64,000 nucleotides of DNA from Candidatus Omnitrophota bacterium (GTDB lineage: Bacteria > Omnitrophota > Gorgyraeia > Gygaellales > Profunditerraquicolaceae): contig JAQUQW010000002.1 of NCBI GenBank assembly GCA_028716245.1, positions 357,346-421,345 of the forward strand, in the 5' to 3' direction. A program made the translations under genes and the position numbers. Below the pieces are notes generated by a model, which saw only the letters and a list, made by a program, of their open reading frames with translations, did not search any database and was not told where the DNA came from. This document shows positions 1-64,000 of this stretch, one piece after another. Within the stretch, counting starts at the first letter, position 1. Every line of letters starts with the position of its first letter.

Positions 1-17
1 AAACTCATAGGATTATA

Positions 18-1073
18 ATGTATATTCGCACAATTGATTGGAAAAATAATAAGATCAGGCTGATCGATCAAACAAAATTACCGCGTAAGTTTGTTTATAT
101 TGACATTGATAGATTGAAAGATCTTTGGCAGGCAATAAAGGTAATGCAGGTGCGCGGGGCTCCGGCATTGGGGGTGGCTGCCGGCCTGGGAATGTACTTA
201 GGCATAAAAGATTATCCGGGTTCTGATTGGCTGGGGTTTAGCCGTAAATTAAACGCGGCAGCAAGATATATTGCCAGTTCCCGGCCGACAGCCAGGAATT
301 TATTCTGGGGTATTGAAAGGATTTGTCGGGTTGCCGCGAATAATAAAAAGCAGCCAATCTCTAAGATTAAAAAAATTATTCTTTCTGAAGGTAAAAAGAT
401 TATGCAGGAGGATATGGCCTCCTGCCGCAAAATCGGTTTTTACGGCGCAAAGCTGTTTAAAGATAACAGCACGGTTTTGACAATCTGTAATACCGGGATT
501 TTAGCTACCATTGACTATGGCACAGCTTTGGGAGTAATTTACCGGGCCAAGGAAGAGGGTAAGAAGATAAAAGTTTTTTCTTGTGAAACGCGGCCCTTAT
601 TGCAGGGGGCGCGTTTATCCGCCTGGGAATTGCATCAAAAAGGCGTGGATGTGACGATGATTGCCGATAATACCGCAGCTTCGCTTATGTGTAATGGAGA
701 AATCGACGCGGTGATTGCCGGAGCAGACCGGATTGCCGCCAATGGGGATTCCGCCAATAAAATCGGCACCTTAAACCTGGCCATTTTATGCAAACACCAC
801 AAGATACCTTTTTATATCGCCGCACCCCAAAGCACCTTTGATCTAAAGATAAAAAACGGACAGGGCATCGAGATTGAAACGCGCAAAAGCGAAGAAGTAA
901 CCAAGATTCTATTGAAGAAAGATATTGCTCCGTTTGGGGCCAGAGTATTAAATCCCGCTTTTGATGTTACGCCGCATCAGTTAATCAGCGCGCTGATCAC
1001 GGATAGAGGAGTTATCAAGCGGCCTTATTTTAAAAATATCCGGGAAATTTTGGAGACAGAAAAATGCGTTTAA
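18..1073 (+). CDS. mtnA: S-methyl-5-thioribose-1-phosphate isomerase (eIF-2B alpha/beta/delta family)
   Basis: 351-aa ORF with the RGAPALGVAAGLG motif and overall IF-2B/MtnA-like sequence; length typical. Confidence 0.75.
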   Translation: MYIRTIDWKNNKIRLIDQTKLPRKFVYIDIDRLKDLWQAIKVMQVRGAPALGVAAGLGMYLGIKDYPGSDWLGFSRKLNAAARYIASSRPTARNLFWGIERICRVAANNKKQPISKIKKIILSEGKKIMQEDMASCRKIGFYGAKLFKDNSTVLTICNTGILATIDYGTALGVIYRAKEEGKKIKVFSCETRPLLQGARLSAWELHQKGVDVTMIADNTAASLMCNGEIDAVIAGADRIAANGDSANKIGTLNLAILCKHHKIPFYIAAPQSTFDLKIKNGQGIEIETRKSEEVTKILLKKDIAPFGARVLNPAFDVTPHQLISALITDRGVIKRPYFKNIREILETEKCV

Positions 1074-1960
1074 AAGAGATTGGCGAATTTGGACTAATTA
1101 CAAGATTTCAAAAGAAAATCAAAACCGACTCTTCGGTGGTTGTGGGCAGCGGGGATGATTGCGCGGTTTTGAAGTTGAATAAAAAGAATTATCAGCTATT
1201 TACTACGGATATGATAGTGGAAGGGGTGGATTTTCGAAAAAAAGATAATTTGAAGTTGGTTGGTAGAAAAGCCCTGGCTATTTCAATCAGCGATATTGCC
1301 GCCTGCGCCGGCCTGCCGAAACAGGCGGTAGTCGCCCTTGGCCTGCCCAAAAATATGCAGGTTAGTCAGATTGACCTGTTGGCAGAAGGTTTATTTGATT
1401 TGGCAAAAAAATTTAAGATCAATATTGTCGGCGGAGATATCAGCGCTTCGGATAAATTGATTATTAATGTCAGTATGCTCGGGGATGTTGAAAAAAATAA
1501 ACTTTGCCTGCGCCGCGGCGCCAAGGTTGGCGATATAATTATGGTTACCGGTGAGTTTGGCGGCTCAATCAAGGGAAAGCATTTGAAATTCACTTCCCGC
1601 CTGGAAGAGGCGCGTTTTCTGGTGGATAATTTTAAAGTTAACGCGATGATCGATGTTTCCGACGGGCTGGTTCAGGATTTGGGGCATATTTTAGAACAGA
1701 GCAAGTTAGGGGCGGTTTTATATGAAAGCCTTATTCCGCTAAGCGCGGCGGCAGAAGGCATAGAGGACGCGCTTTGTTCTGGAGAGGAGTTTGAGTTACT
1801 TTTTACTGCCTCCCGGGATTGGGCCAATAAAATTATTAAGAATTCCAAATATCATTTTAAAGTTATCGGTGAAATCATGCCGGAAACATTTGGGTTAAGA
1901 TTGATTAACCTTCAAAATAAATATTCTAAACTTAAACTTCAAGGATACAAGCATTTCTAA
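1064..1960 (+). CDS. thiL: thiamine-monophosphate kinase
   Basis: AIR-synthase-related fold signature GSGDDCAVL near N-terminus; about 300 aa; overlaps upstream gene by 10 nt (operon). Confidence 0.7.
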   Translation: MRLKEIGEFGLITRFQKKIKTDSSVVVGSGDDCAVLKLNKKNYQLFTTDMIVEGVDFRKKDNLKLVGRKALAISISDIAACAGLPKQAVVALGLPKNMQVSQIDLLAEGLFDLAKKFKINIVGGDISASDKLIINVSMLGDVEKNKLCLRRGAKVGDIIMVTGEFGGSIKGKHLKFTSRLEEARFLVDNFKVNAMIDVSDGLVQDLGHILEQSKLGAVLYESLIPLSAAAEGIEDALCSGEEFELLFTASRDWANKIIKNSKYHFKVIGEIMPETFGLRLINLQNKYSKLKLQGYKHF

Positions 1961-2428
1961 ATGGAAAAATTATCCGCTTCGGTTAACCAAACATTAAGAA
2001 TAGGCAAGCAAATAGCGCGTAATCTGGCCGGCGGGGAAATTATCCTTTTATCCGGTTCCCTTGGCGCAGGCAAGACGGTTTTAGCCAAAGGGATTGCCCA
2101 GGGGCTGGGGATCAATAAGAATAACGTGATCAGCCCGACTTTTGTTTTGTTACGCGTGCACCAAGGCAGACATTTGTTGCAGCATTTTGACCTTTACCGG
2201 CTTAGATCTATCGAGGATATTTTTAGTTTAGGGTATGAAGAGTATTTTTACGCGCAAGCCGTGACAATTATCGAATGGCCCGAACGGTTGAAATTCCTCT
2301 TGCCAAAGGAATTTTTAAAGATTAAGCTATTGACAAAGGCCAAGAACAAAAGGCTGCTTAAATTCAGCGCCCGTGGCATGCGGCATAAAGCATTATTGGA
2401 AAAAATCCATGAAGATACTCGGCATTGA
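1961..2428 (+). CDS. tsaE: tRNA threonylcarbamoyladenosine biosynthesis ATPase TsaE (YjeE)
   Basis: 155 aa, P-loop GSLGAGKT; followed directly by tsaB. Confidence 0.8.
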   Translation: MEKLSASVNQTLRIGKQIARNLAGGEIILLSGSLGAGKTVLAKGIAQGLGINKNNVISPTFVLLRVHQGRHLLQHFDLYRLRSIEDIFSLGYEEYFYAQAVTIIEWPERLKFLLPKEFLKIKLLTKAKNKRLLKFSARGMRHKALLEKIHEDTRH

Positions 2429-3083
2429 TACGACGACTAAAATTCTTTGCCTGGGGGTTTACGCCGGCGGCAAGCTCTACGAATATAATCTTGAGGTGGG
2501 CAGGAGCCTTTCGGAATTACTGGCTCCGACGATCCAGAGGGTAGTTGAGGCGGTAGGATTAAAAATAGCGGATATCGATTATTTTGCCTGCGGCTTGGGG
2601 CCGGGGTCTTTTACCGGCATGCGGATTGGTTTGGCTACCATTAAAGGATTAAGCGTGGTCAGAAATAAACCGGTTGCCGGGATATCTTCGCTGGATATTT
2701 TAGCCAAAAATGTTCAAGCCACAGAGCGGCTGATCGTTACCGCCCTGGATGCCAGAAGAGGGCTTATTTACTGCAGTTCTTATAAATATGAGCGGGGATT
2801 GTTAAAACGTAAAAGCGAATATTCTCTTTTAAGCTTGGATGAATTTTTAAAAAAATTCCGCGGCAAGCCGGTAATTTTAGGAGACGCTTTAGCTTTATAT
2901 GGAAACAAGATCTCAGGCGGCATAAAAGGCGCGGCTGTTTTAGATAAGGATTATTGGAGTTTAAAAGCGCATAATCTTATGGAGCTGGCGCTGGTAAAAA
3001 TCAAGGCCAAACAATTTACTTCGGCGCTGAATGTAAAACCTATTTATTTATATCCTAAAGAATGCCAGATAAAGACAAAATAG
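2409..3083 (+). CDS. tsaB: tRNA t6A biosynthesis protein TsaB (YeaZ, inactive Kae1 homologue)
   Basis: MKILGIDTTT start typical of YeaZ/TsaB; start moved to internal ATG at 2409 (ORF track starts at 2373). Confidence 0.75.
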   Translation: MKILGIDTTTKILCLGVYAGGKLYEYNLEVGRSLSELLAPTIQRVVEAVGLKIADIDYFACGLGPGSFTGMRIGLATIKGLSVVRNKPVAGISSLDILAKNVQATERLIVTALDARRGLIYCSSYKYERGLLKRKSEYSLLSLDEFLKKFRGKPVILGDALALYGNKISGGIKGAAVLDKDYWSLKAHNLMELALVKIKAKQFTSALNVKPIYLYPKECQIKTK

Positions 3084-4183
3084 GTTACCGGCCCACCTGG
3101 GCAGAGGTTAACCTGAATAATTTAGAGCATAATTTCAGAGAGGTTAAATCTCTCCTTGGGAGCCGGACAAAAATCCTGGTTACCGTCAAAGCCGATGCTT
3201 ACGGCCACGGGTTGATCCCGGTAGCCAAAAGATTGTCCGCCTGCGGCGTGGATTACTTAGGGGTTGCCTCTATCGATGAAGGGATAAAATTAAGAAAGGC
3301 GGGGGTAAAAACACCTATCCTGCTCCTTGGCTTGATCCTGAAAAAAGATATCCGGCCGCTTTTTACCTATTGCCTTACGCCGACGGTTTGCGATAAAGAA
3401 ATGGCTTCTGCCATTAACGCCAAAGCCGCTAAGCTAAAAAAGAAAATAAACTTGCATATTAAAGTGGACACCGGCATGGGCAGGATCGGGGTTTTGCCCG
3501 ATGGCGCGTTTAAATTAGTCAAAGATATACACCAGCTTAAGAATATCGCCATTGAAGGCATTTTCACGCATTTTGCTTTCGCGGATCTTGACCGCAAGTT
3601 TACCGATTATCAAATCAATTTATTTGAGAAGCTGGTTAGTGATTTGGAAAAAAGTGGCATAGCTATTCCTTTAGTGCACGCTGCCAATAGCATCGGTTTG
3701 ATCGACTATAAAGACAGCCATTTTACCATGGTCAGGCCGGGTTTGGTAATTTACGGCTTGCATCCGAAAGAAGGTTTACGTATAAATTTAAAACCTGTTT
3801 TAAGTTTGAAGACACGCATTGTTTTCATTAAGCAGGTTCCTCAAGGCACCGGCATAAGTTATGGCCGCACTTATATAACTAAACGGCCGACGCGCATCAT
3901 TACTTTACCCATTGGTTACGGCGACGGTTATCCGCGCAACCTTTCCAATTTAGCCTGGCTTTTGATCGGAGGCAGGAGATTCCGTATCGCCGGCAGGATT
4001 TGTATGGATCAGATCATGGTTGATGTCGGTAATTTCAAGCCCAAGATCGGCGATGAGGTTGTTTTGATCGGACAGCAGGGCAGGCAGAAAATTACCGCTG
4101 AAGAGCTTGCCAGGTTATCCGGCACGATTTCCTATGAGATTGTCTGCGGTTTGGGCAGCCGCATCCCCAGAATTTATAAATAA
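3062..4183 (+). CDS. alr: alanine racemase
   Basis: PLP-lysine motif VKADAYGHG near N-terminus; 373 aa; C-terminal beta domain. Confidence 0.85.
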   Translation: MPDKDKIGYRPTWAEVNLNNLEHNFREVKSLLGSRTKILVTVKADAYGHGLIPVAKRLSACGVDYLGVASIDEGIKLRKAGVKTPILLLGLILKKDIRPLFTYCLTPTVCDKEMASAINAKAAKLKKKINLHIKVDTGMGRIGVLPDGAFKLVKDIHQLKNIAIEGIFTHFAFADLDRKFTDYQINLFEKLVSDLEKSGIAIPLVHAANSIGLIDYKDSHFTMVRPGLVIYGLHPKEGLRINLKPVLSLKTRIVFIKQVPQGTGISYGRTYITKRPTRIITLPIGYGDGYPRNLSNLAWLLIGGRRFRIAGRICMDQIMVDVGNFKPKIGDEVVLIGQQGRQKITAEELARLSGTISYEIVCGLGSRIPRIYK

Positions 4184-4185
4184 AA

Positions 4186-4242
4186 TAGGGACAGCGACCA
4201 TTTTTATTCTAATATTTTATTAAAAAATGGTCGCTGTCCCTA
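4186..4242. terminator. bidirectional intrinsic terminator hairpin between convergent alr and lptF/G
   Basis: Perfect 20-nt stem TAGGGACAGCGACCATTTTT / AAAAATGGTCGCTGTCCCTA flanked by A/T runs. Confidence 0.6.
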
Positions 4243-4243
4243 T

Positions 4244-5347
4244 TTAAGGCAGCTTGGTGATAAGATATAGGCTGGTGGATAAGACGATGATATGGCTTAA
4301 GGAGGCAGCTAAAGCCGGCATAAGTAACCCGGATTTTCCCAGTGCCAGGCATACGGCATCCAGTACGTAGTAAAAGAATCCCACGATAATCGACACTCCG
4401 ATCGCTGACATCCCCGTGGCGCGTTTGCGCATCATCAGAGAAAAAGGAATTCCCAGAAATATAATTATTAGGCTTGTAAAGGGCGAGGTAAACCGTTGGT
4501 AAAGATCCACCTTTAAATTCCGGGTTACCCCGGTTGCCCCGCTTTTAGAGAGCCTCCAGATATAATCTTGCATCTGGCGGATACTCATCTCTTCCGGTTT
4601 CTGCCTTAAGCTAGCCATGTTCTCGGGAGTTTCCGGTATATCCATAATTTCTTCTTCAAGATAAAGCGGTTCATCGATTATCTGTCCGTTTTGGTCAAAA
4701 TTATAAGTGATGCTTTGAAAAAATCTCCAAAGCCCCTCCTGATAAACTCCTTTGGTGGCGATGATTTTTTTTATCAGATTTTGGTTCTGGTCGTGCTCCA
4801 AAATCGTAATTCCTTCCATAGTTTTTGTTGCCAGAGAAAATTTATTGATGAAAAATAACCTGTTTCTTAATCCGTACATCGAAAGGTTGGTAATTGTTTC
4901 GCTTTTTTTGAGTTTTGAGTTTTTTGCCAAGCCTTCATCCATCTGGAGCTTAATTTTTTGATTTTCAGCCGAAGAGGAAGGGACAAATCTGTCGCCTACC
5001 CACAATACCGACAAGCTGATCAGCAGGCCGAAAAGCAGGGCATTGCCGGCAATCCCAAATATGCTTAAACCGCTTGAGCGCATGGCGATTATTTCATTAT
5101 TATGGTTGAGCCTGCCGAAGGTATAAACCGTGCTCAACAGGCAGGCGAAGGGGGAAACCTGCACGAACATTATCGGCAGGTAGGTCAGGTAATAGCGGGC
5201 CAAAAGCGCTAAAGTTGCCTGGTGTTTCAAGATCTCATCTAAATTTGAAAGCAGGTCGATAATAATATAAAGAAAAAGGAAAACAAAAACACAGGAAAAA
5301 AATATAGTGATAATTGATTTTAAGATGTAGCGGTCTAAGATGCGCAT
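4244..5347 (-). CDS. LPS export ABC permease, LptF/LptG (YjgP/YjgQ) family
   Basis: 367-aa membrane protein with a large periplasmic loop between TM segments; paired with a same-size paralogue upstream. Confidence 0.65.
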   Translation of the reverse strand: MRILDRYILKSIITIFFSCVFVFLFLYIIIDLLSNLDEILKHQATLALLARYYLTYLPIMFVQVSPFACLLSTVYTFGRLNHNNEIIAMRSSGLSIFGIAGNALLFGLLISLSVLWVGDRFVPSSSAENQKIKLQMDEGLAKNSKLKKSETITNLSMYGLRNRLFFINKFSLATKTMEGITILEHDQNQNLIKKIIATKGVYQEGLWRFFQSITYNFDQNGQIIDEPLYLEEEIMDIPETPENMASLRQKPEEMSIRQMQDYIWRLSKSGATGVTRNLKVDLYQRFTSPFTSLIIIFLGIPFSLMMRKRATGMSAIGVSIIVGFFYYVLDAVCLALGKSGLLMPALAASLSHIIVLSTSLYLITKLP

Positions 5348-6438
5348 AGTTTATAGGTTAAGTAACCTCCAACTGCGGCAAATATAATATTTGGGATCCA
5401 GCAGGCCAGGGCAGCCGGGATGATCCCTTCGATGGCCATTGCCACCAGGCCTATATACAAGGGATAATAGCAGATGATAATTAAGACGGCAATCCCGATG
5501 TTGATGGTTTTTTCGCGCCGGCGCGTAATGATCCCCAGCGATGAACCCAGGAGCATAAACACAAAACAGGAAAATGCCAAAGCCAGCTTTTCATGGATCT
5601 TGGTAATCAGGGGGGCAGGGCTTATTCCTTCGCTTTTTAATTTTTTCGCCTCTTTTTTTAATTCATGAATAGTCATCTCTTTGTATTTTTTATCCACAAC
5701 TTTGTCCTGCATCTGGGCCATGTCCAGGTTCATAAAATAGGTGCGGAAATTAAGCTTATAAAAGTTAGTGGGATTTTCCGGGTCAGGTTCATCGCTTGTT
5801 CCGTCGATGAGCTTTAATTTTATGGTGTTTTTGCCGGGAACGGTGATAAATTCTCCGGCGCGGGCGACAATGGTGCGGGTGGGCTTGTCTTCACCTTGAG
5901 GTTCATAAATACGGATGTTATTGAGCCGGTTCTTTTTCTGGTCTACGTGATAGATGAAAAGGACGTATTTTTGAAAGGAATCAATGAATACCCCTTCTTC
6001 GAAGGCGGCGGTAGGATTTTTTATCCCCATTTCCTGCAGGACTCTGCGGTAAGCAAAATGCGCGTAGGAGGCCGCCTTATCGTTAAAAACCGCCAGCGCC
6101 AAGCTTAAAGCCAGGCCGATAGTCAATAAGGGAAGGATTAATTTAAACAGGTTTATTCCGCTTGCCCGTATCGCGATTACTTCGTTATCTCCGGATAATC
6201 TGCCGAAAGCGAGTAATATCGCCACCAGTATCGATATAGGCAGGGTATAGGTAACGATATAAGGAGTAAGGTAGATAAAAATCTGCACCACGCTGAAGAA
6301 ATCCACTCCTTTATTGATGACTAAATCGGCAATGCGCTTTAGGTTGCCGATTAATACCATCAGGAAGGTTAATGTCCCCAGGCACAGGAGCAGGGGCCCG
6401 ATAAATTCTCTTAAAATATAATTACGCAGTATTTTCAT
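5335..6438 (-). CDS. LPS export ABC permease, LptF/LptG (YjgP/YjgQ) family
   Basis: 367-aa paralogue of the adjacent gene; overlapping stop/start; same architecture. Confidence 0.65.
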   Translation of the reverse strand: MKILRNYILREFIGPLLLCLGTLTFLMVLIGNLKRIADLVINKGVDFFSVVQIFIYLTPYIVTYTLPISILVAILLAFGRLSGDNEVIAIRASGINLFKLILPLLTIGLALSLALAVFNDKAASYAHFAYRRVLQEMGIKNPTAAFEEGVFIDSFQKYVLFIYHVDQKKNRLNNIRIYEPQGEDKPTRTIVARAGEFITVPGKNTIKLKLIDGTSDEPDPENPTNFYKLNFRTYFMNLDMAQMQDKVVDKKYKEMTIHELKKEAKKLKSEGISPAPLITKIHEKLALAFSCFVFMLLGSSLGIITRRREKTINIGIAVLIIICYYPLYIGLVAMAIEGIIPAALACWIPNIIFAAVGGYLTYKLCAS

Positions 6439-6439
6439 T

Positions 6440-7243
6440 CTAGTCGGCTAAAGTCATTAAAAGCACTATTTTTGCTCCGGCTTGCTTTAAACTTTTAGCT
6501 GCTTCGTTTGAGGTGGCTCCGGTAGTCAAGACATCGTCGATCAGCAATAAATTTGTATCCTTAATTAACTCCGGACGAGCAACCCGAAAACTTTCTTCTA
6601 CATTCCTGCGCCGCTCTTCTAAAGTTAGTTCGGTTTGGGTTTTGGTTGGTTTGCTGCGAATAAGCGCCTCAGTGAGCAGTTCCTTATTAAATTCTTCGGC
6701 CACCTGCCGGCTTAAAATTTCAGCCTGATTGAATTCTCTTTCTCTTTGCCGGCTTTTATGCAGCGGTACAGGGATAATGAAATCAAGATGTTGGATCGGT
6801 AAATTATAATCCCGGATAAAAGTATTCATAATCGAGCCTAGCGGTTTTCCCAGGTAATCTTTACCGCCATATTTGAATTCATGGATCAATTTTTTTACGG
6901 AACCTGTGTATGGGCAGGGGCTGAATGCCCGGTCAAAATAAAATTTTACGTTCGCGCAGCTGGCGCAAGTGTTTTTCTCTATTGCTTTGGCGTCCAGGTG
7001 CCTGCCGCATGAAGCGCAGAAAGGAGGCAGGTTCTTTTCGACCTTGTCCCAGCAGCCGCGGCAGACTAAATCCCGCTCTTTGGTTGCCTCAACCCTGTTT
7101 TTACAAACCAGGCAGTAGTTTGGATAAATTAAATCCTTTAATCCTTTAAGCAAACCGGGCAACATAAAGATATAATAACAATGAAAATTGGCTTTGTCAA
7201 AGTAATTGACAGCCGGCTCTATCGATAGTAGAATTATTATCAT
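6440..7243 (-). CDS. comF: ComF family protein (double zinc ribbon plus phosphoribosyltransferase domain)
   Basis: N-terminal CxxC...CxxC pairs and C-terminal PRTase motif LLIDDVLTTGAT. Confidence 0.6.
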   Translation of the reverse strand: MIIILLSIEPAVNYFDKANFHCYYIFMLPGLLKGLKDLIYPNYCLVCKNRVEATKERDLVCRGCWDKVEKNLPPFCASCGRHLDAKAIEKNTCASCANVKFYFDRAFSPCPYTGSVKKLIHEFKYGGKDYLGKPLGSIMNTFIRDYNLPIQHLDFIIPVPLHKSRQREREFNQAEILSRQVAEEFNKELLTEALIRSKPTKTQTELTLEERRRNVEESFRVARPELIKDTNLLLIDDVLTTGATSNEAAKSLKQAGAKIVLLMTLAD

Positions 7244-7802
7244 GGAAAAGGCGAACCGCGCGGAATTAAAGGAAAAATTATTTAAATTATTGAATAAAGA
7301 GGCTTTAAAAAGAGGTAAATTTATTCTTTCTTCGGGTAAAGAGAGTAACTATTATCTTGATGGCCGGGTAATTACCTTGAGTCCGGAAGGCGCATATTTA
7401 GTTGCCGGCATTATTCTGGATATGGTTAAAGATGAAGCTGTGGATGCTATCGGCGGTCCGACTTTGGGAGCTGATCCTATTGTAGGAGCCTTGGCCGTTT
7501 TAAGCTATATCAATAAACAGCCGATTAAAACATTTATTGTGCGTAAACAGGCCAAAGAGCATGGGACACAGAGGCAGGTCGAAGGCCCGGAGTTAAAAAA
7601 AGGCGGCCGTGTAATCCTGATCGATGACGTGGCGACCAGCGGCAAGGCGATCTTGGAAGCAAAACAGGCATTGGATAAAATCGGGGTAATCGCCGAGAAG
7701 GCAATCGTAATTGTCGATCGCAACCAGGGGGCTGTTGAAAATTTAGCTAAAGCAGGTTTAAAATTAGAGCCAATCTTCAAAATTTCGGAATTCGGCCTCT
7801 AG
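7242..7802 (+). CDS. pyrE: orotate phosphoribosyltransferase
   Basis: PRPP-binding motif VILIDDVATSGKAI; about 187 aa from internal ATG at 7242. Confidence 0.8.
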   Translation: MEKANRAELKEKLFKLLNKEALKRGKFILSSGKESNYYLDGRVITLSPEGAYLVAGIILDMVKDEAVDAIGGPTLGADPIVGALAVLSYINKQPIKTFIVRKQAKEHGTQRQVEGPELKKGGRVILIDDVATSGKAILEAKQALDKIGVIAEKAIVIVDRNQGAVENLAKAGLKLEPIFKISEFGL

Positions 7803-7810
7803 GTGTTCTT

Positions 7811-9055
7811 GTGGAAAAAATAAAAATTGTCGTAGTCGGCGCAGGGCCATCGGGGATGATGGCGGCAATCCGGGCAGCAGCTCTTGGCCAGGATGTAACC
7901 CTGCTTGAAAAAAAGAGCACCCTCGGAAACAAGCTCCTCTTAAGCGGCAAAGGACGCTGTAATCTTACCAATACCGAAGATCTCCAGTATTTTCTCAAAC
8001 GTTTCTCAAAGAGCGGCGACTTTTTAAGGGATGCCTTTAAGAAGTTTTTTAGCCAAGAGTTGATTTCTTTTTTTGAAGAGCGCGGTTTAAAGCTAAAAGT
8101 TGAGCGTCAGATGCGCGTTTTTCCTCAAAGCGACCGCTCTTCCAGTGTCCTGGATATATTAAAAAAAGAGTTGGAAAAGCTTAAAGTAAAGATTATTTAC
8201 AAAAGCCAGGTTATTGATTTGCTGGTTAAAGATGGAGGAGCCCGGGGGGTACGTTTAGAGGATGAAAAGATCATCACGGCCCAGCGGATAATTTTAGCCG
8301 GCGGAGGGGCAAGTTACAGTTTTACCGGTTCCGACGCCTCAGCAATAAATATCGCTAAAAAATCCGGTCATACCATTGTGCCTTTGCGGGCAGGTTTGGT
8401 CGCTTTGGATGTGAAACAAAGTTATCCTAAAAAATTAGAGGGTTTAACCTTGCGCAATATCCGGCTTGAGTTTTCCGACGGCAAAACGCAGATTATTTCC
8501 GAGGTAGGGGAATTAGTTTTTACAGCGACCGGAATATCCGGGCCGCTGGTAATTACTTTAAGCGGCAGGGTGATCGATTTGCTGGCTGAAAGTAAAAAAG
8601 TTTACGCGGAGATAGATTTAAAGCCGGCATTATCTATCGAGCAGCTGGATGGCCGCCTGCTTAGGGAGTTTAAAACCAATTCTAAAAAAATTATCCAGAA
8701 TGCGCTTAAAAGATTATTACCCTTGCGTTTAATTAAAGTTTTTATGGATGCCACGGGAATCGCTCCGCTTACAAAATGCAGCCAGATTACCCAGAGTCAA
8801 AGGCAAAAGATAATTTCCTTGCTTAAAGGTTTTCGTTTGGATATTTCCGGACCCCGGCCGCTTGAAGAAGCGATGGTGACCCGCGGCGGGGTGAGTTTAA
8901 AGGAGATCAATCCGCGGACCATGGAGTCGCGCCTGGTTAAGGGGCTGTATTTTTGCGGGGAGATGCTCGATGTTGACGCCGATACCGGCGGATTTAACCT
9001 TCAGGCGGCATTCTCGACCGGATATCTTGCGGGAGAAAGCGCGGCATCGAATTAA
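7811..9055 (+). CDS. FAD-dependent oxidoreductase, HI0933/YhiN (aminoacetone oxidase-like) family
   Basis: N-terminal Rossmann motif VVVGAGPSGMMAA; about 414 aa; family-typical C-terminal GG motifs. Confidence 0.65.
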   Translation: MEKIKIVVVGAGPSGMMAAIRAAALGQDVTLLEKKSTLGNKLLLSGKGRCNLTNTEDLQYFLKRFSKSGDFLRDAFKKFFSQELISFFEERGLKLKVERQMRVFPQSDRSSSVLDILKKELEKLKVKIIYKSQVIDLLVKDGGARGVRLEDEKIITAQRIILAGGGASYSFTGSDASAINIAKKSGHTIVPLRAGLVALDVKQSYPKKLEGLTLRNIRLEFSDGKTQIISEVGELVFTATGISGPLVITLSGRVIDLLAESKKVYAEIDLKPALSIEQLDGRLLREFKTNSKKIIQNALKRLLPLRLIKVFMDATGIAPLTKCSQITQSQRQKIISLLKGFRLDISGPRPLEEAMVTRGGVSLKEINPRTMESRLVKGLYFCGEMLDVDADTGGFNLQAAFSTGYLAGESAASN

Positions 9056-9242
9056 GGTCATATTTACGGGTGACGAGCCTTGATTCGAGCAGCATCTCAA
9101 AAATTTGAGCGCGGGCACGGTTGCCCGCAATAAATGTCCCGGCAGAGCGAAAATTTTTGCCGAAGCGAAGATTTTCCTCGCAGGGGAAAATCGAGCGGTG
9201 CTGGGAGAACAAGGCTCGGCAGGACCCGTAAATAATAATCTG

Positions 9243-10589
9243 ATGAATAAAATTTACTTAGCCTCTAAATCAAAAGCCAGGAAAAAGTTGCTGGAGAAAT
9301 TCGGCCTGAAGTTTAAAGTCCTTCCTTCTAAAGTTAAAGAGAATGACCGGCGCGGGAATTTATCTTACGCGCAATTAGTCAAGAATAACGCGCGCGACAA
9401 GGCCAAAGAGGTTGCCGCCAGAGTAAAAGAGGGGATCATTATCGCCGCCGATACTATCTGCGTGCAGGATGGCAAGATTTTCGGCAAGCCCAAAAACATA
9501 CGCGCTGCCCGGCTTATGCTTAAGAAATTATCGAGCGCGCCGCAATGGCTTTATACCGGTCTGGCAGTTATAAAAAAAGATAAAGGCAAAGATCGAATCG
9601 CCATTGACTATGAAAAAACAAAAGTTTATATGGACCGATTAAGCGATAGAGAAATTAATAATTATTTCAAGCAGGTTTCTCCGTTGGATAAAGCGGGGAG
9701 TTTTGATATCCAGGGCAAGGGGGCATTTTTTATCAAGAGGATCGACGGCTGTTTTTATAATGTCGTCGGCTTGCCTTTGCGGAAACTCTATCGTATTTTT
9801 CAGAAACTGGGGGTGTTGTCTTTAATTTGTTTTGCCTGGGCGCTCTCCGGTTGTTCCACCGAGTATAACCTGGCTACCAAACAAGAGGAAAAATATTACT
9901 ACAGCACGGATCAGGAAGTAGCCATGGGCCAGGCGATTAACCGCCAGCTGGAAAAAGAATTAAAATTTTCCAACGACCCTTTACAGAAGAAACGCGTAGA
10001 GGATATCGGCAAAAAGATAGCCGCGGTAAGTGATAGAAAAGAGATTGATTACTATTTTCAGGTTTTGGATGATGACACGGTAAATGCCGTTTCTCTGCCC
10101 GGAGGCTATGTCTATGTCAACAGCGGATTACTGGATAAAGTTTCCAATGATGATGAACTGGCTTGTGTTTTGGCGCATGAAGTAGGGCATATCGTCGCCC
10201 GGCACAGCATTAAAAAACTCCAGGCAATGCAAAGTTATTCCATATTAAGATTATTGGTGGCAGTAACTCCTGTCTCCGGAGCAGGGGAAGTAGGCTCTGC
10301 CGCGGACGCCGCTTTTACTCAATTTCTCCTCGGTTACAGCCGGGAGGATGAGCTGCTGGCGGACCAATTGGGGACCCGCTACGCTAAATTGGCAGGTTAT
10401 AACCCGCACGCGATGATTACTTTTTTAACCAAACTGCAGGATATAAACCGCAGGACGCCGCTCCAGGAGCGTTCCTATTTTAAGACCCACCCCTATGTGC
10501 CTGACAGGATCAGGGTAGTCAAACAGGAACTGGGAGAGCAAATCAGCTTCGGGGATTATATCAACATTGAACAAGAAACTCACAAATAA
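9243..10589 (+). CDS. maf: Maf-like nucleotide pyrophosphatase continuing in frame into an M48 (HExxH) metallopeptidase
   Basis: N-terminal about 190 aa are Maf-like (IYLASKS...); no stop codon before the M48 domain; active site HEVGHIVARH. Confidence 0.55.
   Translation: MNKIYLASKSKARKKLLEKFGLKFKVLPSKVKENDRRGNLSYAQLVKNNARDKAKEVAARVKEGIIIAADTICVQDGKIFGKPKNIRAARLMLKKLSSAPQWLYTGLAVIKKDKGKDRIAIDYEKTKVYMDRLSDREINNYFKQVSPLDKAGSFDIQGKGAFFIKRIDGCFYNVVGLPLRKLYRIFQKLGVLSLICFAWALSGCSTEYNLATKQEEKYYYSTDQEVAMGQAINRQLEKELKFSNDPLQKKRVEDIGKKIAAVSDRKEIDYYFQVLDDDTVNAVSLPGGYVYVNSGLLDKVSNDDELACVLAHEVGHIVARHSIKKLQAMQSYSILRLLVAVTPVSGAGEVGSAADAAFTQFLLGYSREDELLADQLGTRYAKLAGYNPHAMITFLTKLQDINRRTPLQERSYFKTHPYVPDRIRVVKQELGEQISFGDYINIEQETHK
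9777..10589 (+). CDS. alternative product: M48-family peptidase lipoprotein from an internal TTG start
   Basis: In-frame TTG gives MRKLYRIFQKLGVLSLICFAWALSGC, a textbook lipoprotein signal with lipobox LSGC, followed by the HExxH M48 domain. Confidence 0.45.
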   Translation: MRKLYRIFQKLGVLSLICFAWALSGCSTEYNLATKQEEKYYYSTDQEVAMGQAINRQLEKELKFSNDPLQKKRVEDIGKKIAAVSDRKEIDYYFQVLDDDTVNAVSLPGGYVYVNSGLLDKVSNDDELACVLAHEVGHIVARHSIKKLQAMQSYSILRLLVAVTPVSGAGEVGSAADAAFTQFLLGYSREDELLADQLGTRYAKLAGYNPHAMITFLTKLQDINRRTPLQERSYFKTHPYVPDRIRVVKQELGEQISFGDYINIEQETHK

Positions 10590-11685
10590 AATATTTTATT
10601 TTTTAGCGGTAATTTTGTTAACCTTTTCTAGCCTTCCGGCTGCGGAGATTTTGCGTAAGGAAAATATGGAGAATAATTTAGTAGATTTAAGTAAAGCCAA
10701 TTTCGATAATCCATTTGGAGTTTTAGAGTTTCTGCACTGGAATCATTCTTGGAATAGCTATAAATATCCCGGTAATCGTGATTTGGAGAAAACTATTTCT
10801 TTGATGCAGGAGGCCGGGGTTGGCTGGGTAAGATTGGATTTCCTATGGGGGGATATTGAAGCGCAAGAGGGTAAGTTTGATTTTTCTAAATATGATAATG
10901 TCGTTAAATTACTCAAAGGTAAAGGAATTCATATCCTGGGTATTTTGCATTACAGTACAAGTTGGGCTTCTTCCTGTGGGGAGTGGAATTGTCCGCCTAA
11001 AGATAATAAAATATTCGTCAATTACGCGAACAAGGTTATACAGCGCTATAAAGATCAGGTTAAATACTGGGAGGTTTGGAACGAGCCGGATTCTGCTATC
11101 TACTGGAAACAACAGGACAGCCTTAACTCCTATTGCGGCCTGCTAAAAGAAGTGTATCTGGCGGCTAAAAGAATAGATCCGGATTGTAAGATCCTAAACG
11201 GCGGTATTGCCAATGGGCCGGCCAGCATTAATCACCTTTATGATAACGGAGCCAAAGATTATTTCGATATATTAAACCTGCATTTTTTCGAAAGCCCTTT
11301 ACATAGCAAGGATGCCATAAAAGCTTTAGCCGGTTATTTTAAGCTTGTCCATAAGATAATGGCGCGCAACGGGGATGCCAACAAGAAAATCTGGATAACT
11401 GAAATCGGTTGTCCCGGGGTAAAGTTGGGATTAAGGGCAGATAATTGGTGGATGGGCAAAAATCCTGATGAACGCCAACAAGCCCAGTGGCTAAAAGACG
11501 TGTATACTGAACTATTAAAAGATCCCCAGGTAGAGAAAATTTTTTGGGCCTTTTTCCGGGACACTAAAAATCACTGGAAAAATGGGGTAGATTATTTTGG
11601 TTTGGTGCGCTGGGATTATTCCCGCAAATCCTCTTTTAAAGCCTATCGAGAGTGTCACCGGAAGTGGAAGGATAGAGCCGTATAA
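10567..11685 (+). CDS. secreted clan GH-A glycoside hydrolase (GH5/GH39-like)
   Basis: Signal peptide; catalytic acid/base motif YWEVWNEPD and nucleophile motif WITEIG. Confidence 0.6.
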   Translation: MNKKLTNKIFYFLAVILLTFSSLPAAEILRKENMENNLVDLSKANFDNPFGVLEFLHWNHSWNSYKYPGNRDLEKTISLMQEAGVGWVRLDFLWGDIEAQEGKFDFSKYDNVVKLLKGKGIHILGILHYSTSWASSCGEWNCPPKDNKIFVNYANKVIQRYKDQVKYWEVWNEPDSAIYWKQQDSLNSYCGLLKEVYLAAKRIDPDCKILNGGIANGPASINHLYDNGAKDYFDILNLHFFESPLHSKDAIKALAGYFKLVHKIMARNGDANKKIWITEIGCPGVKLGLRADNWWMGKNPDERQQAQWLKDVYTELLKDPQVEKIFWAFFRDTKNHWKNGVDYFGLVRWDYSRKSSFKAYRECHRKWKDRAV

Positions 11686-11690
11686 TTTAG

Positions 11691-11771
11691 TGCGGGAGGA
11701 GGGAGTTGAACCCTCAAGGGTTGCCCCACACGCTTCTGAGACGTGCGCGTCTGCCATTCCGCCACCCCCGC
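11691..11771 (-). tRNA. tRNA-Leu (anticodon CAG)
   Basis: Minus-strand cloverleaf: acceptor GCGGGGG/CTCCCGC, anticodon loop CTCAGAA, long variable arm, T-arm GGTTCAACTCC. Confidence 0.8.
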
Positions 11772-11937
11772 AAAATTAATCTTAAGTATATATTAGCCTC
11801 TTTATCCTGTCAATCAGTTATCGGGGACGTTTTCCTTCTCCCCCATTTCCCGATTAGGTTGGAAACAGTTTCGGTATAAAAGAATTGCGGCTGAGTTTTT
11901 TTGCTGTTATAATATTGGTTTATTACAGGAGAAAATT

Positions 11938-12894
11938 ATGTTTTTGGAGCATTTTAAAATCACCGGACTTGCCATGGCCCAGATCTTCATTTTGGGGGCT
12001 TTAGGCTATATTTTGGTAAGGAAAAATATGCTTTCTCACTTGGGCTTAGATGCTTTAAGCCGCCTGGTGATCCAGATTATTTTCCCGGCGATGATCTTTA
12101 CCCAGTTGTTGCAGAATTTCAGCTTCAGCCTTTATCCGAACTGGTGGATTTTTCCGCTGGCCAGCCTGACAATTACCGCTTGCGGCCTGCTGGTGGGTTT
12201 CTTTTTGCTTAAGCTGATCAGGTTAAAAAATCATAAATTGCAGTTTTTAAGCCTGGTGGGTTTTCAGAATTCCGGATACCTGCCTTTGGCGATGGTGGCA
12301 GCCATATTTTCCGGCCAGGAGTTGAACAATATTTTTATTTATATCTTCTTGTTCCTGCTGGGTTTTGATTTGGTGGCCTGGTCATTGGGAATATATATGC
12401 TTACTTACGATAAAGAGGTAAAATTTAAGTTGCGGCATATTTTCAGCCCTCCGGTAATCGCGAATTTATCGACTCTTACGCTTATAGCGCTGGGGTTAAA
12501 TAAATTCATACCGGCGGTCATATTTAAACCTATCCAAATGATCGGTAACTGCACTTTGCCTTTGGCCTTGATTGTCGTCGGAGGCAACGTTGCTTTAGCG
12601 CGGCTGAAGAATATCGATAAGCAGGCGGTTTCTTTTTTTCTCTTAGGCAAGCTGATTATTTTGCCGCTGTTAGGCCTGTGGCTTGTGCTTAAGCTGGGGC
12701 TGCCGCAATTATTTGGTTTTTTGATCGTTATGCAGTTAGCCATGCCCTCGGCAACATCTTTATCGGTGATTATCCGCCATTATAACCGGGAAGACGCCTT
12801 GATCAGCCAGGGTGTATTTTTTAGCCACATCATCAGCCTGGTTACGATACCGTTATTTTTAGGTTTATATTTATCGCTGGTTGTGCTAAAATGA
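11938..12894 (+). CDS. AEC (auxin efflux carrier) family membrane transporter
   Basis: 318-aa polytopic membrane protein, two-halves topology; TATAAT promoter upstream. Confidence 0.55.
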   Translation: MFLEHFKITGLAMAQIFILGALGYILVRKNMLSHLGLDALSRLVIQIIFPAMIFTQLLQNFSFSLYPNWWIFPLASLTITACGLLVGFFLLKLIRLKNHKLQFLSLVGFQNSGYLPLAMVAAIFSGQELNNIFIYIFLFLLGFDLVAWSLGIYMLTYDKEVKFKLRHIFSPPVIANLSTLTLIALGLNKFIPAVIFKPIQMIGNCTLPLALIVVGGNVALARLKNIDKQAVSFFLLGKLIILPLLGLWLVLKLGLPQLFGFLIVMQLAMPSATSLSVIIRHYNREDALISQGVFFSHIISLVTIPLFLGLYLSLVVLK

Positions 12895-13346
12895 GTAAAA
12901 ATATCATCACTAACCGCAAGGCTTACCGGGATTATGATGTCCTGGAATCCGTAGAGAGCGGCATTGAGCTTAAGGGTTCGGAAGTAAAATCCCTGCGCGC
13001 CGGTAAAATTAATTTAGACGACAGTTTTGCCCGCGCTGAAAAAGAAGAGATTTTTTTATACAACGCCCACATTAGCCATTATACCGAGGCCAGTTATTTA
13101 AACGTTGACCCGGACCGGCCGCGTAAGCTTCTTTTGCATAAGGGCCAGATCGAGAGGATTATCGGCAAGCTTACCCAAAAAGGCCTGACTTTAATTCCGT
13201 TAAAGATTTATTTTAATGACCGGGGTTTTGTTAAGGTGGAGTTGGCGCTTTGTAAAGGTAAAAAACTTTACGATAAACGCGAGAGTATTAAGCGCAGGGA
13301 AACGGATCGTGAGATGCGCCGGGTGGTAAAGAATAGGAGAAAATAA
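12891..13346 (+). CDS. smpB: SsrA-binding protein
   Basis: 151 aa, basic C-terminal tail, highly conserved SmpB sequence; directly upstream of tmRNA. Confidence 0.9.
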   Translation: MSKNIITNRKAYRDYDVLESVESGIELKGSEVKSLRAGKINLDDSFARAEKEEIFLYNAHISHYTEASYLNVDPDRPRKLLLHKGQIERIIGKLTQKGLTLIPLKIYFNDRGFVKVELALCKGKKLYDKRESIKRRETDREMRRVVKNRRK

Positions 13347-13350
13347 ATAG

Positions 13351-13754
13351 GGGGGTGAAAGGGTTCGACTTAAGATATGTCGGATAAGAGCAGCATGCCG
13401 CGGACGCATGGTTAGCCGCGTTAATAACCCGTGCACAATTCAAACGCAAACACGCAAGTGTCACGTTTAGGAACATTTGTTACGCCGTCATTGGCGAAAC
13501 CGATGTTCTTTAGTCCAGTCTGCTTTAACTAAGTTAAAGCAGCCTCTAACCATCCTCGCCTACGGGATGGATTAGGGCCTTAGTAGGATAGTTCCGGTGG
13601 TTGCCTTTGAAGCCGGAGCGAGATTTAAAAGGCTGCTCCTTGCAAATCCTGCCCTGTAGAAGTTGCAAGGTTAAGATAAATTACAAGGCTAAGCATGTAG
13701 CGGCTTTTGTTTGATTACTTAGGGACGGCGGTCCGATTCCGCCCACCTCCACCA
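13351..13754 (+). ncRNA. ssrA: transfer-messenger RNA (tmRNA, SsrA)
   Basis: 5' GGGGGTGAAAGGGTTCGAC pairs with the 3' acceptor; ends GGTCCGATTCCGCCCACCTCCACCA (T-arm plus CCA); PK1-like GCATGCCGCGGACGCATGG; 4 nt after smpB. Confidence 0.85.
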
Positions 13755-13761
13755 TAAAATT

Positions 13762-14856
13762 ATGAAAATAAATATATCTTTAAAATCATTTTTTCTTTAT
13801 ATCTGCTTGATTCTTCTAATCAACGGTTGCGCCACAATTCCAACCGATGAGAATATCGCCACTTATTCTATCGGCGGGCAGACCTACTATCCTTTGGTCA
13901 GCCTCTGCGATCTGCGCCAGATTCGGATGCAGTATGAGCCGCTTTTGCGCACGGTTTATTTGAGTAATGGCAGTAAGTCCGTAAATTTGCGGGTAGGGGA
14001 CAGCGTAATTTTAGTTAATGATGACATCATGCATTTAAGTTTTCCGGTAGATGTTTATCAAGGCACAATTGTGGTGCCCCGGCAGTTTAAGGAAGAGGTC
14101 TTTGATGTATTATTTAAACCAGTTGTCGCGGCGCATCGGCGCATCGGCACGGGTAAAATAAAATTAACCCGGGTGGTTATCGACGCCGGCCACGGAGGAA
14201 ATGATCCCGGAGCCATCGGCAGGAGCGGCTTAAGGGAAAAGGATGTAAATTTAGATATTGCCAAAAGATTAAGCAGCCTTTTAAGAGAAGAGGGCGTGCA
14301 GACAGTCCTTACCCGTTCAACGGATAGGTTTATTCCTCTTTCCAGCCGGGTGAGTATCGCCAATAGATCCGGAGCGGATTTATTTATTTGTATTCATTCT
14401 AACGCGGCTCGTTCGCGTTCTTTGAGCGGTTTTGAAGTTTATTATGTGGCTCCCAGCGTGAGTGACGCCAAGCGCGCCGCGCTTACGGCAAGGAACGCTT
14501 CATTAAATTTAAAAGACGCCGCGTTTGCCAGCAGCTCCCAGGATTTAAGGACGATTATCTGGGATATGATTTATGCCAATAGCCGGGCTGAATCTATCGA
14601 GCTCTCCCATTCTTTATGCAGGATTATGGATTCTTGTATTGACGCTAATATTTTGGGGGTAAAAAATGCCCGTTTCCAGGTGTTAAAAGGGATCAGGATG
14701 CCGGGCATATTGATTGAGGTTGGTTTTGTTTCGAATTTAAATGAAGAAAGATTGTTGAGGACCGCGGCGTATCGCCAAAAATTAGCCGAAGGCATATTGG
14801 AAGGCCTGAGGGATTATTCACAGAATATGGCATTAGTGGAGGTATCGACAAGATGA
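13762..14856 (+). CDS. N-acetylmuramoyl-L-alanine amidase (AmiC-like, AMIN plus Amidase_3) lipoprotein
   Basis: Lipobox LINGC; Amidase_3 motif VVIDAGHGGNDPGAIG; zinc ligands. Confidence 0.75.
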   Translation: MKINISLKSFFLYICLILLINGCATIPTDENIATYSIGGQTYYPLVSLCDLRQIRMQYEPLLRTVYLSNGSKSVNLRVGDSVILVNDDIMHLSFPVDVYQGTIVVPRQFKEEVFDVLFKPVVAAHRRIGTGKIKLTRVVIDAGHGGNDPGAIGRSGLREKDVNLDIAKRLSSLLREEGVQTVLTRSTDRFIPLSSRVSIANRSGADLFICIHSNAARSRSLSGFEVYYVAPSVSDAKRAALTARNASLNLKDAAFASSSQDLRTIIWDMIYANSRAESIELSHSLCRIMDSCIDANILGVKNARFQVLKGIRMPGILIEVGFVSNLNEERLLRTAAYRQKLAEGILEGLRDYSQNMALVEVSTR

Positions 14857-15644
14857 GCTCAATCGGTATTTTTGATTCAGGCGTAGGCGGGCTTACGGTA
14901 GCCAGGGAGATAATCCGCCAGCTGCCCAATGAAAATATAGTTTATTTCGGCGATACCGCCCGGGTTCCTTACGGGATCAAGTCGCCGCAGACAGTTATCC
15001 GTTTTTCCATCGAGAATATTTTATTTTTATTGAAACAGGATGTTAAGCTTATCTGCGTTGCCTGTAACACCGCCTCCAGTTTTGCCCTGCCGGTAATCAA
15101 GAACCATTTCCGCGCCCCGATTATCGGCGTAATTACCCCCGGAGCAAGAGAAGCGGTTTATGCTTCGCAGAATAAACGCATTGGGGTAATCGGGACCAAG
15201 GGGACGATTAAAAGCCGCACTTATGAAAAAGAGATCAGGCAGCTGGATCCTGCGGCCAAAGTTACCGCGGTTGCCTGCCCATTGTTTGTCCCTTTTGTCG
15301 AGGAGGGATGGTTTAGCGGCGAGGTTGTTTTAAGCGTGGCCAGGACTTATTTAAAACCGCTGCGCCAGGCCGGAGTAGATACGGTAATTTTAGGCTGCAC
15401 GCATTATCCCTTGCTTAAACCGGTAATCCAGGAAATTTTAGGCAAACATGTCACTTTGATTGACTCGGCTAAACAAGTAGCTTTTGAGGTAAAGAAGATT
15501 TTAGCCGGTGAAGATATGCTTAACCGCGGTAAAGGCGGAAAACATAAATTTTATGTCAGCGATAATCCGGAGTGGTTTAGTTCTTTAGCCCAGAGGTTTA
15601 TGGGCAAGAAATTAAGCAACGTTAAGAAGGTGGATAATGTATAG
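14853..15644 (+). CDS. murI: glutamate racemase
   Basis: IGIFDSGVGGLTV N-terminus and catalytic Cys motifs VACNTAS / GCTHYP. Confidence 0.85.
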   Translation: MSSIGIFDSGVGGLTVAREIIRQLPNENIVYFGDTARVPYGIKSPQTVIRFSIENILFLLKQDVKLICVACNTASSFALPVIKNHFRAPIIGVITPGAREAVYASQNKRIGVIGTKGTIKSRTYEKEIRQLDPAAKVTAVACPLFVPFVEEGWFSGEVVLSVARTYLKPLRQAGVDTVILGCTHYPLLKPVIQEILGKHVTLIDSAKQVAFEVKKILAGEDMLNRGKGGKHKFYVSDNPEWFSSLAQRFMGKKLSNVKKVDNV

Positions 15645-15993
15645 CTTAAAAGTAGAAGGCAGTTTTAGTTCCGCGCATAATTTAAGAGGCTATAAGGGCA
15701 AGTGCGAAGACCTGCACGGCCACAACTGGCGGATAGAAGTAATTGTTAAATCTGAAGAGCTGAATAATATCGGCATAGTTATAGATTTCAAGGAGTTGAA
15801 GAAAAAATTAAACGCTGTCTTAGAAGAGATGGACCATAAATATTTAAATAAACTGGTCTATTTCAAGAAAGTCAACCCGACATCCGAGAATATCGCAAAA
15901 TATATTTATAAAAAGCTTATAACTAAAATTCCTTTACTTGATTCCGTCACTGTTTGGGAAAACGCCGCCAGCTGCGCTACTTATGGAGAATAA
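15637..15993 (+). CDS. queD: 6-carboxy-5,6,7,8-tetrahydropterin synthase
   Basis: 118 aa; CxxxHGH zinc motif CEDLHGHN. Confidence 0.85.
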   Translation: MYSLKVEGSFSSAHNLRGYKGKCEDLHGHNWRIEVIVKSEELNNIGIVIDFKELKKKLNAVLEEMDHKYLNKLVYFKKVNPTSENIAKYIYKKLITKIPLLDSVTVWENAASCATYGE

Positions 15994-16636
15994 ACCGGCG
16001 GTAGTGCTTTTATCCGGCGGCCTGGATTCGGCGACGGTTTTATATTTGGCCAAAGCAAAAGGATATACCTGTTACTGCCTGATTTTTGATTATGGCCAGC
16101 GGCATCGAAAAGAAATTAACTGCGCCGTTAAGCTTGCCAAGGCCAGCGGATCCGCGTACAGAATTTTAAAAATTGATTTTCCCTGGAAGGGTTCGGCGCT
16201 CTTAGACAGGAAAATAAAAGTCCCGGATAAAATTACCAAAGGCATTCCGCCTACTTATGTTCCGGCGCGCAATATTATATTTTTAAGTTTCGCCTTATCG
16301 TTTGCCGAAACGATCAAGGCCAAGGCAATTTTTATCGGCGCGCATGCCCAGGATTATTCCGGTTATCCTGATTGCCGTCCTGAATTTTTTAAAGCTTTTG
16401 CGCAGATGGCCAAGGTGGGTACATATGGCGGCGTCCGGATTAAAATTTTAGCTCCGTTATTAAATAAGAAAAAAGCGCAAATTATCAGTTTGGGGCAAAG
16501 ACTGGGCGTGCCGTTTAATTTAAGCTGGTCATGTTACCGCGGGGCAAAACTTTCCTGCGGGATATGCGACAGCTGCCATTACCGCGCCAAAGGTTTTCAA
16601 GAGGCGGGTTTAGTTGATCCGCTAAGCAAAAGATGA
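15983..16636 (+). CDS. queC: 7-cyano-7-deazaguanine synthase
   Basis: PP-loop VLLSGGLDSAT; C-terminal Zn cysteines CGICDSCHYR; start set at ATG 15983. Confidence 0.85.
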   Translation: MENKPAVVLLSGGLDSATVLYLAKAKGYTCYCLIFDYGQRHRKEINCAVKLAKASGSAYRILKIDFPWKGSALLDRKIKVPDKITKGIPPTYVPARNIIFLSFALSFAETIKAKAIFIGAHAQDYSGYPDCRPEFFKAFAQMAKVGTYGGVRIKILAPLLNKKKAQIISLGQRLGVPFNLSWSCYRGAKLSCGICDSCHYRAKGFQEAGLVDPLSKR

Positions 16637-17304
16637 AGGCCAAGATTGCCGAGGTGTTTGAAAGCGTGCAGGGCGAAGGTATTTATTTAGGGGAGAGGCA
16701 GATCTTTGTGCGTTTTTTTAACTGCAATTTGAGCTGCAGCTACTGCGATACCAAACTTGACCGGTTTATGGAATATGAGCCGCGTGAGCTTTTCGAGGAG
16801 ATCAAGCTTTACCGCAATAAATACCATTCCGTCTCATTTACCGGTGGAGAACCGCTTTTATATAAGGATTTTTTAAAAGAGATATTAAAGCTTACCGCAA
16901 AACACGGCCACCGGCATTACCTGGAAACCAACGGCACATTATTTTTTGAGTTAGAGGAGATAATTGACCACATCGATATCGTGGCCATGGATTTAAAATT
17001 CCCCAGTTCAAGCGGGATGGGCAACCTTTGGCAGATGCACCGGAAATTTTTAAAAGTTGCCGTAAAAAAAGAAGTATTTCTTAAGGCAATTATTTGCCAG
17101 GCTACGCAGGAAGAAGATTTGCTGGAGGCCCTGGGCCTGATCAGGGAGATAAGCCCTTCCAGCGTCTTGGTTTTACAGCCGAATAGTTACGAAAGCATGA
17201 ATGTTTTAGGTGAAAAGTTATCGCGGTTCAAAGAGATAGCTAACCAACATAGAGTTACGGCTTGCGTTATACCGCAAATCCATAAAATAGCGGGGTTAAG
17301 ATAA
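16633..17304 (+). CDS. queE: 7-carboxy-7-deazaguanine synthase (radical SAM)
   Basis: CNLSCSYCDT radical-SAM cluster motif; position in que operon. Confidence 0.8.
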   Translation: MKAKIAEVFESVQGEGIYLGERQIFVRFFNCNLSCSYCDTKLDRFMEYEPRELFEEIKLYRNKYHSVSFTGGEPLLYKDFLKEILKLTAKHGHRHYLETNGTLFFELEEIIDHIDIVAMDLKFPSSSGMGNLWQMHRKFLKVAVKKEVFLKAIICQATQEEDLLEALGLIREISPSSVLVLQPNSYESMNVLGEKLSRFKEIANQHRVTACVIPQIHKIAGLR

Positions 17305-17697
17305 ATGAAAAAATCGGATTATGAAGGTTTACAGAAAAATATACGGAAATTAAAAACTCCTCCCATTGAGGTTTGGCTCAATCAATACGCGGATAAAGTT
17401 TATATGATCAATCTGGATATTCCGGAGTTTACCTGTATTTGCCCGAAGACCGGTCTGCCGGATTTTGCGGTTATCCGCATCGAATATTCCCCGGCTAAAT
17501 TCTGTGTGGAGTTAAAATCTTTTAAGATGTACACCATATCTTTCCGCAATATGGGAATTTTCCATGAGCATCTGATCAATAAAATGCTTGAGGATTTTGC
17601 GGCCGCAGTCAAGCCGCGCTGGTTAAAGATTACCGGAGTTTTTAATCCCCGGGGCGGTATCACGACTACTGTATCGCGGGAATATAAAGCTAAATGA
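17305..17697 (+). CDS. queF: NADPH-dependent 7-cyano-7-deazaguanine reductase
   Basis: 130 aa single-domain QueF; catalytic Cys in EFTCICPKTGLPDFA. Confidence 0.8.
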   Translation: MKKSDYEGLQKNIRKLKTPPIEVWLNQYADKVYMINLDIPEFTCICPKTGLPDFAVIRIEYSPAKFCVELKSFKMYTISFRNMGIFHEHLINKMLEDFAAAVKPRWLKITGVFNPRGGITTTVSREYKAK

Positions 17698-18515
17698 GAG
17701 AAATTAAGGCAAGTCAAATAAGCCAAGCCGTTACTGAACTAGTGCGGCGGGCTAATTTTATTTTGCGCCAGGATGTTTTAACTGTTTTGCGCAGAGCTTA
17801 TGAATTTGAGAAAAATAAGCGGGCAAAAACAATCCTTAAGGCGATACTGGATAATGCCGCTTATGCCAGGAAAAAAAACCTGGCGATCTGCCAGGATACC
17901 GGCATGCCGGTTGTGTTTACCGAAGTTGGCCAGGATGTAAAAATAAGCGGAGATCTAAAAGTTGCGATCAATAAGGGAATTGATGATGGCTATAAAAAAT
18001 ACTCTTTGAGAAATTCGATTGTTAATGATCCGCTTTTAAGAGGGAATCCTAAATTTTCTCCCTGTATAATCCATACGGATATAGTTAAGGGAAATAAAAT
18101 AAAATTAACGGTCCTGCCTAAAGGCTTTGGCTGTGAAAATAAATCGCGCCTGATGATGTTTAAGCCTACAGCCGGCATAGAAGAGATCAAGAAATTTATT
18201 GTTGACGCGGTGATAAGCGCGGGCCCGGATGCCTGCCCGCCGTATATTGTGGGCGTGGGGATCGGAGGGACGGCCGATTACGCCGGCATTTTGGCCAAGA
18301 AGGCCTTATTGACTAAAATACAAGCTAAAAATTCAAAATTAGAAAATGATTTATTAAAAAAAATAAATAAAACCGGGATCGGGCCGATGGGTTTGGGCGG
18401 CAGGTGTACGGCATTGGCCGTAAAAATCCAAAAATATCCCACGCATATCGCCGGCCTGCCGGTGAGCGTGAATATCAGTTGCCACGCCTTACGAAGCGCT
18501 TCAGTAATCTTATGA
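17694..18515 (+). CDS. Fe-S hydro-lyase alpha subunit (class I fumarate hydratase/L-tartrate dehydratase family)
   Basis: 273 aa, family-typical length and Cys content; followed by beta subunit with ATGA overlap. Confidence 0.7.
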   Translation: MREIKASQISQAVTELVRRANFILRQDVLTVLRRAYEFEKNKRAKTILKAILDNAAYARKKNLAICQDTGMPVVFTEVGQDVKISGDLKVAINKGIDDGYKKYSLRNSIVNDPLLRGNPKFSPCIIHTDIVKGNKIKLTVLPKGFGCENKSRLMMFKPTAGIEEIKKFIVDAVISAGPDACPPYIVGVGIGGTADYAGILAKKALLTKIQAKNSKLENDLLKKINKTGIGPMGLGGRCTALAVKIQKYPTHIAGLPVSVNISCHALRSASVIL

Positions 18516-19012
18516 AAAAATTAAACTCTTTGAAAGCCGGGCAACAGATTTTTTTTAGCGGGACAATTTATACCGCCCGCGACCAGGCGCATAAACGGAT
18601 GGTTGCGGCAATTAAAGCCGGCAAGCGCCTGCCTTTTGAACTTAAAGGTGCGATTATTTATTATTGTGGCCCGACGCAGACCCCGAAGGGCAAAATTATC
18701 GGTTCGTGCGGCCCGACGACCAGCTCGCGCATGGATGAGTTTACTCCGTTTTTACTGGCCAAGGGATTAAGCGGGATGATTGGTAAGGGGAGCCGCTCCA
18801 AAGAAGTAAGAGATGCGATTAAAAAACATCAAGGAGTTTATTTTATAACTTACGCCGGTTGCGGGGCGCTTTTGAGCCGTTATGTTAAAAGTGCCAAAAC
18901 AATTACTTACCGGGATTTAGGCCCGGAGGCAATCGTAAAATTGGAAGTAAAGGATTTTCCTTTGATTGTGGCAATCGATGCTAATGGAGGATGTATTTAT
19001 GATGCGGATTGA
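18512..19012 (+). CDS. Fe-S hydro-lyase beta subunit (class I fumarate hydratase/L-tartrate dehydratase family)
   Basis: About 166 aa from ATG 18512; beta-subunit-like sequence. Confidence 0.7.
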
Positions 19013-19715
19013 CGGGCGCGGGGCGGATAAAATCAGAAAAGTCAACATTACCAGAAATTATATTAAATTTCCGGAAGGATCCTGTTTAATCGAATTAGGG
19101 AATACCAAAGTAATTTGCACCGCGTCCGTTGAAGAGATTGTTCCGCCTTTTTTAAGGGGCTCAGGCACCGGCTGGGTTACTGCGGAATATGGCATGCTTC
19201 CCCGTTCCTGCGGAACGCGTATTCCGCGCGGAAAAGATTCCGGCCGCACTTATGAAATTCAGCGTCTGATCGGTAGATCGCTTCGGGCAGTTACGGAGAT
19301 GAAATATTTGGGTGAGCGCACCATTTGGATTGACTGCGATGTCATTCAGGGCGACGGAGGCACGCGCACTGCTTCGATTACCGGCAGTTTTATCGCTTTA
19401 GTCGATGCTTTGCAAAAACTTAAAAAAGACGGCAAGATTACCCGGGTTCCGATTCAGGATTATGTTGCCGCTACCAGCGTGGGAATTTTAAACGATAACC
19501 TGCTTTTAGATTTATGTTACGAGGAGGATTCCAAGGCGGAAGTGGATATGAATGTGATTATGACCGGTGCGGGTGAATTTATCGAGATCCAGGGTAATGC
19601 CGAACGCAAGCCTTTTTCTAAAGATAAAATGGATAGCATGCTGGATTTTGCCAGGAAAGGTATCGAGGAGCTTTTTAGCATCCAAAGAAAATTAGTCGGG
19701 GATATCTTAGCATAA
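18999..19715 (+). CDS. rph: ribonuclease PH
   Basis: [14 protein letters not shown]...[22 protein letters not shown] is canonical RNase PH; GGAGG RBS 9 nt upstream of ATG 18999. Confidence 0.85.
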
Positions 19716-20332
19716 TGAAGTTAGTAGTTGCCACGCGAAATAGAAAGAAGTTACTTGAAATAAAAGAAATTTTAAAGGGGATGGATTTAACTCTTTTATC
19801 CCTTGATGCCTATAAAAATTCTCCGAAGGTAGTTGAGAATGGCAAGACTTTCAAGGAAAACGCGGTAAAGAAAGCAGTAAAGTTAGCGCGATTTACGGGG
19901 GAGTTTTGTTTGGGCGAAGATTCGGGGTTGTGCGTCGATGCTCTGGATGGGGCTCCGGGGATTTATTCGGCGCGTTTTTCAGGCAGAGACAAAAGCGATA
20001 TTAAGAATAATCTTAAACTTTTAAGATTGCTCAAAGATTTGCCCCTGTTAAAAAGAAAAGCGTATTATGTTTGCGCTGTGGCGCTGGCCGATAAGCGGGG
20101 GCTGGTGGGAGTGGTTGAGGGAAAATGCAACGGTTTGATTGCTTTTGAGGTGAAAGGCAGCGCCGGATTTGGTTATGATCCGGTATTCTATATTCCGAAA
20201 CACAAAAAGACATTTGCCCAGCTTGGGGAAAAAATTAAGCATAAGATGAGCCATCGCTACCATGCTTTAGAGAAGGCCAAGCGGATAATTCAGAAATACA
20301 TTGTTAAGCAAGTAGCGAGTTGTTATAATTGA
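19715..20332 (+). CDS. rdgB: non-canonical purine NTP pyrophosphatase (RdgB/HAM1)
   Basis: [20 protein letters not shown] start and FGYDPVF motif; downstream of rph as in many bacteria. Confidence 0.8.
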   Translation: MKLVVATRNRKKLLEIKEILKGMDLTLLSLDAYKNSPKVVENGKTFKENAVKKAVKLARFTGEFCLGEDSGLCVDALDGAPGIYSARFSGRDKSDIKNNLKLLRLLKDLPLLKRKAYYVCAVALADKRGLVGVVEGKCNGLIAFEVKGSAGFGYDPVFYIPKHKKTFAQLGEKIKHKMSHRYHALEKAKRIIQKYIVKQVASCYN

Positions 20333-20345
20333 AATTTACGTAAAA

Positions 20346-20420
20346 CGGGGCGTGGCTCAGCTTGGCTAGAGCGCCTGCTTTGGGAGCAGGAGGTCACAGG
20401 TTCAAGTCCTGTCGCCCCGA
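20346..20420 (+). tRNA. tRNA-Pro (anticodon TGG)
   Basis: Acceptor CGGGGCG/CGCCCCG, D-arm GCTCAGCTTGGCTAGAGC, anticodon loop TTTGGGA, T-arm ACAGGTTCAAGTCCTGT. Confidence 0.8.
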
Positions 20421-20434
20421 CTTTGAAAATTAAT

Positions 20435-20508
20435 GCGCCTGTAGCTCATATGGATAGAGCATCTGCCTTCTAAGCAGAATGTAGCAGGTCCGATCCCTGC
20501 CAGGCGCA
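20435..20508 (+). tRNA. tRNA-Arg (anticodon TCT)
   Basis: Acceptor GCGCCTG/CAGGCGC, anticodon loop CTTCTAA, T-arm GCAGGTCCGATCCCTGC. Confidence 0.8.
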
Positions 20509-20516
20509 TAAAACTT

Positions 20517-21737
20517 ATGAAAAACTGGAAGAAAATATTCAAAATTATTGCGATTGTAGTTATCTTTTTTACCCTTGCCTACGCCTTTTTTCTGATGGAA
20601 GCTAGGAATGTAATCGCGGCAAAGATTGAGCGGGCATGCGGCCATAAAACCACCATAGGTTCGCTGGATATTAAGCCGCCCCTAAATTTGGAGATAAGAG
20701 ATTTAGCGATCGAAGGTTTGCTGAAAGCCAGCTACATTTATGTATCGCCCAGCATTCCCGGTTTTTTAATCGGCAGGATTGCTCTTAATAAAGTTAAAAT
20801 TGTCAGCCCGCAGCTTACTTATCAGCGCATACCTGCGCCTGTTCCGGCACAGGATAGCGGTGCTCCTGTTGTAGAAACCGTGCCAACTGTTGCGCCTGCG
20901 CCTGAGCCAGCACCAACTGTGGCACCCGCTGCGCAAAACAAAGTTTTACCCATAATCATAAAAAACCTGAAGGTTTATTCCGGTTTGTTAAATTTTATCG
21001 ATTCAACGGCAACCAGCGGAAGCATAAAATTTAAAATCAAGGATATTTACTTTTATGCCACTAATTTGTCCACTGTCAGCACCGACGCGGTAACTAATTT
21101 TGGTTTAAAAGGCAACATCTCCTGGAATACCGGAGAGCCCGACGGAAAACTCCTTGCGCAGGGATGGATAAATTCTCACAAAAAGGATATGCTGGCTACT
21201 TTAAAGATTGAAAATATCGATGCCATTGTTTTCTATCCTTATTACTCAACTTGGGTGGATTTAGGGAAGGCGCGCATCGAAAAAGCAAAGCTAAATTTCA
21301 GCAGCAATATCAAAGGGGTAAATAATGAGGTTGCGGCGGTTTGCCATTTAGAACTAGCCGATATCGTGCGTAAGGTGCGGCTTCCTGAAGAGAAGCAGCA
21401 GAAGGCAGAGCGGCTGACCGACGCGGTGCTGGATATGTTTAAAACGATGAATCAGGGAAAGGTAGTTTTGGATTTTACCCTGCATACAAAAATGAACCAG
21501 CCGGTTTTTGGTTTTGGCGATATAAAATCCGCGTTTGAGGGCAAGCTTATGCAGGGCAGGGCCAGGGCTGGATTGCGGCCTCAGGATATGCTATTATTAC
21601 CGGGTAAAATGCTGCAAAACGGGTTTAAAAGCGGCGTGGATTTCTCCAATGCCGCAATTGACGGGGTATTTGCCGTAGGCAACGGCATAAAGAAATTTTT
21701 TGAAGAGGCTATAAATAAGCCGGCTGCGGCAAATTAG
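20517..21737 (+). CDS. hypothetical membrane-anchored protein with Pro/Ala-rich linker (DUF748/AsmA-like?)
   Basis: N-terminal TM helix, PAPVPA...APAPEPAPTVAPA linker, then beta-rich domain; no motif I can name. Confidence 0.35.
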   Translation: MKNWKKIFKIIAIVVIFFTLAYAFFLMEARNVIAAKIERACGHKTTIGSLDIKPPLNLEIRDLAIEGLLKASYIYVSPSIPGFLIGRIALNKVKIVSPQLTYQRIPAPVPAQDSGAPVVETVPTVAPAPEPAPTVAPAAQNKVLPIIIKNLKVYSGLLNFIDSTATSGSIKFKIKDIYFYATNLSTVSTDAVTNFGLKGNISWNTGEPDGKLLAQGWINSHKKDMLATLKIENIDAIVFYPYYSTWVDLGKARIEKAKLNFSSNIKGVNNEVAAVCHLELADIVRKVRLPEEKQQKAERLTDAVLDMFKTMNQGKVVLDFTLHTKMNQPVFGFGDIKSAFEGKLMQGRARAGLRPQDMLLLPGKMLQNGFKSGVDFSNAAIDGVFAVGNGIKKFFEEAINKPAAAN

Positions 21738-21750
21738 TTTTTTAGATTAT

Positions 21751-21828
21751 GGTGGGTATAGCTCAATTGGTCAGAGCGTTAGACTGTGGCTCTAAAGGTT
21801 GCGGGTTCGATCCCCGTTACCCACCCCA
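21751..21828 (+). tRNA. tRNA-His (anticodon GTG) with encoded G-1 and CCA
   Basis: G-1 plus acceptor GTGGGTA/TACCCAC, discriminator C, anticodon loop CTGTGGC, T-arm GCGGGTTCGATCCCCGT, CCA encoded. Confidence 0.8.
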
Positions 21829-23248
21829 ATTCTAAATGCGCGTTTTCCGCGTGAATTCTAAATGCGGAACTGTAAGAAACAATTAGGGTTTTGTTATACA
21901 GCTTAAGGTTCGATACAATTTTTTGCAAAAAATCCCGCTGGGCGTCGGGATTTGCCTCCGCTGCGATGTAACTGGCTTGGTGAGCAAGAGTTAGGAAGTT
22001 TTTGAAGTGTTCGAGCCAGTCCCCGTTACTGTCACCCTTTTCTGAAATATCGAACTTCCTGTTGATCAATTCGGCTTTCTTCTGCTTATACTCTTCGTCG
22101 GTGATTATACCTTTCAGCGACATATCTAAGAGCCGCTTTAACTGCTCGTCAACCTCTTGCGCTCTCACTTCACCACTAATCCGATTATGAACTTTCTCGG
22201 CTTGAAGGAGCGCCCGCTCTCGTTCTAATTCTTTTATCATCCAGGCGTAGGCGTTGTCATCAAGCGCAACTTTCTTAATGGCCTCTTTGACTTGTTGGGC
22301 GAGATTTTCCCCTCTAATAAAAACGGAGGATTGGGGGCAGGGGTCGCGTTTCTTTGAGCAGTGATAATAGTGATGCCCTTTTTGTCCTTCGGCTGTAATT
22401 TGGCAGCCACACTCCGCACACCTTATAAACCCACGAAATACAAAATAATGTTTTCTCTCGTAAGAAGGTCGGCTCCTGAACCTTAAAATCTCTTGCACCT
22501 TATCAAACAATTCTTTGTTTATTATAGGCGGGTGGCTGCCTTGGAAAATCTCGCCCTTATACACAAAGAGGCCAAGATAGAACTGATTCGTTAATATCCT
22601 GTGGACGTTACTGTACGAGAGCGGGCGCTTGGCTCTCTTGCTCACCAAGCCAGACGCAGTCGCCAATTTTCTTATCTCATCAACCGTATATCTTCCTTCA
22701 GCGCACAAGGCATACAATCTTTGAACCAGAGGGGAGGCGAGAGGGTCAATAGTTATTTTCCCTCTATCGTTTAAGTAGCCGATTGGCGCGAAGGCGGGGT
22801 ATTCGCCAAGCCTTACCTTCTCGCGCAAGCCGCGCTTTGTGTTCTCACTTAGATTATCAACGTAGTACTTACTTTGACCGAAAATAATATTGAGCATAAA
22901 CTTGCCTTGTGCGCTGTTGTCGAAGCGGTAAGTAGGGAAGCGAAGATCAATAATATCCCCGGTATCTACAAGGTAAATTATTTTACCGCCATCTATCGAA
23001 TTGCGCGCAAGTCTATCCGGATGCCAGGTAATGATACCGGACGCCTCGCCTTTCTCAATTCGTTTAATCATTTCGTTAAATATCGGGCGTCCGGGTGATT
23101 TCGCTGTTTTGGCTTCCTGAAACTCTTGTGTTATTACAAGATTTTCTTTCTTTGCGTATTCACGGACTTCGGTCAATTGCGACTGAATAGAGAGGACTTG
23201 TTTATCTTCCGTATCGGTAGACTTGCGCGCATACAGGAAATATTTCAT
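21779..23248 (-). CDS. large serine recombinase (resolvase/invertase catalytic domain, recombinase domain, zinc ribbon)
   Basis: N-terminal YARKSTD...Q motif with catalytic Ser, DRLARN motif, CxxC...HxxC zinc ribbon CAECGC...HHYYHC; C-terminal about 55 codons run through IR-L and antisense of tRNA-His. Confidence 0.8.
   Translation of the reverse strand: MKYFLYARKSTDTEDKQVLSIQSQLTEVREYAKKENLVITQEFQEAKTAKSPGRPIFNEMIKRIEKGEASGIITWHPDRLARNSIDGGKIIYLVDTGDIIDLRFPTYRFDNSAQGKFMLNIIFGQSKYYVDNLSENTKRGLREKVRLGEYPAFAPIGYLNDRGKITIDPLASPLVQRLYALCAEGRYTVDEIRKLATASGLVSKRAKRPLSYSNVHRILTNQFYLGLFVYKGEIFQGSHPPIINKELFDKVQEILRFRSRPSYERKHYFVFRGFIRCAECGCQITAEGQKGHHYYHCSKKRDPCPQSSVFIRGENLAQQVKEAIKKVALDDNAYAWMIKELERERALLQAEKVHNRISGEVRAQEVDEQLKRLLDMSLKGIITDEEYKQKKAELINRKFDISEKGDSNGDWLEHFKNFLTLAHQASYIAAEANPDAQRDFLQKIVSNLKLYNKTLIVSYSSAFRIHAENAHLELGWVTGIEPATFRATV
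21823..21956. repeat. 134-bp inverted repeat, left copy (IR-L); starts inside the tRNA-His 3' end (ACCCCA)
   Basis: Perfect reverse-complement match to 23379-23512, read by eye along the full length. Confidence 0.85.
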
Positions 23249-23378
23249 TTTTGTACCTCCTTAGAAAATTGGCGACTGCGTCTGCCAAGAATTGGCGGAA
23301 CTTACATCGCAGCGGGTCTGCTCAAAGAGCAGACAGTTATAAAATTTTGAGCCCTCGAAAGCTCAAAATTATATAACC

Positions 23379-23512
23379 GGCAAATCCCGACGCCCAGCGG
23401 GATTTTTTGCAAAAAATTGTATCGAACCTTAAGCTGTATAACAAAACCCTAATTGTTTCTTACAGTTCCGCATTTAGAATTCACGCGGAAAACGCGCATT
23501 TAGAATTGGGGT
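23379..23512. repeat. 134-bp inverted repeat, right copy (IR-R)
   Basis: Reverse complement of 21823-21956; outer end TGGGGT is the reverse complement of ACCCCA. Confidence 0.85.
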
Positions 23513-23970
23513 CCTTATATCCGATAGATCGAAAGTATTTTCGTCCCTGAGAAACCCCTAATCCGTTTTTTGTCTCTAATACCGGGGTAAAGCTGGTCTC
23601 TAATGAAACAGCTTAAATGCACCGCGCCCTGGGGGGGCGCTCCCACATTGAGCGGGCAATGGCGCTCGCTGGGCCGCTCGCTTCCAGCTAATTTTAATGC
23701 GTGTGCGGCGCAGCTGTGGCTTGCGCCGGGTGGGGGCGGCGCAAGCCACAGCGTCCTCACCCGACACGTTACTACAAGCTAAAAACAAAATTTTTTAAAG
23801 GTTCGTCCGCTATGCCGCAATTTACGAGTAAAAGCTGGCGGTGCGGCAAGCTGCGCCTCTCCCGATAAACACTTAAAGAAGTGCTGGCAAAAAGGCAAAT
23901 TTTGGTGCGGGCAAAATTTGCCTTTTTGCTCAAAGAACAAGCTAAAATTCAAATGATGCTAGGGGCGGAA
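23507..23970. repeat. about 460-bp inverted repeat, copy A, containing GC-rich hairpins
   Basis: Reverse-complement match to 33813-34276; identical spurious ORFs on both copies; internal hairpins GGCTTGCGCCG...CGGCGCAAGCC and GGCAAATTTTG...CAAAATTTGCC. Confidence 0.85.
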
Positions 23971-24052
23971 ATTGATTTGCAAAGAGCATTTTTAGTGATA
24001 AGATACAATTGAATTGGTTGTTATGAAGTATACTTAATATAGTAGTCTAATC

Positions 24053-24271
24053 GTGGTATATTGTCAAGATAAAATGTTAGAACAAAGACTAAGGCAGCTA
24101 AGAAAGAAAGCGGGTTGGTCTCAGCAGAAGTTAGCCGAGAAAGCCGGCTTATCTTATAATGTGATAACAAAAATCGAACAGGGCGTCGCGAAAAGACCGA
24201 CTATCCAGACGATGATTAAGTTAGCGGATGCTTTTAAAATTAGTATAGATGAATTGATAGGGAGAAATTAA
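24053..24271 (+). CDS. XRE-family HTH regulator (possible R-M controller C protein)
   Basis: 72 aa; HTH_3 motif QQKLAEKAGLSYNVITKIEQG; first gene of the cargo, upstream of MTase/REase genes. Confidence 0.65.
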   Translation: MVYCQDKMLEQRLRQLRKKAGWSQQKLAEKAGLSYNVITKIEQGVAKRPTIQTMIKLADAFKISIDELIGRN

Positions 24272-24272
24272 T

Positions 24273-24301
24273 TGACAGATATGCTTTTCTATGGTTATAA
24301 T
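24273..24301 (+). promoter_or_regulatory. near-consensus sigma70-type promoter (TTGACA-17-TATAAT)
   Basis: TTGACA at 24273-24278, TATAAT at 24296-24301, 17-nt spacer. Confidence 0.5.
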
Positions 24302-24365
24302 AATTCAACAATTAGGTTGCAAAGTGGTATGTTTGAAGGGGGAATCTGCCACGTTAAAATAAATC

Positions 24366-24400
24366 AAACCTTCGCCAAAAGAGGCGAAGGTTTTTTTATT
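24366..24400 (+). terminator. intrinsic terminator (stem AAACCTTCGCC/GGCGAAGGTTT plus T7)
   Basis: Perfect 11-bp stem, 6-nt loop, TTTTTTT tail; about 65 nt downstream of the promoter, 14 nt upstream of the MTase ATG. Confidence 0.55.
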
Positions 24401-24414
24401 TAAGAGAGTATTTT

Positions 24415-25530
24415 ATGTCAATAGCGACGTTATCTCCTGAAACTGACTGGAATTTTACGGATATTAGTTATTCGAAGAATATCTATTCTTTACATCCGTA
24501 TCCTGCTAAATTTATTCCCGATATTCCTAGGGAGCTTATTAAGCAATTAGGCGTTCCTTTGGGCACTGCAATTTTCGATCCTTTTTGTGGCAGTGGAACA
24601 ACTTTAATTGAAGCTCAGAGGAGTGGATTTTGTTCTATCGGAGTTGATTTAAATCCCATAGCCTGTTTAATAAGTAGGGTTAAAACTAGGGATTTACCGA
24701 AGGGATTTTTTGATGTTGCACTTGAAGTTTTTGAGAAAGCAAGGGATACCTATGATATTAAAACAGAAATTAATTTGCCTAATGTTGATCATTGGTTCAA
24801 AAAAGATGTACAAAATGCAATTAATGCAATTCTTAGGGAAATAAACGAAGTTAGAAATAAAATTATTCAGGAAACTTTGAAATTTATTCTTTCAAGTATA
24901 ATTGTTAAAGTGTCTAATCAGGAAAGTGATACTCGTTACGCTTCGATCGAGAAGAATACTTCAGCAGAGTTCGTGTTTCAATCTTTTATAGCAAATAGTC
25001 TTCGTTTTTCAAAAGTAATGGAAAAAGAGGAGACTAAGACGACATGGGCTACAGTTATTAACAAAGATATTTGTGATGTTGCGCCAACAGATTTATCTAT
25101 GCCCATAGGTTTAGTAATTACTTCGCCACCTTATCCCAATGCTTATGAGTATTGGCTTTATCATAAATATCGTATGTTGTGGCTTGGCTATGATCCAATT
25201 GGAGTAAAAAATCGGGAAATAGGCGCAAGGGCACATTTCTTTAAAAAGGACCCTCATACAGCATTTAATTTTAAGAGTGCTTTAAGCAAGACATTTGCTT
25301 TGCTTGAAGAAACAGTAATTTCAGGGGGGCATGTTTGTTTTGTTGTGGGTAGATCAAAAATACACGGGCAGATTATTAATAATGGTTTTATAGTAGAATG
25401 TGTAGCGAAAGATCACGGGTTCTTTTTTCTAGACAAAGTGAAGCGAAACATTGAATCTAGAAGGAAATCTTTTAATTTATCCTATGCAAAGATTAGAACA
25501 GAAGAGATCTTAGTTTTTAAAAGAAGGTAG
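24415..25530 (+). CDS. DNA amino-methyltransferase (N6-adenine or N4-cytosine)
   Basis: SAM motif I DPFCGSGTT and catalytic motif IV TSPPYPN. Confidence 0.8.
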   Translation: MSIATLSPETDWNFTDISYSKNIYSLHPYPAKFIPDIPRELIKQLGVPLGTAIFDPFCGSGTTLIEAQRSGFCSIGVDLNPIACLISRVKTRDLPKGFFDVALEVFEKARDTYDIKTEINLPNVDHWFKKDVQNAINAILREINEVRNKIIQETLKFILSSIIVKVSNQESDTRYASIEKNTSAEFVFQSFIANSLRFSKVMEKEETKTTWATVINKDICDVAPTDLSMPIGLVITSPPYPNAYEYWLYHKYRMLWLGYDPIGVKNREIGARAHFFKKDPHTAFNFKSALSKTFALLEETVISGGHVCFVVGRSKIHGQIINNGFIVECVAKDHGFFFLDKVKRNIESRRKSFNLSYAKIRTEEILVFKRR

Positions 25531-25535
25531 GTATT

Positions 25536-27044
25536 ATGGCGGCAGCTAATATTTATTGGCATGATTATAGATACTTCCCCTACGAAAGAGATATCGCTTA
25601 TAAGGAAGTAGTAGGGCTTTTAGACCCTCCAGAAATTAAAAACAAAAAAGACGGTTTTCAGTTATTAGGTAGATTTAATAATTCGGATATTTCGAAACTT
25701 GTTTACTTTTCGCACTATGAAATCAATAATCAGAAGCATCCTACCTTGCAGTATCTTTTTGAGAAAAAAAACAACGGAAACGGGAAAAAACGACAATCGA
25801 CACGGTACTCTTCACACGATTTACATGAATACAAGGGGAGGTTTAATCCACAAATAGTTCGTTCGATTCTGAACATACTGGGTATCGATAGAAAAGCAAA
25901 GATTCTTGATCCTTTTTGTGGTTGTGGTACGACATTAGTAGAGTGTGCCCATGTGGATATCTCTGCTGTAGGATGTGATATTAATCCATTGGCTATATTT
26001 ATAGCAAACGCAAAAGTTAAAGCGTTAGGTATTAGAACGAGAAAACTTAAAGAAGAAGGAGATGTTGTTTTCGATAAATTTTATTCCGATAGAAGAAGAA
26101 AAGTCGTGAGTAACATGGATGATAGGCTCAGATATTTGTCGCAGTGGTTTCCACCTGATGAACTGAATGATATTGAACTGCTTCGGAAAATTATTTTATC
26201 TCATAGCAGTGTAGGTAAAGAAATTCTGCTTTCTATCGTTAGTAATTTATTAAGAGATTATTCATTGCAAGAGCCAGCAGATTTGAGAATAAGAAGGAGA
26301 AAAAGTCCTTTTCCGGCTGTGGCTTTGATTGATGTTTTCCGAGAAGATTTATATTCTTTTTGTGCAAGTCTGGAGCAAGTGCAAGAAGCCATTGGAGTCA
26401 AAAGATCTAAGAATAAAGCCTACCATTGTGAAGCTCAAGAGATAGGAAAGAGGTTTCGGAGATGGGGCACAGGCTCATTTTTCGATGCAGTAATAACAAG
26501 TCCTCCTTATGCTACTGCATTGCCATATATTGATACGCAAAGATTAAGTTTGATATGGCTCGGTTTGTGTGATGTCAATGATTTGCGGAGATATGAGGCC
26601 AATCTGACAGGTAGCCGTGAATTTATGGGAGCCCAAAAGAAATCTTGTGCTTACGATTTTAATAATAATCTGGCTGATTTGCCTAAGACTCTCTATAGTT
26701 TTTTGTTGAAATTAGAAAATGCAGTCTCTGATGATGATGGATTCCGAAGAAGAGACTTACCTATTTTGCTGTATAGATATTTTTCAAATATGAAAAATAT
26801 TTTTTATTCAGTAGCAAAAGTGGTTAAACCCAAAGGGGCCTTTGTTCTAATTGTCGGACACAATAAAACCTATTTGGGAGGAATGAAATATGATATCAAT
26901 ACACCCGTCTTATTAAAAGAATTAGCACGGGAATCAGGATGGATTATCGATTTTTCCTATCCTTTGCAAACTTACCAACGATATAGTATCCATATGGAAA
27001 ATGCAGTGTCTTCTGAAGACATGATTTGCTTGAGGCGAAAATGA
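25536..27044 (+). CDS. second DNA amino-methyltransferase (N6-adenine or N4-cytosine)
   Basis: DPFCGCGTT and TSPPYATALPY motifs; paralogous to upstream MTase, as in type IIS systems with one MTase per strand. Confidence 0.8.
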   Translation: MAAANIYWHDYRYFPYERDIAYKEVVGLLDPPEIKNKKDGFQLLGRFNNSDISKLVYFSHYEINNQKHPTLQYLFEKKNNGNGKKRQSTRYSSHDLHEYKGRFNPQIVRSILNILGIDRKAKILDPFCGCGTTLVECAHVDISAVGCDINPLAIFIANAKVKALGIRTRKLKEEGDVVFDKFYSDRRRKVVSNMDDRLRYLSQWFPPDELNDIELLRKIILSHSSVGKEILLSIVSNLLRDYSLQEPADLRIRRRKSPFPAVALIDVFREDLYSFCASLEQVQEAIGVKRSKNKAYHCEAQEIGKRFRRWGTGSFFDAVITSPPYATALPYIDTQRLSLIWLGLCDVNDLRRYEANLTGSREFMGAQKKSCAYDFNNNLADLPKTLYSFLLKLENAVSDDDGFRRRDLPILLYRYFSNMKNIFYSVAKVVKPKGAFVLIVGHNKTYLGGMKYDINTPVLLKELARESGWIIDFSYPLQTYQRYSIHMENAVSSEDMICLRRK

Positions 27045-28135
27045 ACGAGTTTGCGTTACATCCTAATGTCTATGCTACTGGTGGACATCCCGGGTTAATT
27101 AGTATGTTAGAAAATATATGGGTGAGGGATCATACTCCTGGAGAGGGGGCGTTTTATCTCGTATCGGGGTTTGCAAATTACAATGGAGGTGTTAGGTTTT
27201 ATGATACTTTTAAGAATCATGTCGACCGCGGTGGTCACATTTATGCATATTTGGGAGGAAGCACTTCACAAAAGCTTACAAGTCAGCAAGTAGTAGAAGC
27301 TCTTTTAGAGTGTGGAGTAGAAGTAAACATAATTAATAGAAAGAGGATTTTGCATGCAAAGCTTTATGGACGAGTTAATTCTTTAGGAGAGCGTTTAGTT
27401 GTTACTTCTGGAAATTTTACTGGCCCTGGAATGTCTCAGAATGTAGAGGGGTCAATTATGTTAGATACCGATACAGTTTCTTCTATGGGGTTTTCATGGA
27501 GAAGTTTAATTGGAGAGATAAATAAGCAAAAATGGGAAATATACAAACCTACACTTCGTAATAGAAGAGCTCCGGCTTGGAATCTGTTGTTTGATGAAAT
27601 TTCGGGTGCGGTTGTTCTTGATGAAACCCAAGAAGTTACAATGGTAATAACTTTAGGCCATAATGATGTAGCGCGAATCCAGGCCTCTCCAGGGAGTAAA
27701 GCTGGGCTTGGGACTCAATATTTCTGGTTAAGTCGTGATTGCTTTGATTTCTTTCCAGCTTTAACAGTTAGAAATCAAAGAGGAGTTAAGACGACTTACT
27801 CAACTTTAATTAAGCTATATTATATAGATTTAAATATTCTAGATAAAAAAACCAGGGTGACTTTTGAAGCTGAGAATAACTTAGATTTTCGCCTTGGTAC
27901 AAGTAGGCTAAGATATACCAAACTAGCTGATGTGGGTGATCTCGCGATTATTTCTAGGGTTGGCGAAGATGAATACGAGTTACGTATAGCGAAGCAGGGT
28001 ACAGAAGAGTATAGAAAATTGTCCCCTTATGCCATTAATTTTATTGGTCATCGCGGTAAAAGATTTGGTTATTTGTCTAATCAAGAGTTTGGCAAATTGC
28101 TGAATTTACACCTTCCTACGAGTTCTTTTGATTAG
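27041..28135 (+). CDS. PLD/Nuc-superfamily nuclease, candidate restriction endonuclease (BfiI-like)
   Basis: Single HxK...N...GSxN-type motif ILHAKLYGRVNSLGERLVVTSGNFTG; ATGA overlap with MTase2; about 365 aa like BfiI. Confidence 0.5.
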   Translation: MNEFALHPNVYATGGHPGLISMLENIWVRDHTPGEGAFYLVSGFANYNGGVRFYDTFKNHVDRGGHIYAYLGGSTSQKLTSQQVVEALLECGVEVNIINRKRILHAKLYGRVNSLGERLVVTSGNFTGPGMSQNVEGSIMLDTDTVSSMGFSWRSLIGEINKQKWEIYKPTLRNRRAPAWNLLFDEISGAVVLDETQEVTMVITLGHNDVARIQASPGSKAGLGTQYFWLSRDCFDFFPALTVRNQRGVKTTYSTLIKLYYIDLNILDKKTRVTFEAENNLDFRLGTSRLRYTKLADVGDLAIISRVGEDEYELRIAKQGTEEYRKLSPYAINFIGHRGKRFGYLSNQEFGKLLNLHLPTSSFD

Positions 28136-28206
28136 TCTTGTAGATCCTTCGCGTTTTACTCCGAATAATCAGATAAGTATAGTTATTATAATTCAATAGA
28201 TTAGGG

Positions 28207-30144
28207 GTGGAAAACATGAAAATTTCCAAAATCGAGATAAAAAATTTTCGATCATTACACGATGTTACTATTTATCCGAATAACATTTTAACTTTAGTAG
28301 GGCGAAATAATAGCGGTAAATCTAATATAACTAAAGCGTTGGCACTTTTCTTTGATCCCTCTACTAAGGGTATGGATTCCGAATGTTTTTATAATCATAA
28401 GACTGATAAGCCGATACAGATTACTTTAACTTTTGAGAAATTGAGTGGTTGGGAGAGTGAACAGTTTAAGGCATGGATGGATGGGGAAAAACTGATTGTA
28501 GGAAGAGAGATTGTTTGTAAATCGGAAGATGAGTTTGAAGTTAAAACCTTGGCTTTTACAAAAGTACCTGAACCTGAATGGTTACAAGATGATTTAATTA
28601 CTGGAGAAAAGATAGCTGAGTGGTGGAGTAAAAAAGCAGAGTTGAAGATAAAAGGAATTGATTTTTCTTCGGAACTTGGTTCTGCAAAGCCGAGCGTTAC
28701 GAAGTGGAAAGAAGTGGCGAAAAAATTCCTAGATGTAAATAAAGATAAAATTCCTTGGAAGGATGAAAGACGGGAGAATCCAAAGGGGTATCCCGGTGTA
28801 TTGAAAGGGGCCTTACCGGAATTTGTTTATGTGCCCGCTATTAGGGATGTGTCAGATGAGGCTAAGGTTTCCCAGACTAGTCCTTTTGGTAAACTTATAA
28901 ATTCCGTGCTTGAAAAGATTGCTGATAAGGAAAAAGAGGCGATTGCTGGACAGCTAAAGGAGATTGAAAATAAGCTTAATCGTACGGGAGGGAAAGACCG
29001 AGTGGCTGAGGTTAAAGCGATTGAAGATCAGCTTAACAGGCTTATAAGAGAGATTATGGAGTGTGATATTGAAATTGAAATGGGGGTTCCCCAGCTTAAA
29101 GAAATCTTTGGGGGTGTTAAAATATATGCGAATGATGGAGTAAGGACAATTATTGATACAAAAGGACATGGTCTCCAGCGGTCGATGATTTTCACAATAC
29201 TTCGGGCTTACGCTGAACTTTCGCATACGCAAAAGGCAGTTGAGAAAGCAGGGGAAAGGACAACTATATTTGCGATAGAAGAACCGGAATTATATCTGCA
29301 TCCACAGTCGCAAAGAACTTTTATGAATGTTTTTAGGAATATAGCCAAAGGAAAAGATCAGGTTATTTATAGTACTCATTCAAGTCTTTTTGTTGATATT
29401 ACCTGGTTTGATGAAATATGTATAGTCAGAAGAGATAAAGAAGGGGATGAATATAAGAGTAAAGTTACGCAATTGTCTATGAAGGATATGCTTGGAGATT
29501 TGAAAGCTCGTAAAGGTATAGATGGGAATGAAGTGGGTATAAGAGAACAGTATTCAAACGCTTTTAACCCCTTGATTAATGAGGGGTTCTTTGCAAGTAA
29601 AGTAGTTATTGTCGAAGGTCCATCTGAACAATATTTATTTCCTATATATTCCGAAGCGATGGGGTACAATCTTGATCAAAATAATGTGTCAGTAGTGCAT
29701 TCTGATGGCAAAGGTTCAATGGATAGATTGTTACGCGTTTTTAACGGTTTCAAAATTCCTACCTACCTTTGGTTTGATGGTGATAAAGATAACGCGGATT
29801 CGGAGGTAAAGAAAAAAACACTAGAGCTTCTTGAATTGTTAGGTAATAAGAAAAGCAAGATCGAGGAAGTTGGCACGGAAATTTCTGATTGCTATGCAGT
29901 GCTTGAATATAAATTGGAAAAAATCTTAAAAGAAGAAATCAAGGATTATGATGTCATAATTAGTGAAGCAGCTAAAATTCTGGGACCTGTTGGCAAGCCT
30001 TTAGAGCAAAGATACTTAGCTGTCCAAATAAAAAAGAAAATAGATAATAAGGCGAAGCCTGAAGATGTCATACCTAAAACTATCATAGAAATCATTGGGA
30101 AGATAAAAAACTTGAAATTTAATTGTAGTGTATTACGTAAATAG
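28207..30144 (+). CDS. OLD-family ATP-dependent endonuclease (ABC-type ATPase plus C-terminal Toprim)
   Basis: Walker A GRNNSGKSN; signature/Walker-B region IFAIEEPELYLHPQSQR; Toprim-like VVIVEGPSEQ ... WFDGDKDN. Confidence 0.75.
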   Translation: MENMKISKIEIKNFRSLHDVTIYPNNILTLVGRNNSGKSNITKALALFFDPSTKGMDSECFYNHKTDKPIQITLTFEKLSGWESEQFKAWMDGEKLIVGREIVCKSEDEFEVKTLAFTKVPEPEWLQDDLITGEKIAEWWSKKAELKIKGIDFSSELGSAKPSVTKWKEVAKKFLDVNKDKIPWKDERRENPKGYPGVLKGALPEFVYVPAIRDVSDEAKVSQTSPFGKLINSVLEKIADKEKEAIAGQLKEIENKLNRTGGKDRVAEVKAIEDQLNRLIREIMECDIEIEMGVPQLKEIFGGVKIYANDGVRTIIDTKGHGLQRSMIFTILRAYAELSHTQKAVEKAGERTTIFAIEEPELYLHPQSQRTFMNVFRNIAKGKDQVIYSTHSSLFVDITWFDEICIVRRDKEGDEYKSKVTQLSMKDMLGDLKARKGIDGNEVGIREQYSNAFNPLINEGFFASKVVIVEGPSEQYLFPIYSEAMGYNLDQNNVSVVHSDGKGSMDRLLRVFNGFKIPTYLWFDGDKDNADSEVKKKTLELLELLGNKKSKIEEVGTEISDCYAVLEYKLEKILKEEIKDYDVIISEAAKILGPVGKPLEQRYLAVQIKKKIDNKAKPEDVIPKTIIEIIGKIKNLKFNCSVLRK

Positions 30145-30223
30145 TATACATAGTTATCGTAAGGTATCATTCTTAGGGATACTCATTGATTTGTTTTAGA
30201 TGCCATAGCTATTTTAATTAAAT

Positions 30224-31348
30224 ATGCGAATAATCCATTTTTCCGATACACATTTAGGATTCTCGGATTTTACAAAAGTTGATCCAGAAACCGGAATCAA
30301 CTTAAGGGAAGCTGATGTTTATGATGCTTTCTCTCAAGTAATTAACTATATCATTAGTAATCCTCCAGATATTGTAATTCATGCAGGTGATCTTTTTGAT
30401 ACCTACAGACCGCCTAATCGTGCAATAAACTTCGCTTTAAAAGAAATAGCAAGAGTATCTCAAAAACAAATACCAGTTATAATGATTTCTGGCAATCATT
30501 CAACTCCTCGAATTAGGATTTCTGGGTCAATCTTTGAGGCGTTTGAGATTTTGGAGAACGTTTACCCTGTTTATCAATCAAAATACCAGGAGATTATTAT
30601 TAAAGATGTCGCGGTCCACTGCGTCCCTCATATGGGAACAGAGGAAGAATTGAATAGAGCATTTGACGAAATTAGAATCAATACAAAGGTAAAGTATAAT
30701 GTAATCGTTGCTCATCTTGGGATTACTGCTGAAGTACAATATAAAATGGGGGAGTTTAATGAGTTAATAATTCCTCAAGGTGCTTTAAAAAAGAAGAGTG
30801 AACTCGATTATATAGCTCTCGGACACTATCACAGAAATCTGGTTCTTGCTGAAAACTGCTGTTATTCTGGGTCTACGGAACGTTTTAGTTTTAATGAAGC
30901 CGGTCAGCCAAAAGGTTTTATGGAAGTTGATTTAGCTGCAAAAAAGAGGATGTTTATACCGATAAAAGTAAGAGAGATGATAGCATTTGATCCAATTGAT
31001 TGTAAAGACCAAAGCTCCGCAAAAATTGTTGAAGAAATTGAGCAATTAATTAAAGATAGGACGCAAGGCAATATCCTTCAGATTACTTTTGCCAATATAA
31101 GAAGGCAACAATATTTAGAGATGAATTTCTCAAAAATTAAAGAAATTGTCAGTGATGCAGTACATCTAAAAATTATCTGTAACTGGATGACTGAAAAGGG
31201 AAGTGAAGTCACTAAAACTTCTATAGGTGCACTTTCATCAGAGTTTGAAAGCTTTATCGCTCACCAAGATATTAAAGATTTGGATAAGAAAAAATTGAAA
31301 GAATTAGGAGTGGGGTATTTATCACAAGCACAAGAAGAGGAAGAGTAA
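30224..31348 (+). CDS. SbcD/Mre11-like calcineurin-type phosphoesterase nuclease
   Basis: Metallophosphatase motifs HFSDTHLG, HAGDLFD, SGNHS, VAHLG, LGHYH. Confidence 0.75.
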   Translation: MRIIHFSDTHLGFSDFTKVDPETGINLREADVYDAFSQVINYIISNPPDIVIHAGDLFDTYRPPNRAINFALKEIARVSQKQIPVIMISGNHSTPRIRISGSIFEAFEILENVYPVYQSKYQEIIIKDVAVHCVPHMGTEEELNRAFDEIRINTKVKYNVIVAHLGITAEVQYKMGEFNELIIPQGALKKKSELDYIALGHYHRNLVLAENCCYSGSTERFSFNEAGQPKGFMEVDLAAKKRMFIPIKVREMIAFDPIDCKDQSSAKIVEEIEQLIKDRTQGNILQITFANIRRQQYLEMNFSKIKEIVSDAVHLKIICNWMTEKGSEVTKTSIGALSSEFESFIAHQDIKDLDKKKLKELGVGYLSQAQEEEE

Positions 31349-33754
31349 ATGTTTTTAAGAAGTCTTAAGCTTAGAAATTATAGAAAGTTTAGAGATGAGC
31401 CAATTGAATTTCCTGAAGGGATAATTGGTATAATTGGGCCTAACGGCGCAGGAAAATCCTCCATATTAGAGGCAATAGGTTGGGCATTATATGGTAATCA
31501 ATTGACGCGATCTGACAAATCGGAAGTAAAAAGTCAAAATGCAGCTTTAGAAGAAGACTGTGAAGTGGAACTGATATTCGATTTAGGAGGTCATTCTTAC
31601 AAAGTTCTTAGACAATTAAAGGGGAGAAACTCAATTTCTAATGCATTAGCGTTTATAGATGGGAATATTGAGCCAGTTGCTGAAAGGGATAGTGGAGTAA
31701 ACCAATATATAGAATTATTGCTAGGTATGGATTACGTTACATTTTTAAGGACCATTTATGCAAAGCAAAAAGATTTAGCTGCGCTTTCTTCCTTGGCTCC
31801 TGAAGCAAGGAAAAAGGTTATCAGGAGAATGTTGAATATCGATCGTATTGATTCAGCAGTAACTCAAATTAGGGTAGACACAAGAGATAAACAAAGATTT
31901 GTTGAAGGTATCCAATCCAGCCTTGAAAATATTGAAGAGTTGGAAGTAGATAAAAAGGAATTAGAGGGGCAGCAGAGTTCAATAAATAAAAATATTGGTG
32001 TTTTCACTACCGAGCTTAATATTATTAAAGACGAAAGGCAAAAACTAAGAAAAGAAAAGGAAGATCAAGAAGCGAAATATAAAACTTATAATCAATTTTC
32101 CAGCGATGTATCTCGCTTATCAACTCAAATAACCTCTTTAAAAAGGAAACTAAGTGATTCAGAAAAAGACCTTGAAGAGCTAAAGAAAAATAAGGAAACA
32201 TTAGATAAGCTTGAGCCGAAAGAAAAAGAATATCTAAAAGTTAAGGAAGATAAGTCAGCGCAGGAAACATTAAGGCTTAAATTTCAAGAGAAATTGGCAT
32301 TTGAGAAAAACTGGAAAGAAATGAAAGAAGAAATAGATGGTCGCGAAAAAGAATTAAAGGCTGCGATAGAGCAGCTTAAACTATTTTCTAGTATACAGAA
32401 AGATTCTGATTCTACAGAGAAAGCACTAAGAGATAAAGAAGTTAGTAGAAGGAAGCTTGAGAAAGAAGTAAAGGACGCTGAAGGGAAAGTGAGTGTTTAT
32501 TCATCCCAATTAGAAGAATTGATTCACAAGAAGAAGAGCATAAGCCAATTGGGCGGTAGTGGCAAATGTCCTACTTGCTTCCGTGAATTAGGGGAAGATG
32601 GCAAAGACATTTTGCTTCATTTAGATAATGAAATAAGTAAAGTGAAAGAGAAACTAATACCTTCTCATGAAAATAGAGATAAGGTAAGTGAGCAATTAGA
32701 AGATGTTATGGCAGAACAAGAGAAATTGGTAGAGCAAAAGAATAAATTAAATGAAAAATTGAAGAAAAAATCCAAGATAGAGCAGTCAATAGAAGAGCAA
32801 GATAACGAGGTAAAGAAATTGAGTTTTAAAATTACAAGAACAGAAGAAAAGATTTCCGGAATGAAAGATATAAAATTTGATCGGGGATTTTACGCGGAAT
32901 TATTAAGAAAGTTTGATACGTTATCGGAAACAAGAGATTCAATTCTTGAATTAAGAAAAGAGATTCAAAGAATTCCTAAAATTGTTGAAGCAATAGATAG
33001 CACAAGAAAAGAGATCAATGATTTGGAAAATACGCTTGAGAATAAAGAAGAAGATTTAAAGAAGCTTGAGTTTAATGAGAAAAGGTTTGAGAAAATAAAA
33101 GCAAACTATGAGGAACTAAGTGATAAATTATTGACAGGTCAGAATAAATTAGATGAAGCCAAAGGTAAAACAGAAGTTTTAAAACAAAGAATTTCTAATA
33201 TTAAAGAAAGAATGGCCCGCCGAAAAGAAAACCAAAAGAGAATTGAAGCCGCAAGTTTAGAACTTCAATATTTGCAGCGTCTTGAATTGCTTTTAGATAA
33301 ATTCAGGCTTGAATTAACAGGAAGGATACGCCCTTTATTAGAAGCGAGAACATCCTTTCTTTTTAGCGAAATTACGGATGGGCGTTATCCTTCTGTCGAA
33401 CTTGATGAAGACTATGAATTATCAATTTTGGACGGAGATAAATATTTCAAGTTAAAAAGATTTTCAGGTGGAGAAGAGGATCTCGCTAATTTATGTTTGA
33501 GAATTGCAATGTCACAAGTAATCGCAGAGAGAAGTGGTGGAGTAGAGATAAATTTTATAGCATTAGACGAAATATTTGGTAGCCAAGATGAAGACAGGCG
33601 ACAAAATATAATGAATTCTTTCAATAAACTATCTTCTCAATTTCGGCAAATATTCCTTATCTCCCATATTGAGGAAATTCGGGAGATGCTGAATAGAGTT
33701 TTACGAGTAGAGGAAAATGGAACGAGGAAAGAAAGTAAAGTTTCGTTAGTTTGA
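31349..33754 (+). CDS. SbcC/Rad50-like SMC ATPase with CxxC zinc hook
   Basis: Walker A GPNGAGKSS; long coiled coil; central CPTC hook; C-terminal signature FSGGEEDLANL and Walker B/D-loop IALDEIFGSQDEDR; start 1 nt after SbcD stop. Confidence 0.75.
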   Translation: MFLRSLKLRNYRKFRDEPIEFPEGIIGIIGPNGAGKSSILEAIGWALYGNQLTRSDKSEVKSQNAALEEDCEVELIFDLGGHSYKVLRQLKGRNSISNALAFIDGNIEPVAERDSGVNQYIELLLGMDYVTFLRTIYAKQKDLAALSSLAPEARKKVIRRMLNIDRIDSAVTQIRVDTRDKQRFVEGIQSSLENIEELEVDKKELEGQQSSINKNIGVFTTELNIIKDERQKLRKEKEDQEAKYKTYNQFSSDVSRLSTQITSLKRKLSDSEKDLEELKKNKETLDKLEPKEKEYLKVKEDKSAQETLRLKFQEKLAFEKNWKEMKEEIDGREKELKAAIEQLKLFSSIQKDSDSTEKALRDKEVSRRKLEKEVKDAEGKVSVYSSQLEELIHKKKSISQLGGSGKCPTCFRELGEDGKDILLHLDNEISKVKEKLIPSHENRDKVSEQLEDVMAEQEKLVEQKNKLNEKLKKKSKIEQSIEEQDNEVKKLSFKITRTEEKISGMKDIKFDRGFYAELLRKFDTLSETRDSILELRKEIQRIPKIVEAIDSTRKEINDLENTLENKEEDLKKLEFNEKRFEKIKANYEELSDKLLTGQNKLDEAKGKTEVLKQRISNIKERMARRKENQKRIEAASLELQYLQRLELLLDKFRLELTGRIRPLLEARTSFLFSEITDGRYPSVELDEDYELSILDGDKYFKLKRFSGGEEDLANLCLRIAMSQVIAERSGGVEINFIALDEIFGSQDEDRRQNIMNSFNKLSSQFRQIFLISHIEEIREMLNRVLRVEENGTRKESKVSLV

Positions 33755-33812
33755 AGTTTATTGATTTTTTTTAAGCAATCTGTGATAAAATATAGCAATC
33801 GCATTAGATTAT

Positions 33813-34276
33813 TCCGCCCCCTAGCATCATTTGAATTTTAGCTTGTTCTTTGAGCAAAAAGGCAAATTTTGCCCGCACCAAAATTTGCCTTTTTGCCAGC
33901 ACTTCTTTAAGTGTTTATCGGGAGAGGCGCAGCTTGCCGCACCGCCAGCTTTTACTCGTAAATTGCGGCATAGCGGACGAACCTTTAAAAAATTTTGTTT
34001 TTAGCTTGTAGTAACGTGTCGGGTGAGGACGCTGTGGCTTGCGCCGCCCCCACCCGGCGCAAGCCACAGCTGCGCCGCACACGCATTAAAATTAGCTGGA
34101 AGCGAGCGGCCCAGCGAGCGCCATTGCCCGCTCAATGTGGGAGCGCCCCCCCAGGGCGCGGTGCATTTAAGCTGTTTCATTAGAGACCAGCTTTACCCCG
34201 GTATTAGAGACAAAAAACGGATTAGGGGTTTCTCAGGGACGAAAATACTTTCGATCTATCGGATATAAGGACCCCA
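33813..34276. repeat. about 460-bp inverted repeat, copy B; outer end ACCCCA
   Basis: Reverse complement of copy A, possibly with a 1-nt run-length difference at the inner end; ends GGACCCCA at 34269-34276. Confidence 0.85.
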
Positions 34277-34311
34277 TTTTATTTCTAACAAAACAGTAAA
34301 GGATAAATATC

Positions 34312-35571
34312 TTGAGAAAGCTTGAACGTCTCTTGGTGCCAATGATAATGATGGGAATGTTAGTCCTATCTGGTTGTGAAAAACCAGGCTCAGCAATGTG
34401 GCCCGCACACTCCTTTTCGCAAACTGACAAAAGCATAACATCAAGCCCAGCATCGGCTCCAATATCGACATCAACATCGGGTAAAGTAGTTTTGGCGTTA
34501 ATAGCCGGGGTTGATGGAACTAAAACCTTTACAGGCAAGATTATAGAAGTTGCTCCTGTATTATTAAAACATCCGCCAAGATATTCATTTTGTAGGATTC
34601 AGATCGTTTCTGATAATGGCGGCAAATCTGGATTTTTTGTCCCACGAGCTACCATTATTACCGATCTTAATGGTAAAGATATAAGCGGCAAGTGGCCTGG
34701 TAAAGGAGAAAGAGTTGAAATAAAGTATTATACGTTAAAGCCTGGGAAGGATGATCGCACCTACACAGTTTCTATTCGCTACGTTCCTTCGGATTATGTT
34801 CCAAATCCGGCGGCTCCGAGCAAACCGGCGACAGCTTCCGCAACACCGGGTAATGCAGCTAAAGATAATATCTTTGTAGGTAAGGTTGATACAGCGTTCA
34901 GCTTTCCACCAATTGGGTATTTTTGGAAATTTGCTGCTGTTGCTGATAACGGCGAGAAGAAAGAGTTTTGTATCCTGAAGAATAATACAACCATTATACA
35001 GATTGATGGTAAACAAAGATACGGCGAAGCGCCCAGAAAAGGCAGGAAAATTGAGGTTAAATATTCAGTCGCACAAGATGGTCATAATGTGACTACCTCG
35101 ATGCGTTACGTGTCATTGGATTACGTCCGGCAGCCGACAGCATCAAGTGTATCGGCAAACGCAGCTTCATCAACATCTGCTCCGATACCGAGTTTAAGTT
35201 TTCAACTTGGGGAGAAGATACCGGCTGGCAAAGCGGTAGTCTACATTTATCGTCCCACTGGTTCCGGTGCCGGAGGTGCAGCGATGCCCTTCGGCATAAA
35301 AGCAAATGGTAAAGACGCAATAACGCTGGTGCAGGGCGGATATTACGAATATGTCACTGAACCAGGTAATGTAGAATTTACGACTTTCGAAATGGGGTTT
35401 ATGGCGCCGAGTTCACAATCTTCCGTAACTGTTGATGCAAAAGCCGGTCAAACGTATTATCTTAAAGGCACACATGGCAAGGGAGCAATGGGAAGGGCAC
35501 ACCTGGAATCAGCCTCTCCAGAAGTAGGAGCGCAGGAAATAGCAAACTGTAAAGTAATTAGGACGCAGTGA
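34312..35571 (+). CDS. lipoprotein with three tandem about 95-aa repeats plus a DUF2846-like C-terminal domain
   Basis: Lipobox LSGC; repeats ending ...YTVSIRYVPSDYVPNP / ...TTSMRYVSLDYVRQP; begins 36 nt after the island end. Confidence 0.5.
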   Translation: MRKLERLLVPMIMMGMLVLSGCEKPGSAMWPAHSFSQTDKSITSSPASAPISTSTSGKVVLALIAGVDGTKTFTGKIIEVAPVLLKHPPRYSFCRIQIVSDNGGKSGFFVPRATIITDLNGKDISGKWPGKGERVEIKYYTLKPGKDDRTYTVSIRYVPSDYVPNPAAPSKPATASATPGNAAKDNIFVGKVDTAFSFPPIGYFWKFAAVADNGEKKEFCILKNNTTIIQIDGKQRYGEAPRKGRKIEVKYSVAQDGHNVTTSMRYVSLDYVRQPTASSVSANAASSTSAPIPSLSFQLGEKIPAGKAVVYIYRPTGSGAGGAAMPFGIKANGKDAITLVQGGYYEYVTEPGNVEFTTFEMGFMAPSSQSSVTVDAKAGQTYYLKGTHGKGAMGRAHLESASPEVGAQEIANCKVIRTQ

Positions 35572-35783
35572 GAATGTAGGGGCAGCGAATATTTTTAATC
35601 TATCCAGCCCGGAAATCAGCGAGGAATTGCCTCTCTGAATTGCAGAATTTAGCATATATTAAGGTAATCGATACATTTAGCGTGCTTTAAAGGTTAGAGA
35701 GGCTTCCCCTTGTGCTATATGGGAGTGGCCCATAAATTCTTGTGTACCGGTTAGTTACATCATTAAAATTTAAAATGATATTT

Positions 35784-35830
35784 AAAGGCTATTGGTCTAA
35801 TACGGTCAATAGCCTTTCTTATTTGTTTAG
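35784..35830 (+). terminator. intrinsic terminator-like hairpin
   Basis: AAAGGCTATTG...CAATAGCCTTT stem followed by a T-rich tail. Confidence 0.4.
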
Positions 35831-35836
35831 TTTATT

Positions 35837-36547
35837 ATGAACTTAATTGATTTTGGTTTCCAGAATTCAAATCTCTTTCGGCATATGCCGCTTTTTGACG
35901 AAATTTCATATATCGGGCATAATGAGGAGAAGGTCCGCCAATATAAAGCGATTCGCGAGGATCAAACCTGCAATCTTTTGGTCTTAAATTTTATTCGCGA
36001 TGATGAAAAAATCCTTTGGGATGCGATAGGGGATTTTTTAAAGCGCAGCACAATTAATGCCGCATCTAGCGTCCGGGGCGTTTACATTTTTGACCTTTTG
36101 ACTGTTGATATACACAAAGAAATTAAAACATTTAAACACGCCGAGCTTACTGCCGTAATTGTAAATGTGGCCAGTAAACTAGCCCCCGGGGAAATTAAGA
36201 TGATCAAATATTCTTCCGTCTACGCGCTCATTCATAAAACTGTCGCTGCCGATTGGGGGAAAATTACTTTTAAAACCGCGGTGGATGTATTCAAAGACAA
36301 GCCGGATTATTTGGACATTCTTATCAAGCAACTTTTGAAGGATTATATGTTTTCACGCGATCCCGTTATCCTTTTATTAAATGATCTGAGTCAAAATCCC
36401 ATCTTTGATCTGCAAAATGAAACGCAGCAAGCACGCATAAAAAAAGTTATAGCCAATCTTATTCCCAACTCAATCGAATTTATCCCGGAAGTCTACATCC
36501 AGGATAAGAATGGCGCCAGAGAACTTCTCTCGGGGTCTAAATTATAA
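35837..36547 (+). CDS. hypothetical protein
   Basis: 236-aa ORF with no motif I can name. Confidence 0.35.
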   Translation: MNLIDFGFQNSNLFRHMPLFDEISYIGHNEEKVRQYKAIREDQTCNLLVLNFIRDDEKILWDAIGDFLKRSTINAASSVRGVYIFDLLTVDIHKEIKTFKHAELTAVIVNVASKLAPGEIKMIKYSSVYALIHKTVAADWGKITFKTAVDVFKDKPDYLDILIKQLLKDYMFSRDPVILLLNDLSQNPIFDLQNETQQARIKKVIANLIPNSIEFIPEVYIQDKNGARELLSGSKL

Positions 36548-36561
36548 AACTAGGGGCAGGT

Positions 36562-36765
36562 ATGGATTTTAAACTAAAAACTGAGTTTATTGAGCTGGAT
36601 AATTTGCTTAAGGCAACGCACCTTGCTGTTAGCGGAGCTCAGGCCCGGCAAAGCATCCTGTCGGGTGAGGTCAAAGTCAATGGCCAAGTTGAAAATCGTA
36701 TTCGTAGGAAGCTGCGAACGGGAGATTTAGTGGAATTTAGCCAGCAGCGGATTAGTATTGTGTGA
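36562..36765 (+). CDS. S4-domain RNA-binding protein (YbcJ/ribosome-associated-like)
   Basis: 67 aa; S4 fold signature ...LKATHLAVSGAQARQSILSGEVKVNGQVE..R..KL..GD.V. Confidence 0.65.
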   Translation: MDFKLKTEFIELDNLLKATHLAVSGAQARQSILSGEVKVNGQVENRIRRKLRTGDLVEFSQQRISIV

Positions 36766-36843
36766 AAAATAGCTTGCAGAAAGCGGTTGTGTGCAGTAAA
36801 GTCTTAACTATGCGCTATCATCAGCGGGATAAAGGAGAGTATT

Positions 36844-37008
36844 GTGGCTAGAGATAATTATTCATATAAAAAGTATCAGAGGGAATTGGACAGAAAAAAG
36901 AAGGTCGAGGAAAAGAAGCAGAGAAAGCTTGAGAAAAAAATGATGGAGGCCATGCCTGCGCCCGTGCAGGCCCCCAATGACCAGGCCTCTTTGCAACTGA
37001 AATCTTGA
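36844..37008 (+). CDS. possible small basic protein (54 aa, GTG start) not in ORF track
   Basis: Strong RBS AAAGGAGAG 5 nt before GTG; Lys/Arg-rich coiled sequence ...KKKVEEKKQRKLEKK... Confidence 0.3.
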   Translation: MARDNYSYKKYQRELDRKKKVEEKKQRKLEKKMMEAMPAPVQAPNDQASLQLKS

Positions 37009-37155
37009 TAATCGCCATATTCGGTCTTATAATACATATTTGTAAATAGCCAGAGGGATCCCATATTTATATTTTAAAAAAGGAGGGGACGCTTCTATTT
37101 TTTTTGTAAGGATCAGGAAAATAGAGCCGTCCCCATTTTTATTAAGTTATAAAAG

Positions 37156-37545
37156 ATGCTTAAAAAATTAATCAAGCTGATTTTTGCGGTTTTTCTGGCT
37201 ATAAATCTCTGTGGGTGTGCGGTAGTTATGATATTTATATCTGAGAATCTTAAAGTTAAGCAAACTTTAAATGTTTCTTATTCTCAGGCAATTGATATTG
37301 TTAAGGGGTCGGTGATCGAGCAGGGAATAAAGTTCCGGGAAGCATTGGTAGAAAAAGATGTTGCCAGGATAAAAGGAAGGTATGATGGCGGTAAGAGCCT
37401 GCATATTTATATCCATAAAATCAACGATAACCAATGTGCTATCGCAGTGCGGGCGGGAACAAGCGAAGCTGATAAAGAAATCGCCGAAAAAATCCTACAA
37501 GGTATTATAGATTATTCTAATAAGAAAAACAGGGTAGGAGTGTAA
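37156..37545 (+). CDS. hypothetical lipoprotein
   Basis: Signal peptide with LCGC lipobox; 129 aa. Confidence 0.4.
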
Positions 37546-38594
37546 TGTCCGAGAACATTGTAAAAAAACTTTCATTTCTGGATAAGTTCTTAACCCTGTG
37601 GATATTCCTGGCTATGGCATTGGGAGTCTTGCTGGGTTATTTTTACCCGCCGATAGTCAGTTTTTGGAATAAATTTCAGGTAGGCACGACAAATATACCG
37701 ATTGCTATCGGCCTTATCCTGATGATGTATCCGCCGCTGGCTAAAGTCAGGTATGAAGATTTGGGTGATGTCCTGCGGGATAAAAAAGTGCTTACCTTGT
37801 CGCTGGTTCAGAACTGGGTCATTGGCCCGGTTTTAATGTTCCTTCTGGCAATCGTATTCTTAAGGACTTATCCGGAATATATGGTGGGTTTAATCCTGAT
37901 AGGTTTAGCCCGTTGTATCGCCATGGTAATTGTCTGGAATGATTTGGCCGGCGGCGATACGGAATACTGCGCCGGGCTGGTGGCGTTTAATTCATTTTTC
38001 CAGGTTTTATTTTATTCTGCCTACGCCTGGTTTTTTATCACCATTGCGCCTGCTTGGTTCGGGTTAAAAGGAATGGTTGCGGCTGTTTCCATGGGGCAGA
38101 TTGCCTATAGCGTCTTTATTTATCTGGGCATCCCTTTTATCGCCGGGATGCTGACCCGGTTTGTCGTAATCAAGACAAAAGGTAAAGCCTGGCACCATGA
38201 GAAATTTATTCCCAAAATCAGCCCTTTGACCCTGATTGCGCTTTTAGTCACCATCGTGGTAATGTTCTCGATGAAGGGGGAGTATATTGTTAAAATTCCC
38301 TTGGATGTACTCAGGATTGCCTTACCGCTTTTAATTTATTTTGTGGTGATGTTTCTGGTTTCATTCTATATGGGCAAAAAGGCTAAAGCCAGCTACGCCA
38401 AGAGCGCCACGCTTTCCTTTACCGCTGCCAGCAATAATTTTGAGCTGGCCATCGCGGTGGCTATCGTAACCTTTGGAATCAATTCCGGCCAGGCGTTTGC
38501 CGCGGTAATCGGGCCGCTGGTAGAGGTGCCGGTATTAATCGGCCTGGTGAATGTCGCGTTGTATTTTAAAAGAAGATACTTTCAGCATGGATAA
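37545..38594 (+). CDS. acr3: arsenite efflux transporter, ACR3 family
   Basis: 349 aa, 10-TM ACR3/BART-superfamily pattern; N-terminal region typical of ACR3; conserved Cys in ARCIAMV. Confidence 0.75.
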
Positions 38595-38606
38595 GAGAAA
38601 GGATCT

Positions 38607-38990
38607 ATGAAGAATCGCTTGGCTTTTTTAATCTTAAGATTAAGTTTAGGGTTGGTATTTTTGATATTTGGAATCGGCAAATTCAGAAATGATGTTTGGG
38701 CCCAGACTATTAGAAGCATGGATTTTTTCTTAAGATTACCATGGGATGTCAGCGTTTCCGTATTTTTGATCGGATTAACAGAGGCCGCAACTGGTCTGGC
38801 ATTAATTGCGGGGTTCTTTATCCGCTTCTTTGCGGTAATCGCGGCATTGCAATTATCAGCCATATTGGTTTTACTTAATTTCCAGGAAAACAGGGATATA
38901 GCTTTGCTTGGGGCAGCCATCTGTATCGCAATTGTAAATGATTGTTCCTTTAATATATGTTCTTTATGGAAAAAGGAGGGGAATAAATGA
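38607..38990 (+). CDS. DoxX-family membrane protein
   Basis: 127 aa, four TM helices, DoxX-like N-terminus. Confidence 0.55.
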   Translation: MKNRLAFLILRLSLGLVFLIFGIGKFRNDVWAQTIRSMDFFLRLPWDVSVSVFLIGLTEAATGLALIAGFFIRFFAVIAALQLSAILVLLNFQENRDIALLGAAICIAIVNDCSFNICSLWKKEGNK

Positions 38991-39388
38991 AAAAATATTA
39001 TCTGGCTATGGTTAGCGCATTCTGTTTTATCGTATTTGCTTGTTCATATTCTTTAGCGCTTGATGATGCGAAAACAAAACAACCTGAATTATCCGGCAAA
39101 ATTGAAAATAATGTAAGAGTGGTTAAAGTTAAGGCCTTCAGGTATGGCTATGAACCCGATCCGATTGTGGTAAAACTGGGAGAGAAAGTTCGTATTGTTG
39201 CTGCAACCGGCGATGTAACCCACGGCCTGGCTATATCCGAATTTAATATAAATTTGGTGGTCGAACCCGGCCAGACAGAAACTGCGGAATTCCTGGCCGA
39301 TAAGGAAGGCGTATTTACGGTATATTGTACTGTTTATTGCGGGGCCGGCCATACGCATATGCACGGAAAGCTTATTGTTGAGAAATAA
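38987..39388 (+). CDS. secreted cupredoxin-domain protein with CuA-type site
   Basis: Signal peptide; CuA ligand pattern CTVYCGAGHTHM (CxxxCxxxHxxM) plus upstream His. Confidence 0.6.
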   Translation: MKKYYLAMVSAFCFIVFACSYSLALDDAKTKQPELSGKIENNVRVVKVKAFRYGYEPDPIVVKLGEKVRIVAATGDVTHGLAISEFNINLVVEPGQTETAEFLADKEGVFTVYCTVYCGAGHTHMHGKLIVEK

Positions 39389-40403
39389 AGATTTAGCTAA
39401 CGAGAAACCATCATATTCTCTATGGCAGCTTATCCGGTATTTTTTAAAATTGGGTACAGTGGGATTCGGAGGGCCAGTTGCTTTAATCGGCTATATGCGC
39501 CGGGATTTGGTTGAAGAAAGGAAATGGATCCAGGAGATCGATTACAAGGATGGAGTTGTTTTAGCGCAGCTTGCGCCCGGGCCGATGGCCACGCAGACGG
39601 CTATTTATATCGCCTATGTGCATTACCGTATCCTCGGAGCAACGCTGGTAGGAATCACTTTTGTTTTGCCTTCCTTTCTGATGGTGGTGGCTTTGGGAGT
39701 CGCCTATAAACTCTACGGCGGATTGGTTTGGATGCAGGCGGTGTTTTACGGAGTAAGCGCCAGCGTAATCGGCATTATTGCAGTCAGCGCGTATCATTTG
39801 ACAAAAAAGACTATTGCCAAAGATTGGCTGCTTTGGGTTATTTATATTATCACTGCTTTGTTTACCGTAATTACCGAGTCTGAACAGGGTTTACTTTTTA
39901 TTTTATCGGGAATTTTAGTCTGGTTGATCAAATCTCCACCGAAAATCAAATGGCCGCCAGCCAATACTTCAAACTTAATGGTTTTATCAATTCTTCCGCT
40001 AAATTTATTATTTTTTCCGGCCGGGGCAACGTCGCAACTCTTACGAATCTTTGGATTTTTCTCAAAAGCAGGGGCTTTTGTATTTGGCAGCGGGTTGGCG
40101 ATCGTGCCGTTTCTTTATGGGGGGGGCTGGTTAAACAGTATCACTGGCAAAGCTGCACAGATGGACGCGGTCTATGTGTTTAGCAAACAAGAAGAGAAAA
40201 GACAGTATATATCTCCCGATGACTGCTATGTTCATGAGGGATATTATTATCCGTATTATCGTTTTGGCTGGCACCGCTATCATCCTCGCTATTATTACCC
40301 CAGGGGATATTACTATTCTTACGGGTATCAATCGACGATAGAAACAACGGTATTCATATCCGCTGTCGGGATCGCTATAAAATATACCGGCTCTGCATCG
40401 TGA
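39375..40403 (+). CDS. chromate transporter (CHR/ChrA) family protein with aberrant Tyr-rich C-terminus
   Basis: N-terminal CHR motif GTVGFGGPVALIGYM...LAPGPMATQ; second half degenerates after a G8 homopolymer into YYYPYYRFGWHRYHPRYYYPRGYYY. Confidence 0.5.
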   Translation: MLRNKDLANEKPSYSLWQLIRYFLKLGTVGFGGPVALIGYMRRDLVEERKWIQEIDYKDGVVLAQLAPGPMATQTAIYIAYVHYRILGATLVGITFVLPSFLMVVALGVAYKLYGGLVWMQAVFYGVSASVIGIIAVSAYHLTKKTIAKDWLLWVIYIITALFTVITESEQGLLFILSGILVWLIKSPPKIKWPPANTSNLMVLSILPLNLLFFPAGATSQLLRIFGFFSKAGAFVFGSGLAIVPFLYGGGWLNSITGKAAQMDAVYVFSKQEEKRQYISPDDCYVHEGYYYPYYRFGWHRYHPRYYYPRGYYYSYGYQSTIETTVFISAVGIAIKYTGSAS

Positions 40404-40605
40404 GAAAAGTTTTTTTGTTCCCATTCCATCAAACAAAATCTTGACAATTATAACTCTGGGTGTATATTTTAGTTAGTTAATAGTTTATAGTATTAACTAT
40501 ATAGGTACCCCGCGCCAAGTAAGGCACCCGACGCTAGTAGGTATTGCGTCGGTGTGCGCTAGGTAGCGCAAATTGCGCGGGTGTGCCCTTGTGGGCAAGG
40601 ACCAA

Positions 40606-41070
40606 ATGAATATCAAAGAATTCGCAAGTAAAGTGATCGAGTTGTCCCCCCAGATTATCAGAGGTTTTAAACAGTATGAAAATAACTATTTAACAAGAGG
40701 CGAAATCACTTTGCCTCAGTTTTGTGCGTTAGGCTATCTTGGATCTAATGGCAAGAGCAAGATGAATACCTTGGCTAAACACCTGAAGATTTCACCGGCT
40801 GCCTCAACCGGCCTAATTGATCGGCTTATGGCGCAAAAACTGGTGATTAGAATGGCGGATTCAGGAGACAGGCGGATAGTCTGGATAGAATTAACTGCCA
40901 AAGGAAGAGAAATAATTAAAAATATAAATAAACAAAAAACCGAAACATTAATAAGGGTCTTTGGAAAAATTTCTCCCAAGGACAGGGAGCATTACCTGAA
41001 TATTCTCCAACAGGTCGTAAAAATCACTGCCTCACTGCCGGATAGAAAATCACAGTTAATAAAATATTAA
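40606..41070 (+). CDS. MarR-family transcriptional regulator
   Basis: wHTH pattern ...LPQFCALGYL...MNTLAKHLKISPAASTGLIDRL...; palindromic operator candidates upstream. Confidence 0.7.
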   Translation: MNIKEFASKVIELSPQIIRGFKQYENNYLTRGEITLPQFCALGYLGSNGKSKMNTLAKHLKISPAASTGLIDRLMAQKLVIRMADSGDRRIVWIELTAKGREIIKNINKQKTETLIRVFGKISPKDREHYLNILQQVVKITASLPDRKSQLIKY

Positions 41071-41072
41071 GA

Positions 41073-42353
41073 ATGAAAAGTTTATTTAGAGGTTTAATTA
41101 TTATGCTATTTTTCCCGGTTCTGGTTTTTGGCGCGGATGTTGTAAATAAAGATTACTCGCCTAAAAACGAATTTCTTACGCTTGCGGACTGCTATAAACT
41201 CGCGCTAAAGCAAAGTGAACTTATTGCCATAGATGCCGAACAGATCAAGATAGCCCAGGCGCATTTCCTGGAAGCCTTTGGAACGATTATGCCGCAGGTT
41301 TCTTTCTCGCACACAGAAACCAGGAACCGGTCCGGCAGTTCTTCATTAAATAATACTCACGAAGAAAAATTTATTTTCACTCAGGATCTGTTCTCCGGTT
41401 TTAAAGAATTTGCCGCAATCAAGGGCAGTAACTTTGAAAAGAGCCAGCGCCAAATGGAGAAATGGCGCGCCGAACAGCTTCTTTTTACAGATGTCTCCGA
41501 TGCCTTTTATCTGCTTTTAGAAATAGAGCAAGACCTTAACGCGCTTAAGGCAATCGAATTTGCACTTAAAGACAGGGTCGCAGAATTAAAGGCGCGCCAG
41601 ATTATCGGTAAATCCAGGGCCAGCGAGGTGTCGACTACAGAATACCAGCTTTATAATCTTGAAGCCCAGATGCAGCTGGAGAGAAATCAGGAGCTTTTGG
41701 TGCGCCAACTTATTGAATTTTTAATCGGCAGGCCGTTTGACAAAATAGCAGAATTAAAGTTTGATTTTAATATCAAGGCGGAATCGCAATATTTAGCGCA
41801 AGCTTCTTTGCGTCCGGATGTGCAAGCGGCTTATTATGCTTTGCGGTCGGACCAGGAAAAAATAGCCATTGCCAGGAGCGGTTTCTTTCCTCAGGTAAGT
41901 TTAGAGGGAGATTATTTTACCCATCGTTCCTTGGCGCCTGCGGATAGCAAATGGAGAACTTTGCTTACAGTGAGTGTCCCCATTTTTGAAGGGACCACTA
42001 CTTATGGCCAGGTTAAAGAAGCAGATTCCGTAGCCAGGCAAACCGGGCTGTTGTATAGCAGAATAGGCAGGATTGCGATTGAGAACATCCATGATGCTTA
42101 TGTGAATATGCAGATATCTATTTTAAGGAAGAAGACTCTGGGCAAGGCCTTAGGGTCTGCCGAATTAAGCTATCATTTACAAACTCAGGATTATAAATTA
42201 AATGTTGTGAACAACCTGGATGTCTTGACGGCGATACAAAATTTGGAAGATGTCCGCAGAAGTTATATCCATACTTCTTACGAAAGTAAACGTTTTTACT
42301 GGCAGTTATTGGCTGCCGCAGGGGAGATTAACCCGGAAACAATAATAAAATGA
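41073..42353 (+). CDS. TolC-like outer-membrane efflux protein
   Basis: Signal peptide; two-repeat OEP architecture; about 426 aa. Confidence 0.7.
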   Translation: MKSLFRGLIIMLFFPVLVFGADVVNKDYSPKNEFLTLADCYKLALKQSELIAIDAEQIKIAQAHFLEAFGTIMPQVSFSHTETRNRSGSSSLNNTHEEKFIFTQDLFSGFKEFAAIKGSNFEKSQRQMEKWRAEQLLFTDVSDAFYLLLEIEQDLNALKAIEFALKDRVAELKARQIIGKSRASEVSTTEYQLYNLEAQMQLERNQELLVRQLIEFLIGRPFDKIAELKFDFNIKAESQYLAQASLRPDVQAAYYALRSDQEKIAIARSGFFPQVSLEGDYFTHRSLAPADSKWRTLLTVSVPIFEGTTTYGQVKEADSVARQTGLLYSRIGRIAIENIHDAYVNMQISILRKKTLGKALGSAELSYHLQTQDYKLNVVNNLDVLTAIQNLEDVRRSYIHTSYESKRFYWQLLAAAGEINPETIIK

Positions 42354-45300
42354 CACTATCCGACATATCGATTAAAAATCCCGTTTTTGGCTGGATGCTC
42401 ATGATTGGCGTTTTGGTTTTTGGTTGGATTGGCTTCCAGCGTTTAGGGGTAAGCCAACTGCCGGATGTGGATTTTCCGGTTGTATCGGTTTCGGTAACCT
42501 GGGAAGGTGCTTCTCCGGAAGTTATGGAAACCGATGTAACCGATATTATTGAAAACGCGGTGATGAGCGTAGAGGGGTTGAAAGAAGTAACTTCTGTTTC
42601 AATGCAGGGGGTTACGCAAATCACGCTGGAATTTAATCTTAACCGCAATATCGATGTCGCTCTTCAAGAGGTCCAGGCCAAGATTGCCCAAGCCCAAAGA
42701 AATTTACCGCGGGATATCGACCCGCCGGTTATAAACAAGACTAACCCCGAAGACCAGCCGATAGTTTGGCTTGCTCTTTCCGGAGACCTTCCGATCAAAG
42801 ATTTATGCCGTTATACCAATGAAACTTTAAAAGATCAGTTTACGATTGTACCGGGGGTTGGCGATATCAGGTTAGGAGGTTATGTCGATCCGAATCTTCG
42901 GGTTTGGCTTGATGCTGAAAAGATGCAGCAAATGGAACTTACGGTTGAAGACGTGCTCAATGCGATAAACTTCCAGCACGCCGATATTCCTTCCGGATAT
43001 ATCGACTCAGGCCCCAAAGAAATTAATGTCCGGGTTTACGGTGAGGCTAAGACCCCGGAACAATTTGAAAATATAATTATACCGACACGCGTGCGCGGCG
43101 GCCCGATCTGGAAGAGCCTGCGTATCGGAGATGTCGGTAGTGTCGAAGACGGCCTGGCGGATATCCGCAGGATTTCGCGCAGCTGGGGGAAGACGGCAAT
43201 CGGCTTAGGGGTAATTAAACAACGCGGAACCAATGCCGTGGCCGTGGCAGACGGCGTAAAGCGTAAAATGGAGGAGCTTCAAAAAGGTCTGCCTGCCGGG
43301 ATGCACCTGAGCCTGGTTTTCGATACTACCCAATTTATTAAAGACTCAGTCAATGAGTTGAAGTTTAACCTGATGCTTTCGATCATCCTTACCTCGCTGG
43401 TCTGTTATTTATTTTTGGGCTCCTGGAGCGCCAACGTTAATGTTTTGTTGTCCATACCTTTCTCGATTATGGGAGCGTTTTTCATTCTTTATTTTGCAGG
43501 ATTTACTATTAATACATTTACGATGCTCGGGCTTTCCTTAGTTATCGGAATTGTTGTGGATGATGCCATAATGGTCCTGGAGAATATTTCGCGTTATCAG
43601 GAACGCGGGCTGGCGCGAAAAGAAGCGGCTTTGACCGGAGCCCGGGAGATAACCTTTGCAGCTATCGCGGCATCTATAGCGATTTTAGCGATTTTTATAC
43701 CGGTTATCTTTATGCAGGGGATTGTCGGTAAATTTTTCTTCCAGTTTGGAGTGACGATATCGGTAGCGGTAATTTTTTCTTTGGTCGAGGCCTTGACCAT
43801 TACGCCGATGAGATGCTCGCAATTTTTAGCTGTAGGGCATACTACAGGGCTGGGAAGAGCCATGGATAGGCTTATGAAATGGCTATCCGAAAGTTATCGT
43901 TTTACACTCAAGTTTATATTGGGGCGGCCCAAGACAATCCTGATTATTGCAATTTTTATTTTTGTTTCGTCTTTAGGCATAGCGATGATTTTGAAAAAAG
44001 AATTTATCCCTCCGCAAGATCAAAGCAGGTTTCTTGCCCGGATAACATTGCCTCTGGGCAGTTCTATCGAAAAAACCGATAATCTCTTTAAGGAAGCGGA
44101 GAAATTCCTAATGCAGCGTCCGGAAGTATTAACTTATTATAGCGCGGTAGGCAGTTTTTCCGGAGGACAGGTAAATCAGGGGTTTGTTTTTATTACGATG
44201 AAGCCCCCAAAAGAGAGACCGCTATTGAGCGGGCATCATGAGACTCAAGCTGAATTTATGCAGATAGTGCGCAAGCAATTCAGCGGTATTGCCGGCGTAG
44301 ATCGTGCGACGATTCAGGATCTTTCACTTACCGGTTTTACCGCGCAGCGCGGATTTCCCATTGAATTCACGGTCCGCGGCCCTGATTGGGAAAAATTAGG
44401 CCAATTGAGCCAGGAAATCATGAAGCGAATGAAGGCCTCGGGCGCGATGGTCGATGTTGATACCGATTATCAACTTGGCATGCCGGAACTGCAAGTTTAT
44501 CCGGATCGGCAGAAGGCGGCAGAGCATGGCGTAAGCGTCCTTTCTATAGCCGACACCATTAATGCTATGGTCGGAGGGGTCCGTAATGGTAAGTTCACCA
44601 GCCGCGGAAAACGTTATGATATCCGCGTGCGCTTAGCCGAAGCCGACCGTTCGAATACAAAAGATGTTCAAAGGATGTGGGTGCGTAATGAATTCGGAGA
44701 GGTAGTGCCGCTATCGGCAGTTGTGACTGCAAATGAAAAGCCTTCTTTATTTTCAATTACCCGTAAAAACCGCGAGCGCGCTGTTAGTATTTATGCAAAC
44801 CCGGCTTCCGGCCATTCTCAGCAAGAGGCTTTGGATGCTGTTTTAAAAATCGGCAAAGAAGTCCTTCCGGATGATTACCGCCTGGTTTTTTCCGGCGGTT
44901 CGCAGGCCTTCAAAGATTCTTTTCAGAGCCTGATCTTTGCCCTTATTTTGGGAATTTTTGTTGCTTATATGATCCTGGGAACGCAGTTTAACAGTTTTAT
45001 CTACCCTTTTACCGTACTTTTGGCATTACCTTTTAGCGTCACCGGAGCTTTTTTATTCCTGTTCCTAACTCACAATTCACTTAATCTTTATAGCATGATC
45101 GGCCTTATCCTGCTCATGGGCATTGTTAAGAAAAATTCTATCCTCCTGGTTGATTTTACTAATGTGCGGCGCAAACAGGGCATGGGAGTAAAAGAGGCGC
45201 TTTTAGATGCTTGCCCCATACGCCTCAGGCCTATTCTGATGACTTCGGTTGCCATGATTGCGGCCGCGACGCCGGCGGCACTGGCGATCGGCCCGGGTTC

Positions 45301-45433
45301 GGAGGTTATGGTTCCCATGGCTGTCGCGGTTATCGGAGGAGTTTTGTTCTCGACGATATTAACACTTTTTGTTGTTCCTTGCGCTTATGAAGTATTCTCA
45401 AAACTCGAACGCCATAAGGATAGGATTAATTGA
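42350..45433 (+). CDS. RND-superfamily efflux permease (AcrB/CzcA-like)
   Basis: 1027 aa, 12 TM with two large periplasmic loops; N-terminus MTLSDISIKNPVFGWMLM typical of RND. Confidence 0.85.
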   Translation: MTLSDISIKNPVFGWMLMIGVLVFGWIGFQRLGVSQLPDVDFPVVSVSVTWEGASPEVMETDVTDIIENAVMSVEGLKEVTSVSMQGVTQITLEFNLNRNIDVALQEVQAKIAQAQRNLPRDIDPPVINKTNPEDQPIVWLALSGDLPIKDLCRYTNETLKDQFTIVPGVGDIRLGGYVDPNLRVWLDAEKMQQMELTVEDVLNAINFQHADIPSGYIDSGPKEINVRVYGEAKTPEQFENIIIPTRVRGGPIWKSLRIGDVGSVEDGLADIRRISRSWGKTAIGLGVIKQRGTNAVAVADGVKRKMEELQKGLPAGMHLSLVFDTTQFIKDSVNELKFNLMLSIILTSLVCYLFLGSWSANVNVLLSIPFSIMGAFFILYFAGFTINTFTMLGLSLVIGIVVDDAIMVLENISRYQERGLARKEAALTGAREITFAAIAASIAILAIFIPVIFMQGIVGKFFFQFGVTISVAVIFSLVEALTITPMRCSQFLAVGHTTGLGRAMDRLMKWLSESYRFTLKFILGRPKTILIIAIFIFVSSLGIAMILKKEFIPPQDQSRFLARITLPLGSSIEKTDNLFKEAEKFLMQRPEVLTYYSAVGSFSGGQVNQGFVFITMKPPKERPLLSGHHETQAEFMQIVRKQFSGIAGVDRATIQDLSLTGFTAQRGFPIEFTVRGPDWEKLGQLSQEIMKRMKASGAMVDVDTDYQLGMPELQVYPDRQKAAEHGVSVLSIADTINAMVGGVRNGKFTSRGKRYDIRVRLAEADRSNTKDVQRMWVRNEFGEVVPLSAVVTANEKPSLFSITRKNRERAVSIYANPASGHSQQEALDAVLKIGKEVLPDDYRLVFSGGSQAFKDSFQSLIFALILGIFVAYMILGTQFNSFIYPFTVLLALPFSVTGAFLFLFLTHNSLNLYSMIGLILLMGIVKKNSILLVDFTNVRRKQGMGVKEALLDACPIRLRPILMTSVAMIAAATPAALAIGPGSEVMVPMAVAVIGGVLFSTILTLFVVPCAYEVFSKLERHKDRIN

Positions 45434-45511
45434 AAGAATAAATAAAATTAAGCGCTGCAAAAAGTGTGTTTGGTTCAGCGATAAAGTAGTATAATTTAAT
45501 CGGAGGTACTT

Positions 45512-46234
45512 ATGGAGCAATTAAAGATAGCCGGTCAGTATAAAAATATTCTTCAACAGTTTACTCAAGGGTTAAAAGACATATATCCTGAAGAATTAGT
45601 GTCGCTTATTCTTTATGGCAGCGCGGTAAGCGGTGAGTTTGTGGATAAACATTCCAATCTAAATTTGCTTGCCGTGTTGATTAATACCGATTTAGAGTTA
45701 ATCAGAAAATCGTCGAAGTTAATCCGCAAGTTTAAGCTAATCAATACGTTATTTCTCACCGAAGATTACATCGTTAATTCTATAGATATTTTTCCGATTG
45801 AATTCCTGGATATGCAGGAAAATTATTTTGTGCTCTACGGCAAAGATGTTTTAAAAGATATTCAAGTTGATATCCGCAATTTAAGGTTCCAGTGTGAACA
45901 TGAGCTAAAGGCAAAGCTGCTTAAATTAAGGCAGGCATATTTATTGCTGAATAATAATCTGCCCGCATTGCGTAGTTTATTATTTATGTCTTTTACTTCT
46001 GTCCTGCATATATTACGCAATGTCTTACGGATAAAAGGGAGAAAGCCGCCCTATTTAAAACATGAGGTTCTCAAAGAATTGGCTCTTGAGTTTAAAATTG
46101 ATCTGGCTGTTTGGGAGAAAGTATTGTCAGCTAAGAATAAAAAGATCAAATTGAGCGCAAGAGAAATTGAACAATTATTCGTTAGTTTTGTCAGAGAATT
46201 AGATTCGCTAGTCGCTACTGTCGATAAGTTATAA
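45512..46234 (+). CDS. hypothetical protein (degenerate nucleotidyltransferase-like fold?)
   Basis: LYGSAVSGEF... resembles the NTase GS motif, but the acidic catalytic residues are not evident. Confidence 0.3.
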   Translation: MEQLKIAGQYKNILQQFTQGLKDIYPEELVSLILYGSAVSGEFVDKHSNLNLLAVLINTDLELIRKSSKLIRKFKLINTLFLTEDYIVNSIDIFPIEFLDMQENYFVLYGKDVLKDIQVDIRNLRFQCEHELKAKLLKLRQAYLLLNNNLPALRSLLFMSFTSVLHILRNVLRIKGRKPPYLKHEVLKELALEFKIDLAVWEKVLSAKNKKIKLSAREIEQLFVSFVRELDSLVATVDKL

Positions 46235-46238
46235 CTAT

Positions 46239-46985
46239 ATGCGTAAAATATTTCTTACACTCGCTTTTTTTATTCTGCCTTTTTTGGGTTACGCCCAAAA
46301 TGTTCCCCAACCGGTTGGCTGGGTCAATGACTTTGCAAATGTCATCGATCAAGGCAATGCTGATAAACTAAACTCTTTAATTGCGGAAGTAGAGCAAAAG
46401 ACCTCTACGGAAATTTCCGTAGTGACGGTTAATTCCATCGCCCCTTATGACGAAAAGGAATATGCGCGATTGCTCTTTGATAATTGGAAACCGGGGAAAA
46501 AAGGAAAAGATAATGGCGCGTTAGTACTCTTAGCGGTTAAAGAAAGACGCTGGCGTATTGAGACCGGATATGGAGTGGAAGGTATCCTGCCGGATGGCCT
46601 CTGCGGCGAAATTGGCCGAAACTATATGGTCCCGTATTTTAAGGAAGCTAAATTTGGGGAAGGTTTATATCAAGGCATACGCGCCATCGCCAATATTATT
46701 GCTAAAGATGCCCATGTTACTTTGGCTGCGCTCGGTGATTTTGAAGAAATTACGCCGGAAAAACAATCTGCATCAACTATTCCTGATAGTTTAGCAACGG
46801 TGATTATTTTCATTGTTGTTGTATTCTTTGTAGTGATAAGCAATCTGGGAGCATATCGAAACAGATATTACGGCGGTGGTTATTATGGTGGATCCTATGG
46901 TGGAGGTTTTGGAGGCGGTGGGGGTGGTTTTGGAGGTTTTGGCGGAGGTGGCGGCGGAGGTGGCGGGGCCGGAGGAGGATTCTAG
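46239..46985 (+). CDS. TPM-domain protein (YgcG-like) with TM segment and Gly-rich tail
   Basis: Signal peptide; TPM signature GWVNDFANVI...L...IAEVEQKTSTEISVVTV; C-terminal GGGYYGG...GGGF tail. Confidence 0.7.
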   Translation: MRKIFLTLAFFILPFLGYAQNVPQPVGWVNDFANVIDQGNADKLNSLIAEVEQKTSTEISVVTVNSIAPYDEKEYARLLFDNWKPGKKGKDNGALVLLAVKERRWRIETGYGVEGILPDGLCGEIGRNYMVPYFKEAKFGEGLYQGIRAIANIIAKDAHVTLAALGDFEEITPEKQSASTIPDSLATVIIFIVVVFFVVISNLGAYRNRYYGGGYYGGSYGGGFGGGGGGFGGFGGGGGGGGGAGGGF

Positions 46986-47017
46986 ATTTTTCTAAAAGAG
47001 AAAAGAGAGGAGAAGGG

Positions 47018-47584
47018 GTGAAAAAATTTCTGATTGTATTAGCGGTGTTAGCAATCCTGGTGATCGTGGTTAGTGCGTCATTTATCGGGGTGTATAACGG
47101 TATTGTCAGTAAAAATGAAACCATTACCGCCAAATGGGCGCAGGTAGAAAATCAATTGCAGAGGCGTAATGACTTGATCCCAAATTTAGTCAATACGGTT
47201 AAAGGTTACGCCGCGCATGAGAAGACTGTTTTGGAAGATATCACCAATGCCCGTTCTCAATGGGCAAAAGCCGGCTCAACGGAAGAAAAAGTTAAAGCAG
47301 CCGGGGCAATAGATAGGGCATTGGGCCGGCTTCTGTTGGTTACGGAAAATTACCCGAATTTAAAAGCGGACCAGACATTCTTGAAACTTATGGATGAATT
47401 ATCCGGGACTGAAAATCGCATCTCGGTAGAAAGGATGCGCTATAACGAGGCTGTCCAAGATTATAATATTACCGTGAGAGTGTTTCCGGGCAATATTGTG
47501 GCAGGAATGTTTGGTTATAAGGTGGCCACGGAATATTTTAAAGCGGAAGAAAAATCAAAAACTGTTCCCGAAGTAAAGTTCTAA
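47018..47584 (+). CDS. lemA: LemA-family protein
   Basis: N-terminal TM; conserved LemA core ...NLVNTVKGYAAHEKTVLEDITNARS...; canonically paired with TPM. Confidence 0.75.
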   Translation: MKKFLIVLAVLAILVIVVSASFIGVYNGIVSKNETITAKWAQVENQLQRRNDLIPNLVNTVKGYAAHEKTVLEDITNARSQWAKAGSTEEKVKAAGAIDRALGRLLLVTENYPNLKADQTFLKLMDELSGTENRISVERMRYNEAVQDYNITVRVFPGNIVAGMFGYKVATEYFKAEEKSKTVPEVKF

Positions 47585-47677
47585 GAAATTTTCTTGATTT
47601 TAATTGGAAAAGTGATACTATTTTAAAATAGTAAAGCAGCTCCGAGTTTTAAGGTGGGTCTGGGCTAAGAAAATAAC

Positions 47678-47728
47678 GAGAAACCTTTGCCGGTGGGTTA
47701 TATCCACTGACAAAGGTTTCTCTTTTTA
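47678..47728 (+). terminator. intrinsic terminator after lemA
   Basis: GAGAAACCTTTG...CAAAGGTTTCTC 12-bp stem followed by TTTTTAT. Confidence 0.55.
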
Positions 47729-47747
47729 TAGAGGTTATTGGGTTAAA

Positions 47748-49574
47748 ATGTCGAATCTTTTACCGCAACAACTTTTTCAATTTGATCCGCTTTCACTATT
47801 CTTCCTTTGCGTCATCTTTATTGTTTGCCTGCCGTCAGCTATTTATTCCTTTGGCTACTTAAAAGGGAAATACTCATCTTTTAAAATAACCCTTTCCTGG
47901 TTTCTTCTGGTTATTTTTGTATTGTCCATGGCCGCTGTGGTCAGCGTAGGCAACGCCTTAATCTTTCTTGTTGCCTGGGAAATCATGTCTCTGGTTTCTT
48001 ACTTTCTGGTGGTTTTTGATACTACCCATGAAAAATCAATCCAGGCCGGCATGGTTTATATAATCATGACCCATATCGGAACGGCGTTTTTGGTAGCGGC
48101 GTTTTTGATCCTGTATAAACAGGCGCATTCATTTGATTTTATGGCGATAAAAAATGCCAGCCTTTCTATGCCGGCCCGGACAAAAGATATTGTTTTTTTG
48201 TTACTCTTAGCGGGCTTTGGGACAAAAGCCGGTATCGTGCCTTTACATGTTTGGCTGCCTTACGCTCACCCGCAGGCCCCCAGCCATATTTCAAGTATTA
48301 TGTCCGGGGTAATGATTAAGACCGCAATCTACGGGATAATCCGGTTTGTCATTTTCTTGCTGGGCGTGAATTCTTCCTGGTGGGGAATCCTGATTTTAAC
48401 CTTAGCGGTAATTTCTTGTCTGGTGGGAATAATTTACGCGCTCATGGATCGCGACATCAAGAGGCTTCTGGCTTATTCCAGCGTGGAAAATATCGGAATA
48501 ATCCTGTTGGGGGTGGGCCTGGCAATGCTATTTATATCTAAGAACATGCCGTATTTAGCCGTATTTTCGCTAATTGCCGGATTGTATCATTTGGTAAATC
48601 ACGCGATTTTTAAAGGGCTTTTATTTTTATGCGTCGGCAGCGTATATAAAGCTACCGGAACCCGCAATATTGAAAAGTTAGGGGGCCTGATTAAGAAAAT
48701 GCCGCAGACCGCCGCTTATTTTTTGCTCGGGGCAATGGCGATTTCCGCCCTGCCTCCTTTGAATGGTTTTGTGAGCGAATGGCTTACCTTGCAGGCATTC
48801 TTTTTAGGCGCGTTTAATTCAGCAGGAGGGATGAAGCTTTTCTTGGGGATTTGCGCGGCGCTATTGGCTTTAACCGGCGGCTTGGCCGCTGCCTGTTTTG
48901 TCAAGGCCTTTGGAGTGGCGTTTCTTGGCCTGCCAAGGAGCCATTATGCTGAAAGCGCAAGAGAAGTATCTTTATCGATGAGGCTGGGCATGTTTTTCTT
49001 ATCGCTGCTTGCGGTTATTTTTGGTTTAGCCGCAAGTTTAATCATTAAATTATTGGCCAGGGTTGCCGGTACGGCAATAAATATTGATATTAGCAGCATG
49101 AATTTTTCTTTAAATAATTTCACCCTAAGCCCGCAGATCGGTAAAAATACCTATCTTTCTGCGCCTTTACTTGGGTTATGGCTGATTGTTTTTGGGGTTG
49201 CCGGTTTTGCCATCTATAAAATATTTGCCCGGGGCAGGCGGGTTTATAAAACCTGGGATTGCGGCTACTACAAATTGGACGCGCGTAATGAATACACCGC
49301 GACCGCTTTTTCTAAGCCGTTCAGGATTGCTTTTAGTTTCTTTTTGCTGCCTTACCGCAAAACGCAAAAGATCCGGGAGTCATTTTATCACGTTAAATCG
49401 ATCACCTATGAAACCTACACAACTAAGGTTTTTAAAAAGTACATTTATGACCCTTTGCTGGCTTTAATTTTTAAATCCGCCAAGTCAATGCGGCGCCTTC
49501 AGCCGGGCAGCATCCATCTGTATCTGGGTTATATTTTTGTTACTTTATTATTGTTAATTATATTTATGCGTTAA
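47748..49574 (+). CDS. group-4 hydrogenase-like complex antiporter-type membrane subunit (HyfB/NuoL-like)
   Basis: 608-aa polytopic protein with conserved NuoL/M/N-type TM-region motifs. Confidence 0.65.
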   Translation: MSNLLPQQLFQFDPLSLFFLCVIFIVCLPSAIYSFGYLKGKYSSFKITLSWFLLVIFVLSMAAVVSVGNALIFLVAWEIMSLVSYFLVVFDTTHEKSIQAGMVYIIMTHIGTAFLVAAFLILYKQAHSFDFMAIKNASLSMPARTKDIVFLLLLAGFGTKAGIVPLHVWLPYAHPQAPSHISSIMSGVMIKTAIYGIIRFVIFLLGVNSSWWGILILTLAVISCLVGIIYALMDRDIKRLLAYSSVENIGIILLGVGLAMLFISKNMPYLAVFSLIAGLYHLVNHAIFKGLLFLCVGSVYKATGTRNIEKLGGLIKKMPQTAAYFLLGAMAISALPPLNGFVSEWLTLQAFFLGAFNSAGGMKLFLGICAALLALTGGLAAACFVKAFGVAFLGLPRSHYAESAREVSLSMRLGMFFLSLLAVIFGLAASLIIKLLARVAGTAINIDISSMNFSLNNFTLSPQIGKNTYLSAPLLGLWLIVFGVAGFAIYKIFARGRRVYKTWDCGYYKLDARNEYTATAFSKPFRIAFSFFLLPYRKTQKIRESFYHVKSITYETYTTKVFKKYIYDPLLALIFKSAKSMRRLQPGSIHLYLGYIFVTLLLLIIFMR

Positions 49575-49583
49575 TTCTAAAAA

Positions 49584-50477
49584 ATGGAAATAATCATAAT
49601 CATCGCCCAATTAATTTTATTTATCGTAATCGCCCCGCTTTTAAGCGGCTTGATCTCTAAGCTTAAGAATAATATCCGCATGCGCAAAGGCCAGAGTATT
49701 TTTCAGCCGTATTATAATTTAGCAAAGCTTTTTTCTAAAGAAGAGGTAGTTTCGGAAACCGCCTCCTGGATATTTAAGGTTACCCCGTTTATCGTGTTTT
49801 CTGCGATGCTTACCGCGGCAATACTCATTCCGGTGTTTATCGCCAGCCCCCTGCATCGCATGGGAGATTTTTTAGCCCTGATATTTATTTTTGCTTTAGG
49901 CCGGTTTTTTATGGCCTTGGCGGCATTAGACACCGGCAGTTCTTTCGGCGGCCTGGGCGCGTCAAGAGAAATGTTTATTTCAAGCTTGGTTGAACCGGCG
50001 CTTTGTTTAGTCGTGTTTTCCATATTTTTACAATTTGGTTCCACGGATATCTCGGTGTTTGGCGCGGCTCATCCGGTATCGGTTTGTTCGATTGTCGCTG
50101 CTTTTGCTTTATTTATGGTTACGCTTGCCGAAACTTCCCGGATCCCCGTGGATAATCAGGAGACGCACCTGGAATTGACCATGGTGCATGAGGCGATGGC
50201 TTTGGAATATTCGGGAAGATTCCTGGCTTTCATAGAGCTGTCTTCACATATAAAACAGATGATTTTATTTTTTCTGATTGCGCAGTTAATTTTTCCGGTT
50301 AATTTTTCCGGTTTTTGGATCGGGTGGTATTTGGCGCGGATAATGATCATCGTGATTGCTGTGGCGCTGGTTGAGGTTGCGGTTGCCAAGATGCGCTTAT
50401 TCAGAGTAACGGATTTTTTGGGAATTGCTTTTGTTCTAGGGATGATCGCCGTAGTCTGCGCGGTGTTAGGAGTTTAA
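49584..50477 (+). CDS. group-4 hydrogenase-like complex membrane subunit (HyfC/HycD/NuoH-like)
   Basis: 297-aa NuoH-like polytopic protein; position after the NuoL-like gene. Confidence 0.65.
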   Translation: MEIIIIIAQLILFIVIAPLLSGLISKLKNNIRMRKGQSIFQPYYNLAKLFSKEEVVSETASWIFKVTPFIVFSAMLTAAILIPVFIASPLHRMGDFLALIFIFALGRFFMALAALDTGSSFGGLGASREMFISSLVEPALCLVVFSIFLQFGSTDISVFGAAHPVSVCSIVAAFALFMVTLAETSRIPVDNQETHLELTMVHEAMALEYSGRFLAFIELSSHIKQMILFFLIAQLIFPVNFSGFWIGWYLARIMIIVIAVALVEVAVAKMRLFRVTDFLGIAFVLGMIAVVCAVLGV

Positions 50478-50478
50478 G

Positions 50479-51114
50479 ATGAAGGAAATTATCCTGCTGG
50501 GTATTTTGATCTCAACATATTTTATGATTATTGCCAAAAGGATGCCGGCTTTGATCCGTTCTTTCCGATATCAGTCATTTTTTTTATTCCTGGCAACTTT
50601 TGTCATCGCCTGGGGGGAAGATCAGCCGGATCTGTATATTATCTGCGGACTCCTGTTTATTATAAAAGTATCGCTGATTCCTTATTTATTGTATAGGATT
50701 ACCAATAAGATAAAGGCAGGCCAGGATTTGGGATTGATTGTAAATTCCCAATTATCTTTATTGTGCGCTTTAGGTTTTACGTATTTGGCCTGGATTTTTT
50801 CCGCGCACCTGTTTTCTGACCTAAACCAGGCGATGGTGAGTATTCTGGCGGTAGCTTTTTTTATGGTTTTAACGGGGTTATTTTTAATGATTTCCAGGAT
50901 GACCGCGCTTGCCCAGGTGGTCGGCCTTCTGGTTATGGAAAATGGTTTATTTCTGCTTGCTTCCACTGTTTCGGGAGGTATGCCATTTTTTGTCGAAATT
51001 GCCATATTTTTTGATGTGTTTATCAGCGTAGTGATCATGGGTTTTTTTGTTTATCGGATCAATAAGCTCTTTACGCACATTGACGTAGATAAGCTTTCGC
51101 ATTTAAGAGGATAA
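50479..51114 (+). CDS. small membrane subunit (HyfE-like)
   Basis: 211 aa, 6-7 TM; operon position. Confidence 0.5.
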   Translation: MKEIILLGILISTYFMIIAKRMPALIRSFRYQSFFLFLATFVIAWGEDQPDLYIICGLLFIIKVSLIPYLLYRITNKIKAGQDLGLIVNSQLSLLCALGFTYLAWIFSAHLFSDLNQAMVSILAVAFFMVLTGLFLMISRMTALAQVVGLLVMENGLFLLASTVSGGMPFFVEIAIFFDVFISVVIMGFFVYRINKLFTHIDVDKLSHLRG

Positions 51115-51117
51115 GTT

Positions 51118-52575
51118 ATGCAGGTATTTTTCATTTTAGGAATTCCGTTTGTACTTGCCATAAGCGCCCTGTTGATTAAAAACAGGAAGATCCTGGGGTT
51201 GCTGAATTGCCTGGGGTATCTGGCGGTTTTATTTTTTAGTACTGTCCTGCTAAAACAAATAGCTTTATCGGAAGGCACCAGGGCATATTTGGGTTTTATC
51301 TACCTGGATACTTTAAGCGTATTTTTTATCCTGGTTACCTCCGTCGTTGCTTTGGCTGTGGCGTTATATTCTATCGGCTATCTAAAAAAAGATATAGAAG
51401 AGGGCCGGATATCGGAAAGAAAATCCAGGATCTATTACCTTCTTTTTAATTTATTTTGCTGTTCGATGTTTGTTGTCCCGGCAGTTAATAATCTGGGGAT
51501 ACTTTGGGTAGCAATTGAGATGACGACTTTACTTTCGGCTTTTTTGGTAGGATTTTATAATACCAAGAAGTCGATTGAAGCAGCCTGGAAGTATATTATT
51601 ATTTGTTCGGTGGGGATAATTTTTGCGCTCCTGGGCACAATTCTTTTTTCTTACGCATTCTCCATCTCCGGTCTTTCCAAAAGCCTGAATTGGTCGGATA
51701 TTGTCCCGGTTGCCCACATTTTGGATAAAGATATCTTAAAAATCGCTTTTATTTTTATTTTAGTCGGCTATGGGACAAAGGCCGGTTTGGCGCCGATGCA
51801 TACCTGGCTGCCCGACGCCCACAGCCAGGCGCCTGCTCCGATCAGCGCGTTACTTTCCGGGGTATTATTAAAGATGGCCATTTACGCTATCTTAAGGTTC
51901 GGTATTATCACGATCAAGGGCGTGGGTTTTGCTTATTTTTCCAATTTAATGATTTTACTGGGCGTAGTTTCTTTGGTGATATCCAGCGGATTTATTCTGG
52001 TGCAAAAGGACTTTAAAAGGCTGCTTGCTTATAGCAGTATCGAGCATATCGGGATAATTGCCATTGGTTTTGGTTTAGGCACTCCTTTGGCGGTTGCCGG
52101 AGCAGCTTTGCATGTATTTAATCACGCGGTAGCTAAGTCGCTGATGTTTTTTGGCGCCGGCAATATTGTCGGTGTTTACAAAAAGCATAATCTGAATGCT
52201 ATCCGGGGAGTGATCAAGGTCTTGCCGTTTACGGGCATTGCGGTATTGATCGGCGTTTTTGTGCTTACGGGATTTCCCCCGTTTTCGTTATTTGTAAGCG
52301 AGATGATGATTATAATTTCCGCTTTTACCAATGGTTCATATTTGGTCGGGGCTTTGTTGTTATTATTTCTTGCGGTTATTTTTGGAGGGTTCATTTATCA
52401 TTTTGGAAAAATGCTTTTTGGCAATCTTCCTAAAGGTATGACTAGGGCCCAGGAGCCGTTAAGTACAAAAATTGCGTTCATCTTTTTGTTTTTTCCCGTT
52501 TGCGCTTTAGGGATTACGTTGTTATTTATAAATAAGGATTGGTTATGGCTGGCCCAGAGATTATTACAGAGATAA
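51118..52575 (+). CDS. antiporter-type membrane subunit (HyfF/NuoM/N-like)
   Basis: 485 aa; conserved motifs WLPDAHSQAP / MFFGAGN. Confidence 0.65.
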   Translation: MQVFFILGIPFVLAISALLIKNRKILGLLNCLGYLAVLFFSTVLLKQIALSEGTRAYLGFIYLDTLSVFFILVTSVVALAVALYSIGYLKKDIEEGRISERKSRIYYLLFNLFCCSMFVVPAVNNLGILWVAIEMTTLLSAFLVGFYNTKKSIEAAWKYIIICSVGIIFALLGTILFSYAFSISGLSKSLNWSDIVPVAHILDKDILKIAFIFILVGYGTKAGLAPMHTWLPDAHSQAPAPISALLSGVLLKMAIYAILRFGIITIKGVGFAYFSNLMILLGVVSLVISSGFILVQKDFKRLLAYSSIEHIGIIAIGFGLGTPLAVAGAALHVFNHAVAKSLMFFGAGNIVGVYKKHNLNAIRGVIKVLPFTGIAVLIGVFVLTGFPPFSLFVSEMMIIISAFTNGSYLVGALLLLFLAVIFGGFIYHFGKMLFGNLPKGMTRAQEPLSTKIAFIFLFFPVCALGITLLFINKDWLWLAQRLLQR

Positions 52576-54122
52576 AAAATAAAATTCCGGATTTTGCTCC
52601 TCTTGCGGTATTACAAAATTACCCGGATGAAATTAATATTAAGGTCAGAGCGCAGGTTTTTAAGGATACTTGCCTGGCCCTGCATAAAATCCTTTCTTCT
52701 CCGGTTGCGGCGCTTTTCGCTTTGGATGAGCGCAAGGAAAGCGGGTGTTTTGAAATTAATTCCATATTTGTGGATTTTAAAAATAGCCGTTGGATCACGG
52801 TCAATATGGATATCCCGCAGGAAAACCCCGGTTTTGATTCACTGGCAAAAAGTATGTATTCAGCCAGCCTCTTTGAAAGAGAGATTTGGGAGATGTTTGG
52901 GATCCAGCCAAAAGGCCATCCTGACCTAAGGAGGCTAAGGCTGCATAATGAAGTTTGGGCCAACGAGAATTATCCCTTACGTAAAGATTTCCGGAAAATG
53001 CAATCCGGTAATTTAAGTGATTATAAGTTTGGCCGGGTAGAAGGGGATGGTATATTTGAAGTTCCGGTTGGGCCGGTGCATGCCGGGATTATCGGGCCGG
53101 GGCATTTCAGGTTCAGCGTTGCCGGAGAGCCGATTATAAACTTGGAGCTTCGTATGGGGTTTGCGCATCGGGGAGTAGAGAAGCTTTTTGAGGGTAAGCT
53201 TTGCGATGACGCGCTTGGGCTGTCAGAATGTGTTTGCGGGGATTCAAGCTTTGCGCACAGCCTGGCATTCACTCAGGCCATCGAGAAGATCTCGGGTGTA
53301 GTGATTCCGGAGCGAGCGGCTTATTTAAGAGGGATTTTTTTAGAGTTGGAGCGTATGTATAATCATATAAATGATATGGGAGGAATCGCCACTGATGTGG
53401 GTTTTAGTTTTCCCTCGGTTTTTGCTTCGATCATTAAAGAGGCGATCTTGCAATTAAACGCCCGGCTTACCGGAAATAGGTATCTGAGAAAGGTTAATAC
53501 CATCGGAGGAGTTTTAGCAAATATTGATGAAACCAAGAAACAGGTGCTCCTCGATTCGATTAAGCATTTAAAGCGGGATTTTAATGAATTGGTTAAAATG
53601 TTATATTCCAGCGTTTCTTTCATGGATAGAGTGGATACCACCGGGGTTTTGCGCCGGAAAACCGCTGAGGACTTGGGTGTTGTCGGGCTCACCGCGCGGG
53701 CATCAGGTATTCCTGCGGATTTGAGAAAATATTTTTCCGGGTTATACAAGGAAGCTAAATTTAAAATGGCGACGCAGGAATCCGGAGATGTTTTGGCCAG
53801 ACTGCGCGTCAGGATCTCTGAATTTCAAGAATCCTGCCGTTTGATCGAAGAATTTGCGGCAAGGCTTAATAAAGGCGGAAAATTAAAAACTGAGCCGGAA
53901 TTAAAGGCAGGCAGCGCTTTGGGTTATGCCGAAGGTTGGAGGGGGCCGGTTTTATACTGGTTTAAAATAGACCCCGCGGGCTTGATCCAGAGGTGCAAAA
54001 TAGTTGACCCGTCTTTTCTTAACTGGCAGGGGCTGGCCTATGCCGTATTAGGCAATATTATCCCGGATTTTCCGTTGTGTAACAAAAGCTTTGATTTGTC
54101 CTACGCAGGAAACGATCTCTAA
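52539..54122 (+). CDS. fused NuoC-NuoD-like large subunit (HycE/HyfG-like) with non-canonical NiFe-site cysteines
   Basis: NuoD/large-subunit motifs GPVHAGIIGPGHFRF, RMGFAHRGVEK; expected RxCGxCxxxH is ECVCGDSSFAH; expected C-terminal DPCxxCxxR is DFPLCNKSF (one Cys). Confidence 0.7.
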   Translation: MVMAGPEIITEIKNKIPDFAPLAVLQNYPDEINIKVRAQVFKDTCLALHKILSSPVAALFALDERKESGCFEINSIFVDFKNSRWITVNMDIPQENPGFDSLAKSMYSASLFEREIWEMFGIQPKGHPDLRRLRLHNEVWANENYPLRKDFRKMQSGNLSDYKFGRVEGDGIFEVPVGPVHAGIIGPGHFRFSVAGEPIINLELRMGFAHRGVEKLFEGKLCDDALGLSECVCGDSSFAHSLAFTQAIEKISGVVIPERAAYLRGIFLELERMYNHINDMGGIATDVGFSFPSVFASIIKEAILQLNARLTGNRYLRKVNTIGGVLANIDETKKQVLLDSIKHLKRDFNELVKMLYSSVSFMDRVDTTGVLRRKTAEDLGVVGLTARASGIPADLRKYFSGLYKEAKFKMATQESGDVLARLRVRISEFQESCRLIEEFAARLNKGGKLKTEPELKAGSALGYAEGWRGPVLYWFKIDPAGLIQRCKIVDPSFLNWQGLAYAVLGNIIPDFPLCNKSFDLSYAGNDL

Positions 54123-54125
54123 ATT

Positions 54126-54638
54126 ATGCTAAATATACTAAAAAACAGGATCTTAAAAGGTATCGTCACCAGGCATATTAGGCCGGAATTATCTAAAGAG
54201 ATAGAGGCGGCTGGTTCTGAATTACGGTCTTTGATCCGGAAAAAATTCGGCAGATCTTTACATATACGCGAAATCGACACGGGTTCTTGCGGAGCCTGTG
54301 AATCCGAGATCATTGCGGCAAATAACCCGATTTATGACTTACAGCGATTCGGGATTAATTTCGTCGCCTCGCCCCGTCATGCCGACTGTCTTTTAGTTAC
54401 CGGCCCCGTATCTAAAAATATGTTGATTGCCCTCAAAAAAACCTATGCAGCCATGCCTGAGCCTAAATTTGTCATCACCTGTGGAGATTGCGCTTTAGAC
54501 GGAGGGTCGTTTAAAGGTTCTTATTACGTGGAAGGCGCTGTAAAGGATATACTGCCGGTGGTCTTGCATATTTCAGGCTGTCCCCCAAGTCCGCTGCAAA
54601 TTATATTATCCCTGAATATTCTATTGCAGAAAGCCTAA
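54126..54638 (+). CDS. NuoB-like small subunit (HycG/HyfI-like) with [4Fe-4S] cysteines
   Basis: GSCGACE, GDCALDGG, SGCPPSP motifs. Confidence 0.75.
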   Translation: MLNILKNRILKGIVTRHIRPELSKEIEAAGSELRSLIRKKFGRSLHIREIDTGSCGACESEIIAANNPIYDLQRFGINFVASPRHADCLLVTGPVSKNMLIALKKTYAAMPEPKFVITCGDCALDGGSFKGSYYVEGAVKDILPVVLHISGCPPSPLQIILSLNILLQKA

Positions 54639-54656
54639 AAAATACTTGACATTTAT

Positions 54657-55019
54657 TTGAGGATAGGTTATACTTCTATTGTTATGGAACTATCAAACTA
54701 CCTAAAGATATTTAAAGCTTTATCCAACGAACAGCGGCTTAAGATTTTTATTATGATTTACAAAGGCTGTTGTTCGACGCAGGGCAAGAAAGGTTCGGAA
54801 TTCCGGATAGAAAATAAAGCCTGTTGCCCGGTAGCCGGGGTTATTGAAAAAGCTTTTACCAAGGTATGCGCGTGTATGCATCTTTCAAAGTCGACAGTCT
54901 CACATCATTTTAAAGAACTGCAAAACGCCGGGCTGATTACCTGTGAACGGGATGGGCAAATGTATCGTTGCAAGGTTAATGATGAAACAATTAATTTGAT
55001 CAAAGATTTCCTGAAATAA
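54657..55019 (+). CDS. ArsR/SmtB-family metal(loid)-responsive repressor with Cys-rich insert
   Basis: wHTH ...LSKSTVSHHFKELQNAGLI...; CC pairs at GCCSTQG and KACCPV plus CACMH. Confidence 0.6.
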   Translation: MRIGYTSIVMELSNYLKIFKALSNEQRLKIFIMIYKGCCSTQGKKGSEFRIENKACCPVAGVIEKAFTKVCACMHLSKSTVSHHFKELQNAGLITCERDGQMYRCKVNDETINLIKDFLK

Positions 55020-55120
55020 TTTTTTTGTCTTTATAGTTCGACAGTACTGGAACAATAGAATGCGCCCTGCGCTATCGGAAGCGCAGGCATGCCCTTGTGG
55101 GCAAAAAGGAGGTGATTGGA

Positions 55121-55291
55121 ATGTTTAACTGTTGCGGCAAAGATGGAAAGTCTATTTGCGAACAGCTTGATTGTAATGCAAAAGAAACGCCAAAAGGCAT
55201 TCAAGTTGAAATAAGCGCAAAAGACCCTGCTAAGACGGAATCGTTGAAGGCCTTGATAAAAGCTCTTCATGATTTCTGCGGATGTTCTTAA
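55121..55291 (+). CDS. small Cys-rich protein (56 aa)
   Basis: GGAGG RBS 8 nt upstream; MFNCCGK...CEQLDC...FCGCS; no family assignable. Confidence 0.3.
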   Translation: MFNCCGKDGKSICEQLDCNAKETPKGIQVEISAKDPAKTESLKALIKALHDFCGCS

Positions 55292-55379
55292 GGTAGATAA
55301 TGTCGGGAGGTGGGCCCGCTTCCCGGCATTTCTCGAATCTAAGATGCTATTAAAAAATATTTAGAACCGGGAGTAAAAA

Positions 55380-55883
55380 ATGACTGAGAAAAAACGCTCT
55401 GGAATTAATCGGCGGGGAGTTAGCAAATATAAAACTGTCAGAATAGCAAAAACCGATAATGTCTGTCCGATGTGCGAAGATTACGCCAAGAAACATGCGG
55501 CTAAACCAATTGCGGTAATATGTTGCGAGGGCGCTTGTTTACGCGGTGAAATGGCCAGGCAGGCGGCCAATATTTTATGCCATTCTCTTGCCTCTGAGAA
55601 AACCGCCCGGATTTGTTTAGGGGGCGCTTTTACTAAAGATACAGGACAAAGAAATTTAGTGAAAAACGCTAAAAGGGTCATTGTACTGGAAGGTTGTTTT
55701 ATCAAGTGCGCTTCACGGATGATGGCGGGAGTAGTTAAGAAGTTTAATCCAGAGGTCATTATAGCCGATGAGCTTTATGATTTTAACCGGAATCTCTTCA
55801 GCATCGATGAAATGCCTGAAGATCAAATAAAAATTCAGGCAAAAGAAGTGGCAAAAAAAGTTGCTGAAAAATTATATAAATAA
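55380..55883 (+). CDS. putative zinc-binding DGC-domain protein
   Basis: CPMC ... VICCEGACLRGEMARQAA ... VLEGCFIKCASRMM resembles the DGC-domain cysteine pattern as I recall it. Confidence 0.45.
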   Translation: MTEKKRSGINRRGVSKYKTVRIAKTDNVCPMCEDYAKKHAAKPIAVICCEGACLRGEMARQAANILCHSLASEKTARICLGGAFTKDTGQRNLVKNAKRVIVLEGCFIKCASRMMAGVVKKFNPEVIIADELYDFNRNLFSIDEMPEDQIKIQAKEVAKKVAEKLYK

Positions 55884-55897
55884 CTGCGGAGAGAAAT

Positions 55898-56563
55898 ATG
55901 GAAAATCTAAAAAGTAAAGATGGAATAATTGAGGCGCCTGTAGAAGTGGATAGAATAAGAGAAAAATATAATTGGATGAGCAAAATTTATTTTCTGGCAA
56001 CCCCGCTGGAAAAGAAAGCCCGGATGAGAGAAATTGAATTGGCGCAAATCAAATCCAATGATAAAGTTTTGAAAATCGCCGTGGGTCTCGGACAATCATT
56101 CTTGGAATTTCTAAAAAAAGTTGACACAAAGAATATCGTCTATGGGATTGATTTGACCCCGGCTATGATTGAGAAAACAAGAAAACGGGTAATGCGAAAC
56201 GGTTTTTCTAATTTTGAATTGAAAGAGGGCGACGCCAGGCATTTGCCATTTCCAGGTGAAAGTTTTGATGTTCTTTATAATAGCTATATGTTGGATTTTA
56301 TTCCGCTTGCAGATTTTTCTGTCGTGCTGAGAGAGTTCTACCGGGTTCTTAAGAAAGAGGGACGCTTGGTATTGGTTAACCTTAGCAAAAGAGATAGCTC
56401 CCTGGTTTTTTACGAAAGGCCATATAAATTAAGTCCATATTTTTGGGGAGGTTGCCGTCCTGTTTTAATGGAGTCTTTCGTAAAGGAGGCGGGGTTCAGA
56501 AATGTTATAAGAGAGATCCCAAGGAATCTTTTGCCATCAGAGATTGTTAGTGGATTAAAGTGA
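55898..56563 (+). CDS. class I SAM-dependent methyltransferase (Methyltransf_11/UbiE-like)
   Basis: Motif I VLKIAVGLGQ, motif post-I IDLTPAMI, motif II FDVLYNSYML. Confidence 0.65.
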   Translation: MENLKSKDGIIEAPVEVDRIREKYNWMSKIYFLATPLEKKARMREIELAQIKSNDKVLKIAVGLGQSFLEFLKKVDTKNIVYGIDLTPAMIEKTRKRVMRNGFSNFELKEGDARHLPFPGESFDVLYNSYMLDFIPLADFSVVLREFYRVLKKEGRLVLVNLSKRDSSLVFYERPYKLSPYFWGGCRPVLMESFVKEAGFRNVIREIPRNLLPSEIVSGLK

Positions 56564-56930
56564 GGTTGTTAATCTCTCTAAGTAAATATTCCAGGTCGCA
56601 GGGTTTTTCAATATATTTTATTGCCGCCCCCGGCATTGTCCGGATTATTTCTCCGGGTTCATGCGATGACAAAATAATAATCGGGATATCCTGAGTATCG
56701 GGGTTTTCCTTTAATTGTTTGCATACCTCTAAGCCGTCCAGCACCGGCATTACAATATCCAGAATTATGATGTTGGGTTTGTCCTGCCCTATTTTCTCCA
56801 GCGCTTCTTTCCCATTGCTTGCGCCTTCAGAAATAAACCCCCTTCTTTGGAGTAAACCAACGATACAGTTTTTGATACAATCTTCGTCATCCACAACCAA
56901 AATCTTTATTTTTTTCTTTTCTGTGCTCAT
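56547..56930 (-). CDS. stand-alone response-regulator receiver domain protein
   Basis: KILVVDDE ... IILDIVMPVLDG ... receiver motifs; no output domain. Confidence 0.7.
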   Translation of the reverse strand: MSTEKKKIKILVVDDEDCIKNCIVGLLQRRGFISEGASNGKEALEKIGQDKPNIIILDIVMPVLDGLEVCKQLKENPDTQDIPIIILSSHEPGEIIRTMPGAAIKYIEKPCDLEYLLREINNLTLIH

Positions 56931-57011
56931 ATTTATCCTTCGTAGTATGATATTCCATTTTGGAATATCATTAAAATAAGTGTATCATTAAAAATCAAAG
57001 GTGTCAACTGA

Positions 57012-57233
57012 ATGGATAAAACTATTTTTACAAAAAGCCACAAGGACCTGGTTGCCAGGTTGATCAAGGCCCGCAGAGAAGCAAAGCTCAGGCAGGCCGA
57101 TGCAGCCGGTAAATTAGGCAAAACACAATCCTATATTTCCAAGATAGAGGCAGGGCAGCGCCGTATTGATATTGTGCAGCTGAAAGAACTTGCTGCGGTC
57201 TATAAAAAGAAAGTCAGCCACTTCATTCAGTAA
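57012..57233 (+). CDS. XRE-family HTH transcriptional regulator
   Basis: HTH_3 pattern QADAAGKLGKTQSYISKIEAGQR. Confidence 0.6.
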   Translation: MDKTIFTKSHKDLVARLIKARREAKLRQADAAGKLGKTQSYISKIEAGQRRIDIVQLKELAAVYKKKVSHFIQ

Positions 57234-57259
57234 GAATCGCCGGTATTTCCTCCGGGGGT

Positions 57260-57958
57260 TTAAATTAACCCCTCATCGCAAAAACTAAAGTAATCTTGGT
57301 TTCCGATAATTATATGGTCAAGGCATTTTAGAAGAAGAATGTTTCCCGCCTGGACTAATGCTTGCGTGAATTCCCTGTCTTCCTGGCTGGGGCTGGGGTT
57401 GCCCGACGGGTGATTGTGAACGCAGATTATAAAGGATGCGAAATGTTGCATCGCCTTTTGGAAGATCTCTCTTATTATAGGTTTTGCCTGGTTTACGGTT
57501 CCTTCCTCGACCTCCAATATATCCATAATCCTGTTTTCTGAATTTAAAAGCACAACTTTGAACACCTCTTTTTTTAAGTCCTGCATTCGCGGCATTAGGA
57601 TTTCAGTTATATCTTCCGAAGATTCTATTTTTGGCCGGTCTTCCTTGATCTCTTCTTCTTTGGATCTTTTTCCTATCTCAATAGCTGCTTTTATCCGGGC
57701 AACTTTCGCATTTCCTAACCCCCGCAATCCTCTCCAGCAATCTAAATCCACCCGGTCTATATTGCGAAAGGCCTTAAATTTCTGCAAAATCATCCTCGCT
57801 AGATCCATGGCGCTTTCTCCTTTTGCCCCTGTTCCTAAAATGATTGCCAGTAATTCGGAATTGCTTAGGGTGTGTTCTCCATTTTTTAGCAATTTTTCTC
57901 TAGGCCTATCCTCCTGCGGCCAATTGTTTATAGGTATGAATTTCCTAACTCGTCCCAT
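57260..57958 (-). CDS. radC: RadC-family JAB/MPN domain protein
   Basis: JAMM motif HNHPSGNPSPSQEDREFT and N-terminal HhH region. Confidence 0.8.
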   Translation of the reverse strand: MGRVRKFIPINNWPQEDRPREKLLKNGEHTLSNSELLAIILGTGAKGESAMDLARMILQKFKAFRNIDRVDLDCWRGLRGLGNAKVARIKAAIEIGKRSKEEEIKEDRPKIESSEDITEILMPRMQDLKKEVFKVVLLNSENRIMDILEVEEGTVNQAKPIIREIFQKAMQHFASFIICVHNHPSGNPSPSQEDREFTQALVQAGNILLLKCLDHIIIGNQDYFSFCDEGLI

Positions 57959-58196
57959 ATCCTAGCCTTTTTTATCCGCCTTCGCAGAAAACCACGGTTA
58001 TGGCCGTGAAGTGTCCCATTTCAATATAGCTTTCTATATATAACAGACGTAGAAAACCCGATTTTCTAACAGTTAAAACCTGCAATATCTTAAGACACCA
58101 AAAAGCGCATCCAGCTTCAGCTTGTTTTTTTCTAATTTTGTGTTAAACTTATATTTATCAGCTTTATCAATATAAGTATGAACAAGTTAGGAGAAA

Positions 58197-61100
58197 ATGA
58201 GCGCTGAAAAGGTCTCGATCCCTAATTATGAAATCGTTCAAAAGCTAGGAGAGGGTCCGCAATCGGTTGTTTACAAGGCCTTCCATAAGAAATTCCCCGA
58301 ACGTCCGCTTGTCCTGAAAGTCCTAAAAGTAGGATTCCTTCCCGAGCATCAGAAACTGCATTTCCGGCAAAAAATCGAGCGGCTTAAGGTTTTAAACGAC
58401 CCGATGCTTATCCGGCCGCTTTCTTTCGAGGTAATTGAAGATACCCAGTTTATCACGCGGGAATATTTTGACGGTATCCCGCTTAACGAATGGGCGGCTC
58501 TCCAGACGAAGATTTCCCTAAAGGATTTTTTTACTATAAGCTGCCTTTTGGCGCAGGCGGTCAATAAAATCTACGAGGGCGGCATTATTTACGGGGGGCT
58601 TAAACCGCATAATATACTGATCCATCCCAAAAGCCTGGATATCCGGCTGGTCGATTTCATCTCTTCAATAGACGTCCGGGAAGTAAGCCATTTTATTTAC
58701 GACCGGGGTTTTGTCGAGGGTACCCTTGCTTATACCTCGCCGGAACAGACCGGGCGGATAAACCACAGGGTGGATTTTTCTTCGGATTTTTACGCGATGG
58801 GCATTATCTTTTATGAATTATTGACGCGCAAGCTTCCTTTTTTCTCGCTGGATCCGCTGGAACTTATCCATTCACACCTGGCGGAAGAGGCTCCGTATGT
58901 CAGCGAGTTAAACCCTGAGATCCCCCAAATGCTCAGCAGGATAGTTGCCAAGCTCATCTTAAAACAGCCGGAGAAACGCTATTTGAGCGCTTCAGGATTG
59001 CTGGCGGACCTGGTCCAATGCCATAATGAATACGCGGCAAAAGGAATTATCGACGAGTTCCCTCTGGGCGTTTACGATTACACGCGCAGGGTCACGTTTG
59101 TTTCTAAGATGGTCGGCCGGGACGATGAGGCCAAAACGATCCTGGATGAGTACGAGCGGTCCACGAAAGGTTTCTTCCGCTCGATGTTTATATCGGGACT
59201 GCCGGGTATCGGCAAGACCCGCCTTATCCAGGAGCTGCAAAAGCCGATAGTTAAAGGCCGCGGTTATTTTACCTCCGGTAAATTCGACCTCTATCAAAAA
59301 AACATCCCGTATAGCGCCCTTATCCAGAGCCTGCGTAATCTTATCAGGACTTTTTTAACGGAAAGCGACGAAAGGGTTGAGCTTTGGAAAGATAAAATCC
59401 TCAAGACGCTGGTAAATAACGGCAGGATCATCACCGACGTCATCCCTGAACTTGAAGTATTAATCGGCCCCCAGCCGGAGATCAAGCCTCTTCCGCCGGT
59501 TGAGGCCAGAAATCGTTTTAACGACCTCTTCGGGAAGTTCTTGGCTTGCCTGGCCAATGAAGAGAACCCGCTTACGATATTTATCGACGATCTGCAGTGG
59601 TGCGATATCGCCACCTTCGATTTTTTAGACACTCTTTTTACTAATTATCGCGACTACAAATGTATCTTTTTCATCGGGGCTTACCGGCATAATGAAGTAA
59701 GTCCCGAACATCCTTTAACCCGCCTGATCCGCGACATCAAAGAACAAAAAAGCCCGCTCAAAGAGACAAGATTAGGGCCCCTGCAGCCTGAGCATTGCCA
59801 TGAGATGGTGGCTTATATACTTGATTCGCCTCTTTCTCAAACCGGGGAGCTGTCCGTTTTTATCGCCGACCTTTCGGAAGGTAATCCCTTGTTTGTGAGC
59901 GAAATACTTTCTTACCTTAATAACGAAAACCTTATGTATTCGGATGAGCACCGGCATTGGCAGTGGGATATCAATAAGATCAGGCAATCAAACATGCCGC
60001 CGACAGTGGTCGCGCTCTTTAGCTCCAAAGTTAAGAAACTTCCCATTACGGCGATAGGATTGCTTGAATACTGCGCCTGCATGGGCAACCGTTTTTCTCC
60101 TACCGAAATCTCAATGGTTAAGGAAATATCTTTACCGGATGTGTTTGAGATCTTAAAGCCTGCTTTGGCTCAGGGGCTTTTGATGGAGAGCAAGGACGAC
60201 CTGCAATTTGTTCATGACCGCGTGCAGGAAGCGGTCTTAAGCGCCATAGACACCCAGAGCCGGCGCCAGATCCATTGGGCCATCGGGACGCATTTGTTAA
60301 GCGGTATGCCTGAAGGCGCGGATCCGGAGAGGGTTGACAGCATGTTCAACATCTTCTCGATGACCGCCCATTTAAACCTCGGCAAGCCGGATAGCTTGGA
60401 AGCTAAGATGGCCTACCGGCTATCGGATATAAACTATCATTCCGGCAACAAGGCTTTGGACGCCTTGGCTACGGAAGCGGCGAATGAATATTTCCGGCTG
60501 GCCAGAGAACTTCTGCCCTCGGACTGCTGGGAAGCGCAATACGAGAAGACCTTTAAGATATATCAGAAATCGGCAAAGACAGAGCTGATGTGCGGCAAAT
60601 ACGATGACTCGGAAAAGCTGCTTAATAAACTGCTTGAAAACGCCAAGACGGATTTGGATAAAGCGGAGTGTCTTGCCGAACAGACTACCTCGCTTTCCTC
60701 GATCGGAAATTTTATTAAAGCCATCGAGACCGCCAACCGCGGGCTTGCTTATTTCAACAAATCCATTCCTGATGATCCCGCGGAAGCAGAGAGAAAAAGA
60801 GAAGAGTTGATGCGGGATATAGAATCCAAGAACATCGATGTCTGGAACATCATCTTGAATATGCCGTTTACCAATGACAGGAAGAGCAAGATAGAATTAG
60901 CTTTTTACAGCGAACTTATTCCCGATCTTTATATGTCGGGGCTTGTGCCGCAGCTTTATCTTTCGGCAGCCCAGTCGACCCAGCATTGCCTGGAAGGCGG
61001 CATGGATGAATCGGTTATCTACTCTTTTTCCATAATGGGCCTTTGCCTGGGAGAGAAGGGTGAATTTGAAAAAGCGTTTAAATATGAGGACCTGGCGCGC

Positions 61101-63404
61101 GATCTAAGCGAAAAATACCCGAATACCTTCGGCGCTACGCGGGGTATGAACGGGATCGTCTGGTGTAACGCGCATTCGCGAAGTTATCCCGAAGAGATAG
61201 TTGATTATTGCCTGAAGTCCATACAGTGCGGTAAAAATTCCGGGGATCTTTACAACGCGGGGCTCTCTTACGGGCCGCTGATGTGGAACCTCCAGGTGCA
61301 AGGAAATGATTTCAGAAGGACAGAGGAATACGCCCGCGAGTGCCTGGAGTTCTCCAAGAAATACCACCTTTATTTTTCTGTCCGCCTGGCTGAAGCGATG
61401 CAGGCCGGATGGATAGAGCCGATGAAGAAGGGTTATACGCCCATTGAGATGGAGGAGAAGCTCAAGCTTTGGGAGAAGGATAATCACGTTGCCGCTTCCG
61501 GCAGTTATTATGTGCATATGGGCCTGATGCATTATTATTTCGGGGAATATGAAAAAGCCGAAGAGTATTTGCAGGGAGTAAAAAAATACCTTACCGGCTT
61601 GACCGATAATGTTCTAAAGCGGCAGTGGCATATCTTTTTAGTTTTGAACGCCCTTAGTCTTTACGAAAAAGGGATTGGATATAAGAATAGAGAAGAGCTG
61701 CGTTTGTATATTGAGCCGTTAATAAAAGAGATCCAGTCCTGGGCCGGCCTGGGGCCGTTATTGAAACCGTATCTGGCGTTTTTATATGCCGAGCTTGAAA
61801 GGGTTACCGGGGATTTAAAACAGGCCCATGTTTTGTATATCAAGGCCATCGACCTTGCGTATCAATCCCGGTATACTTTTTTACAAGCTCACATAAATGA
61901 ATGTCTGGGGGAACTGATTGAAAAAGTGCCCCTGGCCGTTAAAAATAATCGAAATAAGGGCAGCCCGGGGAGCGCGGCTGCGGTGACATTTTTTAAGGAA
62001 GCGGCGCGGTTGTATAAAAAATGCAGTGCCCAGCGGAAGGAATCATTTTTGATTGAGAACCGCCCGGAATATTTCGAGGAAGAAGCGCCTGTTTACGGGG
62101 TTGGTTTTTCCGCTCCGGCCTTGACGCTGCCGAATATCGATATAAATTATCTTATCAAATCCTGCCTGATTATTCCGGCGGAGACGGAAGAAAAAATTTT
62201 GTTGGATAAGATCATGAACGTGGTTCTGGAGAGCTCCGGCGCCCAGCACGGCTATTTGATCATGGAAGAAGGCGGCGAACTGATAATCCGCGCCGAAAGC
62301 CACATTACCGAGAAAAATATTGTCCGGGCTACCAACCAGAAATTTGAGGATTGTAAAGATATCTGCCATGCGATTATCCGCTACGTCCATCGCACCAAGG
62401 AGATGGTCCTTCTTGAAAACGCCTCGGAAAAAGGGGAATTCAAGGATAATCCCGAAGTCCAGGAGATGAAGCTTAAATCCGTGCTTTGCCTTCCGGTAAT
62501 CAAACAGAACAAACTGGTCGGCATCCTTTATTTGGAAAACCGTCTTTCCGATTCGGTCTTTACCGCGGATAGGGCCAATATAACCAATTTGTTTACCTAC
62601 GAGGCGGCTGTTTCCCTGGAGAACGCTAAATTGCTGGAAAAGATGAAACAAGCTGAAGCCGCCCTGCACAAGCATCAGGAGCATCTGGAAGAGATGGTCC
62701 AGGAGAGGACAAGCCAGCTGCGCAAGACGCAGGAGGACCTGCTTATCGCCGAGCGGCTGGCGGTATTGGGGCAGTTGGCCGGGAGCGTCTCGCATGAGAT
62801 CCGCAACCCGTTAAATGTTATCAGCAGCTCCGCTTATTATATTAAAATGAAACTCGGAAGCATGGATAAGAAACTCAAAGAGCATATCGAGCGGATTGAA
62901 TCTGAAGTCAAAAATTCAACCGCGATCATCGATAGCCTCTTAAGCCTCTCCGGGATGAAGGAGCCGAATAAAACACGCCTTAACCTTATTGCCGTTTTTA
63001 ATGAAGCCGTGAGTACTTCGCGGATTCCCCAGACGGTAAAGATAGTCAAAGAGATGCCCGATAATGAGATTTTTACGGAAGCGGACAAGGAGCAGTTAAG
63101 TATGGTATTTCATAATGTTATCAAAAATGCCGTGGAAGCAATGAACGATGAAGGCGTATTGACTTTAAAGGCAGCTAAGCAGGCCGACGGGAAAGTGAAG
63201 GTATCGTTTATGGATACGGGCGCGGGTATTGCGCCGGAGAATATGGGTAAATTATTTAAACCCCTGTTTACCACCAAGGCGCGCGGCATCGGGTTTGGCC
63301 TGGCTATTTGCAAGATGATCGTAAATAAACATAAAGGCGTTATCGATATAACGTCCCAGGAAGGCGCAGGGACAACTGTTACTATGACCCTTCCTACAAG
63401 TTAA
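58197..63404 (+). CDS. multidomain sensor: Ser/Thr-kinase-like (pseudokinase) – AAA/STAND ATPase – TPR-like region – GAF – HisKA – HATPase_c
   Basis: Kinase subdomains LGEGPQSVVYKA, VLKVLK, YTSPEQ, but HRD is YGG and DFG is DFI; P-loop GLPGIGKT; H-box VSHEIRNPL; N/G boxes HNVIKNAVEAM, DTGAGI, GIGFGLAI. Confidence 0.8.
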   Translation: MSAEKVSIPNYEIVQKLGEGPQSVVYKAFHKKFPERPLVLKVLKVGFLPEHQKLHFRQKIERLKVLNDPMLIRPLSFEVIEDTQFITREYFDGIPLNEWAALQTKISLKDFFTISCLLAQAVNKIYEGGIIYGGLKPHNILIHPKSLDIRLVDFISSIDVREVSHFIYDRGFVEGTLAYTSPEQTGRINHRVDFSSDFYAMGIIFYELLTRKLPFFSLDPLELIHSHLAEEAPYVSELNPEIPQMLSRIVAKLILKQPEKRYLSASGLLADLVQCHNEYAAKGIIDEFPLGVYDYTRRVTFVSKMVGRDDEAKTILDEYERSTKGFFRSMFISGLPGIGKTRLIQELQKPIVKGRGYFTSGKFDLYQKNIPYSALIQSLRNLIRTFLTESDERVELWKDKILKTLVNNGRIITDVIPELEVLIGPQPEIKPLPPVEARNRFNDLFGKFLACLANEENPLTIFIDDLQWCDIATFDFLDTLFTNYRDYKCIFFIGAYRHNEVSPEHPLTRLIRDIKEQKSPLKETRLGPLQPEHCHEMVAYILDSPLSQTGELSVFIADLSEGNPLFVSEILSYLNNENLMYSDEHRHWQWDINKIRQSNMPPTVVALFSSKVKKLPITAIGLLEYCACMGNRFSPTEISMVKEISLPDVFEILKPALAQGLLMESKDDLQFVHDRVQEAVLSAIDTQSRRQIHWAIGTHLLSGMPEGADPERVDSMFNIFSMTAHLNLGKPDSLEAKMAYRLSDINYHSGNKALDALATEAANEYFRLARELLPSDCWEAQYEKTFKIYQKSAKTELMCGKYDDSEKLLNKLLENAKTDLDKAECLAEQTTSLSSIGNFIKAIETANRGLAYFNKSIPDDPAEAERKREELMRDIESKNIDVWNIILNMPFTNDRKSKIELAFYSELIPDLYMSGLVPQLYLSAAQSTQHCLEGGMDESVIYSFSIMGLCLGEKGEFEKAFKYEDLARDLSEKYPNTFGATRGMNGIVWCNAHSRSYPEEIVDYCLKSIQCGKNSGDLYNAGLSYGPLMWNLQVQGNDFRRTEEYARECLEFSKKYHLYFSVRLAEAMQAGWIEPMKKGYTPIEMEEKLKLWEKDNHVAASGSYYVHMGLMHYYFGEYEKAEEYLQGVKKYLTGLTDNVLKRQWHIFLVLNALSLYEKGIGYKNREELRLYIEPLIKEIQSWAGLGPLLKPYLAFLYAELERVTGDLKQAHVLYIKAIDLAYQSRYTFLQAHINECLGELIEKVPLAVKNNRNKGSPGSAAAVTFFKEAARLYKKCSAQRKESFLIENRPEYFEEEAPVYGVGFSAPALTLPNIDINYLIKSCLIIPAETEEKILLDKIMNVVLESSGAQHGYLIMEEGGELIIRAESHITEKNIVRATNQKFEDCKDICHAIIRYVHRTKEMVLLENASEKGEFKDNPEVQEMKLKSVLCLPVIKQNKLVGILYLENRLSDSVFTADRANITNLFTYEAAVSLENAKLLEKMKQAEAALHKHQEHLEEMVQERTSQLRKTQEDLLIAERLAVLGQLAGSVSHEIRNPLNVISSSAYYIKMKLGSMDKKLKEHIERIESEVKNSTAIIDSLLSLSGMKEPNKTRLNLIAVFNEAVSTSRIPQTVKIVKEMPDNEIFTEADKEQLSMVFHNVIKNAVEAMNDEGVLTLKAAKQADGKVKVSFMDTGAGIAPENMGKLFKPLFTTKARGIGFGLAICKMIVNKHKGVIDITSQEGAGTTVTMTLPTS

Positions 63405-63424
63405 GATTAAAGGAGTATAATGTT

Positions 63425-63805
63425 ATGAAATCAAAGGCGAGAATACTCATCGTGGATGATAATAAGCTTCTATGCAAGAATTTGAAAGATATCCTGGAGC
63501 TGAAGGGTTACGACATTGCTTGTGCTTATGACGGCCAGGAGGCGATCAAAGCTGTTAAAGATGGTAATTTTAAGATTGCTCTGATGGATGTCAAGATGCC
63601 CGGAATGAGCGGTATCGATGCCTTAAAGAGCCTAAGACAGATTGCCCCCGGGCTAACCGTCATTTTTATAACTGCTTTCACCGACGATATCTTTTATAAA
63701 GAAGGATTAAAGAGCGGGGATTTTGAGGTCATCACCAAACCCATCGATATTGATAAATTCCTTGGGCGGCTGGAAGAGGTTGTTAAAAAAAGTCCGGCAA
63801 GTTGA
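63425..63805 (+). CDS. stand-alone response-regulator receiver domain protein
   Basis: ILIVDDN ... ALMDVKMPGMSG ... TAF..D; 21 nt after the kinase gene. Confidence 0.75.
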   Translation: MKSKARILIVDDNKLLCKNLKDILELKGYDIACAYDGQEAIKAVKDGNFKIALMDVKMPGMSGIDALKSLRQIAPGLTVIFITAFTDDIFYKEGLKSGDFEVITKPIDIDKFLGRLEEVVKKSPAS

Positions 63806-63826
63806 TCAATAAGTTGAGGTAGGAGA

Positions 63827-64000
63827 TGCTGACGGAGTTTTTAATAAAAAACTTAGACATTGTCTTTTTTGTTTACGGGTTGGCTTTTTTTGCCATGGGG
63901 ACAGCGATTTTTCTGCAGCCGCGCCATAAGAGTGCCTTTAAACTGGCCGGTATAATCTGGATATTGGGGGCTTTTGGGTTAATCCACGGCATAAATGAAT
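63827..64000 (+). CDS. 5' fragment of a membrane protein gene (runs off window)
   Basis: ATG at 63827 with open frame to window end; hydrophobic N-terminus MLTEFLIKNLDIVFFVYGLAFFAMG. Confidence 0.3.

Follow-up and report, generated by a model that had tools for sequence, protein, structure and literature searches.

Long inverted repeats around a defence cargo in an Omnitrophota tRNA-His island are probably arms of a duplicated, inverted attachment site of a large serine recombinase

The two ~460-nt inverted repeats (IRs) that bracket a set of defence genes in a Candidatus Omnitrophota bacterium are probably the cargo-side attachment-site arms of a 12.4-kb island, inserted into a tRNA-His gene by a large serine recombinase (LSR), the attP region of which is duplicated in inverted orientation. 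The window, i.e., the whole stretch of DNA analyzed, comprises 64,000 nt (assembly GCA_028716245.1, contig JAQUQW010000002.1, forward strand, positions 357,346–421,345); its features are compiled in Table 1. As an LSR integrative element the island belongs to a recognized class; the second, intact, inverted attP appears to be a new feature, and we found no published description of a duplicated inverted attP or of a double-IR layout.

Table 1. Features of the putative tRNA-His island (positions within the window)
Feature	Position	Strand	Basis or remark
tRNA-His (GTG)	21752-21828	+	ARAGORN and Rfam
LSR gene, 489 aa	21779-23248	-	Pfam
Arm a, recombinase-side (P') arm	21829-21956	.	Perfect pairing with 23379-23506
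Unique 130-nt region upstream of LSR start	23249-23378	.	Read from sequence
Arm a', inverted copy of arm a	23379-23506	.	Contiguous with left ~460-nt arm
Presumed crossover core TGGGGT (reverse complement of ACCCCA)	23507-23512	.	Common to ends of a' and B
Left ~460-nt arm, B	23507-23970	+	Half-site, folded core, and terminator
B, part 1: predicted P-type recombinase half-site, tRNA T-loop mimic	23507-~23545		Starts TGGGGTCCTTATATCCGATAGATCGAAAG
B, part 2: conserved folded non-coding core	~23560-23880
B, part 3: terminator hairpin	23889-23927
XRE-type HTH gene, 72 aa	24053-24271	+	Pfam HTH_3, 3.6e-18
Defence cargo	24415-33754	+	Pfam, PADLOC
Right ~460-nt arm, B'	33813-34276	-	Outer end ...AAGGACCCCA at 34276, read as right end of element (J3/attR)
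Whole putative integrative element, 12,448 bp	21829-34276	.	a - recombinase - a' / B - HTH - cargo - B'

Pairwise alignment identified positions 23507–23970 as the reverse complement of 34276–33813 except for a single G (GGGG at 23962–23965, GGGGG in the right copy), in agreement with an earlier note on this DNA, which had allowed for at most a 1-nt difference in a G-run. In a repeat search the arms were delimited as 23504–23972 and 33811–34279 (469 nt, 99% complementary, 9838 nt apart), and the copies diverge immediately past either end; a repeat of this length is incompatible with chance origin. The left arm opens at 23507 with TGGGGTCC. Both strong hairpins claimed for each repeat were located, one at 23718–23747 (GGCTTGCGCCG / GGTGGGGG / CGGCGCAAGCC) and one at 23894–23922 (GGCAAATTTTG / GTGCGG / GCAAAATTTGCC), the latter lying between an A-run and a T-run in the shape of a bidirectional intrinsic terminator. 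The G+C content, described earlier as setting a GC-rich stretch in each repeat apart from an AT-rich cargo, amounts to 51% in the arms, as compared to 35% in the cargo and 43–44% in the flanks. Homologous arms at 26 other loci contain 1-nt indels within conserved blocks, and their longest open frames vary in strand, frame, and length; judged by these sequences the arms are non-coding, as had been suspected. When copy number was checked as the earlier note had suggested, a profile of the arm interior detected just two copies within the window, and elsewhere the arms are confined to elements of this LSR family.

The repeat pair is real but does not stand alone: a second, perfect IR of 134 nt (21823–21956 and 23379–23512, 100% identity, a 6-nt core included), which brackets the LSR gene, abuts it with an overlap of 6 nt. 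The lack of a transposase was confirmed; however, the LSR gene, located 260 nt to the left of the left ~460-nt arm, had been overlooked. Its product matches the Pfam families Resolvase (1.9e-22), Recombinase (1.2e-15), and Zn_ribbon_recom (5.6e-09), and contains the catalytic-serine motif YARKST in its N-terminal part. The tRNA-His gene stops exactly at the start of the first 134-nt arm; in the integration site, its last bases, ...CCCACCCCA, make up the left half, which is of B type. The last ~45 LSR codons are encoded by the minus strand of arm a, the translation ...RDFLQKIVSNLKLYNKTLIVSY... running through the arm, and because the open reading frame spans the crossover point, the last ~15 residues are set by sequence beyond the core. 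The unique region upstream of the LSR start holds a 14-nt remnant (23304–23317) of a formerly longer IR, and also an insert of 61 nt that contains two hairpins; the distance from arm to start codon in relatives is 92 nt at the median.

The hexamer ACCCCA is common to three junctions, namely tRNA–a (J1, at 21828/21829), B'–a in inverted orientation (J2), and B'–Y (J3), where Y denotes the flank; besides the central position listed in Table 1, the core occurs at 21823–21828 and 34271–34276. We read J1 as attL, J2 as an intact inverted attP (a'+B, 23379–23970), and J3 as attR. These sites have just the short core in common, and the ends of the island lack long direct repeats. In the 12 cleanest other loci, the core common to the three junctions comprises 3–6 nt (13 nt in L070). 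The extent of the element is deduced from the three junctions and the change in composition (G+C of 0.35 in the cargo and 0.44 in the flanks); mobility and exact ends are likewise presumed from sequence. Neither an empty site, expected to read tRNA-His...ACCCCA followed by TTTTATTTCTAAC, nor an excised circle was recovered, flank Y being without a match in any fetched locus, and exact-protein look-ups with genes of the window returned no matches. Among the interpretations offered earlier, att-site arms and ends of a mobile element thus came near the truth, but the left ~460-nt copy is not an element end: the putative left end of the island is the 3' end of the tRNA-His gene, another 1.7 kb to the left, and the copy belongs to the internal intact inverted attP.

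The outer ~35 nt of each ~460-nt arm mimic a tRNA T-loop, placed 4–5 nt farther from the crossover than the real T-loop. The tRNA half was compared with the B half in 14 elements, namely that of the window and those of 13 loci, and the summed matches had maxima at offsets of +4 (122) and +5 (126); the remaining 15 offsets averaged 83. The second half-site pair, a versus Y, showed a weak maximum at +4 (109 versus about 90) and no clear offset signal. In LSR systems, the DBD2 (zinc-ribbon) motif of attP is placed 4–5 bp farther out from the centre than that of attB (PMC11722253), and the peak observed for the left halves agrees with this shift. On this comparison, the outer arm end is an attP-type half-site.

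A DDE-type transposon, Tn3-like or MITE/foldback element that captured defence genes would also have IRs bracketing its cargo, and the tips of the repeats, GGGGTC..., loosely resemble those of the Tn3 family. However, a transposase is absent in or near the element, the flanks GAATT and ATTTT do not constitute a target-site duplication, and the unit is not dispersed. Moreover, the tip changes to ...CCAC, ...CAGC or ...CACCA in relatives at other tRNA genes; the GGGG tip appears to be the complement of the tRNA-His acceptor end and not a Tn3-like terminus. Transposon ends of any of these types are contradicted by these findings and seem exceedingly improbable; the MITE/foldback structure envisaged in the earlier note fails on the same points, related arms being found only at the ends of elements of this LSR family. 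For the recombination enhancers also named in that note, none of the findings offers support.

The first gene inside the recombinase-proximal arm codes for an XRE-type HTH protein, for which tblastn revealed homologues of 38–71% identity in 17 loci. In all 15 loci with a mapped arm, the HTH gene adjoins the recombinase-proximal arm and reads away from it, suggesting that it is part of the backbone rather than cargo; besides the LSR gene, it is the sole conserved backbone gene. The cargo comprises genes of two type II DNA methyltransferases, a BfiI-like restriction enzyme, an OLD-family ATPase/TOPRIM nuclease, and a metallophosphoesterase with an SbcC-like ATPase (PADLOC: MTase_II, 1.7e-132 and 2.3e-144; REase_II, 7.6e-167; Old, 2.4e-77). 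A protein directionality factor was not recognized in the element, and neither a replication origin nor a replication gene was detected in it by Pfam and PADLOC.

The layout of three junctions and two IRs, which is found in numerous uncultivated bacteria, recurs with unrelated cargo in at least 14 further loci or genomes. These belong to Omnitrophota, Patescibacteria, Peregrinibacteria, and others; the elements are located at several different tRNA genes (those for His, Ala, and Gln were checked), and their LSRs show 39–63% identity. Among 80 relatives of the LSR found in genomes, the gene is bracketed by an IR pair in about 50; in 41 of the 80 loci a contig ends <900 nt upstream of the LSR start, as expected if the repeat breaks the assembly. 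A scan of metagenomes with the arm-core motif yielded 31 loci, in which most arms are located beside a recombinase gene or at a contig end, and the two arm copies on a contig face each other. A chimeric or inverted join at a repeat during assembly might be considered, given that the arms in the window are perfect and that a 134-nt arm is close to common k-mer sizes. Yet the layout recurs across assemblers and studies (SPAdes NODE_, MEGAHIT k141_, JGI, and RBG scaffolds), well inside long contigs; several loci have arms of 88–97% identity, which is impossible for an artefact, and the inner boundary of the ~460-nt arms in the window is fuzzy (a 1-nt indel, then 5 further matched bases). An artefact is highly improbable. 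Across loci, the arms are 88% to 100% identical, and the two IR pairs of an element sometimes differ in this respect (100% and 88% in L013), indicating that homogenization is not uniform.

We propose that the adjacent LSR inserted the island into the 3' end of the tRNA-His gene, and that the attP region, about 600 bp in length, is present twice in opposite orientation. One copy would have been split by integration, leaving arm a at attL and arm B' at attR, and the other would have stayed intact between the LSR promoter and the HTH and cargo genes; duplication of attP would thus account for the two back-to-back IR pairs of 134 nt around the LSR gene and 460 nt around the cargo. Strands would be exchanged within ACCCCA, and recombination of attL with attR would release a circle on which two inverted ~600-bp repeats part a 1.4-kb LSR segment from the 9.8-kb cargo. 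Since the cores of attL and attR are direct and that of the internal attP is inverted, neither segment should be excisable alone; each should only be invertible. Inversion of the LSR segment has happened in L010 and L006, which carry it in the opposite orientation. The conserved arms may provide portable homology for swapping unrelated cargo between elements, gene conversion or occasional recombination may keep them near-identical, and the terminators may insulate the cargo. Two equivalent attP copies on a circle predict that either could be split; yet in 11 of 11 loci with both copies visible, it is the intact, recombinase-proximal copy that adjoins the HTH gene. This points either to a preference for one of the copies or to infrequent excision and reintegration.

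The same repeats could form a programmed switch, in which the cargo, the LSR segment, or both flip often, by action of the LSR (attL × attP, attP × attR) or of RecA. The outcome would be phase variation or a flip-flop like that of the 2-micron plasmid. The great length and near-perfect match of the arms would fit this idea, assemblies often break at them, and the identity of the inner arms means that none of the three sites would be altered by an exchange of J1 with J2 or of J2 with J3. The LSR segment occurs in both orientations among genomes, but L010 and L006 are the only flipped cases, by far the most loci having the orientation seen in the window. The cargo is oriented alike with respect to the recombinase module in 11 of 11 loci, whereas free flipping predicts about half. 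Besides, attB is the sole partner of attP known for LSRs, attL recombines solely with attR and a directionality factor (PMC11722253), a flip of the whole cargo would alter no obvious promoter–gene connection, and repeat length alone accounts for the contig breaks. We consider such a switch unlikely.

The interior of the arm in Omnitrophota forms a conserved, folded element of ~320–400 nt, which is non-coding and contains covarying stems and a terminator. It is 75–89% identical between elements whose cargo lacks detectable DNA similarity, and its conservation about equals that of the LSR gene. In an alignment of 27 sequences, 95% of the cells of the proposed structure pair, as compared to 42–54% with partners slid, and 20 pairs are changed on both sides, as compared to 8–13; these values were reached by none of 500 shuffles. 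Folding, which the earlier note had recommended, showed the arm interior to be more stable than shuffled sequence, with z = -4.0 and -7.3 for the two strands. Searches of Rfam gave no family matching the arm; matches at the gathering score in the window are limited to tRNAs and tmRNA, and the best match over 23300–24100 (E = 0.14) was to microRNA hairpin models.

The arms might therefore primarily be a duplicated structured-RNA gene which works with the LSR as a regulator or directionality factor, the att half-site being secondary. Covariation, fold stability, the terminator at the arm end, and the LSR-like conservation would fit this idea, as would the position of the arm core directly downstream of the LSR 3' end in the attP configuration (L006, L010) and the failure to find a protein directionality factor. 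However, the predicted folds favour neither strand as the transcribed one, each having its own G-U-dependent helices, with 27 pairs in common, no Rfam family matches, and the stems could equally act in DNA. Furthermore, the folded core is restricted to Omnitrophota; the arms of CPR and other non-Omnitrophota elements are mostly 83–197 nt long (409 nt in L034, about 318 nt in L071) and show the same double-IR layout, which thus is independent of the core. An RNA gene as the primary role of the arms is very unlikely. A guide ("bridge"/seek) RNA was rejected in a limited test of five elements, in which complementarity between core and att flanks was at chance level (0–1 8-mer matches per element versus 0.8–1.3 expected).

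Returning to the duplicated attP, its combination with a folded element might reflect an undescribed way of running a serine-integrase element, which we regard as quite doubtful. This reading derives from the failure to find a protein directionality factor, from arms far exceeding the ~25 bp per side required by an LSR, and from their being kept near-identical throughout a clade whose recombinases share as little as about 40% identity. The folded element might be an RNA that controls the recombinase, e.g., as a substitute for a protein directionality factor; the repeats, lying back to back, might allow site-preserving inversions by the recombinase, as in the 2-micron plasmid; or they might, as in CTX-phi, enable a single strand to fold onto itself and so restore attP.

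Tycheposons likewise are small islands at tRNA genes with variable adaptive or defence cargo; according to the text searched, in most of them a tyrosine recombinase is at work and partial tRNA direct repeats are left, a minority use LSRs, and an internal inverted attP or IR-bracketed cargo is not described in that text (10.1101/2020.12.28.424599). LSR elements and prophages of the phiC31, Bxb1, A118, SPbeta, SCCmec, and Tn4451 types share with the island the enzyme family, the short crossover core, an attP beside or overlapping the integrase gene, the half-site motif 4–5 bp farther out in attP, and integration to attL and attR without long direct repeats. The island differs in targeting the extreme 3' end of a tRNA gene, in lacking a recognizable directionality factor, and in keeping, between the LSR promoter and the cargo, a second complete, inverted attP flanked on either side by 75–460 nt of identical sequence. 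Long IRs therefore enclose the LSR gene and, separately, the cargo.

In serine-invertase switches (Hin/hix, Gin/gix, and hsdS shufflons), IRs likewise bracket DNA next to a serine recombinase gene, and one segment of the island holds restriction-modification genes. However, such invertons use small invertases, sites of ~26 bp (~26–30 bp), and an enhancer, and flip a promoter or part of a gene, whereas the island brackets whole gene sets in an orientation nearly fixed among genomes; with a 489-aa LSR and arms of 134 and 460 nt, a small-invertase inverton was dismissed.

The attP of CTX-phi consists of two inverted dif-like sites that fold in single-stranded DNA to form the XerCD substrate. The island also carries inverted attachment-site copies in one element, and its single strand could stack a:a' and B:B' and so rebuild a duplex attP, but its arms are parted by loops of 1.4 and 9.8 kb, and its enzyme makes double-strand breaks. 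The yeast 2-micron plasmid has two 599-bp IRs, each with an FRT site, which split the circle into two unique segments that are inverted by Flp. The predicted circle of the island would resemble it in having two ~600-bp IRs, each with a recombinase site, and two unique segments, one encoding the recombinase. Unlike the plasmid, the island is integrated and has no origin that was found, its enzyme is a serine and not a tyrosine recombinase, its orientations are unequal among genomes, and its inversion is predicted from the layout.

Searching the window for repeats recovered the two arms of about 460 nt, termed B (left) and B' (right), as a 469-nt pair of 99% complementarity with a spacing of 9838 nt. 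Base-by-base reading agreed with the earlier note that the arms are reverse complements differing by at most one nucleotide in a G-run; the sole mismatch is one additional G in the right copy, and outside both ends of B and B' the sequences part at once. The two hairpins described for the arms are present in B, and the second, with an A-run on one side and a T-run on the other, is shaped like a bidirectional intrinsic terminator. The described contrast between a GC-rich stretch in the arms and AT-rich cargo was also borne out (G+C content of 51% in the arms, 35% in the cargo, and 43-44% in the flanks), and, as to copy number, a profile of the arm interior matched only B and B' within the window. 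The repeat is a genuine finding, and is more structured than first reported.

A scan of the whole window for repeats revealed a second perfect inverted repeat pair, of 134 nt, which flanks a minus-strand gene. The domains of its 489-aa product (Resolvase, Recombinase and Zn_ribbon_recom) identify it as a large serine recombinase (LSR), with YARKST as catalytic-serine motif at the N-terminus. The previous observation that there is no transposase stands insofar as none was found, but it overlooked the LSR gene and the second repeat pair. The right 134-nt arm and B share a six-base overlap, TGGGGT. The left arm, termed a, codes for a conserved C-terminal stretch of the recombinase (...RDFLQKIVSNLKLYNKTL...), so that the right arm, a', repeats the 3' end of the gene in inverted orientation. 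The open reading frame continues over the crossover point, and integration would therefore alter the last ~15 residues of the enzyme. A 14-nt inverted repeat lies directly inside arm a and 61 nt inside a'; the repeat flanking the recombinase gene apparently was longer formerly, and is now split by a 61-nt insert with two hairpins. Both 134-nt arms carry an inward-pointing promoter-like motif, TTGTTA-17-TACAAT, which as a predicted promoter would transcribe the recombinase gene in sense direction from a' and in antisense direction from a. The motif is not kept in the arms of distant relatives. A recombinase promoter within the upstream arm was rejected, as mean promoter-like scores were 6.16 inward versus 6.21 outward over 38 loci.

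Coordinates of the features in the window and, where a locus label (L) is given, in loci of other genomes or metagenomes
Feature	Position	Strand	Remarks
tRNA-His gene (T)	21752-21828	+	ends ...CCCACCCCA precisely at the start of the left 134-nt arm
LSR gene	21779-23248	-	489 aa
134-nt inverted repeat	21823-21956; 23379-23512		a and a' with core
Recombinase tail in the window	21779-21828	-	reading frame enters the tRNA gene; ...HLELG-WVTGIEPATFRATV, stop
Recombinase tail in attP configuration	23507-23551		if reading frame entered arm B; ...HLELG-SLYPIDRKYFRP, stop
14-nt inverted repeat	21958-21971; 23304-23317		CCGCTGCGATGTAA
Insert with two hairpins	23318-23378
TTGTTA-17-TACAAT	21891-21919; 23416-23444	+; -	arms a; a'
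B and B', base-by-base reading	23507-23970; 33813-34276		B equals reverse complement of 34276-33813
B and B', repeat search	23504-23972; 33811-34279
First hairpin in B	23718-23747
Second hairpin in B	23894-23922
GGGG run in B	23962-23965
Conserved arm interior	~23560-23880
G-rich hairpin loops	23729-23736; 23905-23910
J1, T/a	...CCCACCCCA / ATTCTAAATG		read as attL
J2, B'/a, other-strand reading	...AAGGACCCCA / ATTCTAAATG		read as complete attP, inverted, within the element
J3, B'/Y	...AAGGACCCCA / TTTTATTTC		read as attR
Putative element	21829-34276		12,448 bp
XRE HTH gene	24053-24271		72 aa
Final two cargo genes	30224-33754		metallophosphoesterase and 801-aa ATPase
tmRNA to tRNA-His neighbourhood	13351-13754; 20346-20509; 11690-11771
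HTH homologues	L002 8783-8968; L013 9173-9370; L015 9118-9309; L019 9141-9338; L006 2009-2200
tRNA, short arms and loop in L100	5398-5483
Recombinase pseudogene fragment in L086	3386-3995		also in L092
tRNA-like fragment in L004	2150-2190		GGTTCGAGTCCCGTCAGGGACCCCA

The locus is arranged in the order tRNA-His gene (T), a, recombinase segment (R), a', B, cargo (C), B', right flank (Y), with the junctions J1 (T/a), J2 (a'/B) and J3 (B'/Y) sharing the core ACCCCA. The site assignments listed for the three junctions would delimit an element extending from the 3' end of the tRNA gene to the outer tip of B', and the empty site before insertion is predicted to read ...GTTACCCACCCCA / TTTTATTTCTAACAAAAC. 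Of the earlier proposal that the repeats are att-site arms or the ends of a mobile element, the att arms and the tip of B' as right end were retained, but B is internal and part of the inverted attP. A MITE-like foldback, likewise proposed, and transposon ends, including Tn3-like ends as suggested by the GGGG tip of the arm, are contradicted by the lack of a transposase and of a target duplication (the flanks are GAATT and ATTTT); the tip resembles that of Tn3 because its sequence complements the acceptor end of tRNA-His, and in relatives it varies with the tRNA.

The outer ~35 nt of B' contain a T-loop-like motif, TTTCGATC, corresponding to GGTTCGATCC in tRNA-His; in the arms of relatives it reads GTTCGAA, GTTCGGA or GTTCTAA. 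Its distance to the core is greater in the arm than in the tRNA (22 versus 17 nt in L039 and L075, 20 versus 15 nt in L034, and 21 versus 17 nt in the window). When the arm half-sites were compared with their tRNA counterparts in 14 elements, the summed matches peaked at offsets of +4 and +5 (122 and 126 matches); the remaining 15 offsets averaged 83. In attB sites of LSRs, the second DNA-binding domain has its motif 5 bp (4 bp in SPbeta) nearer to the centre than in attP sites (PMC11722253). The offset fits this published distinction and marks the outer end of the 460-nt arm as an attP-type half-site. The other pair of half-sites, a and Y, gave no clear offset signal.

In the proposed mechanism, the recombinase would exchange strands within ACCCCA, and recombination of attL with attR would free a circle with two inverted repeats of ~600 bp, each containing an attP, which would divide the circle into a recombinase segment of 1.4 kb and a cargo segment of 9.8 kb. 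Since the core lacks a palindromic dinucleotide and J2 runs opposite to J1 and J3, conservative recombination should not excise either segment alone, only invert it; inversion of either would keep all three sites unchanged. The core polarity at J2 also excludes that the recombinase module and the cargo module inserted independently, each via a palindromic attP of its own. The recombinase segment has inverted at least once in the history of the clade: in L010 and L006 the recombinase gene leads straight into B with its 3' end, and in L010 it is located downstream of the tRNA gene and co-oriented with it. Frequent flipping is unsupported, because most loci share the orientation of the window and the cargo orientation is constant in 11 of 11 loci.

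Searching genome contigs for the recombinase yielded 80 loci, with up to 94% identity (Candidatus Omnitrophota, suggestive of the source of the window), mostly from Candidatus Omnitrophota, Patescibacteria/CPR, Margulisiibacteriota, Saganbacteria and Peregrinibacteria. Self-comparison detected an inverted repeat pair around the recombinase gene in about 50 of them (55-195 nt, in one case 321 nt, mostly 95-100% identical). Wherever there is sufficient upstream DNA, which applies to about 18 loci, a second pair begins at the end of the first and encloses a variable segment of 1-8 kb, as in L015 (413 nt, 100% identical, bracketing 8.4 kb), L019 (337 nt, 3.8 kb), L034 (409 nt, 3.0 kb), L051, L063-L065, L069, L070 and L075. 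Contigs often end just upstream of the recombinase gene (within 900 nt of its start in 41 of the 80 loci) because these repeats are located there. An assembly artefact was considered for the layout and rejected, as the loci derive from different assemblers, the arms are 88-97% identical in several of them, and the inner boundary in the window is fuzzy. In the 12 cleanly mapped loci and the window, the core common to J1, J2 and J3 comprises 3-6 nt at the extreme 3' end of the tRNA gene (13 nt in L070); the targets include genes of tRNA-His (L013), tRNA-Ala (L015 and L019) and tRNA-Gln (L022). Alphaproteobacterial relatives with 38-39% identical recombinases showed no such repeats in self-comparison, which makes the layout a characteristic of a single recombinase clade. 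The recombinase and two proteins encoded by flanking genes had no exact match on record, blastn of the 594-bp attP region found no match among plasmids and phages, and a 28-mer of the arm tip had no exact match in viral contigs. Since viral contigs contained only three recombinase relatives, all distant (28-41% identity), the family is atypical of catalogued viruses. The neighbourhood in the window, from the tmRNA gene via tRNA-Pro and tRNA-Arg genes and a DUF748 gene to tRNA-His, is syntenic with the Omnitrophota MAG contigs L001, L002 and L005, in support of an origin from Omnitrophota.

The arm interior is conserved among Omnitrophota elements, with 89% identity in L002, 83% in L004, and 75% over 424 nt in L025, where the recombinase protein reaches just 69%; conservation is weaker yet clear in L015 and L021, of the tRNA-Ala group. 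The cargo and the right flank Y of the window had no match in any locus compared. A conserved 33-mer of the arm retrieved 31 further loci from metagenomes, in most of which the arm is located beside a recombinase gene or close to a contig end (a few hundred bases at most); where one contig carries two full copies, these are inverted (L089; partial pairs in L086 and L092). In agreement with the earlier suggestion, the arm interior is non-coding, because single-base indels occur within conserved blocks and open frames are inconsistent among homologous arms. Folding of a single arm copy of the window was better than that of shuffled sequences on both strands (z = -4.0 and -7.3). An alignment of 27 distinct copies supports one common secondary structure: 95% of the cells make a standard pair in the proposed structure, compared with 42-54% for slid partners; 20 pairs are altered on both sides (slid partners, 8-13), as are 109 cells (slid partners, 15-28), and none of 500 shuffles matched the observed covariation values. 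Several hairpins present the same loop, GGTG(C/G)GGG, on covarying stems. In the alignment (A6), up to three hairpins per arm of the Omnitrophota family have a near-identical G-rich loop, GGTG(C/G)GGG(C), on stems that are GC-rich in some copies and AT-rich in others, which suggests that some factor recognises a repeated hairpin. The predicted fold of each strand has its own G-U-dependent helices, with only 27 pairs common to both, and counts of G-U versus A-C come out in favour of the strand used for the prediction in each case; the stems could function at the RNA or the DNA level. Comparison with Rfam matched no family at either threshold, and a guide-RNA role was rejected, since complementarity to the att flanks is no higher than chance. 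Outside Omnitrophota, in CPR and other loci, most arms are shorter (83-197 nt; 409 nt in L034, ~318 nt in L071), and none matched the profile of the folded core; as these loci keep the double inverted repeat, the layout is independent of the core.

Arm identities range from 88 to 100% and are usually, not always, alike for the two pairs of an element, which is consistent with gene conversion keeping them similar and with decay in old insertions. L013 has mosaic arms with blocks of 100%, 91% and 86% identity. As conserved arms enclose unrelated cargo and the arms of L013 are mosaic, the arms probably also provide homology for cargo exchange between elements. Decayed derivatives of the elements occur: in L003, the upstream arm is lost. 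The derivative L100 lacks the recombinase gene: downstream of the tRNA-His gene, two inverted 18-nt arms enclose a 25-nt loop, and B and cargo follow directly; its recombinase segment has been deleted between its own repeats. L086 contains a recombinase pseudogene fragment and the start of a B core outside the distal arm of the current element; these are remains of an older element and suggest repeated arrivals at one site. The element of L004 abuts a fragment resembling a tRNA 3' half, with tRNA-type spacing, in which ARAGORN calls no tRNA; the real tRNA-His gene is located 3.9 kb away, past glycosyltransferase-like genes.

The defence-related cargo comprises genes for two type II methyltransferases, a BfiI-like restriction enzyme (PLD nuclease and BfiI DNA-binding domain), an OLD-family nuclease, and a metallophosphoesterase/SbcC-like pair. 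This pair, formed by the final two cargo genes and including an SbcC/SMC-like ATPase, resembles SbcCD; its scores against the defence models LmuB and PbeC are weak, PADLOC gives no match for the phosphoesterase, and the two may represent an uncatalogued defence pair. The XRE HTH protein encoded at the left cargo end has homologues with 38-71% identity in 17 loci; it is encoded by the first gene inside the arm, reading away from it, in 15 of 15 loci with a mapped arm, and beside the recombinase-proximal arm copy in 11 of 11 loci in which the recombinase side is visible. The gene is kept in many elements with otherwise unrelated cargo. Being conserved in position and not cargo-specific, it belongs to a conserved backbone of recombinase, a', core, B and HTH. 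The protein scores against the PADLOC HTH, capH and control-protein models, and could be a regulator or directionality factor of the element rather than the controller protein of the restriction system. In simple terms, the locus corresponds to an ordinary integrase element in which the HTH and integrase genes are divergent and the region between them has received an inverted copy of the element's own attP region.

Serine integrases are prized because they need just two short sites and act in one direction. The whole LSR clade considered here, from Omnitrophota, CPR/Patescibacteria and neighbouring uncultivated lineages, appears to carry a second complete, inverted attP, so that integrase gene and cargo are bracketed separately by long, near-identical repeats. 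If functional, the duplication might represent an unknown control layer, built-in cargo exchange, or a new route of inversion or refolding at att sites. Defence islands at tRNA genes in these genomes would be delimited by the tRNA 3' end and the outer tip of the distal repeat. The layout provides natural candidate attP/attB pairs, with tRNA 3' ends as targets, for a new integrase clade; the arm interior is a candidate for a structured non-coding element that is supported by covariation and matches no Rfam family.

No description of the double inverted repeat with inverted attP was found in the literature searched in full text, coverage of which is incomplete, and novelty is not proven; the searched text of the tycheposon preprint (10.1101/2020.12.28.424599) mentions LSRs, not an inverted attP. 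The locus is not an invertase switch, because the enzyme class differs and the arms are of the wrong size. The nearest architectural analogue is the yeast 2-micron plasmid, from which the island differs in having neither balanced isomers nor an origin. Judged from enzyme and site logic, with the defining features tested being present, the 12.4-kb element is best filed as an LSR integrative element. Unlike described LSR elements, it contains an internal inverted attP that gives rise to two back-to-back pairs of long inverted repeats, it targets the 3' end of a tRNA gene, and, in members from Omnitrophota, its arms contain a folded non-coding module.

What the first reader, a model, noticed from the sequence alone, without database searches (positions are those of the whole stretch)
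47748..54638. Six-gene group-4-hydrogenase-like membrane complex whose catalytic subunit lacks canonical NiFe cysteine motifs and that has no ferredoxin-like subunit
- The operon encodes NuoL-like, NuoH-like, small-membrane, NuoM/N-like, fused NuoC-D-like large and NuoB-like small subunits. This is the Hyf/Hyc/Ech/Mbh architecture.
- In the large subunit the N-terminal NiFe motif RxCGxCxxxH is replaced by ECVCGDSSFAH, a CxC spacing.
- The C-terminal DPCxxCxxR motif is replaced by DFPLCNKSF, which has one Cys.
- No HycF/NuoI-like 2x[4Fe-4S] subunit and no formate dehydrogenase or maturation genes are nearby.
- This points to an energy-converting hydrogenase-related (Ehr-type) complex of unknown substrate rather than a true hydrogenase.
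Basis: partly seen in the sequence, partly recalled or inferred. Interest (0 to 1): 0.55.

Follow-up and report, generated by a model that had tools for sequence, protein, structure and literature searches.

The report
Hydrogenase-like membrane complex without hydrogenase site
This is a well-conserved six-gene relative of membrane hydrogenases and complex I (an "Ehr" complex) from an uncultured Omnitrophota bacterium; it has lost its nickel-iron site, and it sits behind a conserved RNA leader that no family in Rfam 15 matches and that could help show what such complexes are for.

Summary
It is an Ehr-type (energy-converting hydrogenase-related) complex, not a [NiFe] hydrogenase. Alignment to E. 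coli HycE shows three of the four Ni-ligand cysteines replaced. The fourth is Ser, Ala or Thr in most relatives.

The NuoB-like subunit keeps all four [4Fe-4S] ligands. Both antiporter-like subunits and the NuoH-like coupling loop are intact. dN/dS is 0.08-0.15 for all six genes.

The same cassette occurs in at least 596 species across many phyla and has been described repeatedly as Ehr, function unknown. This makes it a new member of a known kind.

New details for the Omnitrophota/Saganbacteria clade:
- an otherwise invariant Glu is Gly;
- EhrA lacks about 60-70 N-terminal residues;
- there is no NuoI-like module.

Unexpectedly, within an Omnitrophota subclade the operon is preceded by a conserved promoter plus a roughly 120-nt leader. 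The leader has an invariant 22-nt block and a covarying terminator, has no Rfam match, and lies almost exclusively upstream of Ehr. It once lies upstream of a DUF486 transporter gene that often follows the operon. It is a candidate riboswitch or attenuator.

The parts
47594..47621 (+). Conserved sigma-70-type promoter: -35 TTGATT (47594-47599) and extended -10 TGATACTAT (47613-47621).
   Evidence: TTGAT and TG-TA---T are invariant in seven loci retrieved by protein homology, whose upstream genes differ (A2). The generic scan did not list it because only 8 of 12 consensus positions match.
47628..47747 (+). 5' leader RNA of the operon (start inferred from the promoter). Hairpin 1 is 47638-47666 and holds the invariant block CCGAGTTTTAAGGTGGGTCTGG (47642-47663). 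An A-rich linker follows. The terminator hairpin is 47678-47722 (invariant 5' arm GAGAAACCTTTG at 47678-47689, 3' arm at 47711-47722), with a T-run at 47723-47727 and an RBS AGAGG at 47730-47734.
   Evidence: 94% of cells pair; the covariation score is 0.236 against 0.162 in shuffles (0 of 500 reach it). The covariance model scores 131.6 bits on + and 38.8 on -. No Rfam match is better than E=2.5. MFE is -37.2 kcal/mol, z = -2.97.
47748..49574 (+). ehrA: HyfB/HycC/NuoL-like antiporter subunit, 608 aa. It lacks the first 60-70 residues (inferred to be two TM helices) found in HycC, HyfB and Ehr of other clades.
   Evidence: NCBIfam HyfB 650.6 bits, profile positions 75-667. HycC 7z0s_C E=3.8e-74, query 11-532 against 72-563, with TM5 Glu, TM7 Lys, TM8 Lys, TM11 His/Lys and TM12 Glu present. 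N-terminal offset analysis. No upstream ORF could supply the missing helices.
49584..50477 (+). ehrB: HycD/NuoH-like subunit, 297 aa, with the conserved coupling loop laETsRiPvDnqEthlE.
   Evidence: PF00146 at 2.8e-34. HycD 7z0s_D at 1.6e-37, and alignment to ND1.
50479..51114 (+). ehrC: HyfE-like small membrane subunit, 211 aa, with a weakly NuoK-like C-terminal half.
   Evidence: NCBIfam HyfE at 3.8e-23, below its cut-off. PF00420 at 3.7e-4, below its cut-off. No PDB sequence homologue.
51118..52575 (+). ehrD: HyfF/NuoM-N-like antiporter subunit, 485 aa, with a complete set of channel residues.
   Evidence: NCBIfam HyfF 456.5 bits. In the alignment to MbhH, TM5 E, TM7 K, TM8 K, TM11 H/K and TM12 E are all present.
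52545..54122 (+). ehrL: fused NuoC-NuoD/HycE-like large subunit, 525 aa. G184 (53094-53096) replaces the otherwise invariant Glu. The L1 equivalent E228-H238 is 53226-53258. The L2 equivalent D517-L525 is 54093-54119.
   Evidence: HycE 7z0s_E at E=2e-63. AF2 model pLDDT 89.4, pTM 0.92. Foldseek TM 0.93/0.92 to HycE and 0.89/0.80 to E. coli NuoCD. Motif states.
54126..54638 (+). ehrS: NuoB/HycG/MbhJ-like small subunit, 170 aa. The [4Fe-4S] ligands are C55, C58, C122 and C152 (codons 54288-54290, 54297-54299, 54489-54491, 54579-54581). There is no NuoI-like extension.
   Evidence: MbhJ at 4.4e-31 and HycG at 2.9e-30, with all four ligands aligned. The ligands are kept in 60-64 of 67 family members. 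Length and motif survey.
54646..54674 (+). Near-consensus promoter TTGACA-17-TATACT just after the ehrS stop. It marks the 3' boundary of the operon and drives the unrelated ArsR-like gene.
   Evidence: 11 of 12 consensus matches. The ArsR, DGC-domain and methyltransferase genes (54657-56563) are absent at this position in the closest relative, L005.

Best explanation
The operon encodes a six-subunit Ehr-type complex (EhrA-B-C-D-L-S). It descends from Hyf/group-4f-like membrane [NiFe] hydrogenases and has lost the NiFe site, so it cannot make or use H2.

Shown here:
- The peripheral arm keeps one [4Fe-4S] cluster site on EhrS.
- The HycE fold is intact.
- The NuoH-like coupling loop is conserved.
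- Both antiporter-like subunits have full sets of channel residues.
- All six genes are under strong purifying selection.

Inferred: the complex still works as a redox-coupled ion (H+ or Na+) translocator. A soluble low-potential donor, most plausibly ferredoxin, would reduce the EhrS cluster directly, because no NuoI-like subunit covers it. The electron would pass to an unknown non-proton, probably non-quinone acceptor in the remodelled pocket lined by C/S231, D233, S234, S519, G522 and G184. The conformational change would be relayed through EhrB and EhrC to EhrA and EhrD.

Inferred from sequence and covariation: in this Omnitrophota subclade, transcription is gated by a conserved leader. 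An invariant block can either fold on itself or pair with the 5' arm of an intrinsic terminator. The leader is therefore a riboswitch or a protein-dependent attenuator whose effector is unknown.
For: Identity as Ehr:
- Subunit homologies.
- Ni-ligand positions lost.
- Gene order A-B-C-D-L-S, or S-A-B-C-D-L, conserved in most of the roughly 85 loci examined, across many phyla.
- Literature descriptions of Ehr with the same composition.

Functionality:
- dN/dS of 0.08-0.15 for all six genes against a 90%-identical relative.
- 7790 of 8000 scored candidates have E<=1e-10.
- At least 596 species matched.

Redox competence:
- Four Fe-S ligands align to those of MbhJ and HycG and are kept in about 90% of family members.
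- Invariant SGD, Y520, G522 and D524 at the former active site.

Coupling machinery:
- EhrB ET-R-P-D-E loop.
- E/K/K/H-K/E sets in EhrA and EhrD.

Direct donor docking:
- No NuoI-like gene in the cassette or the window.
- The same absence in about half of the Ehr cassettes.

Non-quinone acceptor:
- Nqo4 His38 corresponds to Ile and Tyr87 to Gly.
- The cassette also occurs in CPR bacteria.
- Published Ehr-carrying Margulisbacteria lacked a full quinone biosynthesis pathway.

Leader.
Against: - No donor, acceptor or activity has been shown for any Ehr complex.
- No conserved redox partner gene lies next to the cassette.
- The clade has also lost the Glu that every other Ehr and hydrogenase in the sample keeps (69 of 69). 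It also lacks the NuoI module. The redox chemistry may therefore be vestigial here.
- Fe-S ligands can be kept for structural reasons.
- The leader's hairpin 1 shows little covariation, because its core is invariant, so an RNA aptamer is not proven. The hairpin could bind a protein.
- The genome outside the window was not examined for ferredoxins, quinones or hyp genes.
Confidence: 0.6

Rival explanations
1. The complex is a redox-independent, or only redox-gated, Mrp-like cation/proton antiporter. EhrA, C and D would do the transport. The EhrL/S/B cap would be a structural or regulatory remnant, and its Fe-S cluster at most a redox sensor.
For: - No electron-input module and no conserved partner.
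- No catalytic or quinone-binding residues.
- Clade-specific loss of the invariant Glu.
- Two complete antiporter-like subunits.
- The leader's regulon includes a small DUF486/DMT-superfamily transporter. This fits an ion or small-molecule homeostasis role.
- Na+/H+ antiporters and genes annotated as formate hydrogen lyase are among the commonest riboswitch-controlled stress genes in other bacteria.
Against: - EhrL and EhrS are as constrained as the membrane subunits (dN/dS 0.15 and 0.11).
- The former active site carries invariant residues across phyla.
- The Fe-S ligands and the NuoH-type coupling loop are kept.
- Known Mrp antiporters work without such an arm.
Confidence: 0.25
2. The complex is a minimal complex-I-like ferredoxin:quinone oxidoreductase. 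This is the reading implied when PF00346 is used as a marker for 'respiratory complex I' in Omnitrophota genomes.
For: - EhrL passes PF00346 with 125 bits against a cut-off of 24.
- NCBI annotates relatives as NADH-quinone oxidoreductase subunit C.
- Fold TM 0.89 to E. coli NuoCD.
- Seymour et al. scored complex I in Omnitrophota by PF00346.
- A UbiE-family methyltransferase, DoxX and a cupredoxin-like protein are encoded in the window.
Against: - The quinone-ligating His38 and Tyr87 of Nqo4 correspond to Ile and Gly.
- The best matches for every subunit are Hyf, Hyc or Mbh, not Nuo.
- NuoA, J, I, E, F and G are absent from the cassette.
- The same cassette occurs in CPR bacteria.
- Published Ehr-carrying genomes lacked a full quinone biosynthesis pathway.
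- The UbiE-like gene is part of an insertion missing in the closest relative.
Confidence: 0.1
3. The complex is a true group-4 [NiFe] hydrogenase that uses non-canonical ligands (C229, C231, C512).
For: - The window protein has three cysteines near the site.
- PF00374 gives a weak N-terminal hit at 28.5 bits.
- True hydrogenases with the same gene order are nested in the family.
Against: - C231 is Ser, Ala or Thr in most clade members and C229 is Arg, Lys or Ser in several.
- Both L2 cysteines are absent in all Cys-less members.
- The proton-relay Glu is Gly.
- No hyp genes lie in the window.
Confidence: 0.02
4. The cluster is a decaying, non-functional relic, as a recent paper assumed for Geobacter Ehr.
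For: One paper states that Ehr is non-functional and evolves under relaxed selection in G. sulfurreducens KN400. One metagenomic copy has a frameshift in ehrA (L104).
Against: - dN/dS of 0.08-0.15 in all six genes.
- Intact ORFs and synteny across many phyla.
- A dedicated conserved promoter and leader.
- All Ehr subunits were abundant in Geobacter proteomes grown on formate.
Confidence: 0.02

Closest known systems
Ehr (Ech-hydrogenase-related / energy-converting hydrogenase-related) complexes, e.g. Geobacter sulfurreducens GSU0739-0745 (EhrA-1, A-2, B, C, D, L, S). Named by Coppi 2005 and surveyed by Marreiros et al. 2013; neither paper is held, so they are cited through.
   Same: Same subunit set: NuoL/HyfB-like, HycD-like, HyfE-like, a second antiporter-like subunit, a large subunit without the NiFe motifs, and a small subunit. 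Function is unknown. Several sampled loci show the Geobacter-like duplicated A subunit (L027, L028, L031).
   Different: This clade has Gly for the invariant Glu184, an N-terminally shortened EhrA and a dedicated leader RNA. No Geobacter sequence was compared directly; the link rests on the published descriptions.
Ehr of Saganbacteria, Riflemargulisbacteria and Melainabacteria (Matheus Carnevali et al. 2019, PMC6349859).
   Same: A Saganbacteria MAG (L011) has an EhrL 57-58% identical to the window's and falls in the same Gly clade. The paper describes a fused NuoC-D, HyfB, HyfF, NuoH and HyfE subunits, and missing Ni ligands.
   Different: The Margulisbacteria Ehr has NuoI fused to NuoB and was proposed to partner with FdhA and NuoE/F. 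Here EhrS is 170 aa with no NuoI domain, and no fdhA or nuoEF lies nearby. One Omnitrophota relative (L001) does have Rex, NuoE/F-like and [FeFe]-hydrogenase genes downstream.
E. coli formate hydrogenlyase (Hyc, PDB 7Z0S) and hydrogenase-4 (Hyf), group 4a [NiFe] hydrogenases.
   Same: These are the best sequence and structure matches for EhrL (E=2e-63, TM 0.93), EhrA, EhrB and EhrS. The cassette equals HyfB, C, E, F, G and I.
   Different: - HyfA, D, H (ferredoxin-like), J, the formate dehydrogenase and the maturation protease are missing.
- The Ni ligands and the Glu are lost.
- There is no C-terminal extension.
- EhrA keeps the TM7 Lys that HycC lacks.
True [NiFe] hydrogenases nested in the same family. 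They may correspond to HydDB group 4f; the literature places Ehr close to 4f. Examples: Thermincola ferriacetica L046, Desulfotomaculum L062.
   Same: Same A-B-C-D-L-S gene order. About 39-42% identity to EhrL. They share GPxHAGIIEPGHFR and DFPLINKSF.
   Different: They keep CGxC and CYxCxDR, and their small subunits are longer (236-290 aa); most carry Fe-S (CxxCxxCxxxC) motifs.
Mycobacterial hyc-like operon. Rv0082-Rv0087 of M. tuberculosis is regulated by the ArsR-type Rv0081. A Mycolicibacter kumamotonensis locus (L081) was sampled here.
   Same: L081 has a Cys-less EhrL (ERISGDTSAGH ... NLSYAGNDL), the order S ... B. D L, and an ArsR-type gene just upstream. ArsR-type neighbours recur in 10 of about 85 loci.
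   Different: That M. tuberculosis Rv0087 itself lacks the cysteines is my recollection and was not tested. In the window the ArsR-like gene has its own promoter and belongs to an insertion that the closest relative lacks.
Pyrococcus furiosus MBS/Mbx (PDB 6U8Y) and MBH (6CFW).
   Same: They are complex-I-like respiratory complexes with hydrogenase-derived arms. MBS also has an altered NiFe site and a non-proton substrate. MbhJ, MbhL, MbhH and MbhM all align well.
   Different: They have 13-14 subunits including a NuoI-like subunit and an Mrp module. MbsL is a weaker match than HycE or MbhL (3.4e-25).

Membership tests
Ehr (energy-converting hydrogenase-related) complex | One cluster encoding homologues of the group-4 hydrogenase large and small subunits, a NuoH/HycD-like subunit and Mrp/NuoL-type antiporter-like subunits. 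| tested here: met
   A tight operon with spacings of 9, 1, 3, -31 and 3 nt.
Ehr (energy-converting hydrogenase-related) complex | The large subunit lacks the cysteine ligands of the L1 (RxCGxCxxxH) and L2 (DPCxxCxxH/R) motifs. | tested here: met
   Alignment to HycE: C231 kept, then S234, S519 and G522. C231 is Ser, Ala or Thr in most of 120 close homologues and in other clade members.
Ehr (energy-converting hydrogenase-related) complex | Groups phylogenetically with other Cys-less sequences, next to group 4f, rather than with characterised hydrogenase groups. | tested here: inconclusive
   In a midpoint-rooted BLOSUM62 NJ tree of 81 sequences the window falls inside the Cys-less radiation. 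Eight NiFe-bearing sequences form one nested clade. No HydDB run or ML tree with named references was possible.
Group 4 membrane-bound [NiFe] hydrogenase (Hyc/Hyf/Ech/Mbh) | Four Ni-Fe ligating cysteines in the large subunit. | tested here: not met
Group 4 membrane-bound [NiFe] hydrogenase (Hyc/Hyf/Ech/Mbh) | Conserved Glu next to the active site in the GPxHxxxxEP loop (the proton-relay Glu; HycE 'sdEp', MbhL 'leEp'). | tested here: not met
   G184 here and Gly or Pro in all 12 clade members. It is Glu in 62 of 62 other Ehr and 7 of 7 NiFe sequences.
Group 4 membrane-bound [NiFe] hydrogenase (Hyc/Hyf/Ech/Mbh) | A 2x[4Fe-4S] HycF/EchF/NuoI-like electron-transfer subunit. | tested here: not met
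   None in the cassette or the window. EhrS is 170 aa with no Fer4 motif.
Group 4 membrane-bound [NiFe] hydrogenase (Hyc/Hyf/Ech/Mbh) | hyp maturation genes in the genome. | not testable with these tools
   None in the 64-kb window. The rest of the genome is not available; the exact protein is not on record in the contig index.
Respiratory complex I / NDH-1 | Quinone-headgroup ligands His38 and Tyr87 (T. thermophilus Nqo4 numbering) in the NuoD subunit. | tested here: not met
   In the alignment to 2fug_4, His38 corresponds to I183 and Tyr87 to G232.
Respiratory complex I / NDH-1 | At least 11 subunits, including NuoA, I, J, K and three antiporter-like subunits. | tested here: not met
   Six genes and two antiporter-like subunits. 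The flanking genes are unrelated.
Mrp-type cation/proton antiporter | MrpA-G membrane subunits only, with no hydrogenase-derived peripheral arm. | tested here: not met
   EhrL, EhrS and EhrB are present and conserved. Only the antiporter-like subunits are shared.
Riboswitch (for the leader 47628-47747) | A conserved structured aptamer supported by covariation. | tested here: inconclusive
   Hairpin 1 has 9 pairs; 5 never vary and 3 show changes on both sides. The core is invariant, partly because retrieval used the core as the pattern. It was, however, already invariant in the 7 loci retrieved by protein homology.
Riboswitch (for the leader 47628-47747) | An expression platform with mutually exclusive structures. 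| tested here: met
   A covarying terminator plus a T-run. The 5' arm is invariant while the 3' arm varies. In truncated transcripts the block pairs with the 5' arm instead.
Riboswitch (for the leader 47628-47747) | Direct binding of a small-molecule or ion ligand. | not testable with these tools
   This needs in-line probing or transcription assays. There is no Rfam family match.

The most novel reading that the evidence does not exclude
The conserved leader (47628-47747) would be a new riboswitch class dedicated to Ehr operons and DUF486 transporters in Omnitrophota. Its ligand, for example an ion or a small toxic or redox-related molecule, would show the physiological signal for Ehr. That would give the first experimental handle on what the widespread Ehr complexes do. 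Ehr would then be a stress or homeostasis ion pump rather than a core respiratory enzyme. The Gly184, NuoI-less, short-EhrA clade would be its most reduced form.
Probability: 0.25. Interest if true: 0.8.

Novelty: new member of a known kind. Interest (0 to 1): 0.45.

Why it matters
Ehr complexes are very widespread. They have had no known function since they were named in 2005.

This locus does not solve that problem, but it contributes three things.

1. It shows that Omnitrophota carry a distinct, strongly constrained and maximally stripped-down form with a single Fe-S cluster, no Glu184 and no NuoI. That form sharpens the question of whether Ehr is still a redox enzyme.
2. It warns that PF00346-based calls of "respiratory complex I" in Omnitrophota, and NCBI's "NADH-quinone oxidoreductase subunit C" names, can be this complex instead. 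That would change metabolic reconstructions.
3. The dedicated leader RNA can be tested in vitro without culturing the organism. Its effector would indicate when the cell needs Ehr.

Tried and rejected
- Source contig: an exact-sequence look-up of the window's EhrL found nothing on record, so the organism is inferred only from relatives named Omnitrophota.
- Conserved redox partner: flanks of about 85 loci were clustered. The top cluster was an artefact of antisense ORFs in high-GC genomes. Response regulators are generic. Only ArsR-type regulators (10 loci) and small ferredoxins (4 loci) recur.
- ArsR-like gene as regulator of the operon: rejected. It has its own near-consensus promoter and sits in an insertion that the closest relative lacks.
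- LemA/TPM neighbours: seen in only three loci.
- The Saganbacteria locus L011 was checked for the published FDH-Ehr link. SNF2 helicases lie upstream and no fdhA is nearby.
- Fluoride or any other known riboswitch upstream of Ehr: none at Rfam gathering score in 26 loci from other phyla and none in the window's leader.
- Copies of the leader elsewhere: the covariance model found one copy per locus. It found none in the 58%-identity Omnitrophota loci L008 and L010 or in other phyla, apart from weak terminator-like hits.
- Leader mini-ORF (GUG GGU CUG GGC UAA): not conserved by inspection, so dropped.
- Literature: one search matched the author name 'Ehrt', one was swamped by cryo-EM papers, and 'DUF486' matched DUF4861. 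The Coppi 2005 and Marreiros 2013 papers are not held.
- EhrC structure prediction: not attempted, because the locus-derived sequences needed for an alignment are not accepted by the tool.

Full report
**What is there.** Six same-strand ORFs fill 47748-54638, separated by 9, 1, 3, -31 and 3 nt. Profile and PDB searches identify them as follows.
- EhrA (47748-49574): HyfB/HycC-like. NCBIfam HyfB scores 650.6 bits; HycC E=3.8e-74.
- EhrB (49584-50477): HycD/NuoH-like, E=1.6e-37 to HycD.
- EhrC (50479-51114): HyfE-like, 3.8e-23, below the curated cut-off.
- EhrD (51118-52575): HyfF-like, 456.5 bits.
- EhrL (52545-54122): a fused NuoC-NuoD/HycE-like protein, E=2e-63 to HycE. All close homologues are 525 aa, so the start is ATG 52545.
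- EhrS (54126-54638): NuoB/MbhJ/HycG-like, 4.4e-31.

An AlphaFold2 model of EhrL is confident (pLDDT 89.4, pTM 0.92). Its best structural neighbour is HycE (TM 0.93/0.92), followed by E. coli NuoCD. The cassette therefore corresponds to HyfB-C-E-F-G-I, without HyfA, D, H and J.

**The active site.**
- In the HMMER alignment to HycE, 'drvCgiCgfah' aligns with 'eCvCgdSsfah'. C231 occupies the first Ni-ligand position, the second ligand is Ser234, and the conserved Arg is Cys229.
- At the C-terminus, HycE 'sldpCysCt' aligns with 'sfdlSyaGn', so both L2 cysteines are gone.
DFPLCNKSF is a separate conserved segment that true hydrogenases of this family also have just before CYxCxDR.
- Among 120 close homologues the commonest L1 string is ECVSGDSSFAH, so even C231 is dispensable.
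- The Glu of the GPxHxxxxEP loop, taken here to be the proton-relay Glu of hydrogenases, is Gly184.
- The quinone ligands of complex I (Nqo4 His38 and Tyr87) correspond to Ile183 and Gly232.
- The protein ends at the L2 position, so there is no protease-cleaved extension.

On this evidence the complex is neither a hydrogenase nor a canonical quinone reductase.

**What is retained.**
- EhrS aligns all four [4Fe-4S] ligands (C55, C58, C122, C152) with those of MbhJ and HycG. They are kept in 60-64 of 67 family members.
- EhrB keeps the ET-R-P-D-E loop shared with HycD and ND1.
- EhrA and EhrD both have the TM5 Glu, TM7 Lys, TM8 Lys, TM11 His/Lys and TM12 Glu of proton-conducting antiporter-like subunits.
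- Against a 90%-identical relative (L005), dN/dS is 0.08-0.15 for all six genes.

The cluster is not a relic.

**How common it is.**
- The word-indexed search scored 8000 candidates, and 7790 had E<=1e-10. The best 120 are 70-90% identical, and those that carry a name are mostly named Omnitrophota.
- The exhaustive search of 50%-identity representatives gave 932 clusters at E<=1e-30. Most of the best full-length ones carry the Cys-less signature 'SGD ... NLSYSGNDL', with true hydrogenases ('CGxC ... LCYxCxDR') interleaved.
They include Omnitrophota, Saganbacteria, Nitrospirota, Acidobacteriota, Rokubacteria, Verrucomicrobiota, CPR, Thaumarchaeota, Firmicutes and Actinobacteria such as Mycolicibacter.
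- The order A-B-C-D-L-S, or S-A-B-C-D-L, holds across these phyla.
- In a rough NJ tree, eight NiFe-bearing sequences form one clade nested among the Cys-less ones. The window belongs to a monophyletic clade of Omnitrophota, a Saganbacteria MAG and two MAGs labelled Planctomycetales.

**Relation to the literature.** This is what has been called Ehr. Published accounts describe:
- clusters related to group 4 hydrogenases but lacking the Ni/Fe-coordinating residues;
- Geobacter EhrA, B, C, L and S;
- "six syntenic genes" with nuoH, nuoL, HyfE and HyfB homology and no L1/L2 motifs in Sulfobacillus;
- Ehr close to group 4f in Nitrospira;
- Ehr in CPR bacteria.

In all of them the function is stated to be unknown.

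**The missing ferredoxin-like subunit.** No NuoI/HycF-like gene is in the cassette or among the ORFs scanned in the 64-kb window. The same holds in all close relatives. Across the family there are three states:
- NuoI motifs fused to the small subunit, mainly in Firmicutes, as published for Margulisbacteria and Firmicutes;
- a separate ferredoxin gene of about 110 aa between L and S, in 4 loci;
- neither, with a small subunit of about 160-200 aa, in about half of the loci.

This absence is real but typical of a large part of the family.

**Clade-specific features.** Three things set the Omnitrophota/Saganbacteria clade apart.
- Glu184 is Gly or Pro in 12 of 12 members, against Glu in 62 of 62 other Ehr and 7 of 7 NiFe sequences. 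It is the only such change at a universally conserved polar position.
- EhrA starts 57-75 residues later than in most other clades, HycC and HyfB. No upstream ORF could supply the missing helices.
- There is no NuoI module.

**Neighbourhood.** The flanks differ between relatives, and clustering of neighbours found no conserved partner.
- One relative has Rex, NuoE/F-like and [FeFe]-hydrogenase genes downstream (L001).
- Another has a second, apparently genuine group-4 cluster with a Fer4 subunit 7 kb away (L004).
- ArsR-type regulators recur (10 loci). This recalls Rv0081 next to Rv0082-87 in M. tuberculosis.
- The window's ArsR-like gene has its own promoter. With the DGC-domain and UbiE-family methyltransferase genes, it forms an insertion that the closest relative lacks.

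**An unexpected leader.**
- The 164-nt gap before ehrA is strongly conserved in seven loci that were retrieved through protein homology and have different upstream genes. It holds a -35 TTGATT, an extended -10, an invariant 22-nt block (47642-47663), an invariant GAGAAACCTT, a variable hairpin top, a T-run and the RBS.
- An exact-pattern scan of metagenomes found 62 further loci. The gene downstream is EhrA in 63 of 65 testable cases. One exception is a frameshifted ehrA and the other is a DUF486/DMT_6 gene.
- A DUF486 gene also follows ehrS, on the same strand, in 7 of 16 leader-bearing loci with enough sequence (directly in six, about 1 kb further in one). The window has none.
- The block is unchanged even where EhrA has diverged to 56-59% identity.
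- RNAalifold and pair counts support a 5' hairpin and a terminator. 94% of cells pair, the covariation score exceeds all 500 shuffles, slid controls collapse, and all four upper-stem pairs show changes on both sides.
- The helices contain conserved G-U pairs, and the covariance model scores 131.6 bits on the + strand against 38.8 on the - strand. This points to RNA rather than a DNA operator.
- The terminator's 5' arm is invariant while its 3' partner varies. In transcripts cut before the 3' arm, the block pairs with that 5' arm. This is the layout of an attenuator or riboswitch.
- No Rfam 15 family matches better than E=2.5. The model finds no copies in other phyla or in the 58%-identity Omnitrophota loci.
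- Whether the effector is a ligand or a protein cannot be decided here.

**Mechanism: shown and inferred.**
- Shown: loss of the NiFe and quinone residues; retention of the Fe-S ligands, the coupling loop and the channel residues; purifying selection; and a dedicated transcriptional control element.
- Inferred as most likely: a ferredoxin-type donor reduces the exposed EhrS cluster, and an unknown acceptor in the Ser/Asp-lined pocket takes the electron. The energy would drive ion translocation through EhrA and EhrD.
- Main rival: in this stripped-down clade the arm may no longer turn over electrons, and the complex may act as a cation/proton antiporter, perhaps redox-gated. The DUF486 link is compatible with that reading. 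So is the literature note that Na+/H+ antiporters and genes annotated as formate hydrogen lyase are among the commonest genes controlled by fluoride riboswitches. No fluoride riboswitch was found at 26 Ehr loci.

**Verdict.** The complex is a new member of a known, functionally unsolved family. The added value is the definition of a reduced Omnitrophota clade and the leader RNA, which offers a practical route to the function. There is also an annotation caveat: EhrL passes PF00346, the marker one study used to score "complex I" in Omnitrophota.

Noticed in passing
window 47594-47747: A conserved promoter and a roughly 120-nt leader lie upstream of ehrA. The leader has an invariant 22-nt block and a covarying intrinsic terminator, with no Rfam match. 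It is found almost only upstream of Ehr operons of one Omnitrophota subclade, and once upstream of a DUF486 transporter gene.
   Followed up: yes
L003 12106-12459; L115 4037-4444; also L087, L091, L092, L112, L114, L130, L140: A DUF486/DMT_6 (PF04342) small membrane protein is encoded downstream of ehrS on the same strand in 7 of 16 leader-bearing loci (directly in six, about 1 kb further in L092). In L115 it is itself preceded by the leader. It is absent from the window and its function is unknown.
   Followed up: partly
window 21779-34000 (context 20517-47000): A serine recombinase (21779-23248, - strand) is followed by a low-GC (34-37%) island. The island encodes two DNA methylases, a BfiI-like restriction enzyme, an OLD-family AAA/TOPRIM nuclease and a Metallophos plus SbcC-like pair, and looks like an integrated defence island. 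In relative L003 the DUF748 gene (window 20517-21737) lies just upstream of the Ehr operon, so about 26 kb appear to be inserted here.
   Followed up: partly
window 54657-56563: An ArsR/SmtB-like regulator with a Cys-rich N-terminal half, a DGC-domain protein and a UbiE-family methyltransferase form an insertion absent from the closest relative (L005). The regulator has its own near-consensus promoter at 54646-54674, so its real start is probably ATG 54684.
   Followed up: partly
L035 and L066 (Nitrospirota MAGs): Two complete Ehr cassettes lie in tandem. Their large subunits belong to different subclades ('SGTSSFAH ... SGTDM' and 'SGDTTVAH ... NQSYSGNDL').
   Followed up: no
L004 18559-21578: An Omnitrophota genome with the Ehr cassette also has, 7 kb downstream, a second group-4-like cluster (Fer4_11, NADHdh, Oxidored_q6, Complex1_30kDa, NiFeSe_Hases). 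A Fer4_22 protein and a DHODB-type FAD/Fe-S protein precede it. This cluster may be a genuine hydrogenase.
   Followed up: no
L001 12205-21578: In one relative the Ehr operon is followed by Rex, NuoE-like, a 1048-aa NuoF/GltD-like fusion and [FeFe]-hydrogenase genes, then a second such set. This adjacency was seen only once.
   Followed up: no
window 38607-39388: DoxX and a COX2/cupredoxin-like domain protein sit next to a chromate-transporter-like gene and an RND efflux set (40573-45433). These are possible hints of quinone- or copper-linked electron transfer in this organism.
   Followed up: no
window 58197-63404: A 1735-aa ORF. Its homologue in L005 carries Pkinase, AAA_16, GAF, HisKA and HATPase_c domains and is followed by a response regulator.
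   Followed up: no
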